Source of the DNA: Mustelus asterias
Lineage: Eukaryota
Length of the DNA: 64,000 nt
Direction of reading: 5' to 3'
Assembly (NCBI RefSeq): GCF_964213995.1
Contig: NC_135815.1
Coordinates: forward strand, 2,294,001-2,358,000
In this document: positions 1 through 64,000 of the stretch, piece by piece
Layout of the letters: each line of letters opens with the position of its first letter
Numbering within the stretch: position 1 is the stretch's first letter
Program-made: the position numbers and the translations under genes
The notes under the pieces: generated by a model
The model's input: the letters and a program-made list of their open reading frames with translations, nothing else
Databases searched by the model: none
What the model was told of the DNA's origin: nothing

Positions 1-130
1 CAGAGGGATATGGGCCAAATGCAGGCAATTGGGACAAACTTAAAGGTTAAAAAAAGGGCCAGCATGGACAAGTTGGGCCGAAGGGCCTGTTTCCATGCTG
101 TAAACCTCAATGACTCGATGACTCTATGAC
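1..130 (+). mobile_element. CR1 LINE 3' tail
   Basis: gggccgaagggcctgtttccatgctgta followed by a (ctctatga)-like tail. Confidence 0.8.
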
Positions 131-131
131 C

Positions 132-1146
132 TGTTTTTTATGTCATGGGCCTGAGCTGTCTGATCCGATGCCCTTTCATTGTTGCTAGAATGATACAATA
201 GGTTTTTTGTTTACCTTTAATTTGGGCCTAATGCAATGTCCTGGGGTGTTATGAGTTTTACAACCCTTTTGAATTGTTGGAGGAAGACTGTTTGAAAAGG
301 TCAGGTGCTTCTGGACATTTTTATTTCACAGGGAAATCCAGACTCTTCACTGTCAGTTTTAGTTAGAAGCTGTTAGGACTACAGAATGCAAGCAGTATTT
401 CTCTGTCTGTCCCTGGGATGGGAAATTTAGCTCTTGGGGGTGGCTAGCTAGTAACGAGAGGCAAGGGTTGCCTCTGTTTCCTGAAGTGGTTTGCTGCCTA
501 AATGCTGGCGGCCAGCAGTGGCTGTCTCTCTACCTCGAGGTCTGCTGGGAGCTCCAGGACAGCGAAGTCAGAGTTTCAATTCTCCATCCAAAGGACTAAG
601 TCACAGCAGGTGTTGTAAAGCTGCAAGACCCAGCATCATGTGAGCATACTTAATTTCTGTGTTAAACCGAAACTGGGGTGCATGTTGGTAAGAATATTGG
701 CTGGAATTCTCACCGGTGGGATTCTCCGGTCCTGCCGGCAGCACACACCCGCCCGTGTGTGGCGTGATGACAGAGGGAATTCCCATTGACAGCGGGGGTT
801 CCAGAGAATCCCGCTGCTAGCAAACAACATGCCTCCTCCTGCCACCGGGAAACACTTGGCTGGGAGGCTGGAGAATCTCACCGATTGTGTTGGAAAAGTT
901 TTTGAAGCTGTTAAGATTTATTCGAGATCATGGTTGTATTTTTTCCTGTTTGTAATTGGTCAAAGTTATTGCTAATTGTTTCATTATTTGTTGACTGTAT
1001 TCTGAAATAAACATTGTTTGATAAAAGCTCCCCAGTGGGTCATTCGAATCATCTTATGCTCACCCTCACGGCAAAATTAAATCTAAAGCCTAAGGTCTAA
1101 GCTGACTCCATAAAACACCTTGGAGTTTCTGACCTGGATTATAACA
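132..1146 (+). mobile_element. Solo LTR-like element with an internal MITE (about 699-883)
   Basis: The 3' part (aataaa..gataaaagctccccagtgggtca..caccttggagtttct..aaca) is homologous to the LTRs at 17201-18869 and 31922-33080. Confidence 0.6.
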
Positions 1147-1328
1147 CGGATCATTCTTTTATTTTGGTTTCCTGGCCTGTGTGCCAGCTTCTTCCTTTGA
1201 CTTTATATTCTGTCTCACCTCATACAGCTGCTTAACTTTGCAAGTGGATATTTTTATTCTCGATGAATATCTATTGCATTGTATTGTGCTGAACATTAAT
1301 TTCAATACTTCTCAATGTTCTTCTGTAG

Positions 1329-1367
1329 GTTTATGAATCAATAGCTTCGCTCAGCTTCCCAGTTTAA
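1329..1367 (+). CDS. Candidate terminal exon of an upstream gene (VYESIASLSFPV*)
   Basis: Polypyrimidine acceptor ttctcaatgttcttctgtag| followed by a phase-0 13-codon ORF with a YESI tyrosine motif. No partner exons in the window. Confidence 0.25.
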   Translation, partial: VYESIASLSFPV

Positions 1368-1869
1368 CATGTTGACTTCATGCCTCTTTCCTGCAAAGGC
1401 AGCCTTACCTCAGTTTCAAAGCTTTGTGTATGAGTGATCCTTCTCTGTCTCAAACCTAATATCAACTCTCCCATGTTATGATCACGGTTTGCTAAATGTC
1501 CCCTTCCAGTCAGATTATCAATTAAACCTGTCTGATTATTCATTACTAAATCCACACAAACCCCACCCAGACTGACTGGGTGCTGGGAGCACAAACAAGC
1601 AACAGGGGCTGAAGCTGGAGACTCTTGGGGAAGGAGCCTGACAGATAGTGGGACAAACCCTGAGCCTGGATTGCAGGGCTGAGAGGTCAGTGTGATGCCT
1701 CTTCACAGCTCTGAATAAGAAAAGGACTTTTCCCAGCGCACACACTGAGTGTATTGGAGAATTCGGATCAAAGTGGGAATTCGCTGCAGAGGGAAAGAGA
1801 GGAGCTTTTTCTTTCTAACTTTTTCACCCTTCAGAATGTGGTCCTGCCCAGCTGCAGGAGTAGAGGCGA

Positions 1870-1978
1870 GTGATTTGGTGATTTGATGATTTGATGATCT
1901 CATGAGTTGGTGATTTATTCATTTGGTGATTTGTTGATTTGGTGATTCAGTGATTTAGTGATTAGGTGATTTGGTATT
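1870..1978. repeat. 8-bp tandem repeat (TGATTTGG)n
   Basis: About 13 degenerate units visible. Confidence 0.85.
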
Positions 1979-2907
1979 TCAGCTGCTGTGAGGCAGCATT
2001 GGCAAAATAACAACCATGACACCACAGGAAATTAGTAAATTGATTGGCTGATACAGGCTCGGTGTAAGGGGTAGCGTGTGAAAAACCAGCGGCAGGAGTG
2101 GCACCGCGCTATGGCAACTCGGATATGTGTGTTCCACTCACCTCAAAGTCTCGAGTGAACTGAGATCCATCTTCACATCACTGTTTATCAAACGGCTTTG
2201 AGGCTGACATGATTTCCCGCTGGCGTGACACGTCAGCCTGATGGGATTTCAGTGAGCAGCTGTTTAATGAGTATTCATGATATGCAAATTAATGGAAATT
2301 GTATTCATGCCGCCAGGCAGCAGGGTCACTGACCTGCCATAACCCCGTCTTTAGGAGGATTTACAAACTTCTTTAATCCCGGTGGGATTCCGACTTTTTC
2401 CTTCCTACTGGATTCTCTGCTCCCGACGTCACCAAACTCTCCGCGGGCGGGATAGGAGAATTCCACCCAAAATCTTCCAGTGAGATCCAGCACTGACTCA
2501 CTGCCTGACCTGTATTTCCCTCAATCTGCCTCTCCTGGGACCCCCGCTGGCTCCGTGCCCTTTACCAACATGGAAATGCCAGCTGGAAGATCAGGGATTG
2601 GCTCCCTCACATTTACCTCTAGTCATAAGTTCATAAGATATAGGAGCAGAATTGGGCATTCAGCCCATCGAGTCCGCTCCGCCATTCGATCATGGCTGAT
2701 ATGTTCCTCATCCTCATTTTTCTGCCTTCTCCCCATAACCCTTCAACCCATTACCAATTAAAAATCTGTCTAACTCCTCCTTAAATTTACTCACTGTCCC
2801 AGCATCCACCGCACTTTGGGGTAGCGAATTCCACAGATTCACAACCCTTTGGGAGAAGTAGTTTCTCCTCAACTCTCTTTTAAATTTGCTGCCCCTTATC
2901 CTAAGAC

Positions 2908-3603
2908 TGAAGTCGGTAAAAATACCTCTTGAGGCTGGTATGAGTCAAAACAGAGTAGGCTTTATTCTCACAAGCTTGTGGGAGAACTTGACCCCTTGAA
3001 AGCGGAAGCCAAAGTTCTCTCTGAACACAAGAAGCGTGGACCTTTATACATCAGGGTTCCCAATACAAGTCATGAAGCAAAGTCCAGTTAACAGTCCTTG
3101 ATCATAAATTATAGTTCCTTTCACAGCTTCTGATACACTCTGGTTTATGGTTAGAGACCATCTGGTATCCTTGGGTCATGAAGCGCAATTCTCCTGGTAG
3201 TTGGAGTCAAGATGCAACCTCTGGTCCCCCGCTCTTCCCGCGGCCTTTCCTTTGAAGTGACTGTGTGCGATTGCAGCTGTCCCAGTGGGAGTCCTCCTTC
3301 AAACGGCCATTCTCGCACTCTACCATTTGGTAGCTGCTTCCTTTGTTTAAATCATACACAAGCCTACGGGAAACGTAAGACTTACCACCCAACATTTACA
3401 TTTAACTGTCTGTTTTATCAGAATGATATAAACAAGCAAGAGAACCATGAACAAATGGCTTATACTACTACCAGGAGCAATATAAACAAAGGGGAGACTA
3501 GCCATAAGGAAGGGTTATGTTTGTGATACATTCCAGGTACAAAGTTCAACCTTTTAGGTACAAAATACATTGAGTACAAAAAAAAAACCCTTTCCCTTCT
3601 TCA
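2908..3603 (-). mobile_element. Solo LTR (696 bp)
   Basis: TGAAG...CTTCA termini, 4-bp TSD AGAC (2904-07, 3604-07); interrupts a CR1. Confidence 0.85.
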
Positions 3604-6210
3604 AGACTATGACCTCTTGTCCTAGAATGCCCCACAAGAGGAAGCATCTGCTCCACATCCACTTTATCCATACCTTTTATCATCTTGTATACCTCAATTT
3701 GATCTTCCCTCATTCTTCTAAATTCCAGAGAATATCGGCCGAAACTGTTCAATCTCTCTTCATACGACAAACCCCTCATCTCTGGAATCAATCCAGTGAA
3801 TCTCCTCTGAACTGCCTCCAATGCCACTACATCTTTCCTCAAATACGGGGATCAAAACTGTGCACAATACTTCAGGTGCGGCCTCACCAATGCCTTATAT
3901 TGTTGCAGCAATACTTCCTCACCTTTATATTCTATTCCTTTAGCTATAAATGTTAACATCCCATTTGCTTTCTTTATTGTCTGCTGTAGCTGCATGCTAG
4001 TTTTCTGTGACTCATGAACGAGGACACCCAGATCCCTCTGCACCAGAGCTCCCCAAAGTCTCTCTCCATTTAGATAATAAGTCGCCTTCCCAATTTTTCA
4101 ACCAAAATACATGACCTCACACTTATCCATCTGCCACATTTTGGCCCACTCTCCTAACCTATCTACATCCATTTGAAAAGTTCTTATTTCCTCATTGCAA
4201 CTTACTGTCCTACCTATTTTTGTGTCATCTGCAAATTTGGCTATAGAGCCTTCTATCCCATCCCTGTATCCAAGTCATTAATATAGATTATAAATAGCTG
4301 GGGTCCCAGGACTGAACCCTGTGGCAGCCCACCAGGTACTTCTTGCCATCCAGAAAAAAAACATTTATCCCAACTCTCTGCCTTCTGTCCATCAGCCAAT
4401 CACCTATCCAAGGTAATAAATTACCCTAATCCCATGTGATCTAACCTTGTGAATTAACCTTTTGTGCAGCAATTTATCAAATGCCTTCCAGAAGTCCAGA
4501 TATACTGCATCTACAGCAACCCCATTATCCACTTTGCTTGTTACATCCTCAAAGAACTCTCGCAAATTAGTCAAACATGATTTGCCTTTCATATAACCAT
4601 GCTGCCTCTGATGGACAGTGTTTTGATTTTCCAAATGTCCTGATATTGCTTCCTTGATAATTGATTCCAACACTTTCCCAACAACAGATGTAAAACTAAC
4701 TGGTCTGGCATTTCTGACATTTTGCCTCTCTCCCTTTCTGAATAAGGGCATTACATTAGCATTTTTCCAATCCATTGGAATCTTTCCTGTGTCCAGGGAA
4801 TTTTGGAATATTATAACCAATGGATCCACCATCTCTGCCGCCACTTCCTTTAATACCCTACGATGTTGGCCATCAGGCCTGGGGGACTGAACTGCCCTCA
4901 ATCCCAATAGTTTGCTGAGTACCTTTTCTTATCAATGTTGATCGTTCTAAGTTCTACCCTTTCTATTGCCTCTGACTTGCCTGTTCCTATAGGAATGGTA
5001 CTGGTGTCCTCCACTGTGAAAACTGAGGCAAAGTATTGATTTAGCATCTCTGCCATTTCAGTGTTTCCCACTATTAACTCTCCGGTTTCATCTTCCAAGG
5101 GACCAACATTCACCTGAGCGACTCTCTTCCCTTTTATATACGTATAGAAGCTTTTAGAACATAGAACAGTACAGCACAGAACAGGCCCTTCGGCCCATGA
5201 TGTTGTGCCGAGCTTTATCTGAAACCAAGATCAAGCTATCCCACTCCCTATCATCCTGGTGTGCTCCATGTGCCTGTCCAATAACCGCTTAAATGTTCCT
5301 CAAGTGTCTGACTCCACTATCACTGCAGGCAGTCCATTCCACACCCCAACCACTCTCTTAGTAAAGAACCTACCTCGGACATCCTTCCTATATCTTCCAC
5401 CATGAACCCTATAGTTATGCCCCCTTGTAATAGCTCCATCCACCCGAGGAAATAGTCTTTGAACATTCACTCTATCTATCCCCTTCATCATTTTATAAAC
5501 CTCTATTAAGTCTCCCCTCAACCTCCTCCGCTCCAGAGAGAACAGCCCTAGCTCCCTCAACCTTTCCTCATATGACCTACCCTCCAAACCAGGCAGCGCC
5601 CTGGTAAATCTCCTTTGCACTCTTTCCAGCGCTTCCACATCCTTCTTATAGTGAGGTGACCAGAACTGCACACAATATTCCAAATGTGGTCTCACCAAGG
5701 TCCTGTACAGTTGCAGCATAACCCCACGGCTCTTAAACTCCAACCCCCTGTTAATAAAAGCTCACACACTATAGTCCTTCTTCACAGCTCTATCCACTTG
5801 AGTGGCAACCTTCAGAGATTTGTGGATATGGACCCCAAGATCTCTCTGTTCCTCCAAAGTCTTCAGAACCCTACCGTTGACCCTGTAATCCACATTTAAA
5901 TTTGTCCTACCAAAATGAATCACCTCACATTTATCAGGGTTAAACTCCATCTGCCATTTTTCAGCCCAACTTTGCATCCTATCTATGTCTCTTTGCAGTC
6001 TACAACAGCCCTCCACCTCATCCACTACTCCGCCAATCTTGGTGTCATCAGCAAATCTACTGATCCACCCTTCAGCCCCCTCCTCCAAGTCATTGATAAA
6101 AATCACAAAAAGCAGAGGACCAAGCACTGATCCCTGTGGCACTCCGCTAGCAACCTGCCTCCAGTCCAAAAATTTTCCATCCACCACCACCCTCTGTCTT
6201 TGATCAGATA

Positions 6211-7440
6211 TGATGTGGAGATACCGGCGTTGGACTGGGGTAAGCACAGTAAGAAGTCTCACAACACCAGGTTAAAGTCCAACAGGTTTATTTGGTAGCA
6301 AATACCATAAGCTTTCGGAGCAATGCTCCTTCGTCAGATGGAGTGGTCTCTGTTCTCAAACAGGGCACAGACACAGAAATCAAATTACAGAATACTGATT
6401 AGAATGCAAATCTCTACAGCCAGCCAGGTCTTAAATGCACAGACAATGTGGGTGGAGGGAGCATTCAACACAGGTTAAAGAGATGTGTATTGTCTCCAGA
6501 CAGTACAGCTTGTGAAATTGTGCAAGTCCAGGAGTCAAGCTGTGGGGGTTACTGATAATGTGACATAAATCCAACATCCCGGTTTAGACCGTCCTCATGT
6601 GTGCGAAACTTGGCTATCAAACATCTTGCCTTCAAACAACCACGCAACCTCAAACAGACCATTGTCCGCAGCAAACTACCCAGCCTTCAGGAGAACAGTG
6701 ACCACGACACCACACAACCCTGCCACAGCAACCTCTGCAAGACGTGCCGGATCATCAACACGGATGCCATCATCTCACGTGAGAACACCATCTACCAGGT
6801 ACATGGTACCTACTCTTGCAACTCGGCCAACGTTGTCTACCTGATACGCTGCAAGAAAGGATGTCCCGAGGCATGGTACATTGGGGAAACCATGCAGACG
6901 CTACGACAACGGATGAATGAACACCGCTCGACAATCACCAGGCAAGACTGTTCTCTTCCTGTGGGGGAGCACTTCAGCAGTCACGGGCATTCAGCCTTGG
7001 ATCTTCAGGTAAGCGTTCTCCAAGGAGGCCTTCACGACACACGACAGCGCAGAGTCACTGAGCAGAAACTGATAGCCAAGTTTCGCACACATGAGGACGG
7101 TCTAAACCGGGATGTTGGATTTATGTCACATTATCAGTAACCCCCAAAGCTTGACTCCTGGACTTGCACAATTTCACAAGCTGTACTGTCTGGAGACAAT
7201 ACACATCTCTTTAACCAGCGTTGAATGCTCCCTCCACCCACATTGTCTGTGCATTTAAGACCTGGCTGGCTGTAGAGATTTGCATTCTAATCAGTATTCT
7301 GTAATTTGATTTCTGTGTCTGTGCCCTGTTTGAGAACAGAGACCACTCCATCTGACGAAGGAGCATTGCTCCGAAAGCTTATGATATTTGCTACCAAATA
7401 AACCTGTTGGACTTTAACCTGGTGTTGTGAGACTTCTTAC
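6211..7440 (+). mobile_element. Penelope-like element: GIY-YIG endonuclease fragment with inverted pseudo-LTRs
   Basis: ORF 6601-7140 (NVVYLIRC..WYIGET..RMNEH..GLN); about 370-bp inverted repeat (6248-6619 vs 7070-7441); TSD tttgatcagata. Confidence 0.92.
7349..7383 (+). ncRNA. Minimal hammerhead ribozyme motif in the Penelope pseudo-LTR
   Basis: CAU-CUGACGA-A-GGAGC(auu)GCUCC-GAAA-GCUU-AUG: conserved core, stem II, palindromic stem III (AGCU) and stem I CAU/AUG. Mirrored on the - strand in the left arm. Confidence 0.7.
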
Positions 7441-10400
7441 TTTGATCAGATAGCCGGTTACCTATCCATCGGCCAACTTTCCCTCTATCCCACACCTCCT
7501 TACTTTAATCATAAGCCGACCATGGGGGACCTTATCAAAGGCCTTACTAAAATCCATGTATGTGACATCAACTGCCCTACCTTCATCAATTCACTTAGTT
7601 ACCTCCTTAAAAAATACTATCAAATTTGTGAGGCACGACTTGCCCTTCACAAATCCGTGCTGACTATCCTGGATTAATCCACATCTTTCTAAATGGTCGT
7701 AAATCCCATCCCTAAGGACCTTTTCCATCAACTTACCAACCACCGAAGTAAGACTAACCGGCCTATAATTACCAGGTAATTTCTATTCCCTTTCTTAAAC
7801 AGAGGAACAACATTCTCCAGTCCTCTGGCACCATCCCCGTGGACAGTGAGGACCCAAAGATCAAAGCCAAAGGCTCTGCAATCTCATCCCTTGCCTCCCA
7901 AAGAATCCTAGGATATATTTCATCAGGCCCAGGGGACTTATCGACCTTCAGTTTATTCAAAACTGCTCATACATCCTCCCTCCAAACATCTACCTCCTCC
8001 AGCCTATTAGCCTGTAACCCCCTCTCTTCCTCAAAAACATGGCCCCTCTCCTTGGTGAACACTGAAGAAAAGTATTCATTCATCACCTCGCCTATCTCTA
8101 CTGACTCCATACACAAGTTCCCACTACTGTCCTTGACTGGCCCTAACCTCGCCCTGGTCATTCTTTTATTCCTCACATAAGAGTAAAAAGCCTTAGGGTT
8201 TTCCTTGATCTGACCCGCCAAGGACTTCTCATGCCCCCTCCTAGCTCTCCTAAGCCCCTTTTTCAGCTCATTCCTTGCTAACTTGTAAGCCTCAATCGAG
8301 CCATCTGAACTTTGTTTCCTCATCCCGACATAAGCTTCCCTCTTCCTTTTTACAAGACATTCCACCTCTTTTGTGAACCATGGTTTCCTCACTCGGCCAT
8401 TTCTTCCCTGCCTGACAGGGACATACCTATCAAGAACACACAGTATTTGTTCCTTGAAAAAGTTCCACTTTTCATTAGTGCCTTTCCCTGACAGTTTCTA
8501 TTCCCATCTTATGCCCCCTAATTCTTGCCTAATCGCATCATAAGTACCTCTCCCCCAATTATAAATCTTGCCCTTCCGTACGGCCCTATCCCTCTCCATT
8601 GCAATAACAAAAGACACCGAATTGTGGTCACTATCTCCAAAGTGCTCACCCACAACCAAATCGAACACTTTGCCCAGTTCATTTCCCAATACCAAATCCA
8701 ATGTGGCCCCACCTTTTGTCGGCCTATCCACTTATTGTGTCAGGAAACCCTCCTGCACACACTGCACAAAAACTGCCCCATCCGAACTATTTGACCTACA
8801 AAGGTTCCAATCAATATTTGGAAAGTTAAAGTCCCCCATGACAACTACCCTGTGACCCCCACACCTATCCATAATCTGCTTAGCAATTTCTTCCTCCACA
8901 TCTCTATTACTATTTGGGGGCCTACAGTAAACTCCTAACAACGTGACCGCTCCTTTCCTATTTCTAACTTCAGCCCATATTACCTCAATATGCAGATGCC
9001 CCTCGAAGTGCCTTTCCGCAGCCGTTAAACTATCCTTGATTAACAATGCTACTCCTCCACCTCTTTTACCAGCTTCCCTACAATTACTGAAACATCTATA
9101 CCCCGGAACGTCCAACAACCATTCCTGTCCTTGTTCGACCCATGTCTCCGTAATGGCCACAACATTGTTTTCCCAAGTACCAATCCACGCCCCAAGTTCA
9201 TCTACCTTGTTCCGGATGCTCCTTGCATTGAAGTAGACACACTTCAACCCACCTTCCTCTCTACTGGTACCCACCCTTGACCTTGATATCTTCCCCAATA
9301 CCTCATTACCCTCAACACTGACTTCTGGACTACAACTCCTTTTCCCACCCCCCCTGACAAATTAGTTTAAACCCCCCTGAAGAGCCGTAGCAAATTTCCC
9401 TTCCAGGGTATTGGTACCCCTCTGGTTCAGGTGCATCCCGTCCTGTTTGTACAGGTCCCACCTTCCCCAGAATGTGTTCCAATTATTCACGTATCTGAAA
9501 CCCTCCCTCCTACACCATCCCTGCAACCACATGTTTAACTGCACTCTCTCCCTGTTCCTCAACTCGCTACCACGTGGCACCGGCAACGTACCACAGATGT
9601 CCACATGTTTTGTCTTGGCTCTCAGCTTCCAGCCCAGCTCCCTAAATTCCTGGTTAATCCCCATCCCTTCTCTTACCTATGTCGTTGGTACCAATGTGGA
9701 CCACGACATGTGACTGTTCCACCTCCCCCTTATGAATTCGGAAAACACGGTCCAAGACGTCACGGACCCTGGCATCCGGTCGGCAATATACCATCCATGA
9801 GTCTCTGTTGCTGCCACAGAACCTCCTATCTATCCCTCTAACTAACGAGTCCCCAATAACTATTGCCCTCCCGCTCTCCCCCTTACCCTCCAGAGCCACA
9901 GGGACGGACTCAGTGCTGGAGATCTGCTTACTGCGGCTCACCACTGGTATGTCGTCCCCCTCAACTGCATCCAAAGCGGAATACTTGTTGCTAAAGGGGA
10001 ACGACCACAGGGGAACCCTGCACTGACTGCTTCCTCCCAGCCCCTCTCACTGTCACCCATCTATTTTCCTTTCCTGGAGTAACTATATCCACAAAGCTTC
10101 TGTCTATGGCCACCTCTGCCTCCCTAATGATCCTAAGTTCATCCAACTCCAGCTCCAGTTCCCTAACACGGTTTTGGAGGAGCTGCAGATGGGTGCACTT
10201 CCCACAGGTGTAATCAGCAGGGACACTGACGGCGCCCCTCACCTCAAACATACTGCAAGAGGAACATAGCACTGCCTTCACACCCATCCCCTCGAGATAC
10301 CTTGCCAATGCCACTAGCACATAGAGTTGCTCCAATGGAACAATGAACTATTTTCCCCCTCATTTCCTTGGAATCCACATGGACTGAACTTAAGATTTGC

Positions 10401-11715
10401 AATTGAAGAGACAACAAAATGAATTCAACTTACCCCGCCTCACCCTTTCCGCCATCCCTTGTAGCCAAAGCCCTTACAGCTCTCACTCTGCTCCCTGCTT
10501 ACTCCTCTGCCCGCGACAACGCTGCCCGCTACAACGCTGCCTGCTCAAAAGTGCGGCCTGCTTTTAAACTCACCAAAAACCTTCCCAAGCCTCTCCTGGG
10601 CCTACTTCCGGTTTCGGAAAAAACCTCCGATTTTAAACACAAAAATCACTGAAAAATAAATAAATAAATCAAGTCGAGAAACAAACTCTCTTACCCTCAG
10701 CCTGCTCCTGTGGAACAATGTGGAACTTTTATGATCCTTATTGATATTTTGCAATGGTTTTCTTTTGTAATTTAGCATGGCCCTTTTTATTACTTTTTTA
10801 GTATCCCTTTATTTATGTTTGAAAGTTTCCCAATCTTCCAGCCTGCTGCTGGTCTTTGCAAGATGGTATACCTTAGTTTTTGTCTTTATATTGTCCATGA
10901 CCTCCTTGTTTAGCCATGGATGTTTTTTACCCCCCTTCCCACCTTTCTTCCTCACTGGGATATGTTTGATTGTGAGGACTTGAGTATCTCCTTAAACAAC
11001 GGCCACTGCTCATCCACTTTCCAGCCTTTCAGCCATCCTGCCCACTACTTGGGCCAACTCTGTCCTCATGTCTATGTAATTTCCTTTGTTTAATTCCAGA
11101 ACGCGAGTGTGAGACTCCACTTTCTCACCCCCAAACTGGATTTTGAATTCTATCACACTATGGTCACTGCTCCCCAGAGGATCCTTAACTATGAGGTCAT
11201 CAATTAATCCCTCCTCCCTTCACAATACCAAATCCAGAGTCGCCTCCTCCCTGGTTGGTTCCACAACATACTGTTCCAGGAAACAATCTCTAATACATTC
11301 AATGAACTCTGCCTCCAGGCTACTTTTGCCTATTTGATTCTTCCAATCAATATGCATATTAAAATCACCCATGATTATTACCGTGCCTTTCTTGCCCCCA
11401 GTATTTCCTGGTTTATACTGTGCCCCACTGCAGAACTACTGCTTGGGGACCTATAGATTACTCCCACCAAGCACTTCTTCCCTTTGCTATTTCTTATTTC
11501 TACCCAGACTGATTCCACATCTCGATCTCCCGTGCTTATGTCATTTCTCATTACAGCACGGATCCCTTCCTTCACTAGAAAAGCTACACCACCTCCTTTT
11601 CCTTTCTGTCTATCTTTCCGAAATGCTGAGTACCCTTGGACATTCAATTTCCAGACCTGATCTCCTTGTAACCATGTCTCAGTAATTGCCAACAAATCAT
11701 ACCCTTCTGTTCCTA

Positions 11716-14700
11716 TTAGAACATAGAACAGTACAGCACAGAACACGCCCTTCGGCCCACGATGTTGTGCTGAGCTTTATCTGAAACCAAGATCAAGCTA
11801 TCCCACTCCCTATCATCCTGGTGTGCTCCATGTGCCTATCCAATAACCGCTTAAATGTTCCTCAAGTGTCTGACTCCACTATCACTGCAGGCAGTCCATT
11901 CCACACCCCAACCACTCTCTGCGTAAAGAACCTACCTCAGATATCCTTCCTATATCTCCCACCATGAACCCTATAGTTATGCCCCCTTGCAAAAGCTCCA
12001 TCCACCCAAGGAAATAGGCTTTGAATGTTCACTCTATCTATCCCCTTCATCATTTTATAAACCTCTATTAAGTCTCCCCTCAGCCTCCTCCGCTCCAGAG
12101 AGAACAGCCCTAGCTCCCTCAACCTTTCCTCATAAGACCTACCCTCCAAACCAGGCAGCATCCTGGTAAATCTCCTTTGCACTCTTTCCAGCGCTTCCAC
12201 ATCCTTCTTATAGTGAGGTGACCAGAACTGCACACAATATTCCAAATGTGGTCTCACCAAGGTCCTGTACAGTTGCAGCATAACCCCACGGCTCTTAAAC
12301 TCCAACCCCCTGTTAATAAAAGCTCACACACTATAGGCCTTCTTCAGAGCTCTATCCACTTGAGTGGCAACCTTTAGACATCTGTGGATATGGACCCCAA
12401 GATCTCTCTGTTCCTCCACAGTCTTCAGAACCCTTTGACCCTGTAATCCACGTTTAAATTTGTCCTACCAAAATGAATCACCTCACATTTATCAGGGTTA
12501 AACTCCATTTACCATTTTTCAGCCCAGCTTTGCATCCTATCTATGTCTCTTTGCAGCCTACAACAGCCCTCCACCTCATCCACTACTCCACCAATCTTGG
12601 TGTCATCAGCAAAATTACTGATTCACCCTTCAGCCCCCTCCTCTAAGTCATTAATAAAAATCACAAAGAGCAGAGGACCAAGCACTGATCCCTGTGGCAC
12701 TCCGCTAGCAACCTGCCTCCAGTCAGAAAATTTTCCATCCACCACCACCCTTTGTCGTCGATCACATAGCCAATTACCTATCCAATCTGCCAACTTTCGC
12801 TCTATCCCACAACTCCTTGCTTTCATCATATGCCGACCATGGCGGACCTTATCAAACGCCTGACTAAAATCCATGTTTCTGACATCAACTGCCCTACCTT
12901 CATCAACACACTTAGTTACCTCCTCAAAAAATTCAATCAAATTTGTGAGGCACGACTTGCCCTTCACGAATCCGTGCTGACTATCCCGGTTTAATCCGTA
13001 TCTTTCTATATGGTCGTAAATCCCATCTCTAAGGACCTTTTCCATCAATTTACCAACCACCGAAGTAAGACTAACCGGTCTATAATTACCAGGGTCATTT
13101 CTATTCCCTTTCTTAAACAAAGGAACAACATTCGCCACTCTCCATTCCTCTGGCACCATCCCCGTGGACAGTGAGGACCCAAAGATCAAAGCCAAAGGCT
13201 CTGCAATCTCATCCCTTGCCTCCCAAAGAATCCTAGGATATATTTCATCAGGCCCAGGGGACTTATCGACCTTCAGTTTATTCAAAACTGCCAGTATATC
13301 CTCCCTCCAAACAACTATTTCCTCCAGCCTGTAACACCTTCTCTTCCTCAAAAACATGGCCCCTCTCCTTGGTGAACACTGAAGAAAAGTATTCATTCAT
13401 CACCTCGCCTATCTCTACTGACTCCATACACAAGTTCCCACCACTGTCCTTGACCGGCCCTAACCTCACCCTGGTCATTCTTTTATTCCTCACATAAGAG
13501 TAAAAAGCCTTGGGGTTTTCCTTGATCTGACCCGCCAAGGACTTCTCATGTCCCCTCCTAGCTCTCCTAAGCCCCTTTTTCAGCTCATTCCTTGCTAACT
13601 TGTAAGCCTCAATCGAGCCATCTGAACCTTGTTTCCTCATCCCTACATAAGCTTCCCTCTTCCTTTTCACAACACATTCCACCTCTTTTGTGAACCATGG
13701 TTCCCTCACTCGGCCATTTCCTCCCTGCCTGACAGGGACATACCTATCAAGGACACCCAGTATTTGTTCCTTGAAAAAGTTCCACTTTTCATTAGTGCCT
13801 TTCCCTGACAGTTTCTGTTCCCATCTTATGCCCCCTAATTCTTGCCTAATCGCATCATAATTACCTCTGCCCCAATTATAAACCTTGCCCTGCCGTACGA
13901 CCCTATCCCTCTCCATTGCAATAACAAAAGACACCGAATTGTGGTCACTATCTCCAAAGTGCTCTCCCACAACCAAATCTAACACTTGGCCCAGTTCATT
14001 TCCCAGTACCAAATCCAATGTGGCCTCACCTCTTGTCAGCCTATCCACTTATTGTGTCAGGAAACCCTCCTGCACACACTGCACAAAAACTGCCCCATCC
14101 GAACTATTTGACCTACAAAGGTTCCAATCAATATTTGGAAAGTTAAAGTCCCCCATGACAACTACCCTGTGACCCCCACACATATCCATAATCTGCTTAG
14201 CAATTTCTTCCTCCACATCTCTATTACTATTAGGGGGCCTATAGTAAACTCCTAACAACGTGACCGCTCCTTTCCTATTTCTAACTTCAGCCCATATTAC
14301 CTCAGTGTGCAGATCCCCCTCGAAGTGCCTTTCTGCAGCCGTGAGACTATCCTTGATTAACAATGCCACTCCTTCACCTCTTTTACCAGCTTCCCTACAC
14401 TTACTGAAACATCTATAGCCCGGAACGTCCAACAACCATTCCTGTCCTTGTTCTACCCACCTCTCCGTAATGGCCACAACATCGTAGTCCCAAGTACCAA
14501 TCCATGCCCCAAGTTCATCTACTTTGTTCCGGATGCTCCTTGCATTGAAGTAGACACACTTCAACCCACCTTCCTGTCTACCGGTACCCACCCTTGACCC
14601 TGATACCTTCCCCAATACCTCACCACCCTCAACACTGACTTCTGGACTACAACTCCTTTTCCCACTCCCCAGACAAATTAGCTTGAACCCCCCTGAAGAG

Positions 14701-15950
14701 CCGTTGCAAATTTCCCTCCCAGGATATTGGTGCCCCTCTGGTTCAGGTGCACCCCGTCCTGTTTGTACAGGTCCCACCTTCCCCAGAATGTGTTCCAATT
14801 ATCCACGTATCAGAAACCCTCCCTCCTACACCATCCCTGCAACCATTTGTTTAACTGCACTCTCTCCCTGTTCCTCAACTCGCTATCACGTGGCACCGGT
14901 AACGTACCAGAGATGACCACATGTTTTGTCTTGGCTCTCAGCTTCCATCCCAGCTCCCGAAATTCCTGTTTTAAATCCCCTTCCTTTCTCTTGCCTACGT
15001 CGTTGGTACCAATGTGTACCATGACTTGTGACTCCTTTCCCCTCCCCCTTATGAATCCGGAAGACACGGTCCGAGTCGTCACGGATCCTGGCATCCGGTA
15101 GGCAGCATACCACCCGTGAGTCTCTTTTGCTGCCACTGAACCTCCTATCGATCCCTCTAACTAACGAGTCCCCAATAACTATTGCCCTTCCGCTCTCCCC
15201 CTTACCCGCCTGAGCCACAGAGATGGACACAGTGCTGGAGATCCTCTCACTGCGGCTCACCACTGGTATGTCACCCCCCTCAACCGTATCCAAAGCGGAA
15301 TACTTGTTGCTAAGGGGAACGACCACAGGGGATCTCTGCACTGACTGCTTCCTCCCAGCCCCTCTCACCGTCACCCATCTGTTTTCATTCCTCAGAGTTA
15401 CTGTATCCCTAAAGCTTCTGTCTATGGCCACCTCTGCGTCCCTAATGATCCGAAGTTCATCCAACCCCAGCCCCAGTTCCCTAACACGGTTTTGGAGGAG
15501 CTGCAGATGGGTGCACTTCCCACAGATGTAATCAGCAGGGACACTGACGTCATCCCTCACCTCAAACATGGTGCAAGAGGAACATAGCACTGCCTGCACA
15601 CCCATCCCCTCTAGATACCTTGCCAGTACCAGGTAGAAACAGCAAAAATGAATTAAACTCACCCCTGCTCGCCCTTTCTGCCTAAGCCCTGTGAACCAAA
15701 GCCCTGACAGCTTTCACTCAGCTTCCCACTCACTCCAAAGCCCACTGCCGACGCTGCCCGCTGTATAGAGTGACTTTTATACTAAAAAACACAATCTCCC
15801 AGAATCCCCAGCAGCCTACTCCCACTTCCTCAGAGTTTAAACCCTTGAAAAAAGCCCGCGAAGAAACGGATTAAATAAATAAAGAAATCACAGCACTTTA
15901 CTCACCCTCAGTACTCCTGCCGAAAATCTCTCCCTCTGTCCTGCACCACT
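11716..15950 (-). mobile_element. Near full-length CR1 LINE (same subfamily as 5155-10725), disrupted
   Basis: ORF1/ORF2 fragments at 11937-15662; tagaaca tail at 11716. Confidence 0.92.
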
Positions 15951-15954
15951 CATT

Positions 15955-16650
15955 AATTTTGATTTTGATTTGATTTGATCTGATTTGATTGATCATTGTC
16001 CAATGTATTAACATACAGTGAAAAGTATTGTTTCTTGCTCGCTATACAGACAAAGCGTAGCGTTCATAGAGGAGGAAACGAGAGGGTGCAGAATGTAGTG
16101 TTACAGTCATAGCTCGGGTGTAGAGAAAAATCAACTTAATGCAAGGTAAGTCCATTCAAACGTCTGACAGCAGCAGGGAAGAAGCTGTTCTTGAGTCAGT
16201 TGGTACGTGACCCAGATTTTTGTGTCATTTTCCTGACAGAAGAAGATGGAAGAGAGAATGTCCAGGGCTGCTTTGCCGAGGCAGCAGGAAGTGTAGACAG
16301 AGTCAGTGGATGGGAGGCTGGTTTGCGTGATGGACTGGGCTACATGCACAACATTCTGTAGTTTCTTGCGGTCTTGAACAGAGCAGGAGCCATACCAAGC
16401 TGTGGTACAACCAGAAAGAATGCTTTCTATGGTGCATCTGTAAAGGTTGGCGAGAGTTGGAGCTGACATGCCACATTTCCTTAGTCTTCTGAGAAAATAA
16501 AGGCGTTGGTGGGGCTTTCTTAACTAGAGTGTCGGCATGGGGGGACCAGGACAGGTTGTTGGTGATTTGGACACCTAAAAACTTGAAGCTCTCGACCCTG
16601 TCTACTTCCTCCCCGTTCTCCTTTACACTTCCTGAAGTCGATGACAATCT
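15955..16650 (-). mobile_element. Rex1/Babar-like LINE 3' fragment
   Basis: FKFLGVQITNNLSWS..LYRCTIESILSGCTTAWYG; (tttga)n tail. Confidence 0.7.
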
Positions 16651-17200
16651 CCTTCATTGTTCTGAATGTTTTGTGCATTCAGATACAAAGCTTTTTAATT
16701 TGTTCTACTGGTAAATTTACCGAATCTTTTATAATTCCTTGGTGCATTAAGACATTCACCCGTTCTGTCCCTCTCTTTTATTGTCTGGTAACCATCGGCC
16801 ACATCGCTAACCAGCACTCTTACATCCTCCTTCAATTTGGGTTTTCTAATTTCCCCGACAACTGAACGCTCGCCGCACCCCCTATTCAGTTTAAAGCCCT
16901 ATCTACTGCCTTAGTAATGCAATTTGCTAGGACTCTGATCCCAGCATGATTCAGATGAAGACCATCCCATGGGAACAGGTCCCTTCTTCCCAGTTACCCC
17001 CACTCCCATACCCACCATGTTGAAGATGGCAGCAGGAAAGATCCTGCATTCAGGGAGTGGAGGGAAGAGACACCACTGACCCTAATCTGACCCCCCGGAC
17101 CCATTCCCTGGAGAGAGGCCTCAGTTTTCAGAGACCCAAAAGGCTGTGGTTCTGTTGATCTGTGGGGAGGTCTGGCCCCTTTAAATGTCTGACTGTCTCC

Positions 17201-18869
17201 AGTTAGGGACCAGTTCAGAAACTCCGAGGTAGATTGTGAAGTTAGCCCAGATCCCAACTTTATTTGATTTGGGCATTCGTGTGAGGATAAGATGTTTCAC
17301 TCCAGGTGTGATTCTATTAACCCAACAGGAAGCTTTTATTAAAACAAACTTTATTTAACAACACAGTTTGAATTTAACAAAAAGAATGAGCATAACTTTT
17401 ACTAATTGACATACTGATTGTGTACAAGAGTTGGGAAATCATGTTGCAGCTATATAAACCTTAGTTGGGCCGCATTTGGAGTATTGCGGTCACCACAATA
17501 CCAGAAGGACGTGGAAGCTTTGGAGAGAGTGCAAAGAAGGTTCACCAGGATGTTGCCTGGTCTCGAGGGTGTTGGCTATGAGGAGAGGTTGAATAAACTA
17601 GGATTGTTTTCACTGGAAAGACAGAGGCTGAGGGGAGACCTGATAGAGGTCTACAAAATTATGAGAGGCACAGACAGGATGGAGAGTCAGAGGCTTTTAC
17701 CCAGGGTGAAAGTGTCAATTACAAGGGGGCACGGGTTCAAGGTGAGAGGGAGGAAGTTTAAGGGAGATGTACGGGGGGAAGTTTTTCATGCAGAGAGTGG
17801 TGATGTGGGAGATCTAGGGTACCAGCAACATGAGGCACTATTAGCTCCTATCGTCGACTTGGGAACAAACAGTGCGAGACACAATGAGAACTCGATCTTA
17901 CAATCTTTAATTACTTGTGCACGAGGTGAAACAGTCCTCTGCAGAATGTTTCTGAAGTTACATCCAAACAACTTGGCGATTATAGTTAATTACAGCAAAT
18001 GAGAAACAAGCAATTTTTCCAATCCTTCATTTGCATACATATTCACCAATCAGACCCGAGCTTTTCACCCTTTCTTATTCGATGAAAACTGTCTCCTGCT
18101 AATCCTGCATTTGTATCGCATGTCCCCATATCTTGCCCTTGGTATTCCGTTACGGAAAACTCTGATTTTTCTTATCCTCTGGTGAAGGCCAAAAACAGAA
18201 AGTTTATGGGATTTATGCAGGTGAAGGCCAGCCGTTCATGCGAAATACGCAAGCACTGACCCCATTGAAGGCCTGTATGCTGATTTCCCATTGGCTGACA
18301 GAGACTTATGCAACCTTAGTTTTAACAATTTAACTTCCACAGTGGGTGCTGGAACGCGCTGCCGGAGGAAGTGGTGGAAGCAGGCACATTAGCAATGTTT
18401 AAGAAGCATCTGGATGGGGACATGAGTAGGGAGGGAACAGAGGGATACAGAAGGTTTTTTTTAAAGTTTAGTTTGGACATCATGATTAACACAAGCTTGG
18501 AGGGCCGAAGGGCCTGTTCCTGTGCTGTACTTTTCTTTGTTCTTCTTTGAACTTTAAACATGACAAGGTATAATTCTGAACTGCAATCTATCTCTATCAT
18601 GCCAATTTAAGCAATATCCCCAAAGACACACATCCTTCTTCAGAATCAGTTAGCACAAAATATATAGCTCATGTGGATGCGAGGTTTCCAGACTCTTAAC
18701 ACTTCTGGACAGAGATCCAGCAATTCGGATCAATTATGCATCTGCAGCATCAACATGTGGGCTGCCAGTTACAGACAAAGTGGCACCGATACATAGAACT
18801 GACTGCAAAGAACATCCTGCACAAGAAACAAGACACAAATATGTTTCTTAAAGGCACAGTATCATCACA
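17201..18869 (-). mobile_element. Solo LTR containing a CR1 3' fragment (about 17420-18550), which itself holds a second solo LTR (17804-18341)
   Basis: Reverse-strand termini TGTGATGATACTGTGCC..CCCTAAC match 31922-33080; flanks ctcc/ctct. Inner LTR TGTGG..TCCACA with flanks gtga/gtgg. Confidence 0.7.
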
Positions 18870-19200
18870 CTCTTCTAATGTTGCAGACATTCCCCATTCT
18901 CATTCCCACAGCTGCTTCAGATTGTGAGAAACACAAATAGTTCAGAAAAGTTAATTCCATGGACTGCAGTGTTTCTCGAAGGCAGTTCACCACCACCTTC
19001 TCCAGGGACCGTTAGGGATGGGTAATTAATGCTGGTCTAGCCAGTGACACCCACATCCCATGAATGAATTAAAACAATAACTGGGAGGAGGAGCTTTGTC
19101 TGAGAGAGCTGTTCCACAGTGTGAGGACAACATTGTATTCCATTGTTATATCAACACATCTGTAATGCTGAGGTCAGCACACTGTAATCCCCAGGATATA

Positions 19201-22200
19201 AGACCAGAAGACCATAAGACATAGGAGCGGAAGTAAGGCCATTCGGCCCATCGAGTCCACTCCACCATTCAATCATGGTTGATTTCAACTCCATTTACCC
19301 GCTCTCTCCCCATAGCCCTTAATTCCTCGAGAAATCAAGAATTTATCAATTTCTGTCTTGAAGACGCTCAACGTCTCGGCCTCCACAGCCCTCTGTGGCA
19401 ATGAATTCCACAGACCCACCACTCTCTGGCTGAAGAAATTTCTCCTCATCTCTGTTCTAAAGTGACTCCCTTTTATTCTAAGGCTGTGCCCCCGCGTCCT
19501 AGTCTACCCTGTTAATGGAAACAACTTCCCTACGTCCATCCTATCTAATGACAACGTTCCGATGAGACAGGGGGGTGTTGGTAGGGTACGGGAACCGTGG
19601 TGCACGAAGGTTGTGATGAACCTGGTGAATAAGAAAAGAGAGGCGTACAGAAGGTTCAGAGAGCTAGGAGGTGTTAAGGATTTAGAGGAGTATATGGGAT
19701 GTAGGAAGGAGCTTAAGAAGGAAATTAGGAGAGCGAGAAGGGGTCATGAGAAGACCTTGGTGGGTAAGATTAAGGAGAATCCCAAGGCTTTCTACAAATA
19801 TGTCAAGAGTAAAAGGATGAAATGTGAAGACATAGGACCCTTAAAAGGTGAAGGGGGAAAAGTTTGTGCGGAACCGTTAGAAATGGCGGAGGTGCTTAAT
19901 GAATACTTTACCTCGGTATTCACGGTGGAAAGGGATCTGGGTGGTTGTACTGCTGGTTTGCGGTGGACAGAAAGGATCGAGCATGTGGACATAAAGAAAG
20001 AGGATGTGTTGGAACTATTGAATGGCATCAAGGTTGGTAAGTCGCCGGGACCGGATGGGATGTACCCCAGGTTACTGTGGGAGGCGAGGGAGGAGATTGC
20101 GGAGCCTTTGGCGATGATCTTTGCATCGTCAATGGAGACGGGAGAGGTTCCGGAGGATTGGAGGATTGCAGATGTGGTCCCTATATTCAAGAAAGGGAAC
20201 AGGGACAGCCCGGGAAATTACCGACCGGTGAGTCTAACCTCAGTGGTTGGTAAGTTGATGGAGAGGATCCTGAGAGACAGGATTTATGATCATCTAGAGA
20301 AGTTTAGTATGATCAAAAGTAGTCAGCACGGCTTTGTCAAGGGCAGGTCGTGCCTTACGAGCCTGGTTGAGTTCTTTGAAAATGTGACCAAACACATTGA
20401 CGAAGGAAGAGCGGTGGATGTGGTCTATATGGACTTCAGCAAGGCGTTCGATAAGGTCCCCCATGCAAGACTTCTTGAGAAAGTGAGAGGGCATGGGATC
20501 CAAGGGGCTGTTGCCTTGTGGATCCGGAACTGGCTTGCCTGCAGAAGGCAGAGAGTGGCTGTGGAGGGGTCTTTCTCTGCGTGGAGGTCAGTGACCAGTG
20601 GAGTGCCCCAGGGATCTGTTCTGGGACCCTTGCTGTTTGTCATTTTCATAAATGACCTGGATGAGGAAGTGGAGGGATGGGTTGGTAAGTTTGCTGACGA
20701 CACCAAGGTAGGTGGTGTTGTGGATAGTTTGGAGGGATGTCAGAAGTTGCAGCGAGACATAGATAGAATGCAAGACTGGGCGGAGAAGTGGCAGATGGAC
20801 TTCAACCCGGATAAGTGTGTAGTGATCCATTTTGGCAGATCCAATGGGATGAAGCAGCAGTATAATATGAAGGGTACCATTCTTAGCAGTGTAGAGGATC
20901 AGAAGGACCTTGGGGTCCGGGTCCATAGGACTCTTAAATCGGCCTCGCAGGTGGAGGATGCGGTCAAGAAGGCGTACGGCGTACTAGCCTTCATTAATCG
21001 AGGGATTGAGTTTAGGAGTCGGGAGATTATGCTGCAGCTTTATAGGACCCTGGTTAGACCCCACTTGGAGTACTGCGCGCAGTTCTGGTCACCTCATTAC
21101 AGGAAAGATGTTGAAGCCATTGAAAGGGTGCAGAGGAGATTTACAAGGATGTTGCCTGGATTGGGGGGCATGCCTTATGAGGATAGGTTGAGGGAGCTTG
21201 GTCTCTTCTCCCTGGAGAGACGAAGGATGAGAGGTGACCTGATAGAGGTTTACAAGATGTTGAGAGGTCTGGATAGGGTAGACTCTCAGAGGCTATTTCC
21301 AAGGGCTGAAATGGTTGCTACGAGAGGACACAGGTTTAAGGTGCTGGGGGGTAGGTACAGAGGAGATGTCAGGGGTAAGTTTTTCACTCAGAGGGTGGTG
21401 GGTGAGTGGAATCGGCTGACGTCGGTGGTGGTGGAGGCAAACTCGTTGGGGTCTTTTAAGAGACTTCTGGATGAGTACATGGGATTTAATGGGATTGAGG
21501 GCTATAGATAGGCCTAGAGGTGGGGATGTGATCGGCGCAACTTGTGGGCCGAAGGGCCTGTTTGTGCTGTGGCTTTCTATGTTCTATGTTCTATGTTAAG
21601 CCGTTCATTATCTTGTAAGTTTCTATCAGATCTCCCCTCAACCTCCTAAACTCCAATGAATATAATCCCACGATCCTCAGACGTTCATCGTATGTCAGGC
21701 CTACCATTCCTGGGATCATCCGTGTGAATCTCCGCTGGACCCGCTCCAGTGCCAGTATGTCCTTCCTGAGATGTGGGGCCCAAAATTGCTCACAGTACTC
21801 CAAATGGGGCCTAACCAGTGCTTTATAAAGCCTCAGAAGTACATCCCTGCTTTTGTATTCCAAGCCTCTTGAGATAAATGACAACATTACATTTGCTTTC
21901 TTAATTACGGACTCAACCTGCAAGTTTACCTTTAGAGAATCCTGGACTAGGACTCCCAAGTCCCTTTGCACTTTAGCATTATGAATTTTGTCACTGTTTA
22001 GAAAATAGTCCATGCCTCTATTCTTTTTTCCAAAGTGTACGACCTTGCACTTGCCCAGTTGAATTTCATCAGCCACTTCTTGGACCACTCTCCTAAACTG
22101 TCTAAATCTTTCTGCAGCCTCCCCACCTCCTCAATACTACCTGCCCCTCCACCTATCTTTGTATCATCGGCAAACCTGGCCACAATGCCCCCAGTCCCGT

Positions 22201-22257
22201 CATCTAGATCGTTAATATATAAAGAGAACAGCTGTGGCCCCAACACTGAACCCTGCG
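19201..22257 (-). mobile_element. 5'-truncated CR1 (-) with a nested CR1 (+)
   Basis: Flanked by a GGATATA direct repeat (19194-19200, 22258-22264). The empty site is present in the paralog at about 61762-61768. Confidence 0.85.
19548..21594 (+). mobile_element. Young 5'-truncated CR1; uninterrupted 649-aa ORF2 RT portion (19562-21511)
   Basis: Open frame with [32 protein letters not shown]; (ttctatg)n tail. Confidence 0.93.
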
Positions 22258-22500
22258 GGATATAGAGCAGTAACAAACTAACACAGCAAGATCAACCTTG
22301 GAACCTGCTCCCTCCCTTTAAAACTCTTCCTGTGCCCTTCCTTTAACACAGAAACCCGACTGCCTGGACTGTCCCTTTAAATACTCACGGGAATTTGAAA
22401 CCTTCAGCTCAGAATTTAACTCGCTGATTTCTTTCACTCATTGATTTCTTTCATTCACTGATTTATTTCACTCACTGATTTGTTTTTCCTCTTTTTAAAG

Positions 22501-22845
22501 GTGCGAATGTTCCAGTCCTTACCCAGTCTCCGAGTGTGGAACGTGTCACAGAGGGTCAGACTGCACGGTTACAGTGCACCATGGGGAACGCTGCAGTGAC
22601 AGACACTGATGTTCACTGGTACCGGGAGCTACCTGGGAAAGATAGGGAGAGAGTTTTAACACAGGATATATGGAATAACATACACCGGAGCCGAGGTTTC
22701 ACTGAGCGTTTCCAGCCTTCCAGAGACACCTCCTACAACAGCTTCATTCTGACAATCACCATGGTGCAGCCCAGTGACACTGCCGTCTATTACTGCTCAG
22801 TGTGGGGAGGGGTCCGGGGTAAAGGAAGCCGGCTGAATGTAACCA
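22501..22845 (+). CDS. Exon V1: V-set Ig domain with fused J-like G strand
   Basis: Acceptor ttttcctctttttaaag|GT, donor ACC A|gtgagt. Translation ANVPVLTQSPSVERVTEGQTARLQC..VHWYRE..DTAVYYCSVWGGVRGKGSRLNVT has the B-strand Cys, C-strand Trp, DxAxYYC and GxG-x-x-L-x-V. Confidence 0.93.
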
Positions 22846-25800
22846 GTGAGTAAAGTTTTATTCCAATAATCCACAGCAATAACCTCTTCCAGATGAGTGA
22901 GTTGGAGATGAGTTTGTGATGATGTGTGGGGCTTGGGGTTGCCATGGGAACAGGGAGAGGCTGAGATTGGGAAGTGTAATAGGAGCTGTTCCCCATTCAG
23001 ACACACATCACTCTCCACTGATCCTGCTATCCCAGCTCATATCCTCATCCCAGATATTTTCACTCATTTCCTCACACAAATGTGTTGTGTTTGCTGTGAA
23101 TCAGTGATGAGCCAAACCAGTCTCACAACCTGTTAGACAAAAACATCAGGAGAACATCATGATAGTGGAGTCAGACACTTTAGGAACATTTAAGCGATTA
23201 TTGGACAGGCACATGGAGCACACCAGGATGATAGGGAGTGGGATAGCTGGATCTTGGTTTCAGATAAAGCTTGGCACAACATCGTGGGCCGAAGGGCCTA
23301 TTCTGTTCTACTCCTGCTCCGAGAACAGAGACTCTCTCACGTTAACACAGAAACTCTACTGCCTGGACTGTCCCTTTAAATACTCACGGGAATTTATAGA
23401 ACATAGAACATAGAACAGTACAGCACAGAACAGGCCCTTCAGCCCACGATGTTGTGCCGAGCTTTATCTGAAACCAAGATCAAGCTATCCCACTCCCTAT
23501 CATCCTGGTGTGCTCCATGTGCCGATCCAATAACCGCTTAAATGTTCCTAAAGTGTCTGACTCCACTATCACTGCAGGCAGTCCATTCCACACCCCAACC
23601 ACTCTCTGCGTAAAGAACCTACCTCTGATATCCTTCCTGTGTTTTGTGAGAGGGAGGTCATGCCTCACTAACCTGGTGGTGTTTTTTGAAGAAGTGACCA
23701 AAATGGTTGACGAAGGAAGGGCCGTGGATGTTGTCTATATGGACTTTAGTAAAGCGTTTGACAAAGTCCCTCATGGTCGGCTAGTGAAAAATGTTGGATC
23801 CCATGGGATAAAGGGGGAGGTGGCTAGATGGGTGGAGAACTGGCTTGGTCATAGAAGACAGAGGGTGGTAGTGGAAGGGTCTTTTTCCGGCTGGAGGCCT
23901 GTGACTAGTGGTGTACCGCAGGGCTCTGTATTGGGACCTCTGCTGTTTGTGATTTATATAAATGATCTGGAAGAAGGAGTAACTGGGGTGATCAGTAAGT
24001 TTGCGGACGACACAAAACTGGCAGGACTTGCAGATAGTGAGGAACATTGTCAGAGGCTACAGAAGGATATAGAGAGGCTGGAAATTTGGGCAAGGAAATG
24101 GCAGATGGAGTTCAATCCTGATGAATGCGAAGTGATGCATTTTGGTGGGAATAATGTAAGGAGGAGCTACACGATAAATGGAAGAACCATAAAGGGTGTA
24201 GAGACGCAGAGGGACCTGGGTGTGCAAGTCCACAGATCTTTGAAGGTGACGTCACAGGTGGAGAAGGTGGTGAAGAAGGCATATGGCATGCTTGCCTTCA
24301 TAGGACGGGGCATAGAGTATAAAAGTTGGGGTCTGATGTTGCAGATGTATAGAACGTTGGTTCGGCCGCATTTGGAATACTGCGTCCAGTACTGGTCGCC
24401 ACACTACCAGAAGGACGTGGAGGCTTTGGAGAGAGTACAGAGGAGGTTTACCAGGATGTTGCCTGGTATGGAGGGGCTTGGTTATGAGGAGAGATTGGGG
24501 AAACTGGGGTTGTTCTCCTTGGAAAGACGGAGGATGAGGGGAGACTTAATAGAGGTGTATAAAATTATGAAAGGCATAGATAGGGTGAACGGTGGGAAGC
24601 TTTTCCCCGGGTCGGTGGTGACGTTCACGAGGGGTCATAGGTTCAAGGTGAAGGGGGGGAGGTTTAACACAGATATCAGAAGGACATATTTCACACAGAG
24701 GGTCGTGGGGGCCTGGAATGTGTTGCCGGGCAAGGTGGTGGAGGCGGACACACTGGGAACGTTTAAGACTTATCGAGACAGCTATATGAACGGAGTGGGA
24801 ATGGAGGGTTACAAAAGAGTGGTCTAGTTTGGACCAGGGAGCGGCGCGGGCTAATTGTTCCTTGTTTCTCGTGGAAGTGGAAATGACTAGGGTTGGGAAG
24901 CATTTTCCGATCAGGGCCATTGTGATCTCCTGGACTCGTTTCAATCGCCTCAGGGGGTCGGAGAGGAATTTCCCAGATTTTTTTTTCCCCATATTGGCCC
25001 TGGGGTTTTTCACTCTGGGTTTTCGCCTCTCCCTGGGGATCACATGGTCTGGAATGGGGGGGTGGGGGTGAGTTAATAGGTTGTAATGAACAAAGCATCG
25101 TAGCTGTGGGGGACAGCTTGGTGGATAGGATATTGGTATGTAGATAGGCTGGAAAATTGGGCGGGGATCCTGGATTCAGGATTCAATCCTGGACCGGGGA
25201 GCGGCGCGGGCTTGGAGGGCCGAAGGGCCTGTTCCTGTGCTGTATTGTTCTTTGTTCTTTGTTCTTTGTTGTATCTCCCACCATGAACCCTATAGTTATG
25301 CCCCCTTGTAATAGCTCCATCCACCCGAGGAAATAGTCTTTGACCGTTCACTCTATCTATCCCCTTCATCATTTTATAAACCTCTATTAAGTCTCCCCTC
25401 AGCCTCCTCCGCTCCAGAGAGAACAGACCTAGCTCCCTCAACCTTTCCTCATAAGACCTACCCTCCAAACCAGGCAGCATCCTGGTAAATCTCCTCTGCA
25501 CTCTTTCCAGCGCTTCCACATCCTTCTTATAGTGAGGTGACCAAAACTGCACACAATATTCCAAATGTGGTCTCACCAAGGTCCTGTACTTTCAGCTCAG
25601 AATTTAAAGAACAAAGAAAATTACAGCACAGGAACAGGCCCTTCGGCCCTCCAAGCCTGCACCGACCATGCTGCCCGACTGAACTAAAACCCCCTACCCT
25701 TCCAGGGACCATATCCCTCTATTCTCATCCTATTCATGTATTTGTCCAGTCGCCAGTTAAAACTCACTACCGTATCCGCTTCCACCGTAACCCCTGGCAG

Positions 25801-28800
25801 CGAGTTCCTGGCACCCACCACCCTCTGTGTAAAAAACCTTGCCTTGTACATTTCCTTTAAACCTTGCCCCTCACACCTTAAACCTATGCCTCCGAGTAAT
25901 TGACTCTTCCACCCTGGGAAAAAGCTTCTGAATATCCACTCTGTCCATGCCCCTCATAATCGTGTAGACTTGTATCAGGTCGCCCCTCAACCTCCATCGT
26001 TCCAGTGAGAACAAACCAAGTTTCTCCAACCTCTCTTCATAGCTAATGCCCTCCATACCAGGCAACATCCTGGTAAATCTTTTCTGTAGCCTCTCCAAAG
26101 CCTCCACATTCTTCTGGTAATGTGGCGACCAGAATTGAACACAGTATGGCCAAACGAAGGTTCTATAAAGCTGCAACATGCCTTGCCAATTTTTAAACTC
26201 AATGCCCCAGCTGATGAAGACAAGCATGCCGTATGCCTTCTTGACTACCTTCTCCACCTGCGTTGCCACTCTCAGTGACCTGTGTACCTATATACCCAGA
26301 TCCCTTTGCCTCTCAATACTCGAAAGGGTTCTGCCATTTACTGTATATTTCCTATCTGTATTAGACCTTCCAAAATGCATTACCTCACATTTGTCCGGAT
26401 TAAACTCCATCTGCCATCTCTCCGCCCAAGCTCCAACCTATCTATATCCTGCTGTATCCTCTGATGGTCCTCATCGCTATCTGCAAATCCACCAACCTTT
26501 GTGGCGTCCGCAAACTTACCAATCAAACCAGTTACATTTTCCTCCAAATCATTTATATATATTACAAACAGCAAAGGTCCCAGCACTGATCCCTGAGGAA
26601 CACCACTTGTCACAGCCCTCCATTCAGAAACGCACCCTTCCACTTCTACCCTCTGTCTTCTGGCCATAGGAGACAGAGGGTAGTGGTAGAAGGGTCTTTT
26701 TCCGGCTGGAGGTCTGTGACCAGTGGTGTTCCGCAGGGCTCTGTACTGGGACCTCTGCTATTTGTGATATATATAAATGATTTGGAAGAAGGTGTAACTG
26801 GTGTAATCAGCAAGTTTGCGGATGACACGAAGATAGCTGGACTTGCGGATAGCGAAGAGCATTGTCGGGCAATACAGCAGGATATAGATAGGCTGGAAAA
26901 TTGGGCGGAGAGGTGGCAGATGGAGTTTAATCTGGATAAATGCGAAGTGATGCATTTTGGAAGAAATAATGTAGGGAGGAGTTATACAATAAATGGCAGA
27001 GTCATCAGGAGTATAGAAACACAGAGGGACCTAGGTGTGCAAGTCCACAAATCCTTGAAGGTGGCAACACAGGTGGAGAAGGTGGTGAAGAAGGCATATG
27101 GTATGCTTGCATTTATAGGACGGGGTATAGAGTATAAAAGCTGGAGTCTGACGATGCAGCTGTATAGAACGCTGGTTAGGCCACATTTGGAGTACTGTGT
27201 CCAGTTCTGGTCGCCGCACTACCAGAAGGACGTGGAGGCGTTAGAGAGAGTGCAGAGAAGGTTTACCAGGATGTTGCCTGGTATGGAGGGTCTTAGCAAT
27301 GAGGAGAGATTGGGTAAACTGGGGTTGTTCTCCCTGGAAAGACGGAGAATGAGGGGAGATCTAATAGAGGTGTACAAGATTATGAAGGGGATAGATAGGG
27401 TGAACGGTGGGAAGCTTTTTCCCAGATCAGAAGTGACGTTCACGAGGGGTCATGGGCTCAAGGTGAGAGGGGCGAAGTATAACTCAGATATTAGAGGGAT
27501 GTTTTTTACACAGAGGGTGGTGGGGGCCTGGAATGCGCTGCCAAGTAGGGTGGTGGAGGCAGGCACGCTGACATCGTTTAAGACTTACCTGGATAGTCAC
27601 ATGAGCAGCCTGGGAATGGAGGGATACAAACGATTGGTCTAGTTGGACCAAGGAGCGGCACAGGCTTGGAGGGCCGAAGGGCCTGTTTCCTGTGCTGTAC
27701 TGTTCTTTGTCCTTTGTTCTTTGACAGAGCCAGTTTTGTATCCACCTTGCCAGCTCACCTCTGATCCCATGCGACTTCACCTTCTGCACCAGTCTGCCAT
27801 GAGGGACCTTGTCAAAGGCCTTACTGAAGTCCATGTGGACAACATCCACTGCCCTACCCTCATCAATTAGCTTCATCACTTCCTCAAAGAATTTGATCAA
27901 ATTAGTGAGACACGACCTCACCTTCACAAAACATGTTGCCTCTCGCGAATACGTTCACTTATTTCCAAGTGGGACTAAATCCTGTCTCGAAGAATCCTCT
28001 CCAATAATTTCCCTACCACTGATGTAAGGCTCACCGGCCTGTAATCACCTGGATTATTCTTGTTACCCTTCTTAAACAAAGGAACAACATTGGTTATTCT
28101 CCAATCCTCTGGGACCTCCCCGTACAGTAAGAAGTCTCACAACACCAGGTTAAAGTCCAACAGGTTTATTTGGTAACACAAGCTTTCGGAGTCTCGCTCC
28201 TTCTTCAGGTGAGACTCACCTGAAGGAGGAGCGATAGTCCGAAAGCTTGTGCTACCAAATAAACCTTTTGGACTTTAACCTGGTGTTGTGAGACTTCTTA
28301 CTGTGCTTATCCCAGTCCAACACCGGCATCTCCACATCATGACCTCCCCTGTAGCCAGTGAGGGTACAAAGATTTCTCTCAATTTCCTCCCTTGCCTCTC
28401 TCAGTACTTTGGGGTATATCCTATCAGGCACTGGGGACTTGTCTACCTTAATGTTTCTCAAGAATCCCAATATCTCCTCCTTTTTGATCTCAACATGACT
28501 CAAACTATCTACACACCCTTTCCCAGATTCCTCGTCCACCCAGTCCTTCTCTTTGGTGAATACTGACTCAAAGTACTCATTTAATACCTCACCCATTTCC
28601 TCTGGCTCCATGCATAGATTCCCTCCCTTGTCCTTGAGTAGGCCAACCCTCTCCCTGGCTACCCTCTTGCTCTTTATATATGTATGAAAAGCCTTGGGAT
28701 TTTCCTTAATCCTGCTGGCCAATGATTTTTCGTGACCCCTTTTAGCCCTCCTTACTCCTTGCTTAAGTTTCTTTCTACTTTCCTTGTATTCCACACTTGC

Positions 28801-31800
28801 TTCGTGTGTTCCCAGCCTCCTGGCCTTGACAAATGCTTCCTTTTTCTCTTTGACTCGGTTCACAATATCTCTCGTTATACAAGGTTCCCAAAACTTGCCA
28901 TACTTATCCTTCATCCTTACAGGAATGTGTCGGTCCTGAGTCCCTATCAACTTCTACTTGAAATTCTCCCACATGCCAGATGTTGATTTGCCCTCAAACA
29001 TCTGCCCCCAATCTACATTCTTCAGTTCCTGCCTAATATTGTTGGAATTAGCCTTCCCCCAGTTTAGCACCTTCACTTGAGGACTATACTTTTTTTCATC
29101 CAACGTTAAAGCTTACTGAATTGTGGCCACTGTTTCTGAACTGCTCCCCTACTGAAACATCGACCACCTGGCTGGGCTCATTCCCCAACACCAGGTCCAG
29201 TATGGCCCCTTCCCTAGTTGGACTATCTACATATTGTTTCAAGAAGCCCTCTTGGATGCTCTGCCTCATCCACGCCCCTAGCACTAAGTGAGTCCCAGTC
29301 AATATAGGGGAAGTTAAAATCTCCCACCACAATTACCCTGTTTCTTTTACACCTTGCCAAATCTGCCTACATATCTGTTCCTCAATCTCCCGCTGGCTTT
29401 TGGTGGTCTATAGTAAATCCCCAACATTGTGACTACACCTTTCCTATTCCTGAGCTCTACCCACATTACCTCGCTGTATGAGCCCTCCGAGGTGTCCCCC
29501 AAGAGTACAGCTGTGATATTCTCCTTAACCAGTAGTGCAACTCCCCCACCCCTTTTACATCCACCTCTATGCTGCCTGAAACATCTGTACCTTGAATGTT
29601 AAGCTGCCAATCCTGTCCTCCCCTTAACCAAGTCTCTGTAATGGTAACAACATCATAGTTCCAAGTACTAATCCAAGCTCTAAATTCACCTGCCTTACCT
29701 GTTACACTTCTCACATTGAAACAAATGCACTTCAGTCCACCAGACCCTCTGATTAGCAATCCCACCCTGCCTGCTGTTTCTCTGAGTCTTACTGGTTCTA
29801 CTCTCTGGTTCTCCTTCAGTTAATTCACCTTTGTTTTAGATCCCACCCCCCTGCCAAACTAGTTTAAATCCTCCTGTGTGACACTAGCAAACCTCCCGGC
29901 TAGAATATTTATGCCTTTCCAGTTTAGATGCAACCTGTCCTTCTTGTACAGGTCCCACCTTCCCCTGAAGAGATCCCAATGGTCCAGATATCTGAAACCC
30001 TCCCTCCTACACCAGCTGTTTAGCCACGTGTTGAGCTGCACTATCTTCCTATTTCTAGCCTCACTGGCACGTGGAACAGGGAGTAATCCTGAGATTACAA
30101 CCATTGATTTCTTTAATTCACTGATTTCTTTATCCTATTGATTTCTTTAAAACTGATCCAGTCCCATCTTGTCCCCCGGACCCCCCCGCCACCCCCCCAC
30201 CAGCCCATTCGGGATGACTGCCACATTCCTACACTCTGTACCTGTGTTCTGCCATTTACACATTCCAGTCTCTGAATGGACACCATTATCACCATTCTCA
30301 GCCTTTATCATCACCATTTACATTCCTTTTCCCTATCTGTCTATGCTATTCTTATTTACAGCCCCCGCCGCCCCCAACAGTCTAAATCCTGTCTGATTTT
30401 ATTTGTCTTCAGCTCTGACGAAGGGTCATCCAGACTCGAAACATTGGCTCTATTCTCTCTCCACCAGATGCTGTCAGACCTGCTAATATTTTCTATCGTT
30501 TTGTGTTTTTGTTCCAGTCCTTACCCAGTCTCCGAGTGTGGAACGTGTCACAGAGGGTCAGACTGCACGGTTACAGTGCACCATGGGGAACGCTGCAGTG
30601 ACAGACACTGATGTTCACTGGCACCGGGAGCGACCTGGGAAAGATCGGGAGAGAGTTTTAACACATTATACAAGGAATAACATACACCGGAGTCCAGGTT
30701 TCACTGAGCGTTTCCAGCCTTCCACAGACACCTCCAATAACAGCTTCATTCTGACAATCACCGTGGTGCAGCCCAGTGACACTGCCGTCTATTACTGCTC
30801 AGTGTGGAGAGGAACCTGGGTCTGGGGGAAAGGAAGCCGGCTGAATGTAACCAGTGAGTAAAGTTTCATTCCAATAATTCACAGCAATAACCTCTTCCAG
30901 ATGAGTGAGTTGGAGGTGAGTTTGTGATGATGAGGAGCTGGGAGTGATGTCAAGTGATCTTACTGATGGATTCACTGTGGGGAAGAAGCTGAGCTCAGGT
31001 TCAGCAACTCCCCAAAGTTCCACATCTCGGGCTTCATCCTGACGGGGTGTCTGGGGGGATTAGTGCCGTGAGGCTGTTCACTAAGCTGCAGAAGAAGCTT
31101 TCTCTTCGCCGAACCCTCATGTCGGGCAGGGATCCGGAGGGAGAGGAAAGAGCCTTGGGATGGATGGAGGAGGTGGAGAGACACAGCTGAGTGACGGTGG
31201 AGATGGAGATGTTGAGCAGGTTTCTGAGGGTGAAATGATGAGGAGGAGGAAGCCACGGATGGTGCCTTGGGGACACAGCAGAGATGATCATTCAGACACT
31301 GGGGGAGACACCAGTGGTGCTGATATAATATTAATGATGTGAGCAGCAGGAGGGGCAGTGTGGGAGAGCGGTGCCAGGAGCTGGAATGTGCATCAGAAAC
31401 TTTCAAACAGGAATGTGTGCTCAGTGGTGTAGAAAGGAGAGCAGAGGTGAAAGATTCTGAGGAGGGATAGACAGTGGACATCACAATCACACAGATATCA
31501 CTCATCATCTTTATCTGTGAAGTTGTGGTTGGAGTGAATTCTGATTGCAGGGTCAGGAACAGGGAGTGGGCAGGAGGGGGGTCTCGGGATGTGGTGGTGC
31601 AGTGATATTGTCACTGGACTAGTAATCCAGAAACCCAGGGTAATGCTCTGGGGACTTGTGTTCGAATCCCACCACGGCAGATGGTGAAGATTGAATTCAG
31701 TAAAAATATGGAAGAAAACTTTTAATAGTGACCATGAAACCATCATTAATAGTTGCAAAAACCCATCTGATTCATTAATATCCCTCAGGGAAGGAAGTCT

Positions 31801-34800
31801 GCCGTCCTTACCTGGCCTGGTTCTACATGAGACTTCAGACCCCCAGATTACAGGAGGAAAGGGTCAGGAGGATGGATGGTCTTTATTGTGGAGACAAAGA
31901 AATCCATCTGTTCCTTAGAATTATGATGATACTGTGCCTTTAAGAAATGTATTTGTGTCATGTTTCTTGTGAGGGGACTATGTTACACTTCAGCTCTGAT
32001 TACGGTGCCGATTGTCTGCAACTGCCGAGAATGCAGATGAAAAGTTCCTCCGAATTATTGGGGTGTTTGTTTTACCTGAGTGAATGCATTTTTGCTATTT
32101 TTAGGGTTGCCCACTGGGATTTTCAGTTATATAGTTAAACTGTGTTATTAAATAAGGTTTGTTTTGATAAAGGCTTCCCAGTGGGTCAATAGAATCACAC
32201 CTGGAGTGAAACACCTTTAAGAGGTGTAGTTTGATCAAGTTTCTCTGCAGGATGTTTCTCGCATGCCCTGGAATTTTGTTGGCACCGTGTTGTCTGTGAC
32301 TGGTGTCCGTTATTGTTGCTGAAGCAGTATAATTGAAGCAATGTTTATTTTCATCTGGACTAAAGCAGTGTCCTCTGGTTTTAATGTGTGCCCTGGGATT
32401 GCTGAGTGGAGCTTGATTGGATAGGATTGACAGCTTCAGTCATGTGACTACAGACAGCTATTTTCCACAGAGCAATCGAGTTTTAGTTTTGATTTGAGCT
32501 GCTGCCAGAAGCTGATGGGAGCAGGCAGTGTTTCTGTCTCTCTCTCTCTCCTGAGACTTTCTCAACGTTCCAAGACTGGACAGCCTCCGAGATTTAATCC
32601 AACATTCAAAAGACCAATTCACATCGCTGTTCAAAATCTGCAAATGCAGCATCACATGAGCATACTTGCTTCAGTGCTAACTTCATCTGAAGCATGGTGT
32701 GTGTCTATGGGGTTGCTTTACATTGCATCAACAGAGGGAGCTAACTGTTAAGGATTAAACTGTTTCATCTTTAATTCTTGTTAGTGGTAAAAGTTATGCT
32801 AATTTTTATTATTATATGTTAACTGTTTTTAAATAACCTTTCTTTGATAAAAGCTTCCAAGTGGGTCACTTGAATCATACCTGGAGTAAAACACCTTAGA
32901 CTCACCCTAAAGCCAAAATCAAATGTGAAACTTAGGGTCTGGGCTAACTTCACAGAACACCTTGGAGTCTCTGGCCTGGGTTTTACCACACTTTATCCTC
33001 ACACTAATGCCAAAATTAAAAACAGTTCGGGTCCAACTAACTTCATTTGTACCTTGGAGTTTTTGCGATGATCCCTAACAGAATTGGTGTGTGAAATGAG
33101 CGTGGGGGGTGTGGGGAGGTGTGGGGAGGTGGGGGGAGGTGGCAGGGAGGGGGGTGGGTAGGGGGGTGCAGATGGTTAGTGGTGGAGAGGAGCAGTTTGA
33201 ATATGTTCCTCGTCTCCAGGTTTAACTGAGAGCCGGAAGAGGATTTGTTTGTGAAAAGGGAACATTGCAGCATTCTGTGTTTGAGGCACATTTAACCAGA
33301 AACATCTGGGCAGGTTACTCACCAGCTGTTCCAGCTTCTGCCCTGTGAGACCATGGGGGTGACAGTGAGCGTGGGGATGGAGAATTATTTGTGATAATTG
33401 GGGGAGAATGCTGAAGATAACTGAAACTTTAACCAGGGGATTGGCAGATATTAATATCATTCTTCACATAATGGAGTCTCAAATTGGGGAAGTCTTGCTG
33501 CAGTTTCACAGTGAATTAGTGGGACTGTAACTGGAGAATGGGTACAGCTTTAGCCCTCCTCCCTAAGGGGGGATATACTTGTAACAGAGGAAGTTCTGAG
33601 AAGGTACATTACACTGATTCCTGGGATGATGAGTTGTTTGATGAGGAAAGGTTGAGAAGATTGGTCTGAGACTCAGTGGAGTTTTGAAGAATGAGGTTAT
33701 CTTATTGGGATGTGTGTGATTCCTGAGGGGACTTGATGGAGTAGATACTGAGAGGGTGTTTCTCCTCTTGGAGGAATCTCAAACTAGGCAACGCTGTTTA
33801 AATTTAAGGAATTAAGATTGAAATGAGGAGTAATTTCTTCCCTCAGAGTCGTGAACCTTTGGAGTGCTGATTCCAGACAGCAGTGGGATTTGGGTCATTG
33901 AATATATTCAGGGCGGGGCTGCAGGAAGGGATTTCTTCTCCAGGAATCGAGAGTTTGGGGAAGCTGGCAAGAAAGCTGGGCTTAGTTAACAATCAGACCT
34001 CCCATCATTGTCTTGAATCATGGACAGGCTCGAGGGGCCAAATGGCCTCATACTGTTCCCATTTCTTATGTTCTTTTATGACCATGGGTGCAAGGCCAGT
34101 GTCAGGGAGGTTGGATGGTGAGGTGACAGAGTTCAAGTTGCCAGACCTTTGAAGGATATATATGAGTTAATGAGATGAATAATAGAATGAGGATGTAATG
34201 AGAAAGATCCCTGTTTGTGATCAATGTGAAGCAGCAGATATTGGAAAGGTCACACAGTTGCTTCCGTTATAGTCGGTGTGTGTGTAACATTAATCTACCC
34301 TGTCAGTGAGGAAACTGATAGGATTGGGTACAATGTTGTTCACACACCCACTCACCATCCTCGGTTTTACTTTCTGTTCTATAAGAAGCAATACTGGCTG
34401 GGTGTGAAATCTGAATTCCACCTATTCCTGTTTGTTTTCCACCCAAACATTCACATTCCAACTGTCCCCATTCACCCTTTATTCTCCCCACAGATGCTTC
34501 CAAAAACCTCTGCGTATTTCAAGAATTTCCAGAGTCATTTTGTTCAGATTTCCAGAATCGACATTATTTTATATTTTATATCCACAGGCCAAGCTGGGAT
34601 TGGGGAAATGTTTCTGCCACCGTTCAGTGGTTTTGGGAATGGGAATATGGCAGTTACGATGTCCTGGGAGGAAAGGAATATGATTTTTCCCAATATTACT
34701 ATGGGATACGGTGAAGCAGGTTTCGGGGGCTGTGTGTGTGTTTGTGTGTGTGCAACTAATTTAATTGAACTGAAGACAGTTAGACTGAACAGTTTAACTC

Positions 34801-37800
34801 ATCAAAAGGGTTCGGTATAAACGCAAGTTTTTGGAATGGAGATGATCAAAGCTGAGAGAGGATAAGTACGGGGGCGATTCTCCCATTGCAAACCGCAACT
34901 TTTCTGACGGGTCGGGTGGGGAGATGCGCGTGTCGGCCATTTAGCGGGTTCCCCGCAAACATTTACGACCCGCGCGCATCTCCCAACTGGACAATAATGG
35001 TGCCGCTGGAACCACGCAGAAAACCGGCGGGAAGAGAGATAAGTGATTGAAATCTGATTTTAATGTATATATTAAACCAAAGGTGATCCAAGGTGAACTA
35101 TCAAGATGGGTACAGAACTGGCTTGGCCATAGAAGACAGAGGGTAGCAGTGGAGGGGTCTTTTTCTGATTGGGGTTCGTGACTAGTGGTGTTCCGTAGGG
35201 CTCTGTACTGGGACCTCTGCTGTTTGTGATATATATAAATGATTTGGAAGAAGATGTAGCTGGTGTGATCAGTAAGTTTGCGGACGACACAAAGATTGCT
35301 GGAGTTGCGGATAGTGATGAACATTGTCAGAGAATGCAGCAGGATATAGATAGGCTGGAAAGTTGGGCGGAGAAATGGCAGATAGAATTTAATCCAGATA
35401 AATGCAAAGTGATGCATTTTGATAGATCTAATAGATGGGGGAGCTATACAATAAATGGCAGAACCATCAGGAGCATAGACACACAGAGGGATGTGGGTGT
35501 GCAAGTCCACAGATCCTTAAAGGTGGCAGCCCCGATAAAAAGGTGGTGAAGAAGGCATATGGCATGCTTGCCTTTATTGGACAGGGAATAGAGTATAAAA
35601 GTTGGCATATGATGTTGCGGTTAGATAGAACGTTGGTTAAGCCACATTTGGAATACTGCGTCCAGTTCTGGCCGCCACACTACCAGAAGGACGTGGAGGT
35701 TTTGGAGAGAGTGCAGAAAAGGTTTACCAGGATGTTGCCTGGTATGGAGGGTATTAGCTATGAGGTGAGATTGAGTAAACTAGGGTTGTTCTCCCTGGAA
35801 AGACGGAGGTTGAGGGGCAACCTAATAGAAGTTGATAAAATTATGAAGGGCATAGGTAGGGTGAACAGCTGGAAGCTTTTTCCCAGGTCAGAAATGACAA
35901 ACACAAGGGGTCACAAGTTCAAGGTGAGGGGGGCAAGGTTCAATACAGATATGCGGGGGACGTATTTTACACAGAGGGTGGTGGGGGCCTGGAATGCACT
36001 ACCAAGCAAGGTGGTTGAGGCAGACGCGCTCGGATCATTTAAGACTTATCTAGATAGCCACATGAGCAGACTGGGAATAGAGGGATACAAACGGATGGTC
36101 TAGTTAGGAACACATGATCGGTGCAGGCTTGGAGGGCCGAAGGTCCTGTTCCTGAGCTGTATTGTTCTTTGTTTCTTTGTTTGTTTCTTTGTATTTTAAA
36201 TCTAGTTTGCATCTCCCATCCCGCCAGGAGGATGTCATTCGGCGGGGTTTAGAGTAGCTCCCCTTGTTCGGGGAACCAGTGGGAGACCCCGCCGGAGTGA
36301 AGGGGTGGCAATTGGGTCCCCCCCAGGGGTCTGGGCAAAAGGGGGGTGGTGCCCCCTGGGCATGGGCACGTTGGCACTACCCAGCAGGCATCATGCAATG
36401 TCAAGGGGGTGGGGTCCATTGTGGGAGGGGCCAAGGCAGTGACTGGTGGGGTTGGGGGGTTCCACTGCCACTCTGCATTGAGATTGGTCTGGGCTGGAGG
36501 GAGGCCAGCGATTGGGGCGGGCTGAGAGGGGTGGACTGCTCAGGGGGCCCTGCCTCCCTGGGGGGGGCTGCCTCCTGGGATGGGGGGTCTGACCCCAGGG
36601 GGGGGTTTCAGCAGGGGGGTGGGGTCTGCCTCCTGTCAGGAGGTCAGGGGGGAGTCTGCTGGGGTGAGTGGAGTGGGGGGATCACCACTGCTGTGTACGG
36701 GGGGCTGGGCATTGGGGTGCTCCAGGACGGGGTCGGGGGGGGGGGGTGGTAAGGGCTGGCCCAGGAATGGTCCTCGGGGCCGTGGAGGGGGCTGGAGGGG
36801 CAGCACTGTGGGGGTCCCGGGCTGGCCAGTGATCGATCTGGCCAGCAAATGGCGCATGCACAGAGTTCCAGAACTGCCAGACCCCGCCGCGAATAGGCCC
36901 CGCCTCCGGATTTTTAATAATATTAACAATTGGGACATCTGCATTGCACAGAGTGCAGAGATTCGGGCCTGAAAAAAGAATCATGATCGAAACCAGTTTT
37001 CTCGACAATTCAGCACTTTTGGGAGAATTGCCCTCTTCATTTCTGGGAATGGGAGTTTTTATTCCTGAGTTCCGGACACATAGTTTCTTGCAATAAAATA
37101 TAAATTGCAAATGGTTGTAGTAGCTTGATCAATTTTCCCTTTGTGATTTGGTCAGCCTGGTTATTACCACCTGCCATGTCTTAATGTGGATGGAAATTTG
37201 CATGAGGAGATACGAAGTTTGCTTGTGCTCACATGGGGAATTTCAGAGATAAATAACAGGGTATTTACAACTGGCAAAGATCAGAAATGAATAAAACAAT
37301 GTTATTAAATTTATTCTGATCAAAGGAATAGTGGCCATAAAGACAACACGCACAAGGCCGCTCTCTGCACACAAAAGGACTATGTTCCAGCTGTGCGCCT
37401 TTTTCCAAAATAAATGGGAAATTTGGGAGTCTCTAATTCAGACAACTCTCTCCATGGCAACAAGTCAGCCAATCTGAGTTGACTTTCTAACCAATTGTCC
37501 CATTTTTCTCCCGTTGAGTAAATTGTGATTGTTTGAAATTTAATATTCTTGTGTTTTTCCTGATGAGTGTAAAATGAAAAGCTTCAGCAACACGTCTCTC
37601 TATTCGATGAGATTCAGGTCCTAAACCACGAAGGGACGGATCATTTATAATTCCTCACACAAATCGATATGACTTCATTTGAATCACCCAGCCCATTGGT
37701 TCAGTCTCAGCATCTCTTTAACAACAAACTTTCCCTTTAAACGTTTTGTAACCTCCAGACTGGTTTTTAAATTGTTGATATTTTCCTCTTTTTAAAGGTG

Positions 37801-40800
37801 CGAATGTTCCAGTCCTTACCCAGTCTCCGAGTGTGGAACGTGTCACAGAGGGTCAGACTGCACGGTTACAGTGCACCATGGGGAACGCTGCAGTGACAGA
37901 CACTGATGTTCACTGGCACCGGGAGCTACCTGGGAAAGATTGGGAGAGAATTTTAACACTGGATACAGGCAATAACATACACCGGAGCCCAGGTTTCACT
38001 GAGCGTTTCCAGCCTTCCAGAGACACCTCCAATAACAGCTTCATTCTGACAATCACCGTGGTGCAGCCCAGTGACACTGCTGTCTATTACTGCTCAGTGT
38101 GGGGAGATATCAGTGGGAACGGGACACAGCTGAATGTAACCAGTAAGTCCAGTTTACATAACAATCTCCTGAAGTAATCACCACTTGTGACTGTGTGGGA
38201 GATGAGGATGTGAGAAATATCACAAACCCCTGTGGTAATGGGAACACATTAGAAAAATAGACTGGGTGATCTCATGCGCTCTTATTAAAGAATAAAAATT
38301 GTGCATCGCTCCTGATTTCTCAGTCTTCAATTCTTTGACATTTTCTCTGTTTCTCTGTTTCTGTTTGTTTCTAATCTTTCTCCCTCTCCTTTGTTTACTC
38401 AGCTTTCTGTCAGCGTGCTGTCTCCAGCTGTTTCTGTTTTATATTCATTCTTGGTGGGCATTACTGGTTAGGGTCCACCACTAGTTGTCCTTGAGAAGGT
38501 GGTGATGAAACAGCCTCTTGAACTGTTGCAGTCCATGTGGTGTAGGTGCATCCACAGTGCTGTCAGGATTGGAAATTCCAGGATTCTGACCCAGCGACAG
38601 TGAAGGAACAGCGATATATTTCCAAGTCAGGATGGCGAGTGACTCGGCGAGAAGCCTCCAGGTGGTGGTGTTCCCCATGTGCCTGCTGCCCTTGTCCTTT
38701 TAGAGTCATAGTCATCGAGTCGTAGAGTGCAGAAATGGTAGAGGTTATGGGTTTGGAAGGTTCTGTATTTGGAGCCTTGGTGAGTTCCTGCAGTGCATCT
38801 TGTAGATGGTACACACGGCTGTCACTGTGTGTCCATGGTGGTGGGAATGAATGTTTAATGTGATGGGTGAGGTCCCAATCAAGCACATTGGCTTTGTTCT
38901 GGATGGTGTCGAGCTTCTTGAGTGTTGTTGGAGCTGTAGTCATCCAGACCAGTGGAGAGTATTCCATCACACTGCTGACTTGTGCCTTGCAGGTGGTGGA
39001 CAGGCTTTGGGGAGTCAGGAGGTGAGTTACCCTCTGCAGGATTCCCAGCCTCTGACCTGCTCTTGTAGCCATAGCTTTTATATGGCTGGCCCAGTTCAGT
39101 TTTTGAACAATTCTAACCCCAGGATGTTGACAGTGGGGATTCAGTGATGGAAATGCCATTGAATGTCAAGGGGCGATGGTTAGATCCTGTCTTGTTGGAA
39201 ATGTTCATTGCCTGACACTAATGTTACCCACCACATATCAGCCCAAGTCTGAATGTTGTCCAGGTCCTGCTGTGTGCAGGAACAGCCTGCTTCAGCAATG
39301 GAGGAGTAATGAATGGTCCAATCATTAATGAACATCCTCACTTCTGACCTTATGATGGAAGGAAGGTTATTGATGAAGCAGCTGAAGATGGTTGGGCCTC
39401 GGAAGCTATCCTGAGGCACTCCTGCAGTGATGTCCTGGAGCTGAGATGATTGACCTCCACCCATCTTCCTTTGCTCCGGGTATGACTGCAGGTGGAGAGG
39501 AAAAGGTGAGGAAAGCAGTGAGAAGAGTGGGATTCAGGAAATTAGGGGTTTCTGGGAATATGATGTCGTACATGAGAAATGAGCAGGGAACCAGTAGAGG
39601 CTGGGATCAGGGAGGAAGAATGGGTGAGGTTTCGAGCTTGGCACACTGCTGGGTGCCAGGAATAGGGAGAGTCATAGGGATGAGGAACGTACGTTAGCCG
39701 AGGCAACAATGTCCACATCTTGGGAAAGACAATGCTTCAGGTTGGGATCCGTAGAAGGAGCACAGCCAAATTGCCTCTTTAGAGTTGGGAACCATGTGTC
39801 AGGCCATTTCATCTCAAAAAACAACTGTCTGGCTATCTGTTCAATATGTTACTGTTGATAGAGTTGCCAGATGCCCTTGTTATGAATCTTGGTTGAGTTC
39901 CAGATTGACTATGGACCGAGTCAATGAAATAATGTTAACATAGTTTGAAGCAAAGTGCTCCTAGTTATTTGACTGACATTTCTAAGGTTGCGAGAAGTTT
40001 CTTTCTTTGTGGTTTTTCAATGCCTGTTTGTTTATTTGAACGCAGTTAAGAGATGTTAAAAGGCTTAAAACTTTACCCACTGATGCTACGAATGGCAATG
40101 GTTATTTGCCTCTTTGCTCACTGTGTCAATTTCAGAAACATTTCAATGAATTTCCAGCTGTGCTCATGGCACATGGCTTCTGTACATCGTGGATACTTGG
40201 AGAGTGGGTGTGGAGTATGCATGGGAAAATGGAAAGGGCATGAGGTTGCAGTAAGCAGGGAAGGATATAATGAGTCATGGAGGAGGCCTGAGGGTTATCA
40301 GGAAGGGCGGGATCTTAGAGTGAAGTTCCACAATTGGCAGAATGTAACAGGACAGGTCGATATGGTGGGATAAGTTTGAAATTCCCTGTGTCTCTTTTTA
40401 CCAATTCCCAACAATCCCGGAAGGGGAAAATCCAGGCCAGATTGATAGGATGGGGTAAAGAAGAGGATTAGCAGCAGTAAATCAGTCCGTGTGCGGTCAC
40501 GCTGCAATTATTATACAGGAAATTTCAAACTTTATACCTTTACTTTCACCTTTCATTCATCTTTTTAAACAATAATTTGAGTTCTTCCAATAATCAGCTG
40601 TGAAGATTGTGAAGTTTATCCGTTTGATAGTTTGTTTTCTGTGGTTGGGAATGTGCACTGAATGGATAATATCAGCAAATTCTAGAACATTCAGCCCTTT
40701 TGTCACATCATTCCCTCCCTCGTTGCAAACAACTATTTCCATGTTGGAAGAATGAGAAAATTGGGGTGGCACGATGGCCCAATGATTAGCATTGCTGCCT

Positions 40801-43800
40801 CACAGAGCCACAGACATGGGTTCGATTCCCAGCTTGGGTCACTGTCTGTGTGGAGTCTGCACGTTCTCCCCGTTTCTGCATGGGTTTCCTCCAGGTGCTC
40901 CGGTTTCCTCCTACAGTCTGAAAGATGTGCTGGTTAGGGTGCATTGACCCGAACAGGCACCTAAGTGTGGCAACGAGGGGATTTTCACAGTAACTTCACT
41001 GCAGTGTTAATGTGAGCCTACTTGTGACTAATAAATACATTTTACTTTAGAATACTCTGCAGATCATTATTGTAACCAGAAGAAGATTTCTAAAATGTTG
41101 CATTTCAAGTTCTATGATTTTTCTTTCTCAATATTAACAGCTCCATTGTCTGACCCAGTCCTCATGCAGTATCCAACAGTCAGCAAGGTGCCAGAGGGTC
41201 AGGCTGTCGACTTACAATGTGCCATGTACAATGCCAGTGTGATTGACACTGATGTCCACTGGCGTTACCAGCGAGCTGGCTACCACAGTGAGTGGCTGAT
41301 CAGCCAGTTTGTGAATGGCACCATTACCAAGTCCCGGGATTCCCACCACCGTTTTCAGCCTTCCCGGAATGTCAGCAGCAACAGCTACATTCTGACCATT
41401 GTGAATGTGACCCTCAAAGATACAGCTGTGTACAGATGCAGTGTGTGGAGCTACATTCATGGAGCAGGGACCCAGCTCAATGTCACTGGTAAGTCAATGC
41501 TGAGTGACTGGCGTGTGCATGGAATGGAAGGGAGCATACAGAATGGCAGAGTGCTCATCCAGGCCTTCGTTCCAAAGATTGAATTAGGTTGGACTGGTTA
41601 GGAAGTCAGGCCTGGAGGGACCTAAGTGAGAAACTGAATCACAGAATTGCACAGAAGACCATTCGTCCCATCATGTTTTCACCCTCGCTCTGAATGCTCA
41701 ACTCGCCGAGTGCCATTCCCCTGCAACCCTGAACATTTCTCCACTTTCGATAACAGTCTAATTCCCTTTTGAATGCTTCAATTGAACCGGTCTCCACCAC
41801 ACTCTCAGACAGTGCATTCCAGATCCTAACCACTCGCTGTGTGAATCTGTCTCCACCACACTCTCAGACAGTGCATTCCAGATCCTAACCACTCGCTGTG
41901 TGAATCTGTCTCCACCACACTCTCAGACAGTGCATTCCAGATCCTAACCACTCGCTGTGTGAATCTGTCTCCACCACACTCTCAGACAGTGCATTCCAGA
42001 TCCTAACCACTTGGTGTGTGAATCTGTCTCCACCACACTCTCAGACAGTGCATTCCAGATCCTAACCACTCGCTGTGTGAACCGGTCTCCACCACACTCT
42101 CAGACAGTGCATTCCAGATCCTAACCACTCGCTGTGTGAATCTGTCTCCACCACACTCTCAGACAGTGCATTCCAGATCCTAACCACTCGCTGTGTGAAT
42201 CTGTCTCCACCACACTCTCAGACAGTGCATTCCAGATCCTAACGTCTCGCTGTGTGAAAAGGTTTTTTCTTCATTTCTCTTTGGTAAATTACTTTATTTT
42301 GATGCCCTGTGGTTCTCGATCCTTTCACAATGGGAACAGTTTCTCCTGATCTACTCTGTCAGACCTCCAATGGTTTTGAATACGTGTCAAATTTCCTCTC
42401 AGCCTTCTCTCCTCCATGGAAATCAGTCCTAATTTCTACAATACTTCTCCAAAGGCCAGGATACTGTGTGCTTTATTAACTGCTCTCTCCACCTGTCCTG
42501 TCAGCTTCAATGAATTATGCATACACACACTCAACTGTCTCTGTTTCTGCACCCCCTTTAGATTTGTAACCCCTATTTACATTGTCTCTTTATGTTCTTC
42601 CCACCGACATGTATCTCCTCACATTTCTCCGTGTTGAACTTTATCTGCCACCTGTCTGCCCACTCCAACATTTTGTCTCTGTCCTTTTGAATTTCCAAAC
42701 GATATTCCTCACAGTTTCCAATACTCTCAAGTTTCAGATCACCCACAAATGTTGAAATTGTGTTCTGTACACTAAGGTCTCGGTCATTCATGTATCTCAG
42801 GAAAAGCAAGATCCCAGCACTCAGCCCTGGGGAACTCCACTACAAATGATGGGCTGATCTTGGGCTTGAACTCCATTCGCTGCCTGCTCACCATGTCTCT
42901 GAATTCCCCGACAGAGCAACATCTCTGTATTCCAGCCTTAAATGTATTTAACAATGGAGCATCCACATCCCTCTGGGTGCAGCACTGGAGAGATGGTTGC
43001 TGAGTTTGTGAGGTTTGGTGAGTGTGGACAGGCAGAGAAAGCGGATCATTCCTCATCCTCCCAACTTCACACAAACAAGCGTTTGGAAGCTCTGGGATTG
43101 TTTTGAATGTTCTGTGATTCTTTGGTATTGGTGCAAACTGCTACTGGATCACGGGTCTCTGCTCTGCTGTATGACTGATCTCTGGGATTGTTTCAGATCC
43201 ATAAAAAAAGGCAACAATGTTAGAGGAAGAAGCCATTATGTTGCACTGGCCTTTCATTCCAGGCTGTTAACTTGCCACGTATCAAAGGGACATGTTTACC
43301 CGAATGTGCTCAGCAGAAACTGATGGAAACAGGTTCTGTCTGATTTTATTTCCATTCAGGTCGATGTACATTACTCAAACTGAAGCTGTAGTGTGTGTAA
43401 CATTCTGATATTTTACAGAAGAATCATCCTCCAATAATCCCTGGATTTCAGATCCCGTTGTGTTAAGCCTGGCTATCATTCTGCCCTTGGTTGTCTTGTT
43501 CTGCATTGCTCTGCTCACAGGTTATCTTGTAAAAAAGAGGTTCTGTTCAGCAAAGAACTCCACACCAAGGTAAATACGATTCATCTTGTGTCTGCTGCTG
43601 TAACTGGACAGGGGCACTATTTTATAACTTGCTGCTTTTAGTGAGGAGTAACTTTTCCCTTGTCACGTACAGTTCATGCGGAGTGACCTGCTACTGATGA
43701 GAGCCACACATGTCCAGATGCTCAACTGGTGCCAGTCATCTCCAACTGTCACGGCATCACACTTACTCCAGCACTGACCAACAGGCACCTAACCTGCTGC

Positions 43801-46800
43801 TGAGAGTCAGGAAGGTTTTAACAGTTAAAGTACGAAACATCACCCTCAGGATATAAGTGCTGGATAATTCCCCACCTAGCCCACCGAATGAACTAGATCA
43901 GAGCGCTGGTTTCATGCCTGTGTCTCGCTCGCTGCACAGTCCCTCATGATGCTCAGACCAAGTGAGAACAGTTAGAATGGACACTCTGTGTAAGCAGCCT
44001 ACCTCAGCCATTACCCTCCCCACAAGGAAACAATCCAATCATATTTACCCACCCTGTTCCCACATCTCTTCAGTTTCCTTTTCCATCACCTCCCCCTCGA
44101 ATCTAATCTCAATGCTGACATTATTTCTGCCTCACCCTCCCTTACGTGGCCAGGAGTTCCAACCTGTCTGGAAGAGACTGAGACACAGGTTCTGTCCCCT
44201 TGTCCCCAATCCAAACTCCCTGTGTGTCTTCTCGCTGCTCCCCGGGCTTTATTTAGGAAATGATTCAGTTGATCTTGCTCATCCGTGAAATCTTCCATAA
44301 AAAACTAATATGGGAAATCCATGTTGAAAAATCTAAACTGCATCTCCACCCAGAGTGTGAATATTACAGCGCTGTTCTGTGGTAAAGCCGCAATGAAGCT
44401 AATGTGTGGCATTTCTTTAGGGTTCCTGATGGAGACCAGAACCCTGTGTACGAAACAGTGGATAGTAAGTAAACTCATTCAATCATTATTGCAAAGCTTG
44501 GCAGGAATTACTCTCAATCCCAGATGTCCCTTTGATGCTGATAGTTTTGTGATGTAATTAACTTGCGAATAATTTGACCAATTCATTGTCTGATTGACAG
44601 AATTTACTGTTAAAGGTTGTAAATCTACATCCTACAGAATGAAGATGGCAGGAGGCTGCCCCCAGCCTTGTAGCTGCACTGTGAAACACCCCCTCAGTGT
44701 GGCAATGCTGCAGCCAGTGGTCCCAAAGAGATAGAAACTTCCAGAAAGCCCAAGGAACCAGCTTGTAGTGATCACGCCTTTGTAGATCGAGCACATTGTC
44801 CGTTCCCAGAGGGATTCCTCGGGATAGAGAAGGTTCAGATCTGACCCAGTAAAGAGTTTAAAGATGGTGAGGTTTTGATGGAGAGAAAACCTATTCCCTC
44901 TGGCGAACGGATCAATAACCAGCGGTCATCGATTTCAAATCACTGGGTAAAGATCTCGAGGGCAGATGGGGAGAAATGAGAATTGTCGGGATGTGGAATA
45001 CTCGAGCTGGGAATGTGCTGGAAGCTGATTCCAGAAATAATCAGAAAAGAGAGTTGGACAAGTGCTGGAGGATGAGGAATTTCCAGGATAGTGGATAAAA
45101 AGCAGGAATGTGGGATGAAGCCCAATGGCTGTATTAATGACCTAGTACAGGCCGAATGGGGCGAATGGCCTCCTCCTGTTGTGTGAGATTCTGATTTGGA
45201 TGATGAGGTTTCGAAGACAGTGCAGCTGATGGAGAATAATCCACACGTCCCCCATTAGCTTCACTCTGAGAAAACTGCCCAAGGTGACACTGGGATTTTT
45301 CATTCGCTCTCATTCCAAGTTGAAAAAGCTCCATCTTTCCGTGGATCTATTCAGAAGTAACATCGTTGTGTTTCCTTTCAGATAAAACCCAGAGCAGCAA
45401 TCAAGAAGCAGCTTCTTCTGCCTTGGTAAGGAAATGCCGTACAGCTGTTGTGTTTTACTGTATTTTTCATACTTCAGCTTTGCAAACTGCTTCCAAAATA
45501 GGCAGCACATTGTATTCCACAGGAGCACGACCCATATTACTGTAAGAATGACAAATCATTGCTGTGTTACAGACAGGAGAGTGATAGCAACCTGCGCTGA
45601 GTTCTCCACACCACCTGTCTCAGCAGAAGCACTTTTGAATTCTTTTTGAAGAATGTGGCGGCACCTTTTCCCAATCCTTTGTTTTGTGTGAACCAATGTA
45701 CGAAGAAACTGCAGGAAACTCAAGTTATCATTAACACAGAAAGTTAACTTAAACCTGGAGAGGAATATTCACAACTTCCCACTCCACCACACACACACAC
45801 CCTCNNNNNNNNNNNNNNNNNNNNNNNNNNNNNNNNNNNNNNNNNNNNNNNNNNNNNNNNNNNNNNNNNNNNNNNNNNNNNNNNNNNNNNNNNNNNNNNN
45901 NNNNNNNNNNNNNNNNNNNNNNNNNNNNNNNNNNNNNNNNNNNNNNNNNNNNNNNNNNNNNNNNNNNNNNNNNNNNNNNNNNNNNNNNNNNNNNNNNNNC
46001 ACGCACACCCGCACACGCACGCCTGCACACCTTCACACACGCACACCCTCACACACGCACACCCTCACACGCACACCCTCACACGCACACACACATCCAC
46101 ACACACACCCTCACACACACACCCTCACACACACACCCTCACACACACACCCTCACACACACACACCCTCACTCACACACACACCGCGCACACATCCATG
46201 CACATACACCCCTTCACATACACAAAAACCCATACACACGCGCACTCACATACATGCACAATCACACGCGCACTCACATGCGCACTCACACAGACGCACA
46301 CGCAGATACATGGACACGCATACGGACACACCCACAGACACTGTGGCCACACTTGGAATACTGTGCACAGTTCTGGGCTCCCTATTATCGAAAGGATATT
46401 ATTAAACTAGAAAGAGTGCAGAAAAGGTTTACTAGGATGCTACCGGGACTTGATGGATTGAGTTATAAGGAGAGGCTGGATAGACTGGGACTTTTCTTCC
46501 TGGCGTGTAGGAGGCTGAGGGGTGACCTTATCGAGGTCTATAAAATAATGAGGGGCATAGATGAGCTAGATTGTCAACATCTTTTCCCAAAGGTAGGGGA
46601 GTCTAAAACTAGAGGGCATAGGTTTAAGGTGAGAGGGAGAGATACAAAAGGGTCCAGAGGGGAAAATATTTCCATTCAGAGGGTGGTGAGTGTCTGGAAC
46701 AAGCTGCCGGAGGTAGTAGTAGAGGCGGATACAATTTTGTCTTTTGAAAAGCATTTAGATAGTTACATGGGTAAGATGAGCTTGCGGAGCGCCGCTCCTT

Positions 46801-49800
46801 CACCAGGTTAAATTGCACTGATCTGATGAAGGAGCAGTGCTCCGAAAGCTCGTGCCACCAAATAAACCTGTTGGACTTTAACCTGGTGTTGTGAGACTTC
46901 TTACTGTGCCCACCCCAGTCCAACGCCGGCATCTTCACATCATAGGTAAGATGGGTATAGAGGAATTGGGCCAAATACGGGCAATTGGGACTAATTTAGT
47001 GGCAAAGACTGGGTGGCATGGACAAGTTAAGCCAAAGGGCCTGTTTCCATGCTGTAAACCTCTATGACTCTATGACGCATGCGCACACACACGCACACAC
47101 ACACACATACACACACACACACACACTTGACAAACAAGTACATGCAACATCATGCACAGATACTCCCTCATTCATTAGGAACTACTGGGAATAGGTTGGT
47201 AAGACTCACCTGTACTTTGCGCTTCTACTGGCTCGTGCCTGACCTCTGCTTCTCTCGAGGAACTCCATCACGACCCACAATGCACCCTCAGTATAGGGAA
47301 GGCTCTACCTCCCGTTGTATCAAAGTGAGAATGGGAGATGTGTGAAAGAGAGATGAGATTGCTTTCACAGGATGTGGACATCGCTGGTTAGGCCAGCATT
47401 AATGAATGGCAGGACACTGGAAGCTCAGAGGGACAGATGGATTTTGGAGCACTTATTCACAGATCCCTGAAGGTGGCGGGACACGTGAATAGGATAGTTA
47501 AAAAGGCAAATGGGACACTTGCCTTTATCTCTACATCCTCCTCCCAGATCACCCTCTCACTCTCTCTAACAGAGAACCGCAGGGACTGCGGCAGTTCAAG
47601 ATTCCAGCTCACCACCAGGGAGGTGGAGGCAGGTTCGATCGAGGTATTGGAAAGGGAATTAGATTGCTATCTGAAAAGAAAGAATGTGCAAGACTGTGGG
47701 GATAAGGCAGGGAGTAGGACTCGGTAGAATCCTCCATCAGAGAGTCAGTGCAGACCCGATGGGTTGAAGGGCTTCTGCCTGCATTGTAAAGTTTCTGTGA
47801 GAGGTTGTGTTTGTAATGAACTGTAATGATGCACATTACAGACTTTGTCAGGAACACAAAGAGAATTTATGAATTCGGAAACACTGTGCAGAGGCCAGCA
47901 ATCCCCCGGCTGTCCCAGTCCCTAAATGTCTTCAGACTGTCTCCGCGTAAGGTAGGACTCCACCCCGTGGGGTAATTACCCACTCTCTGTGCTAATTGGT
48001 TCCTCAAATCAGGTAAACCACTTCTGCTGTGTTGCCCTTAAAGGGACAGTCACCACATTCCCCCCTATTTAACTCTCTTATACAATCTTCAACAACTAAG
48101 TTACTCAAGCTCAAATTCTAACTAAACATTACACACCTGAGTTGGACAATTATAAATCCAGTCTCTGAGGGGTTTTCTGTATCGTGTAGAATGGTGTAAC
48201 TCTGTAGTCTGAGATACTTCCACACAATGGACATTAACAGGAGTGACAATAACGCCTCCCTCTTCTGGCACAGGCAGTTCATTACAACTTGTTTCCACGG
48301 ACACATCAGTTTGTCTATAATGGGCCAATCGGGTACTTTGGTGCTCACAGGTTCAAAAACCTTTCATGACGGTTCATTGATGAGATCTTGAGGCTTGTGT
48401 CCAAACACAAACACTTTTATTAGAAACCATAGAAAATTACAGCTCAGAAACAGGCCTTTTGGCCCTTCTTGTCTGTGCCGAACCATTTTGTGCCTAGTCC
48501 CACTGACCTGCACTTGGACCATATCCCGCCACACCCCTCTCATCCATGAACCCGTCCAAGTTTTTCTTAAATGTTAAAAGTGACCCCGCATTTACCACTT
48601 TATCCGGCAGCTCATTCCACACTCCCACCACTCTCTGCGCGAAGAAGCTCCCCCTAATATTCCCTTTAAACTTTCCTCCTTTCACCCTTAACCCATGCCC
48701 TCTGGTTTTTTTCTCCCCTAGCCTCAGCGGAAAAAGCCTGCTTGCATTCACTCTATCTATACCCATCAAAATCTTATACACCTCTATCAGATCTCCCCTC
48801 AATCTTCTACGCTCCAGGGAATAAAGTCCCAACCTATTCAATCTCTCTCTGTAACTCAGCTTCTCAAGTCCCGGCAACATCCTTGTGAACCTTCTCTGCA
48901 CTCTTTCAATCTTATTTACATCCTTCCTGTAACTAGGTGACCAAAACTGTACACAATACTCCAAATTTGGCCTCACCAATGCCTTATATAACCTTGTAAG
49001 AAGTTTAACAACACCAGGTTAAAGTCCAACAGGTTTATTTGGTAGCAAAAGCCACACAAGCTTTATATAACCTTACCATAACACTCCAACTTTTATACTC
49101 GATACTCCGATTTATAAAGGCCAATGTACCAAACGCACTCTTTACGACCCTATCCACCTGTGACGTCACTTTTAGGGAATTCTGTACCTGTATTCCCAGA
49201 TCCCTCTGTTCAACTGCACTCTTCAGAGTCCTACCATTTACCCCGTACGTTCATCTTTGGTTTGTCCTTCCAAAGTGCAATATCTCACACTTGTCTGCGT
49301 TAAATTCCATTTGCCATTTTTCAGCCCATTTTTCTAGTTGGTCCAAATCCCTCTGCAAGCTTTGAAAACCTTCCTCACTGTCCACTACACCTCCAATCTT
49401 TGTATCATCAGCAAACCTGCTGATCCAATTGACCACATTATCATCCAGATCATTGATATAGATGACAAACAACAATGGACCCAACACCGATCCCTGCGGC
49501 ACACCACTAGTCACAGGCCTCCACTCAGGCTCCACTATTGTTAGGCTTTAACTATGTACAGTTCCAAATATAGTCTTGCATGGAGCTGTTCCATACAGGC
49601 TTGCTGCTTTTCCATTTGCGGGACAGTTTTAGCAATCTTGTTCTGGGAGTAATCTCAGTTTCTTTCTCTGTCTGAATTGCTGATTCTGCATCAATTCCAA
49701 TGTTTTAGCTCTTCAGTTAATTTCTCACTGTCAAGCTTCCTTCTTCAAGCTCTCATTCTCCTGATACAATTCTTCACTGAACCTGTTCTTATTTCCGAGT

Positions 49801-52358
49801 TGTTTTTTAAAGAGCTCAGTTTATTCTCTATTGTCTCATTAAATTCTTCATCTTGACTTCATTTTGTCAATTTTTGCAACTTTTTTCCAATTTGTTGTCA
49901 GTGATTTCATCTTGTTGTTTTAAACACTGTGCATCCCCCAGCTGTCTCAGCCCCTACACATCTTCAGACTGTCTCTGCGTAAGGTAGGACTCCACGCCGT
50001 GGGGTGATGACCCACTCTCTGTCCCAATTAGTCCCTCAAGTCAGGTGACCCTCTTCTCCTGTGTTGCCCTTAAAGGGACAGTCACCACATGTACTTTACC
50101 TCTTGCTGAATGAAAGTGTTTTAGAAATAATCAGATTCATGGAAACATAAATGTCTCCAGATTATAATTCCTGACCCTTTGTAATCAGGATTTAATATTT
50201 TCCCATTTTTACTATAGCTCCTTGACCTAATCTTTACAGTTTACATCTTGTTTCAGAAATTGAAAGATTCTCCAGCAGACTTGGACCCAACGTACATGGT
50301 AAATATCTCTCCCCACAATGCACTGGGATATGTCTGAGGATCAACATTCACCACATGCTAAAGTTTCCGCTTTCTGGGATCTCATTGGCCCCAAGTATTC
50401 TATTGACAAGTCTATCCACGAATCACAAGCAATGGGAATGGGTTAGGTGACGAAACAAATATCCAACCATGTTGGACATCCTACTGGATTCTCATGTCAT
50501 TGGCTTAGTGTGCTGGTGAATTACCATCTCCACTTTCCAATCTCATTGCGGTCCAATCCCAGCCTCACACCATCACCCCCTTCCCCCCGCAAGCCACAGG
50601 GACAAACCTCATTATCTCCCCCTCGAGCACCAGAGACTCTCTGCTCTCATTCCCAATCCTCTGTCTCCATGATCACTGCCAACCTCACAAAGCTGTGGCC
50701 ACCCACTGTGTCCCACAATTATCAGAGAGAGTTAAAACCCTCCATTAATATCCCTCCTCTCACAACCTCCAAACACCTCAAATCCCTTTACACCGAGTGA
50801 AGAGCTTTGGACGTGCAGTCATTGTTGTAGTTTGGGATAGAAAGCAACCAATTGGAGCACAGCAAGAACACTGGGAGAGCTCTGCTGCTTTTAGAGTATT
50901 AAATCATAAATATGGGGTGAGGATTCACTGCGCCCCCTCCAGCCTGCTCCACTCGTCAACACAACCATGGCCAATCTTCTCCCTCACATCCACTGTCCCA
51001 GCCATTCCTCAAACCACTTAATTCCCAGAGAGACCCAAAATCTGTCTATAGCAGCCTTAAATTCACTCAACGAAGGAGCACCCACACCCTCTGGGGTAGC
51101 GAGTTCCAAAGATTCACAACCCTTTGAGTGAAGACATTTCTTCAATGTCGTGCTGTGAGATTCAGCACATCCACCTGACAGAGGGCCTCGGTCTAACACC
51201 TCGTCCAAAAGACTGCACTTCTGACACTACAGCACTCCCTCAGTACTGCACAGAAAAGGCAGCCTGGGTTATAGAATCAAACCTCGAGCCTGGGGTTTGA
51301 AGCCACAATCAGCCTCAAATTCAAACATGCTTCCACTGAGCCAACACGTAGGAATTGGGGAAGCTGCGAACATCCATCCAAATACAGTCAAATAAATTAC
51401 TTTCACCTTGAAGCGAGTGTTGTTAGAATGTAAAAACATTCCAAATAAGCCTCTCATTGTGCACATGTTACGAGATCACAATTTCTAACATGTCTCTATT
51501 TTCTGTTAGGCGTTACAGCAAAGACCTGAGTCGATATACAGTGACCTTAAAGGTATGTTTCTATTCCATTTCACCAAGGTTCAGGAAAAGCAGCTGATTT
51601 AGAACTATAGAATGCCTACAGTGCAGAAAGAGGCCATTCAGCCCATCGAGTTGGCACGACTCTCTGAAAGAGTATCTCACCCAGGCCCTTCTCTCAGTCC
51701 TATCCCCATAATCCTGTGCGTTCCCATGGATAATCCACCTAACCTATACATCTTTGGAATCCATGGTGAAACTGATGCAAACTTTCACTCACAATGGACC
51801 CATAACAACAACACTGCATAGAATTGACAGAGAGCTGTGAGTCCAGTGTGGCAATGGACCATTATTAACCCCATGTGCTAACACACTGAATGCTGTGTGT
51901 GATATATAACAAATACACACGCGCATTTCCACACCTGGACCTGAATATAGACAAATAGACACACGTTCACAAATGTACATAGACACACAAACATACAGAA
52001 CCATCCACAAACACACATGTACTTACACACATACATTCAGTAACACGCACACACACATTTCACACCGTGATTCCCAATATGTGGAGTGGGAATACTGAAC
52101 AATTTCGCTTCCTACCCCCTCAGTGTTAAGACCAACTGTCGCCCCGACTCCCATTCCATCTGGGATCAACTCACTCAGCACAGGCTGGAGATAGAGTCTT
52201 GGAGTTTCTAGTCATTAATAATGGAATTACAACCTGGAGATCCTCATCAGAGGACCGGAAATGATCCTTTATTCTCACATTTGCTGCAGGATTAATTTTG
52301 GAAACTAATTGATTTTAATTTTGTTTGAACAGGCGATAAACAAACTCCCGATTCCTGA
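22501..52358 (+). CDS. Multi-exon IgSF receptor gene: 4 germline-joined VJ-type V domains, TM, cytoplasmic NPxY + ITAM (5'-partial, no intact leader exon found)
   Basis: Ten exons with AG/GT boundaries. Intron phases 1,1,1,1,1,2,1,0,0,1 join into a stop-free frame: 1724 nt plus 1 nt from an upstream exon = 574 aa plus TGA at 52356-58. Inclusion of V1 and V2 in the same transcript is inferred from phase compatibility only. Confidence 0.8.
23159..30100. mobile_element. Cluster of nested CR1 fragments in both orientations (intron V1-V2)
   Basis: RT ORFs 23508-24827(+), 25073-25579(-), 25871-26667(-), 26683-27642(+), 27484-30104(-). Host intron remnants at about 23340-23396 and 25588-25607. Confidence 0.88.
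28124..28340. mobile_element. Palindromic non-autonomous Penelope derivative with two inverted hammerhead motifs
   Basis: Arms match the ends of 6211-7440; centre caggtgag-a-ctcacctg; TSD about gacctcccc(t)gta. Confidence 0.8.
30160..30515 (+). mobile_element. Penelope-type 3'/pseudo-LTR fragment abutting exon V2
   Basis: Hammerhead-like ctgacga-agggtc..gactc-gaaa (30415-30441) and a T-rich tail that replaces the native acceptor. Confidence 0.6.
30518..30853 (+). CDS. Exon V2: VJ-type V domain, paralog of V1 with a replaced splice acceptor
   Basis: About 95% identical to V1 by eye. Acceptor ttgtgtttttgttccag|TC keeps phase 1; donor A|gtgagt; ends YYCSVWRGTWVWGKGSRLNVT. Confidence 0.88.
31590..31850 (+). 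mobile_element. tRNA-derived SINE
   Basis: A-box-like gtggtgcagtg and B-box gttcgaatccc; body matches the fragment at about 55925-56098. Confidence 0.7.
31922..33080 (+). mobile_element. Solo LTR with a related LTR nested at about 32220-32990
   Basis: 4-bp TSD GAAT (31918-21, 33081-84); ends CCCTAACA; inner copy flanked by CTTTA direct repeats. Confidence 0.75.
33450..34075 (+). mobile_element. Degenerate CR1 3' fragment
   Basis: Decayed RT C-terminus and ggctcgaggggccaaatggcct tail. Confidence 0.65.
34333..34861 (+). pseudogene. Decayed leader exon (34333-34380) plus VJ-type V exon (34494-34861)
   Basis: MLFTHPLTILGFTFCS is followed by 'ataaga' (donor GT>AT). A strong acceptor ctttattctccccacag precedes MLPKTSA.. 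Frameshifted V-like motifs: IILY(F), TVQWFW, SRFRG, IELKTVRLNS, and NGD-(G)SKLRE G|ataagt (second GT>AT donor). Confidence 0.5.
34871..37033. mobile_element. Non-autonomous TIR DNA transposon (possibly PIF/Harbinger-like) with a CR1 insert at about 35075-36190
   Basis: TIRs gggcgattctccca / tgggagaattgccc; GC-rich interior; CR1 RT ORFs 35226-36103. Confidence 0.65.
37798..38142 (+). CDS. Exon V3: VJ-type V domain
   Basis: Acceptor ttttcctctttttaaag|GT, donor A|gtaagt; ends DTAVYYCSVWGDISGNGTQLNVT. Confidence 0.93.
38450..39460 (-). mobile_element. L2-clade LINE 3' fragment
   Basis: AGVPQDS..GPTIF..KLNWASHI..MEYSPLVW..LKKLDTIQ; related to 53572-54390. Confidence 0.75.
40766..41050 (+). mobile_element. 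V-SINE (HE1-like)
   Basis: tRNA-like head plus the V-domain core gtgtggagtctgcacgttctccccg..gggtttcctcc..ggtttcctcc. Confidence 0.8.
41141..41488 (+). CDS. Exon V4: divergent membrane-proximal VJ-type V domain
   Basis: Acceptor ttctttctcaatattaacag|CT, donor ACT G|gtaagt. Translation PLSDPVLMQYP..GQAVDLQC..DTDVHW..RFQPSR..DTAVYRCSVWSYIHGAGTQLNVT is homologous to V1-3. Confidence 0.92.
41788..42257. repeat. 59-bp tandem repeat, about 8 copies, inside a degenerate CR1 (-) (about 41640-42850)
   Basis: Unit tctccaccacactctcagacagtgcattccagatcctaaccactcgctgtgtgaatctg. Confidence 0.9.
43419..43569 (+). CDS. Transmembrane exon
   Basis: attttacag|AA...CCA AG|gtaaat. Encodes (E)ESSSNNPWISDPVVLSLAIILPLVVLFCIALLTGYLVKKRFCSAKNSTP: a hydrophobic, uncharged span followed by a KKR stop-transfer. 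Phase 1 in, phase 2 out. Confidence 0.88.
44421..44464 (+). CDS. Cytoplasmic exon 1 (NPVYETV)
   Basis: catttctttag|G...GAT A|gtaagt; (R)VPDGDQNPVYETVD. Phase 2 to 1 is exactly what is needed to link the TM exon to the next exon. Confidence 0.82.
45382..45425 (+). CDS. Cytoplasmic exon 2
   Basis: gtttcctttcag|AT...TTG|gtaagg; (N)KTQSSNQEAASSAL; phase 1 to 0. Confidence 0.78.
45785..46340. repeat. CA-rich simple repeat containing an assembly gap (N 45805-45999)
   Basis: Direct inspection. Confidence 0.95.
46340..47075 (+). mobile_element. CR1 3' fragment with a Penelope mini-element at 46779-46943
   Basis: PHLEYCAQFW.. ORF; insert flanked by TSD ggtaagatg; hammerhead core at 46823-46851. Confidence 0.8.
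47822..50089 (-). mobile_element. Deleted LTR retroelement (two LTR copies) with a CR1 insert at about 48422-49540
   Basis: About 155-bp direct repeats (47903-48057 vs 49935-50089); polypurine tract (aaatagggggga on -) adjacent to the 3' LTR. The CR1 holds a Penelope fragment at 48996-49061 (TSD ttatataacctt). Confidence 0.7.
50257..50298 (+). CDS. Cytoplasmic exon 3 (first part of ITAM)
   Basis: catcttgtttcag|AAA...TAC ATG|gtaaat; KLKDSPADLDPTYM; phase 0 to 0. Confidence 0.85.
51150..51350 (-). mobile_element. DeuSINE-like fragment
   Basis: Reverse complement gives tgcagtactgagggagtgctg..tgtcaga..gtctttt..gaggccc, resembling the Deu domain. Confidence 0.55.
51510..51552 (+). CDS. Cytoplasmic exon 4 (second part of ITAM)
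   Basis: tattttctgttag|GCG...AAA G|gtatgt; ALQQRPESIYSDLK; completes YMAL-x7-YSDL. Confidence 0.85.
52333..52358 (+). CDS. Terminal coding exon
   Basis: ttttgtttgaacag|GC GAT AAA CAA ACT CCC GAT TCC TGA = (G)DKQTPDS*; phase 1. Confidence 0.7.
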
Positions 52359-53571
52359 ACTACAGAAGATAACGTTTCATATGATACCATTCTGAGAGCA
52401 GGAGCATAGGGACCATCAGGAACATGTTCAAAACAGTGTCCTCATTTCATAGATCAACTCCTTATCCTCACATTCTCCCCACTTTCCCAATTCCACCCAG
52501 CATCTTTCCCCATTTCCCCACGCTGCACTGTCGCTCCTCACCAATCTACCTACCTTCGCCCCATTTCCCCATTTTCCACTATGTTCTTCTCAGCAATCTC
52601 CCCACCTTCTCTCCGATACACAGTCCTAACTCCTGATCTTCCAGACTAACACCCAACCCAACAAGCTATCCCTTCCCCCCACACCCCTACCCCACTTGTC
52701 CCCTCATTAAATTGCTCAGTTCCTACTCCCTCCATAAACATTCCTCTGTTATCCATTTATTTATTTATCCATTTATTCTGCCTGATCCCATGGCCCTACA
52801 TTCATAGAACCATAGAATGGCTGCAACACAGAAGGAGGCCATTCATCCTGGTGTCTGTGCTGACCCTCTGAAGAAGCAATTCACCAAATGTCACTCCCCT
52901 GCCTTTTCCCCATAGCCCTGTCAACATTTCCCTTTCAGATAAGGATCCAATTCCCCTTTGAAATCCTTGATTAACCCTTCATCCACCAGACTCTCTCAGG
53001 CAGTGCATTCCAGATCTTACCCAGTCGCTGGGTCAAAAGGTTTCTCCTCGTTTTGCCATTGTTTCCTGTGATAATTACTTCAAAACTGTGTCCTCTGCTT
53101 CCCCATCCTTCCAGCAATTGGAACAGTTTCTCCCGATCCACTCTGTCCAGACTCCTCCTGATTTTGAACATCTCTATTCAATCTCCTCTCAACGTTCTCT
53201 TCCCCAAGGAGAACAGTCCCAATTTCTCCAATCTATCTTCATAACTAAAATTCCTCATCCCTACAGCCATTCTCATGGTGATTACTGACACCAGAAGTGC
53301 GGTCGGATGGTCAATAGGATCGAGGAGGTTTGTGTGGGGCTGGAGGAAATTCCAGATGGTGTTTATTGCAGTAAACTTCAGATTTCAATCTCCCTAATTA
53401 TCACTCTGTAGTTTTTAGCTTTAGTTTAGTTCTCTCAGTAGTTTTATACTCGACTATATTAGATAATCCAAGTGAGCAGTGTACCTCAGATTTCATACAG
53501 CTGTGTAGAAAATACACACAGAAACAGGCCATTCGGCCCATTAAAGCCGACACAATCTGTGCCAATATGTA

Positions 53572-54390
53572 TCAAGACCGGACAACATTCAGTCTTGGGC
53601 TGACAAGTGGTAAGTAACATTCACACCACACAGGTGCCAGGCAAAGACCATCTCCAACCAGAGAGCATCTAACCATCTCCCCTTGACATTCAATGGCATC
53701 ACCATCACTGAATCTCCAACTATCAACAACATGGAGGTTACCATTCACCAGACACTGAACTGGACTGGCCATATCAACACTGTGATCACCAGAGCAGGTC
53801 AGAGACTGGGAATTTTACAAATAGTAACTCACCTCCTGACTCCACAAAGCCTATTCACGAATTACATGTCACAAGTCAGCAATGTACTGGAATACTCCCC
53901 ACTTGCCTGGATGGGTGCAGCTCCAACAACACTCAAGAAGCTCGACACCATCGAGGACAAAGCAGCCCGCTTGATTGGCATCACACCTACAAACATTCAC
54001 TCCCTCCACAACCGACACTCAGTAGCAGCAGTGTGTACCATTTACAAGATGCCCAACAGCAATTCACCAAAAATCCTTCGTCAGCACCTTCCAAACCCAT
54101 GACCACTTCCATCTGAAAGGACAAGGGCAGCAGATACATGGGAACGCCACCACCTGCAAGTTCCCCTCCAAGTCACTCACCATCCTGACGAGGAAATATA
54201 TCGCCGTTCCTTCACAGTCACTGGTTCACAATCCTGGAATTTCCTTCCTAACGGCATTGTGGGACAACCCACAGCACGTGGACAGCAGCGATTCAAGAAG
54301 GCAGCTCACCACCACCTTCTCAAGGGCAACTAGGGATGGGCAATAAATGCTGACCAGCCAGCGACGCCCATCTCCCATGAATGAATTTTT
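53572..54390 (+). mobile_element. L2-clade LINE 3' fragment
   Basis: ORF 53683-54102 and tail gggatgggcaataaatgct..(atga)n. Confidence 0.75.
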
Positions 54391-54642
54391 AAAATCCCAC
54401 CACTATTCTTTATTTGCTTACTAACTTTCCCTTAACTGTATCTATGCCAATCGCTTCAATGAGGAAATGGAGCATGTTTTAAATAATTTGTATTTGTATA
54501 TGTGGGAATTTTAAATAAGTTATCGCTTCAATTAAGTTTAATTCTGTAATTCTGTATTTGTGCTAAAAGGGTGAAATCTTCAATTTTAGTTTCATTTTTA
54601 AAAGTTGTTTGCAAGTCTATACCATGGTTTAGATGTCTGCAT

Positions 54643-55730
54643 TGTAATGATGGTTTTACAATGTTAAAGCTAATACAGGGTTAAATAAAGAGGCAATTGC
54701 TCAGTAACCAGGGGCCACACAGAGACAGTCAGAGCAGTTAGTTCAGTTGAAAGAAAGTAACCCAGGAGTAAGCAGCTCTCTCAGAAACTGCTAGAAAATG
54801 TGGGACAATGCACAGCGACAGAAAGCCAGTCCCAAGCTAAAGAACAGAAAGTCCTCAAGACCAGCGAATGGGACAGAACGGAGTTCCAGGAGGACTGTGA
54901 AGATAAAGGAATGAAGAACAGAAATCTGGAAAAAGGTTGTGTTCAGTGAAGTCAGGAGCAGAGAGAGAGGCTCCAAGTTAAAGACAAGGGTGCAGGGTAC
55001 AGACCTAAGACATGCCAGCTTGTGGAAGATTGGTAACAAGTTAGTATAGCCTGTGAAGCAGTTGTGTTCTGTTGGCACAACTGGGCATCTGAGAGAGTGT
55101 GTGGGAGGTGAAACTAGAATGCATGTGGCAATCCTGGGCAGAGGAATACCAGAAGGAGAGGTTGAAACCCTGGAGGTAGATCCTTGGTGATCACATTGAG
55201 TAAAAGCATCATTTGGGAGAAGATTCCAAGGCTTGTTCTTCAAGAGCAGTGATTGGCATTCCTCATGTGAAAGTCAGAGTTCCAGTCAGATAATTGGCTC
55301 ACAGCGTGAAAACCATTGGTGGGGGGAGGGGGAGTGTGGGGGTGGGGGTGGAATGGATGAGAAATCTACAGAAATTGTTTTGGTGGCATCTGTCACTTAG
55401 TTTCAGAGTGTGGGATGTCCGACCACAACTTTTCTCTTGGTTTATATGGACTGCGTACTTACTGAGTATATTCGAGTTTAAGATAGGATTTAGTAACTTG
55501 TGTTACCCCTAACAATCTGTACATATCTGAAAAGTCTAGCTGGGTGAAGGAATAATGTGTTATAGCCAATCATTTCCTGAATAAATGTTTGATCTTTTGT
55601 TAAGAGTTGATTGGCAGTCCTGTGACTCTGTTCAGCAGCTCCATCCATGGATCTAAATAAAATATCCATCAAGCCGGCTTCCACCCTGGGCTCTGACTTC
55701 TTCAGCAGTAACATCAGCTGCATCAGAACA
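54643..55730 (+). mobile_element. Probable solo LTR
   Basis: TGTAA...AACA termini and internal AATAAA; no TSD confirmed. Confidence 0.45.
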
Positions 55731-57159
55731 CTTGAGCCACTTGCTGTGAGTTCCACATTCTGACCACTCTCTGGGGAAAGATCTTTCTTCTGAATTTCCC
55801 ATTGGATTAATTAGTGACTATCTGATATCGATGGTCTCTGTTTTCATTCTTCTCCACAAATGGAGACTCTCTCTGTCACGCTATCAAAACCTTCCATCAT
55901 TTTAAACATCTCCATTAGATCACTCATGTCCTTCAGGGAAGGAAATCTGCTGTCCTTACCTGGTCTGGTCTACATGTGACTCCAGAGCCACAGCAATGTG
56001 GTTGACTCTGAACAATGCCTTCTGAAATGGAGGGTCGTTAGTGATGGGTAATAAATGCTGGTCCAGCCAGTGACACCCACACCCCGTGAATGAATTTTTA
56101 AATAATAATTTGTCTTCTCTTTTCAAGAGAAAAGAACCCAGCCCAATAATCTTTTCCTGACTGGAATAATTTCCAGTCCTGGTGTGATCTTTGTAAATCC
56201 TCTTCGACATAGAATATAGAATATAGAACATTACATCTAAAATGGTGACCAGGAATGTACACTGTGGCCCAAATGGTGAGGAAGTGAGGATTGATATCAG
56301 CTCAGCGAAACGTCACTATTTTTCAATCCTATCCCTCGAGAAATAAAACTCAGCCTTTGTTTTGCTTGTGTGACGACCTTATTGGTCTGTGCCATCCTTG
56401 TCAGTGACCTGTGTGTTCATTCTCCCAGATCCCCCCATATCTATTTGCATTCTACATTTCCAAGCAATCTGATCTCCTTATTTTACTTCCCAAAATGGAA
56501 TATCGATGTCAAAGTGAATTTTCCAATGATAAATCCGTGATGTCAATGTATTCATGTCCTCCTGTGAACCGTTCCACACAACATTGATTCTCACCATCAC
56601 CAACCTGCCATCACGCTCGGGTTTAGGGATTGAAGAATTGAAGAGTGTCTCTGTGAAATTGTAAACCACATCTCCATCTGAGACAGAGAAGCTCTGAAAC
56701 ATATATTGTACAATCATCAGCAAAGTGATGGAAGAGGTCATCAACAGTGCAATCAAGAGGCACTTACTCAGCAATAACCTGCTCAGTGACGCCCAGTTTG
56801 GGTTTTGCCAGGGTCACTCAGCTCCTGACCTCATTACAGTCTTGGTTCAAACATGGACAAAAGAGCTGAACTCCAGGTGAGGTGAGAATGACTGCCCTCG
56901 ACATCAAGGCAGCATTTGACTGAGTGTGGAGTCAAGGAGCCCGAGCAAAACTGGAGTCGATGGGAATCATAAGCAGGGACTCTCCCCTTCCGTTCTGTTT
57001 CAGGGAGCGTTAAAGTGCAGTCGGAGTTTGAGAGTCGGCTGCTGAGCGTTACGCTCTGATGCTCGCGCTGGTGAGCACCAATCACTCGCGATCCTTAAAA
57101 TCTTACCCTAGGGTATGTTTAACTGAGATCCCCTCCCATTCTTCCAAATTCCAGTCAAT

Positions 57160-58860
57160 ACATAGAATATAGAACATTACAGCGCTGTACAGGCCCTTCG
57201 GCCCTCGATGTTGCGCCGACCAGTGGAACCAATGTAAAGCTCATCTAATCTACACTATTCCAATATCATCCGTATGTTTATCCAATAACCATTTAAATGC
57301 CCTTAATGTTGGCGAGTTCACTACTGCTGCAGGCAGGGCATTCCACGCCCTTACTACTGTCTGAGCAAAGAACCTACCTCTAACATCTGTCCTATATCTA
57401 TCACCCCTCAATTTAAAGCTATGTCCCCTTGTGCTAGCCATCACCCTCTGAGGAAAAAGGCTCTCACTGTCCACCCTATCTAATCCTCTGATCATCTTGT
57501 ATGCCTCTATTAAGTCACCTCTTAACTTTCTTTTCTCTAACGAAAACAACCACAAGTCACTCAGCCTTTCCTCATAAGACTTTCCCACCATACCAGGCAA
57601 CATCCTGGTAAATCTCCTCTGCACCCTTTCCAATGCTTCCACATCCTTCCTATAATGCGGCGACCAGAACTGTACGCAATACTCTAAGTGCGGCCGCACC
57701 AGATTCTGTACAGCTGCAACATGACCTCATGGCTCCAAAACTCAATCCCTCTGCCAACAAAAGCTAACACACCGTACGCCTTCTTAACAACCCTATCAAC
57801 CTGGGTGCCAACTTTCAGGGATCTATGCACATGGACACCGAGATCTCTCTGCTCATCCATACTACCAAGTATCTTACCATTAGCCCAGTACTCTGTGTTC
57901 CTGTTACTCCTTCCAAAGTGAATCACCTCACACTTTTCCACATTAAACTCCATTTGCCACCTCTCAGCCCAGCTCTGCAGCTTATCTATGTCCCTCTGTA
58001 ACCTGCAACATCCTTCCGCATTGTCCACAACTCCACCGACTTTAGTGTCATCCGCAAATTTACTCACCCATCCTTCTACACCCTCATCCAGGTCATTTAT
58101 GAAAATGACAAACAGCAGTGGCCCCAAAACAGATCCTTGCGGTACACCACTATTACAGGCCCAAGAGACCCAATTTCTCCTCATATGACAATCCCACAAT
58201 CTCAGCAATTAGTCTGGTGAACTTTCACTGCCCTCTCTCTGTGGCAACTAGATCCTTTCTTAGATAAGCAGATCAAACCTGTACACAATACTCCAGGTGT
58301 GATCCCACCAAGGCCAGGTAAGAGCATGGAAATTTGGGGGAGTAAGGATGCAGAAGGGTTGGGGGTCCCAGGGTGATATTGGCTCTGCTCCCCCACTGAC
58401 ACCTCCACCCCCTGCCTCCTGGATGCTCTCCTGGGTGCACTCTCCGAATTCCACCCCCTTTAAGCCTTTCACACTCTGCCTATCCCAATACATATTGGGG
58501 CAGTTGAAATCCCCGACCATTGTTATCCTATTATTTTTATATTTCTCTGAGATTTCTCTACATATCTGTTGCTCTCTCTCTCCCTGATTGTTTGGGGTCT
58601 ATAGAACACTCCCTCATTTGAGGATCCTGCTAAGATATCATCCCTCCTCACTGCAGCCATTGATCCCTTGGTCAATATTGCGACACCACCTCCTCTTTTA
58701 CAATCCCCCCCCCCGTCTCCCCCCCCCCCCCCCCCCCCCCCGTTCCCCCCCCGCGCCAATCTCACCTGACGATTCCATACCCCGGATTATTGAGCTGCCA
58801 GTCCTGCCCCTCCCTCAGCCATGTCTCTGTGATAGCAATAATATCATATTTCCAAGTGTC
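57160..58860 (-). mobile_element. CR1 fragments (RT 3' end plus APE remnant)
   Basis: ORFs 57250-58208 and 58260-58765. Confidence 0.8.
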
Positions 58861-58910
58861 AATTCTGGCCTCGGGTCACTGTCTGTGCAAAGTCTGCACG
58901 TTCTCCCCGT

Positions 58911-59172
58911 GTCTGCGTGGATAAAGTGTGCGTGGAGATAAAGTGTGCGTGGAGATAAAGTGTGCGTGGAGATAAAGTGTGCGTGGAGATAAAGTGTGCG
59001 TGGAGATAAAGTGTGCGTGGATATAAAGTGTGCGTGGAGATAAAGTGTGCGTGGATAAAGTGTGCGTGGAGATACAGTGTGCGTGGATAAAGTGTGCGTG
59101 GAGATAAAGTGTGCGTGGAGATAAAGTGTGCGTGGAGATAAAGTGTGCGTGGAGATAAAGTGTGCGTGGAGA
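58911..59172. repeat. 17-bp tandem repeat (ATAAAGTGTGCGTGGAG)n, about 15 copies
   Basis: Starts from the end of a V-SINE core fragment (58865-58920). Confidence 0.9.
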
Positions 59173-59249
59173 TGAAGGAGATGGAAGGTGAGTTCAGCAT
59201 TGTGTCGAGTCCTGAATTCACTGAGGTCAGGACGTAAGGGGACACACTC

Positions 59250-59605
59250 ATTACAAGCCCACCGACTCCCACAGCTACCCCGACTACAGCTCCTCACACC
59301 CCACTCCCTGCAAGGGCTCCATCCCATTTTCCCAGTCTCTCCGCCTCCATCGCATCTGTTCTGATGAAGCCACCTTCAAACAGAGTCCGTCTGAAATGTC
59401 TGCCTTTATCCTGGACCAAGCTTTCCCACCACTCTGTTTGACTGGGCACCCAGCCGTGTTCCACCCATTTCCCTGCCCCCTGCCCTCTGCCCTCACCCCT
59501 TCCCCTCCCTCCCAGGACCAGGATAGGGTCCCTCTTCTCACCTTTCACCCCACCAGCCTTCGCATTTCCAGGATCATCCTCCTCCAACTCCAGCATGATG
59601 CCACC
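59250..59605 (+). mobile_element. Penelope RT C-terminal fragment
   Basis: YKPTDSHSYxDYSSSHP..SIPFSQ..RLHRICS motifs, frameshifted. Confidence 0.65.
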
Positions 59606-59609
59606 ACAT

Positions 59610-60770
59610 GGTGGTGGAAGGTGCTTTTCTGGCTGGAGGTCCGTGACTAGTGGAGTTCCGTAGGGATCTGTACTGGGTGCTCTGCTGTTTGTGGTGTATA
59701 TAAATTGACGAAGGGAAGGCGGTAGATGTGGTTTATATGGATTTTAGCAAGGCGTTCGATAAGGTCCCCCATGCAAGGCTTCTGGACAAAGTGAGAGGGC
59801 ATGGGATCCAAGGGGCTGCTGCCCTGTGGATCCAGAACTGGCTTGCCCAAAGGAGGCAGAAAGTTGGTATAGATGGGTCTTTTTCTAAATGGAGGTCGGT
59901 CACCAGTGGTGTGCCCCAGGGATCTGTTCTGGGACCCTTGCTGTTTGTCATTTTCATAAATGACCTGGATGAGGAATCAGAGGGATGGGTTGGTAAGTTT
60001 GCCGACGACACGAAGGTTGGTGGGGTTGTGGATAGTCTGGAGGGATGTCAGAAGTTATAGAGGGATATAGATAGGATGCAAGACTGGGCGGACAAGTGGC
60101 AGATGGACTTCAACCCAGATAAATGCATAGTGGTCCATTTTGGCAGGTCAAATGGGATGAAGGAGTACAATATAAAGGGAAAGACTCTTAGTACTGTAGA
60201 GGATCAGAAGACCTTGGGGTCTGGGCCATCGGACTCTGAAATCGGCCCCGCAGGTGAAGGAGGTGGTTAAGAAGGTGTATGGTGTGCTGGCCTTTATCAA
60301 TCGAGGGATTGAGTTTAGGAGTCCGGGGATAATGATGTAGCTATATAAGACCCTTGTCAGACCCCACTTGGAGTTCTGTGCTCAATTCTGGTCGCCTCAC
60401 TATAGGAAGGATGTGGAAAAGATTGAAAGGGTGCAGAGGAGATTTACAAGGATGTTGCCTGGATTGAGTGGCATGCCTTATGAGGATAGGCTGAGGGAGC
60501 TCGGTCTTTTCTCCTTGGAGAGATGAAGAATGAGAGGAGACCTAATAGAGGTGTATAAGATGTTGAGAGGCATAGATCGGGTGGACTCTCAGAGGCTTTT
60601 TCCCAGGGTGGAAATGGCTGCTCCAAGAGGACACAGGTTTAAGGTGCTGAGGGGTAGGTACAGGGGAGATGTTCGGGGTAAGTTTTTCACACAGAGGGTG
60701 GTGGGCGAGTGGAATCGGCTGCCGTCAGTGGTGGTGGAGGCAAACTCAATCGGGTATTTTAAGAGACTCC
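59610..60770 (+). mobile_element. CR1 RT 3' fragment
   Basis: ORFs 59728-60847; same subfamily as 19548-21594. Confidence 0.85.
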
Positions 60771-60778
60771 TCTGCTAT

Positions 60779-61066
60779 GGTGGCACAGTGATTAGCACTG
60801 CTGCCTCACAGTGTCGGGGACCCGGGTTCAATTCCAAACTTGAGTAACTGTGTGGAGTTTGCACATTCTCCCCGTGTCTGCGTAGGTTTGCTCCGGGTTC
60901 TCTGGTTTCCCCCCACAGTCCAAAGAGATGCGGGTTAGGTGGATTCGCCATTAAAAATTGCTCCTTAGAGGTTTAGCAGGGTAAATATGTGGGGTTACAA
61001 GGATAGGGCCTGGATAAGATGCTCTTTTGGAGAATCAGTGCAGCGTCGATGGGCCAAATGGCCTCT
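60779..61066 (+). mobile_element. V-SINE (HE1-like)
   Basis: ggtggcacagtgattagcactgctgcctcaca..gtgtggagtttgcacattctccccgtgtctgc.. Confidence 0.8.
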
Positions 61067-61863
61067 TTCCTGCAAAGGCAGCCTTGCCTCAGTTTCAAAG
61101 CTCTGTTTGTGAATGATCTTTCTCTGTCTGAAACTTAATGTCAAACCCACCCATGTTATGATCACGGTTTGCTAAATGTCCCCTTCCAGTCAGATTATGA
61201 ATTAAACCTGTCTGATTATTCATTACTAAATCCACACAAACCCCACCCAGACTGTCTGGGTGCTGGGAGCACAAACAAGCAACAGGGGCTGAAGCTGGAG
61301 ACTCTTGGGGAAGGAGCCTGACAGATAGTGGGACAAACCCTGAGCCTGGATTGCAGGGCTGAGAGGTCAGTGTGATGCCTCTTCACAGCTCTGAATAAGA
61401 AAAGGACTTTTCCCAGCGCACACACTGAGTGTATTGGAGAATTCGGATCAAAGTGGGAATTCGCTGCAGAGGGAAAGAGAGGAGCTTTTTCTTTCTAACT
61501 TTTTCACCCTGCCGTAATGCCGTCTTTAGGAGGATTTACAAACTTCTTTCATCCCGGTGGGATTCCGACTTTTTCCCTTCTGCTGGATTCTCTGCTCCTG
61601 ACGTCACCAAACCCCCCGCGGGCGGGATAGGAGAATTCCACCCAAAATCTGGGAGTGGGAGCTTTGTCTGAGAGAGCTGTTCCACAGTGTGAGGACAACA
61701 TTGTATTTCATTGTTATATCAACACATCTGTAATGCTGAGGTCAGCACACTGTAACCCCCAGGATATAGAGCAGTAACAAACTAACACAGCAAGATCAAC
61801 CTTCGAACCTGCTCCCTCCCTTTAACACAGAAACTCTACTGCCTGGACTGTCCCTTTAAATAC
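61061..61863 (+). other. Segmental-duplicate copy of the V1-upstream region (start of the next paralogous unit)
   Basis: Collinear matches to 1382-1830, 2336-2475, 19081-19200 and 22258-22384. Confidence 0.9.
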
Positions 61864-62122
61864 ATAAGAACATAAGAACATCAGAAATAGGAGCAGGAGT
61901 AGGCCATCTGGCCCTTCGAGCCTGCCCCGCCATTCAATAAGATCAGGCTGATCTGAAGCGGATCAGTTCCACTTACCCGCCTGCTCCCCATATCCCCTAA
62001 TTCCCTTATCGATCAGAAAACTATCTACCCGTGATTTAAACATATTCAACGAGGAAGCCTCCCTCACTTCAATGGGCAGAGAATTCCAGAGATTCACTAC
62101 CCTCTGAGAGAAGAAGTTCCCC
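61864..62122 (-). mobile_element. CR1 3' end
   Basis: (cataagaa)n tail and aggccatctggcccttcgagcc. Confidence 0.8.
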
Positions 62123-63668
62123 CTTTAACACACTAATTTGTTTAACTCACTGATTTTATTCACTCATTGATTTCTTTATCTCACTGATAACTTTCACTCA
62201 ATAATTTATTTAACTCACTGATTTCTTTCACGCACTGATTTCGTTCACTCACTGATTTCTTTTGCTCACTGATTTCTTTAACTCACTGATTTCTTTCACT
62301 CACCGATTTCTTTACTTCACTGACTTATTTCGTTCACTCACTGATTTCTTTAAATCACTGATTTCTTTCACACAATGATTTCTTTCACTCACTTTTTTCT
62401 TTCACTCACTGATTTCCTTAAGTCGCTGATTTCCTTCACTCACTGATTTCTTTATCTCGTTGATTTCTTTCACTCACTGATTCCTTCAACTCAGATTTCT
62501 TTAACTCACTGCTTTCTTTCCCTCACTGATTTCTTTAACTCACTGATTTCTTCAACACACTGAGTTCTTTAACTCACTGATTTCTTTCACTCACTGATTT
62601 CTCACACTCACAGATTTCTTTGACTCGCTGATTTCCTTCACTCACTGATTTCTTTATCTCATTGATTTATTTTACTCACTCATTTCTTTAACTTACTGAT
62701 TTATTTCACTCACTGCTTTCTTTCACTCACAGAATTATTTCACTCACTGATTTTTTCCACTCACTGATTTCTTTCACGCACTGATTTCTTTCATTCACTG
62801 ATTCCTTTTGCTCACTGATTTCTTTAACTCACTGATTTCCTTCACTCACTGATTTCTTTCACTCACTGATTTCTTTCACTCACTGATTTCTTTTACTCAC
62901 TGAATTCTTTCACTCACTGATTTATTTAACACTGAATTGTTTAACTCGCTGATTTCTTTCACTCACTGAATTCTTTAACTCAATAATTTCTTTAACTCAC
63001 TGATTTCTTTAACTCACTGATTTCGTTCACACACTGACTTCTTTCCCTCGCTGATTTCTTTTACTCACTGATTTCTTTTACGCACTGATTTCTTTAACTC
63101 AATGATTTCTTTAACTCAATAATTTCTTGAACTCGCTGATTTCTTTTACTCACTGATTTCTTTTACGCACTGATTTCTTTAACTCAATGATTTTCGTTAC
63201 ACACTGATTTCTTTCACTCATTGATTTCTTTAACTCACTGATTTCATTCACTCACTGAATTCTTTAACTCACTGATTTCTTTCACTCATTAATTTCTTTA
63301 TCTCACTGATAACTTTCACGCAATAATTTCTTTAACTCACTGATTTCTTTCACGCACTGATTTCTTTCACTCATTGATTTCTTTTGCTCACTGATTTCTT
63401 TAACTCATTGATTTCTTTCACTCACTGATTTGTTTATCTCACTGATTTCTTTCACTCACATATTTCTATTACTCACTGATTTCTTTCACTCGCTGATTTC
63501 TTTCACTCACTTATTTCTTTCACTCACTGATTTTTTCCACTCACTGATTTCTTTCACGCACTTATTTCTTTCACTCACTGATTTCGTTTGCTCACTGATT
63601 TCTTTTACTCACTGATTTCTTTCACTCACTTATTTCTATTACTCACTGATTTCCTCACTCGCTGATTT
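62123..63668 (+). repeat. 17-bp minisatellite (CTCACTGATTTCTTTCA)n, about 90 degenerate units
   Basis: Direct inspection. The same unit occurs about 4 times at 22415-22482 and 3-4 times at 30101-30157, upstream of V1 and V2. Confidence 0.95.
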
Positions 63669-64000
63669 AGAACATAGAACATAGAACATTACAGCGCAGA
63701 ACAGGCCCTTCGGCCCACGATGTTGCACCGACCAGTTAAAAAAAAAAACTGTGACCCTCCAACCTAAACCAATTTCTTTTCGTCCATGAACCTATCTACG
63801 GATCTCTTAAACGCCCCCAAACTAGGCGCATTTACTACTGATGCTGGCAGGGCATTCCAATCCCTCACCACCCTCTGGGTAAAGAACCTACCCCTGACAT
63901 CGGTTCTATAACTACCCCCCCTCAATTTAAAGCCATGCCCCCTCGTGCTGGATTTCTCCATCAGAGGAAAAAGGCTATCACTATCCACCCTATCTAAACC
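63669..64000 (-). mobile_element. CR1 3' end (runs off the window)
   Basis: (agaacat)n tail; ORF 63764-63988. Confidence 0.85.

Follow-up and report, generated by a model that had tools for sequence, protein, structure and literature searches.

Single-exon VJ genes are usually taken as relics from before RAG. SIRP molecules have a VJ-type distal domain, an ITIM/ITSM tail and domain conversion, NITRs have ITIM tails, and CD300/pIgR-like receptors, MDIR and hagfish APAR combine a modular or multi-V build with inhibitory tails; CD300, pIgR and MDIR contain a second disulfide in the C-C' region. To our knowledge, searches for NITRs had found no shark NK or myeloid inhibitory receptors. NITR genes are described as clustered, diversified and non-recombining single-exon VJ genes (bioRxiv 2021.06.11.448072), and UrIg and UrIg2 as one VJ domain with C1 domains, with conversion between the repeated domains of UrIg2 (PMC12227049). 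Sigma-2 light chains are reported always to have a CDR1 of 8 and a CDR2 of 7 residues, and to have V and J joined in coelacanth, gar and turtle (PMC5985310).

The window analyzed here, a stretch of 64,000 nucleotides of Mustelus asterias (G000:C15:2294001-2358000; positions without a contig refer to this window), contains four V exons of a predicted receptor gene. Like NITRs, the genes of its family are clustered, diversified, non-recombining and of the single-exon VJ type. Unlike NITRs, they lack an I domain (the window gene has four V-set domains), NITR-like sequences fell outside their group in a phylogenetic tree, and a charged transmembrane core was found in only 1 of 88 homologs. The automatic names of the homologs were inconsistent: several were called SHPS-1-like, in line with SIRP, and some pIgR-like. 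In contrast to SIRP, the family has no C1-set stalk, and a lungfish protein that we labelled SIRP-like was distant from it in the third tree described below. In contrast to CD300, pIgR and MDIR, V1-V4 have the two canonical cysteines alone and are antigen-receptor-type V domains with a GxG G strand. The non-rearranging single-exon VJ is shared with UrIg, UrIg2, PRARP and NCR3; UrIg and UrIg2 are set apart by architecture, as the present family has V domains alone with a putative inhibitory tail. UrIg2, the CD28/PD-1 family and NITR were each considered as the identity of the gene and rejected because the architectures differ.

No description of this multi-V chondrichthyan family was found in the literature, where subscription journals and supplements could mention it, and the family is apparently undescribed. 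Immune receptor families are expected to show selection on loops, which alone would be ordinary; of more interest are the family itself and where it came from. The family offers concrete candidate genes for NK or myeloid inhibitory receptors of sharks.

Exon structure and family of the predicted receptor

Ten in-frame exons were identified within the window, along with a leader at G000:C15:2274604, outside the window and 42 kb upstream of V1, and every junction was GT-AG. The exons are predicted to encode one type I receptor of 591 aa with the order leader, four V domains, transmembrane segment and ITIM-bearing tail. The V1 exon (22501..22845, + strand, as for all exons below) is a single-exon VJ of phase 1-1 flanked by AG/GT sites, has a 3' end of class D (one of the domain classes given below) and is predicted to be membrane-distal. 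In the V2 exon (30518..30853), the native acceptor and the first 17 nt were replaced by other sequence. The acceptor is predicted to be a CAG inside the exon, at which the paralog protein model P0014 splices as well. The V3 exon (37798..38142) is of class B, with the conserved WGDISGNG end and a glycan site in the G strand, and the V4 exon (41141..41488) is of class C and membrane-proximal. N-glycosylation sequons increased from one in V1 to two, three and five in V2, V3 and V4. V1-V3 were assigned to V-set domains by Pfam, and V3 shared 97% identity with the closest named proteins, from Mustelus asterias. The AlphaFold model of V1 (pLDDT 96.5) had a V fold of the usual antibody type (TM about 0.9), PDB searches by sequence and fold gave generic antibody V matches, and the top match in the ESM Atlas was an unnamed cluster of 100 members.

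The V exons are followed by an exon for the stalk and an uncharged transmembrane segment (43419..43569), by four tail exons (44421..44464, 45382..45425, 50257..50298 and 51510..51552) and by the last coding exon, which ends with TGA (52333..52358). Tail exon 1 carries PVYETV, at which many homologs have the ITSM-like TVYATV, tail exon 3 contains the tyrosine of PTYMAL, and tail exon 4 encodes the consensus ITIM SIYSDL. Two of these three tyrosine motifs are non-consensus; by pattern, the uncharged transmembrane segment and SIYSDL agree with an ITIM receptor. The motifs that the first-pass annotation quoted for V1-V3 were all present at their places, but the three are predicted to be tandem exons of one receptor and not separate V genes, and the fourth V exon, the transmembrane exon and the tail exons, all downstream of the interval that it covered, had been missed. 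Separate V genes or an array of V segments were rejected, as the four exons are served by one leader and one transmembrane exon.

A near-identical paralog at G000:C15:2.44 Mb, whose introns match at approximately 98-99.8%, lacks a 1.44-kb segment bearing V1 (22091..23532). This absence, with 3-bp microhomology, is likely a deletion in the paralog. V exons are gained and lost between paralogs, as shown by computation. V1 and V2 might alternatively be cassette exons from which splicing selects the distal domain, or V2 might be weakly used. Such a reading draws on the phase 1-1 of all the V exons, which can be skipped in frame, on the loss of the native V2 acceptor with a V1-V2 join nearly devoid of linker, on the paralog lacking V1 and on the isoform names carried by many homolog models. 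We consider it rather unlikely, as homolog models exist with as many as eight V domains in series; it is compatible with the single-receptor explanation and would alter the architecture alone.

A search directed at longer proteins gave 267 candidates, among which 107 family proteins were recognized. All the named ones were from sharks and rays, and chimaera members were found among representative sequences. A transmembrane segment was present in 88 of the 107 proteins, and 70 of these 88 had an ITIM- or ITSM-like motif in the tail (ITIM pattern in 59 and ITSM pattern in 32, by pattern match alone); YxN occurred in 29 of the 88 tails, and some models had a short tail or none. The C1 motif YxCxVxH was detected in none of the 107 homologs, yet a precomputed C1-set match was listed for three of them. 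The 298 domains (274 unique) of the 107 proteins sorted into four recurring classes: class A was almost always first, class C in the middle or last, and class D was the variable remainder. A sequon in CDR2 was frequent in class B (67/113) and class C (48/52), rarer in class D (9/62) and absent from class A (0/47), classes A and D being mostly distal.

Differences among the V exons and positive selection

Over a run of 36 codons that starts at the Pro of PVLTQ, includes CDR1 and ends at the C-strand Trp, V1, V2 and V3 did not differ by a single nucleotide. With IMGT-style boundaries (CDR1 of 8, CDR2 of 7 and CDR3 of 6-8 aa; numbering by the rules as generally known), the reading of the loops in the first-pass annotation was confirmed. 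CDR2 starts with QDIW in V1 (22662..22682; 7 aa) and HYTR in V2 (30664..30684), and its position reads LDTG in V3. The CDR3 position reads WGGVR in V1 (22797..22817 including Arg at IMGT 118; CDR3 of 6 aa), WRGTWVW in V2 (30799..30825 including Trp at IMGT 118) and WGDIS in V3. The CDR3 of V2 has 8 aa owing to a 6-bp in-frame insertion, a length that only one of 200 family domains showed. In CDR2, the four consecutive codons replaced between V1 and V2 form a run that was significant by permutation (P=0.012). Apart from the 6-bp indel, these two exons differed by 13 nonsynonymous and four synonymous nucleotide changes, or 13 replaced and three silent codons, close to an earlier hand count of about 12 and 3-4.

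CDR2 and CDR3, together 13 of 111 codons, contained six of the 13 replaced codons in V1/V2 (hypergeometric P=0.0009), five of 15 in V1/V3 (P=0.015) and six of 14 in V2/V3 (P=0.0014). Replacements were thus enriched in these loops, but the loops held just 33-46% of the changes, and the claim that the exons differ mainly there was too strong. As pN and pS of V1/V2 were similar over the whole exon (0.052 and 0.048), the three sequences by themselves are no proof of selection. The WGDISGNG end of V3 is the conserved class-B state from skates to sharks, and no CDR3 change was found among five class-B exons of the same genome. Because the class-B end is conserved across sharks and rays, the CDR3 difference of V3 is an old difference between domain classes. 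The class-D 3' end is common to V1 and V2, as are 80 bp of the 3' intron, yet the 5' half of both is of class B; joined in this way to a different 3' end, the V exons look like conversion mosaics.

Self-written GY-type site models were applied to codons 2-99 of 11 close exons of the same genome, located at C15:1.55-2.55 Mb in genes with differing transmembrane and tail exons. Some of the 11 had no downstream transmembrane exon in the stretches examined or adjoined a frame-broken exon, and some may be pseudogenic. The M0 omega was 1.5, and the models with selection were favored (M1a/M2a LRT 15.2, p=5e-4; M8a/M8 p=1e-4); the selected class was broad, at 37% of sites, and included CDR1 positions. 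For the six exons with class-D ends, the comparisons gave p=0.014 (M1a/M2a) and p=0.004 (M8a/M8), and two CDR3 sites exceeded 0.95. Neutral simulations cut into six shuffled segments were used as a mosaic null. The observed LRT, 15.9 in this comparison, was reached in 0/43 mosaic and 0/21 non-mosaic neutral sets, and 3/43 of the mosaic sets passed 5.99.

The omega values of individual regions, for which a single synonymous rate was assumed and p values were uncorrected for several regions, were 5.2-6.0 in CDR2 (p at most 0.005; 5.96 with p=1e-4), 4.6-10 in C'' and 2.0-2.8 in FR2 (p 0.02-0.27). For CDR3 with position 118, omega was 6.48 in class D (p=0.001) and 0.01 in class B. CDR1 gave 0.6-3.0, in no set significantly above 1, and FR1 gave 0.01, a lack of change which suggests homogenization of the 5' half that would inflate the loop omega. 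A tree-free count gave 11 nonsynonymous loop changes over 30.5 sites versus seven synonymous changes over 81.9 sites (P=0.003); the class-D loops taken alone, with 11 nonsynonymous and no synonymous changes, were not significant (P=0.067). Entropy by class served as description alone and carries some circularity, since the CDR3 motif was what defined class B, and class D is a residual class.

Recombination among the exons bears on another reading, in which diversity is not selected: constraint would be relaxed on young duplicates, and conversion would homogenize the 5' half while leaving older patches in the loops. Of the 78 site pairs in codons 2-99, 26 showed four-gamete incompatibility, the 5' and 3' flanks gave different groupings of the exons, and a PHI-like test was significant on the full exon (P=0.024) and not on codons 2-99 (P=0.69). 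The incompatible pairs and the discordant flanks, together with the near-equal pN and pS of V1/V2 and the old origin of the V3 CDR3 difference, speak for relaxed constraint. We regard this as improbable in view of the mosaic simulations, none of which attained the observed LRT, the class-D loops with replacements and no silent change, and the CDR2 variants, which were mostly single-base steps from one another. Positive selection at CDR2, C'' and class-D CDR3 was modest but robust, and FR2 was probably also under positive selection.

Since C'' and, more weakly, FR2 were raised, the target is a face and not just the two loops. The raised regions appear to be contiguous on the C-C'-C''/FG side, with strand order taken from the structural model and the face from general knowledge, and the pattern suggests a side-face binding site. 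The selected sites indicate where ligand contact might be sought. The proposed germline diversification of a ligand-binding surface thus gained support at the loops, where additional paralogs gave omega of 5-6.5 for CDR2 and, in the V1/V2 class, for CDR3; it needed to be widened to C'' and, less firmly, to FR2, and did not extend to the CDR3 difference of V3. V domains of the nectin and CEACAM type form trans-dimers via the GFCC'C'' face. The same face being variable here, a homophilic or family-internal adhesion code for self-recognition between cells, not driven by defence, was also considered, and conversion between repeat domains of UrIg2 has been tied to an idea of self-recognition (PMC12227049). 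The tails, with ITIMs and no PDZ-type end, together with omega above 1 and the lineage-specific expansion, would favor an immune receptor, and we judge an adhesion code improbable.

The most probable explanation, in our view, is that the gene encodes a non-rearranging, likely inhibitory ITIM receptor of shark leukocyte type, in which the CDR2 and CDR3 differences are largely germline and positively selected on the likely ligand face. The lightly glycosylated distal domains V1 and V2 would bind ligand via the C-C'-C''/FG face as unpaired V domains, and the glycan-rich V3 and V4 would serve as a stalk. The stalk role of the proximal domains is not clean, because omega was above 1 also in CDR2, as well as in C'', of the class-B (proximal) exons. 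Phosphorylated tail tyrosines would recruit SHP-1/SHP-2. The driver would most likely be a ligand-binding or ligand-mimicking microbe, or a polymorphic self ligand. New variants would arise by point mutation, be shuffled between exons by conversion and be multiplied by exon duplication, in a V domain that likely came from the sigma-2 lineage of Ig light chains.

Relation to sigma-2 light chains

The best match outside the family in the same genome was L017, a light-chain V with 49% identity, which carries a 12-spacer RSS (read by eye) and whose relatives are elasmobranch light chains. We take light chains of the L017 type to be sigma-2, a class also named sigma-cart, NS5 or type I, with which their 8/7 CDR lengths fit; a horn shark record is presumably a type I light chain. 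The same 8/7 lengths of CDR1 and CDR2 were found in 200 of 227 non-class-A family domains. Three trees were built from about 105 columns, with outgroups that were chosen for their resemblance to the query and labelled on inspection, and without named NCR3, PRARP, UrIg/UrIg2, CD8 or VpreB rows. In all of them the family grouped with shark sigma-2, VJ-C1 proteins of coelacanth, caecilian and turtle, and the joined VJ exon L020, with support of 89/95, 98/98 and 94/92. TCR-alpha rows were drawn toward the family side in the first tree, in which the outgroup failed. The second tree was made without seven outgroup rows (five TCR-alpha, one long TCR-gamma and one mislabelled) and 14 family rows; for the third, four TCR-alpha rows were restored, NITR- and SIRP-like sequences were added, and 14 other outgroup and 15 family rows were removed. 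The family and shark sigma-2 alone formed a clade in 0% of the bootstrap trees of the second analysis, and the grouping held only when the VJ-C1 proteins and L020 were part of it. These comparisons indicate that the family likely shares an origin with the sigma-2 class.

The family differs from sigma-2 light chains in having tandem V exons, a transmembrane segment and a tyrosine tail, and in lacking C1 and RSS. Pro50 of the light-chain interface was present in all 19 matched sigma-2 V (29 examined) versus at most 5 of 200 family domains, and the Phe118 position is mostly Ser or Tyr in the family. The residues for VH pairing, Q44, P50 and F118, were replaced in V1-V3 by E44, R/W50 and R/W/S118. 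The family CDR3 was nearly fixed at 6 aa (199 of 200 domains).

No 12/23 RSS was matched around any of the four V exons, and each V was in one exon with its J-like GxG G strand and a splice donor. The earlier statement that diversification proceeds without RAG holds for today's joined exons; the exon itself may descend from a RAG-joined light-chain VJ. We tentatively propose that an ITIM receptor acquired, before the chimaera-shark split, a germline sigma-2 VJ exon already joined by RAG. The exon would then have shed its interface for the heavy chain, and its multiplication would have produced a modular family of innate receptors in which the freed interface face came under positive selection. 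An adaptive domain would thereby have turned innate, and the family would be a candidate for the NK-type inhibitory receptors so far missing in cartilaginous fish. It is also possible, if doubtful, that the exon is instead a relic, left from a sister gene of sigma-2 whose V and J were never split. The second tree, in which the family was sister to and not nested in shark sigma-2, the nearly constant CDR3 length and the joined V-J of sigma-2 in coelacanth, gar and turtle (PMC5985310) are in keeping with a relic. On the other hand, the family and sigma-2 sat among rearranging Ig/TCR V in the SIRP-rooted third tree, whose backbone was unresolved, and a never-split state would therefore need several splitting events; the RSS of L017 in the same genome also argues against it. 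If the family is tied to one light-chain class, it would represent either a flow from adaptive to innate immunity or a second lineage as candidate for the unsplit ancestor. L020 (1447-1805, - strand; G000:C373), which falls with sigma-2 V in the trees, is a divergent joined VJ contained in one exon, and is possibly a germline-joined sigma-2 or PRARP-like gene.

Paralogs, tails and repeats

Homology to the paralog (G000:C15:2463466-2464552) is lost in the intron that follows tail exon 2, at 29 bp from the start of this intron (window 45455-52358). The window gene ends with SIYSDL-type tail exons and the paralog with a TEYSAV exon, and an N stretch (45805-45999) falls within the window interval given. 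The catshark protein P0068 has the tail combination of the window gene; tails are therefore swapped or alternatively used. A two-V member (L063-L065, G000:C15:1659663-1683846, - strand; P0065) has a tail with YENI and YMNV and no ITIMs, a possible activating or costimulatory form. Another member (L052, G000:C15:1550300-1556830, - strand) encodes two V domains and, after them, a very long NVTSEE-type repeat exon with an open frame of 1139 aa; such a mucin-like stalk is also found in the skate protein P0087. An inverted partial copy (L032-L047, G000:C15:2366452-2389135, - strand) contains a leader and one V2-type exon, and no transmembrane exon was found downstream of it in the stretches examined. 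P0146 and P0153, from catsharks and bamboo shark, are divergent two-V relatives with short tails and have no close match in the Mustelus asterias genome.

V1 is flanked by a 55-bp direct repeat (22344-22398 and 23342-23397), and a 17-bp satellite found ahead of both V1 and V2 (30105-30150) forms a 91-copy array at the window end (62123-63668). The repeats around V1 and V2 are consistent with an origin of these exons by tandem duplication. The intron between V4 and the transmembrane exon contains a 59-bp tandem array of eight copies (41783-42258), which is longer in the paralog, and a minisatellite of roughly 15 kb lies inside the cluster at C15:2.527-2.542 Mb (L069-L070).

Follow-up and report, generated by a model that had tools for sequence, protein, structure and literature searches.

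A shark surface receptor with four VJ-type domains and a predicted ITAM tail, and its likely inhibitory twin

Background

The 64,000 nucleotides of Mustelus asterias analysed here (contig NC_135815.1, positions 2,294,001 to 2,358,000; referred to as the window) encode a four-VJ-domain shark surface receptor that ends in a predicted ITAM tail. Judged from sequence comparisons, this gene is probably the activating member of a receptor pair, with a CEACAM-type tail that would have been grafted onto an inhibitory gene and a match between the two members that would be maintained by recombination. A split ITAM alone is textbook knowledge. The interest lies in where it occurs, namely in a family conserved among sharks and rays that has antigen-receptor-like domains and in which activating and inhibitory tails are both present, and in a tail swap that can be located to within a few bases. 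The case adds evidence for signalling tails moving between receptor families, makes a pair available for tests of shark innate immunity, and is a warning that the donor of an ITAM cannot be identified from intron position.

Results

Ten exons on the forward (+) strand, all with intact frame and splice sites, join into one stop-free frame of 573 codons from the V1 exon (beginning at 22501) to a stop codon at 52358. The V1 exon (22501..22845) encodes a V-set domain with a germline-joined J-like G strand (Pfam V-set, E 1e-16) and sits within a 1.44-kb segment that is absent from the twin gene described below. It is followed by the VJ-type exons V2 (30518..30853; the downstream acceptor is used, and the exon matches the first domain of the twin, P0012), V3 (37798..38142) and the membrane-proximal V4 (41141..41488). 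A V region and its J-like strand thus share one open exon four times before the transmembrane (TM) exon (43419..43569), which has a 21-residue segment without a charged residue, of the type seen on inhibitory family members. The tail begins with two exons of 44 nt. Cytoplasmic exon 1 (44421..44464, phase 2-1) has one tyrosine and differs from the twin by one base, the residue at Y+1 being E in the window and A in the twin, and cytoplasmic exon 2 (45382..45425, phase 1-0) is identical in the twin. The last coding exon (52333..52358) runs to the stop codon, matches the end of P0067 and is followed by the 3' UTR. In the ESM Atlas, the domains correspond to V-set clusters of a generic kind and the scores for the tail are all under 0.9. 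A rearranging antigen receptor (Ig or TCR) was considered and rejected, as the gene does not have the separate V and J segments and C1 constant domain of one.

The ITAM is divided between cytoplasmic exon 3 (50257..50298, 42 nt, phase 0-0), whose last codon is Y+1 (3' end TAC ATG), and cytoplasmic exon 4 (51510..51552, 43 nt, phase 0-1), which supplies the remainder. Between them, a GT-AG phase-0 intron of 1,211 nt (50299..51509) interrupts the first YxxL. Both exons exist in frame with AG/GT ends, and, as the earlier note had described, the motif is an ITAM that is formed only after splicing, the joined exons reading DxxYxxL-x7-YxxL with the intron after Y+1. The tail thereby shows both canonical features, the pattern [DE]xxYxx[LI]-x6-8-Yxx[LI] in a cytoplasmic tail and a phase-0 intron in the first tyrosine module. 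As a chance control, the + strand of the window was scanned for open AG..GT pseudo-exons 30-60 nt long; one of the 119 obtained ends with [DE]xxYx in phase 0 and one begins with x[LI]x6-8Yxx[LI], and these are 50257-50298 and 51510-51552, in the correct order. Gene models of relatives (P0067, P0063, P0062 and P0004) read through the same junctions, and the models P0065, P0074 and P0076, in which one exon is dropped or the 42-nt exon is repeated, break at the same points. With four runs mapped to 50150-52700 (18 runs are on record, none of them recorded as RNA), the 50298-51510 joint was not seen among the 15 joints listed of 34, which were dominated by repeats. In one mapped run, from another organism and guessed to be RNA, contigs covered exon 3, the beginning of exon 4 and the last coding exon; this run is not counted as evidence. 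No second copies of the ITAM exons were found, either genome-wide by DNA search or in the gene-cluster stretches examined, and no ITIM exon was found inside the window, as alternative splicing of one gene would have it.

The twin gene lies about 120 kb from the window gene and is about 99% identical to it over the stretch that begins at the leader and ends at window position 45454. Within the window, the duplicated tract covers 1..45454 on the + strand (twin copy G000:C15:2418461-2463466, 97-99.5% identical), and upstream it reaches beyond the window to the leader exon at C15:2274604, a span of about 65 kb. Identity stops abruptly at the swap point, where the last 29 bases common to both twins (45426..45454) follow the exon-2 donor, and the final exon of the twin is the ITIM+ITSM tail of P0012 (C15:2464433-2464552). 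The twins show 15 differences over the 1,268 exon bases compared, 11 of which change a residue; this is about the neutral expectation and therefore gives no sign of selection between them. No trace of an activating-type TM, nor of the additional tail exon that other sharks have, was found in 45454-50257. Two linked genes with near-identical ectodomains and opposing motifs (ITAM versus ITIM+ITSM) have the hallmarks of paired receptors. Since a neighbour of such identity carries an inhibitory tail where the window gene carries an ITAM, the two likely form an accelerator-and-brake pair, the window gene being the likely activating half of the set and the twin the inhibitory half.

At 99% identity, tandem tracts are prone to assembly errors, the swap point is separated from the ITAM exons by a run of N (45805-45999), and the runs examined gave no RNA support, all of which would fit a hybrid gene that is an assembly artefact (a mis-join, or two haplotypes assembled one after the other) or a dead copy. 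However, the swap point lies in continuous sequence 350 nt ahead of the N run, the ten exons have all retained frame and splice sites, and the hybrid layout is repeated in gene models of five other shark species (P0062, P0004, P0014, P0099 and P0100), so that an artefact or dead copy appears very improbable.

Members of the family occur widely among sharks and rays, the 125 proteins collected (a count that includes isoforms) comprising 24 with ITAM tails, 50 with ITIM+ITSM, 24 with other tails and 27 in which no TM was detected. Among the 120 proteins listed of 135, every named one is from a shark or a ray and two are unnamed. In databases, family members are carried under arbitrary names. In a tree of the TM and its flanks from 22 chosen rows, the window gene groups with P0012 (100/99) and the catshark ITAM protein P0062 with the catshark ITIM protein P0066 (99/96), and a single ITAM clade is rejected (p-AU 0.0003). 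The ITAM exons of the hybrid genes group across species, with 14 of 21-22 non-motif residues as in the window, and the other activating class has 7-11 of 22 non-motif residues identical to the window ITAM. The family paralogue P0064 has the same split at Y+1, yet its next exon completes no ITAM.

Over the 28 residues that the tail comparison spans, the non-motif residues of family paralogues are closest to the window, followed by those of CEACAM-like tails, with CD247 (4-5/22 identical) and FCER1G (1/17) near background. The activating tail is thus more similar to shark CEACAM-like receptors than to the two adaptors available for comparison, the adaptor side consisting of three CD247 and FCER1G ITAMs. 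A tail profile run against 1.84 billion proteins gave 12 matches, namely six family members, three chondrichthyan tails and three repeats, and no adaptor. Two of the chondrichthyan tails carry the source names CEACAM1-like and PSG22-like, and the third belongs to a protein without a name whose TM is CEACAM-like. Among PDB chains, which include full-length CD3 zeta and FcR gamma, the profile had no match up to an E of 10. The CEACAM-like genes on C20 of Mustelus asterias, which owe this label to automatic names and not to synteny and were reached via P0132, a protein that the tail profile itself had selected, have a YEN exon followed by a phase 0-0 exon (42, 42 or 36 nt, with a Y-M end) and a 44-nt exon. 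Mean non-motif identity is 0.39 between family and CEACAM, 0.41 among CEACAM and 0.15 between family and adaptors. A reverse profile from three C20 CEACAM-like ITAMs scored the window at 19.9 bits, 15 relatives at 7.2-31.5 bits and three adaptor ITAMs at 0.3, 0.3 and -0.5 bits; none of 500 motif-kept shuffles reached 19.9 bits.

Alternatively, and in our view rather improbably, the ITAM arose within the family and its likeness to CEACAM-like tails is convergent, brought about by the preferences of SH2 domains and by an intron site that is favoured. In favour of convergence, the motif is short and functionally constrained, and the ectodomain likeness is generic Ig (25.8 bits for V4 against P0135), the gene having no N + IgC ectodomain of the CEACAM type. 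In addition, the two groups lie on separate chromosomes (C15 versus C20), and the second ITAM exon agrees neither in length nor in phase (43 nt, phase 1 in the window versus 44 nt, phase 2 in CEACAM-like genes). Adaptor ITAMs, however, are under the same SH2 constraints and yet score near 0, and the likeness extends to the spacer, the upstream residues, the 42-nt exon, its Y-M end and a YEN about 21 residues upstream, while 13 of 16 non-motif residues are common to a family member from bamboo shark and a CEACAM-like protein from chimaera. Save for the one-base and phase difference in the second exon, the activating tail exons are of the CEACAM type. Genome searches for the VJ family and for CEACAM-like genes list different loci.

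The earlier note had taken the phase-0 split as a mark of shared ancestry with, or exon shuffling from, the adaptor genes. In this genome, two CD247 ITAMs and that of FCER1G confirm that adaptor ITAMs are split after Y+1, but the split is also present in CEACAM ITAMs, in three of the four CEACAM-like loci examined here and in the non-ITAM P0064, and it therefore does not point to an adaptor donor. According to the available portions of the sources, the classical ITAM is always split in the first tyrosine module (PMC4536121) and CEACAM ITAMs are typically split in this way too (PMC2832619, PMC2110893, PMC5112662). All split ITAMs may share one very old origin. The proposed alignment, as far as it concerns CD247 and FCER1G, held with respect to the split and failed with respect to non-motif sequence and exon sizes. 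Direct shuffling of the ITAM exons from CD3, CD247, FCER1G, TYROBP or CD79 is, in our estimate, unlikely. The window gene shares with these adaptors the ITAM consensus and the intron after Y+1, and it differs from them in its large ectodomain and in having no acidic TM residue, which adaptors have (PMC4536121, as far as the available text goes). The likeness to CD247 ITAM1, the one pair that suggests relatedness beyond the motif, is weak (p 0.002-0.012); at 4/16 (p 0.002) it equals that to two CEACAM-like genes (4/16 each), and the second exon shares 20/42 bases with CD247 ITAM1 versus 19-26/42 with CEACAM-like genes. The exon sizes of FCER1G are unlike those of the window (21 nt and a terminal exon), and neither the 12 profile matches nor the PDB yielded an adaptor. 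A third CD247 ITAM was not found in this genome. Pfam searches for CD3, DAP10/12 and other ITAM genes (PF16680, PF16681, PF07213, PF02189) led either to different Ig genes or to no match, a CD3 stalk pattern matched 14 times versus 7 in the control, and CD3 was not found in the 100 kb upstream of both UBE4 loci. None of these searches located shark CD3, CD79 or DAP12.

Discussion

If a CEACAM-type tail was grafted onto an inhibitory gene, as we favour, the family would have gained this tail (YxN exon and split ITAM) before the shark/ray split, through exon shuffling or by descent from a common ancestral receptor. In galeomorph sharks, an inhibitory member would then have received the ITAM exons behind its TM and its first tail exons, and the 5' part would since have been re-copied between the pair, here over a tract of about 65 kb. 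From known ITAM biology, a ligand would be expected to cluster the receptor, a Src-family kinase to phosphorylate both tyrosines, and Syk or ZAP70 to bind and activate the cell without an adaptor chain, while the twin would recruit SHP-1/2 upon the same ligand. By analogy with CEACAM1/CEACAM3, this ligand would most likely be a microbial molecule that imitates what the inhibitory receptor binds. More tentatively, and with somewhat less than an even chance, the YxN exon and split ITAM may have been a portable activating tail that moved between unrelated CEACAM-like and antigen-receptor-like VJ ectodomains before the shark/ray split. An inhibitory member would later have acquired it by a second graft, which would make these undescribed elasmobranch germline VJ paired receptors whose signalling needs neither CD3 nor CD79. 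If true, they would be a living model of an antigen-receptor-like protein signalling before adaptor chains split off.

Paired receptors with an ITAM of their own are described for dog CEACAM1/CEACAM28 and for marsupial and Xenopus ceacams (PMC2110893, PMC2832619, PMC5112662, PMC13278318). As far as the accessible portions of these papers go, the CEACAM pairs resemble the present one in their matched ectodomains with ITIM/ITSM versus ITAM tails, in a similarity maintained by recombination, in an ITAM that lies in the receptor itself with a phase-0 intron inside, and in a YxN or other tyrosine motif upstream (here in the main activating class). Unlike in CEACAM, the ectodomain consists of tandem disulfide-bearing VJ-type domains and not of N + IgC, and unlike in the dog, where the TM moves as a unit with the tail and the tract measures 2.3 kb, the tract runs through the TM and two tail exons over about 65 kb. 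A literature search, weak since most subscription journals are not covered, found no description of this VJ receptor family.

SIRP-beta, NKp30 and most NITRs activate through a charged TM, hagfish APAR is a paired antigen-receptor-like family, and mammalian NFAM1 is a V-domain receptor with its own ITAM. Like the germline VJ-domain receptors SIRP, NITR, NKp30, CD8, CD79 and PRARP (PMC11599192) and UrIg/UrIg2 (PMC12227049), as presented in the available parts of these sources, the window gene encodes V and J-like strand in one non-rearranging exon; it differs in having no C1 or I domain, and activation would come from its own predicted ITAM and not from a charged TM. Skate MDIRs have been described, in the accessible part of the report, as CD300/TREM/pIgR-like (PMC3031540). 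With these, with APAR and with NFAM1 the window gene has in common a V-type Ig receptor with a tyrosine-motif tail, a likeness by description and not by sequence. The Pfam NFAM1 Ig model gave weak partial matches (window V2, E 0.16; P0004, E 5e-8 over 36 residues).

Structure of the gene and of its split ITAM

The two ITAM exons were found where the earlier note had placed them, at 50257-50298 (42 nt) and 51510-51552 (43 nt). Both are bounded by AG/GT, and the phase-0 intron of 1,211 nt between them does fall after the residue that follows the first tyrosine. Among 119 like-sized pseudo-exons on the plus strand of the window, only these two fitted the two ITAM halves. Four V-set exons start at 22501, 30518, 37798 and 41141 on the plus strand, and each of them also encodes a J-like G strand. 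They are followed by a transmembrane (TM) exon lacking charged residues and then by five tail exons; the ten exons, when spliced, form a single open frame of 573 codons. The window corresponds to C15:2294001-2358000, and the leader lies on contig C15 at 2274604, 19 kb upstream of it.

Skipping of exon 4 (51510-51552) would put the last exon (52333 onward) into a different frame, with a lone YxxI remaining. The intron preceding the ITAM exons carries a 158-nt direct repeat (47901-48058 and 49933-50090, 88% identity, 2 kb spacing), which is possibly the end of a mobile element; no other copies were found in the stretches of the cluster that were examined.

A receptor family of sharks and rays

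Two protein searches yielded 125 family proteins, and all named ones are from sharks or rays, under unrelated automatic names. Counted with isoforms, the tails are ITAM in 24, ITIM plus ITSM in 50 and something else in 24, while 27 had no TM by the filter used. TM and juxtamembrane sequence sort the family into three classes, of which one is activating, with a YEN motif followed by the ITAM, and two are inhibitory. In the window gene the two types are combined, the TM and first tail exons being of an inhibitory class and the exons after them encoding an ITAM. This hybrid layout is also present in the catshark and carpet-shark proteins P0062, P0004, P0014, P0099 and P0100.

Non-rearranging VJ-domain genes are already known (PMC11599192, PMC12227049), and the available text of these papers on such genes does not contain the shark and ray family. 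No description of it was found in the literature searched, a body that leaves most subscription journals outside its coverage.

Several further loci were noted. In an activating-class paralogue at C15:2545461-2563300, the leader, two V exons, TM, tyrosine exon and last exon are present; the 1 kb separating the tyrosine exon from the last exon contains a tandem repeat, and a search of it revealed neither of the ITAM exons, so that the gene seems to have lost its ITAM. Among the models P0074, P0076 and P0065, one from catshark has the 42-nt phase 0-0 exon doubled, giving a third YxxL, and another skips it. P0064 (C15:1624209-1673629) is a YxN-only family gene with a duplicated tail. Of two more distant V exons, C23:1597993-1598319 resembles an Ig light-chain V segment and C373:216948-217244 is another germline-joined VJ exon.

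An inhibitory twin and a probable exchange of the tail

The inhibitory protein P0012 maps into the C15 cluster, where its last exon is matched with full identity, and is therefore a paralogue rather than outside evidence. Its gene, the twin, lies about 120 kb away: window positions 1-45454 are 97-99.5% identical to C15:2418461-2463466. The tract common to both starts at the leader, is about 65 kb long here and ends 29 bases past the exon-2 donor, beyond which the twin has a single ITIM plus ITSM exon and the window gene its ITAM exons. In the shared exons 15 of 1,268 bases differ, changing 11 residues.

In a tree of the TM and its flanks, made from 22 chosen rows, the ITAM gene pairs with the ITIM gene of the same species in each of two species, and a topology that unites the ITAM genes in one clade is rejected (p-AU 0.0003). 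The ITAM exons contradict this tree: cross-species hybrids have 13-20 of 21-22 non-motif residues in common, and their ITAM exons are nearer to each other than to those of the activating class, even within a species (P0004 versus P0044, 9/21). Both patterns would be accommodated by a single ancient tail swap, after which the 5' part was re-copied repeatedly.

ITAMs are phosphorylated by Src kinases and then bind Syk/ZAP70, and ITIMs recruit SHP-1/2; from this general biology, the tail of the window gene would act through the former route and that of the twin through the latter. By analogy with CEACAM pairs (PMC5112662, PMC2110893), the activating copy would counter microbes that bind its inhibitory partner.

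The V1 exon lies within a 1.44-kb segment (22066-23532) whose flanks look LINE-derived and which is missing from the twin, so that the window gene has four domains and the twin three. Tail exon 1 (44421-44464) differs from that of the twin solely by an E at Y+1, which is common to the hybrids P0004, P0014, P0099 and P0100, is not found in P0062, and occurs in one inhibitory gene, P0095. The V4-TM intron holds a tandem array of 59-nt units (41783-42258), longer in the twin. Between the two genes lies an inverted partial third copy on the minus strand (C15:2366455-2389057) with a leader and one V exon, in which no TM was found; a second inhibitory family gene faces the twin (C15:2478705-2506355, minus strand).

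Origin of the ITAM exons

The intron after Y+1 had been taken as a sign of kinship with, or shuffling from, the classical ITAM adaptors. The adaptors of this genome do have it, since both ITAMs of CD247 (C17) and the one of FCER1G (C275) are split there in phase 0; according to PMC4536121 every classical ITAM is split in this way, and in dogfish CD79a the last two introns are in phase 0 (PMC4034164). However, the same split is called characteristic of CEACAM ITAMs (PMC2832619, PMC2110893, PMC5112662), and in the paralogue P0064 a 42-nt exon ends at Y+1 yet the following exon completes no ITAM; intron position thus does not point to one particular donor.

When a profile built from nine tails of the family was searched against 1.84 billion proteins (E up to 0.001), it gave 12 matches with no adaptor among them. 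Six were members of the family, three were repeats, and the other three were tails from chondrichthyans (CEACAM1-like from a chimaera, PSG22-like from a horn shark and unnamed from a basking shark). PDB chains, including full-length zeta and FcR gamma, gave no match at E up to 10. Chondrichthyan CEACAMs have been recorded before (PMC4079198, PMC13278318). With the basking-shark TM exon as a guide we located CEACAM-like genes on C20. Of the four TM loci inspected there, three carry a phase 0-0 exon (42, 42 or 36 nt) that has Y-M at its end and is followed by a 44-nt exon; a preceding YEN exon was seen at two of the three, and at the third the second motif is degenerate. Against a close link, the second ITAM exon of the window gene differs from theirs by one base in length and in phase.

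Over the 28 residues compared, mean non-motif identity was 0.51 within the family, 0.39 between family and CEACAM-like genes, 0.41 among the latter and 0.15 between family and adaptors, the adaptors being the CD247 and FCER1G ITAMs, without shark CD3, CD79, DAP12 or NFAM1. A profile from the three C20 ITAMs alone gave the window 19.9 bits, a score attained by 0 of 500 shuffles keeping the four motif residues, against 0.3, 0.3 and -0.5 for the three adaptor ITAMs. Against this ranking, single pairs are not clear-cut, the window being matched by CD247 ITAM1 as well as by two C20 genes, and the stretch compared is short. Paired receptors bearing their own split ITAM are already known; what goes beyond the split ITAM as first worded is the inhibitory twin, the receptor family and the likeness to CEACAM-like tails. 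At C3:100310678-100310884 lies a fragment of a CEACAM-like gene that joins TM and tail without an intron and terminates in a stop; it is probably a retrocopy.
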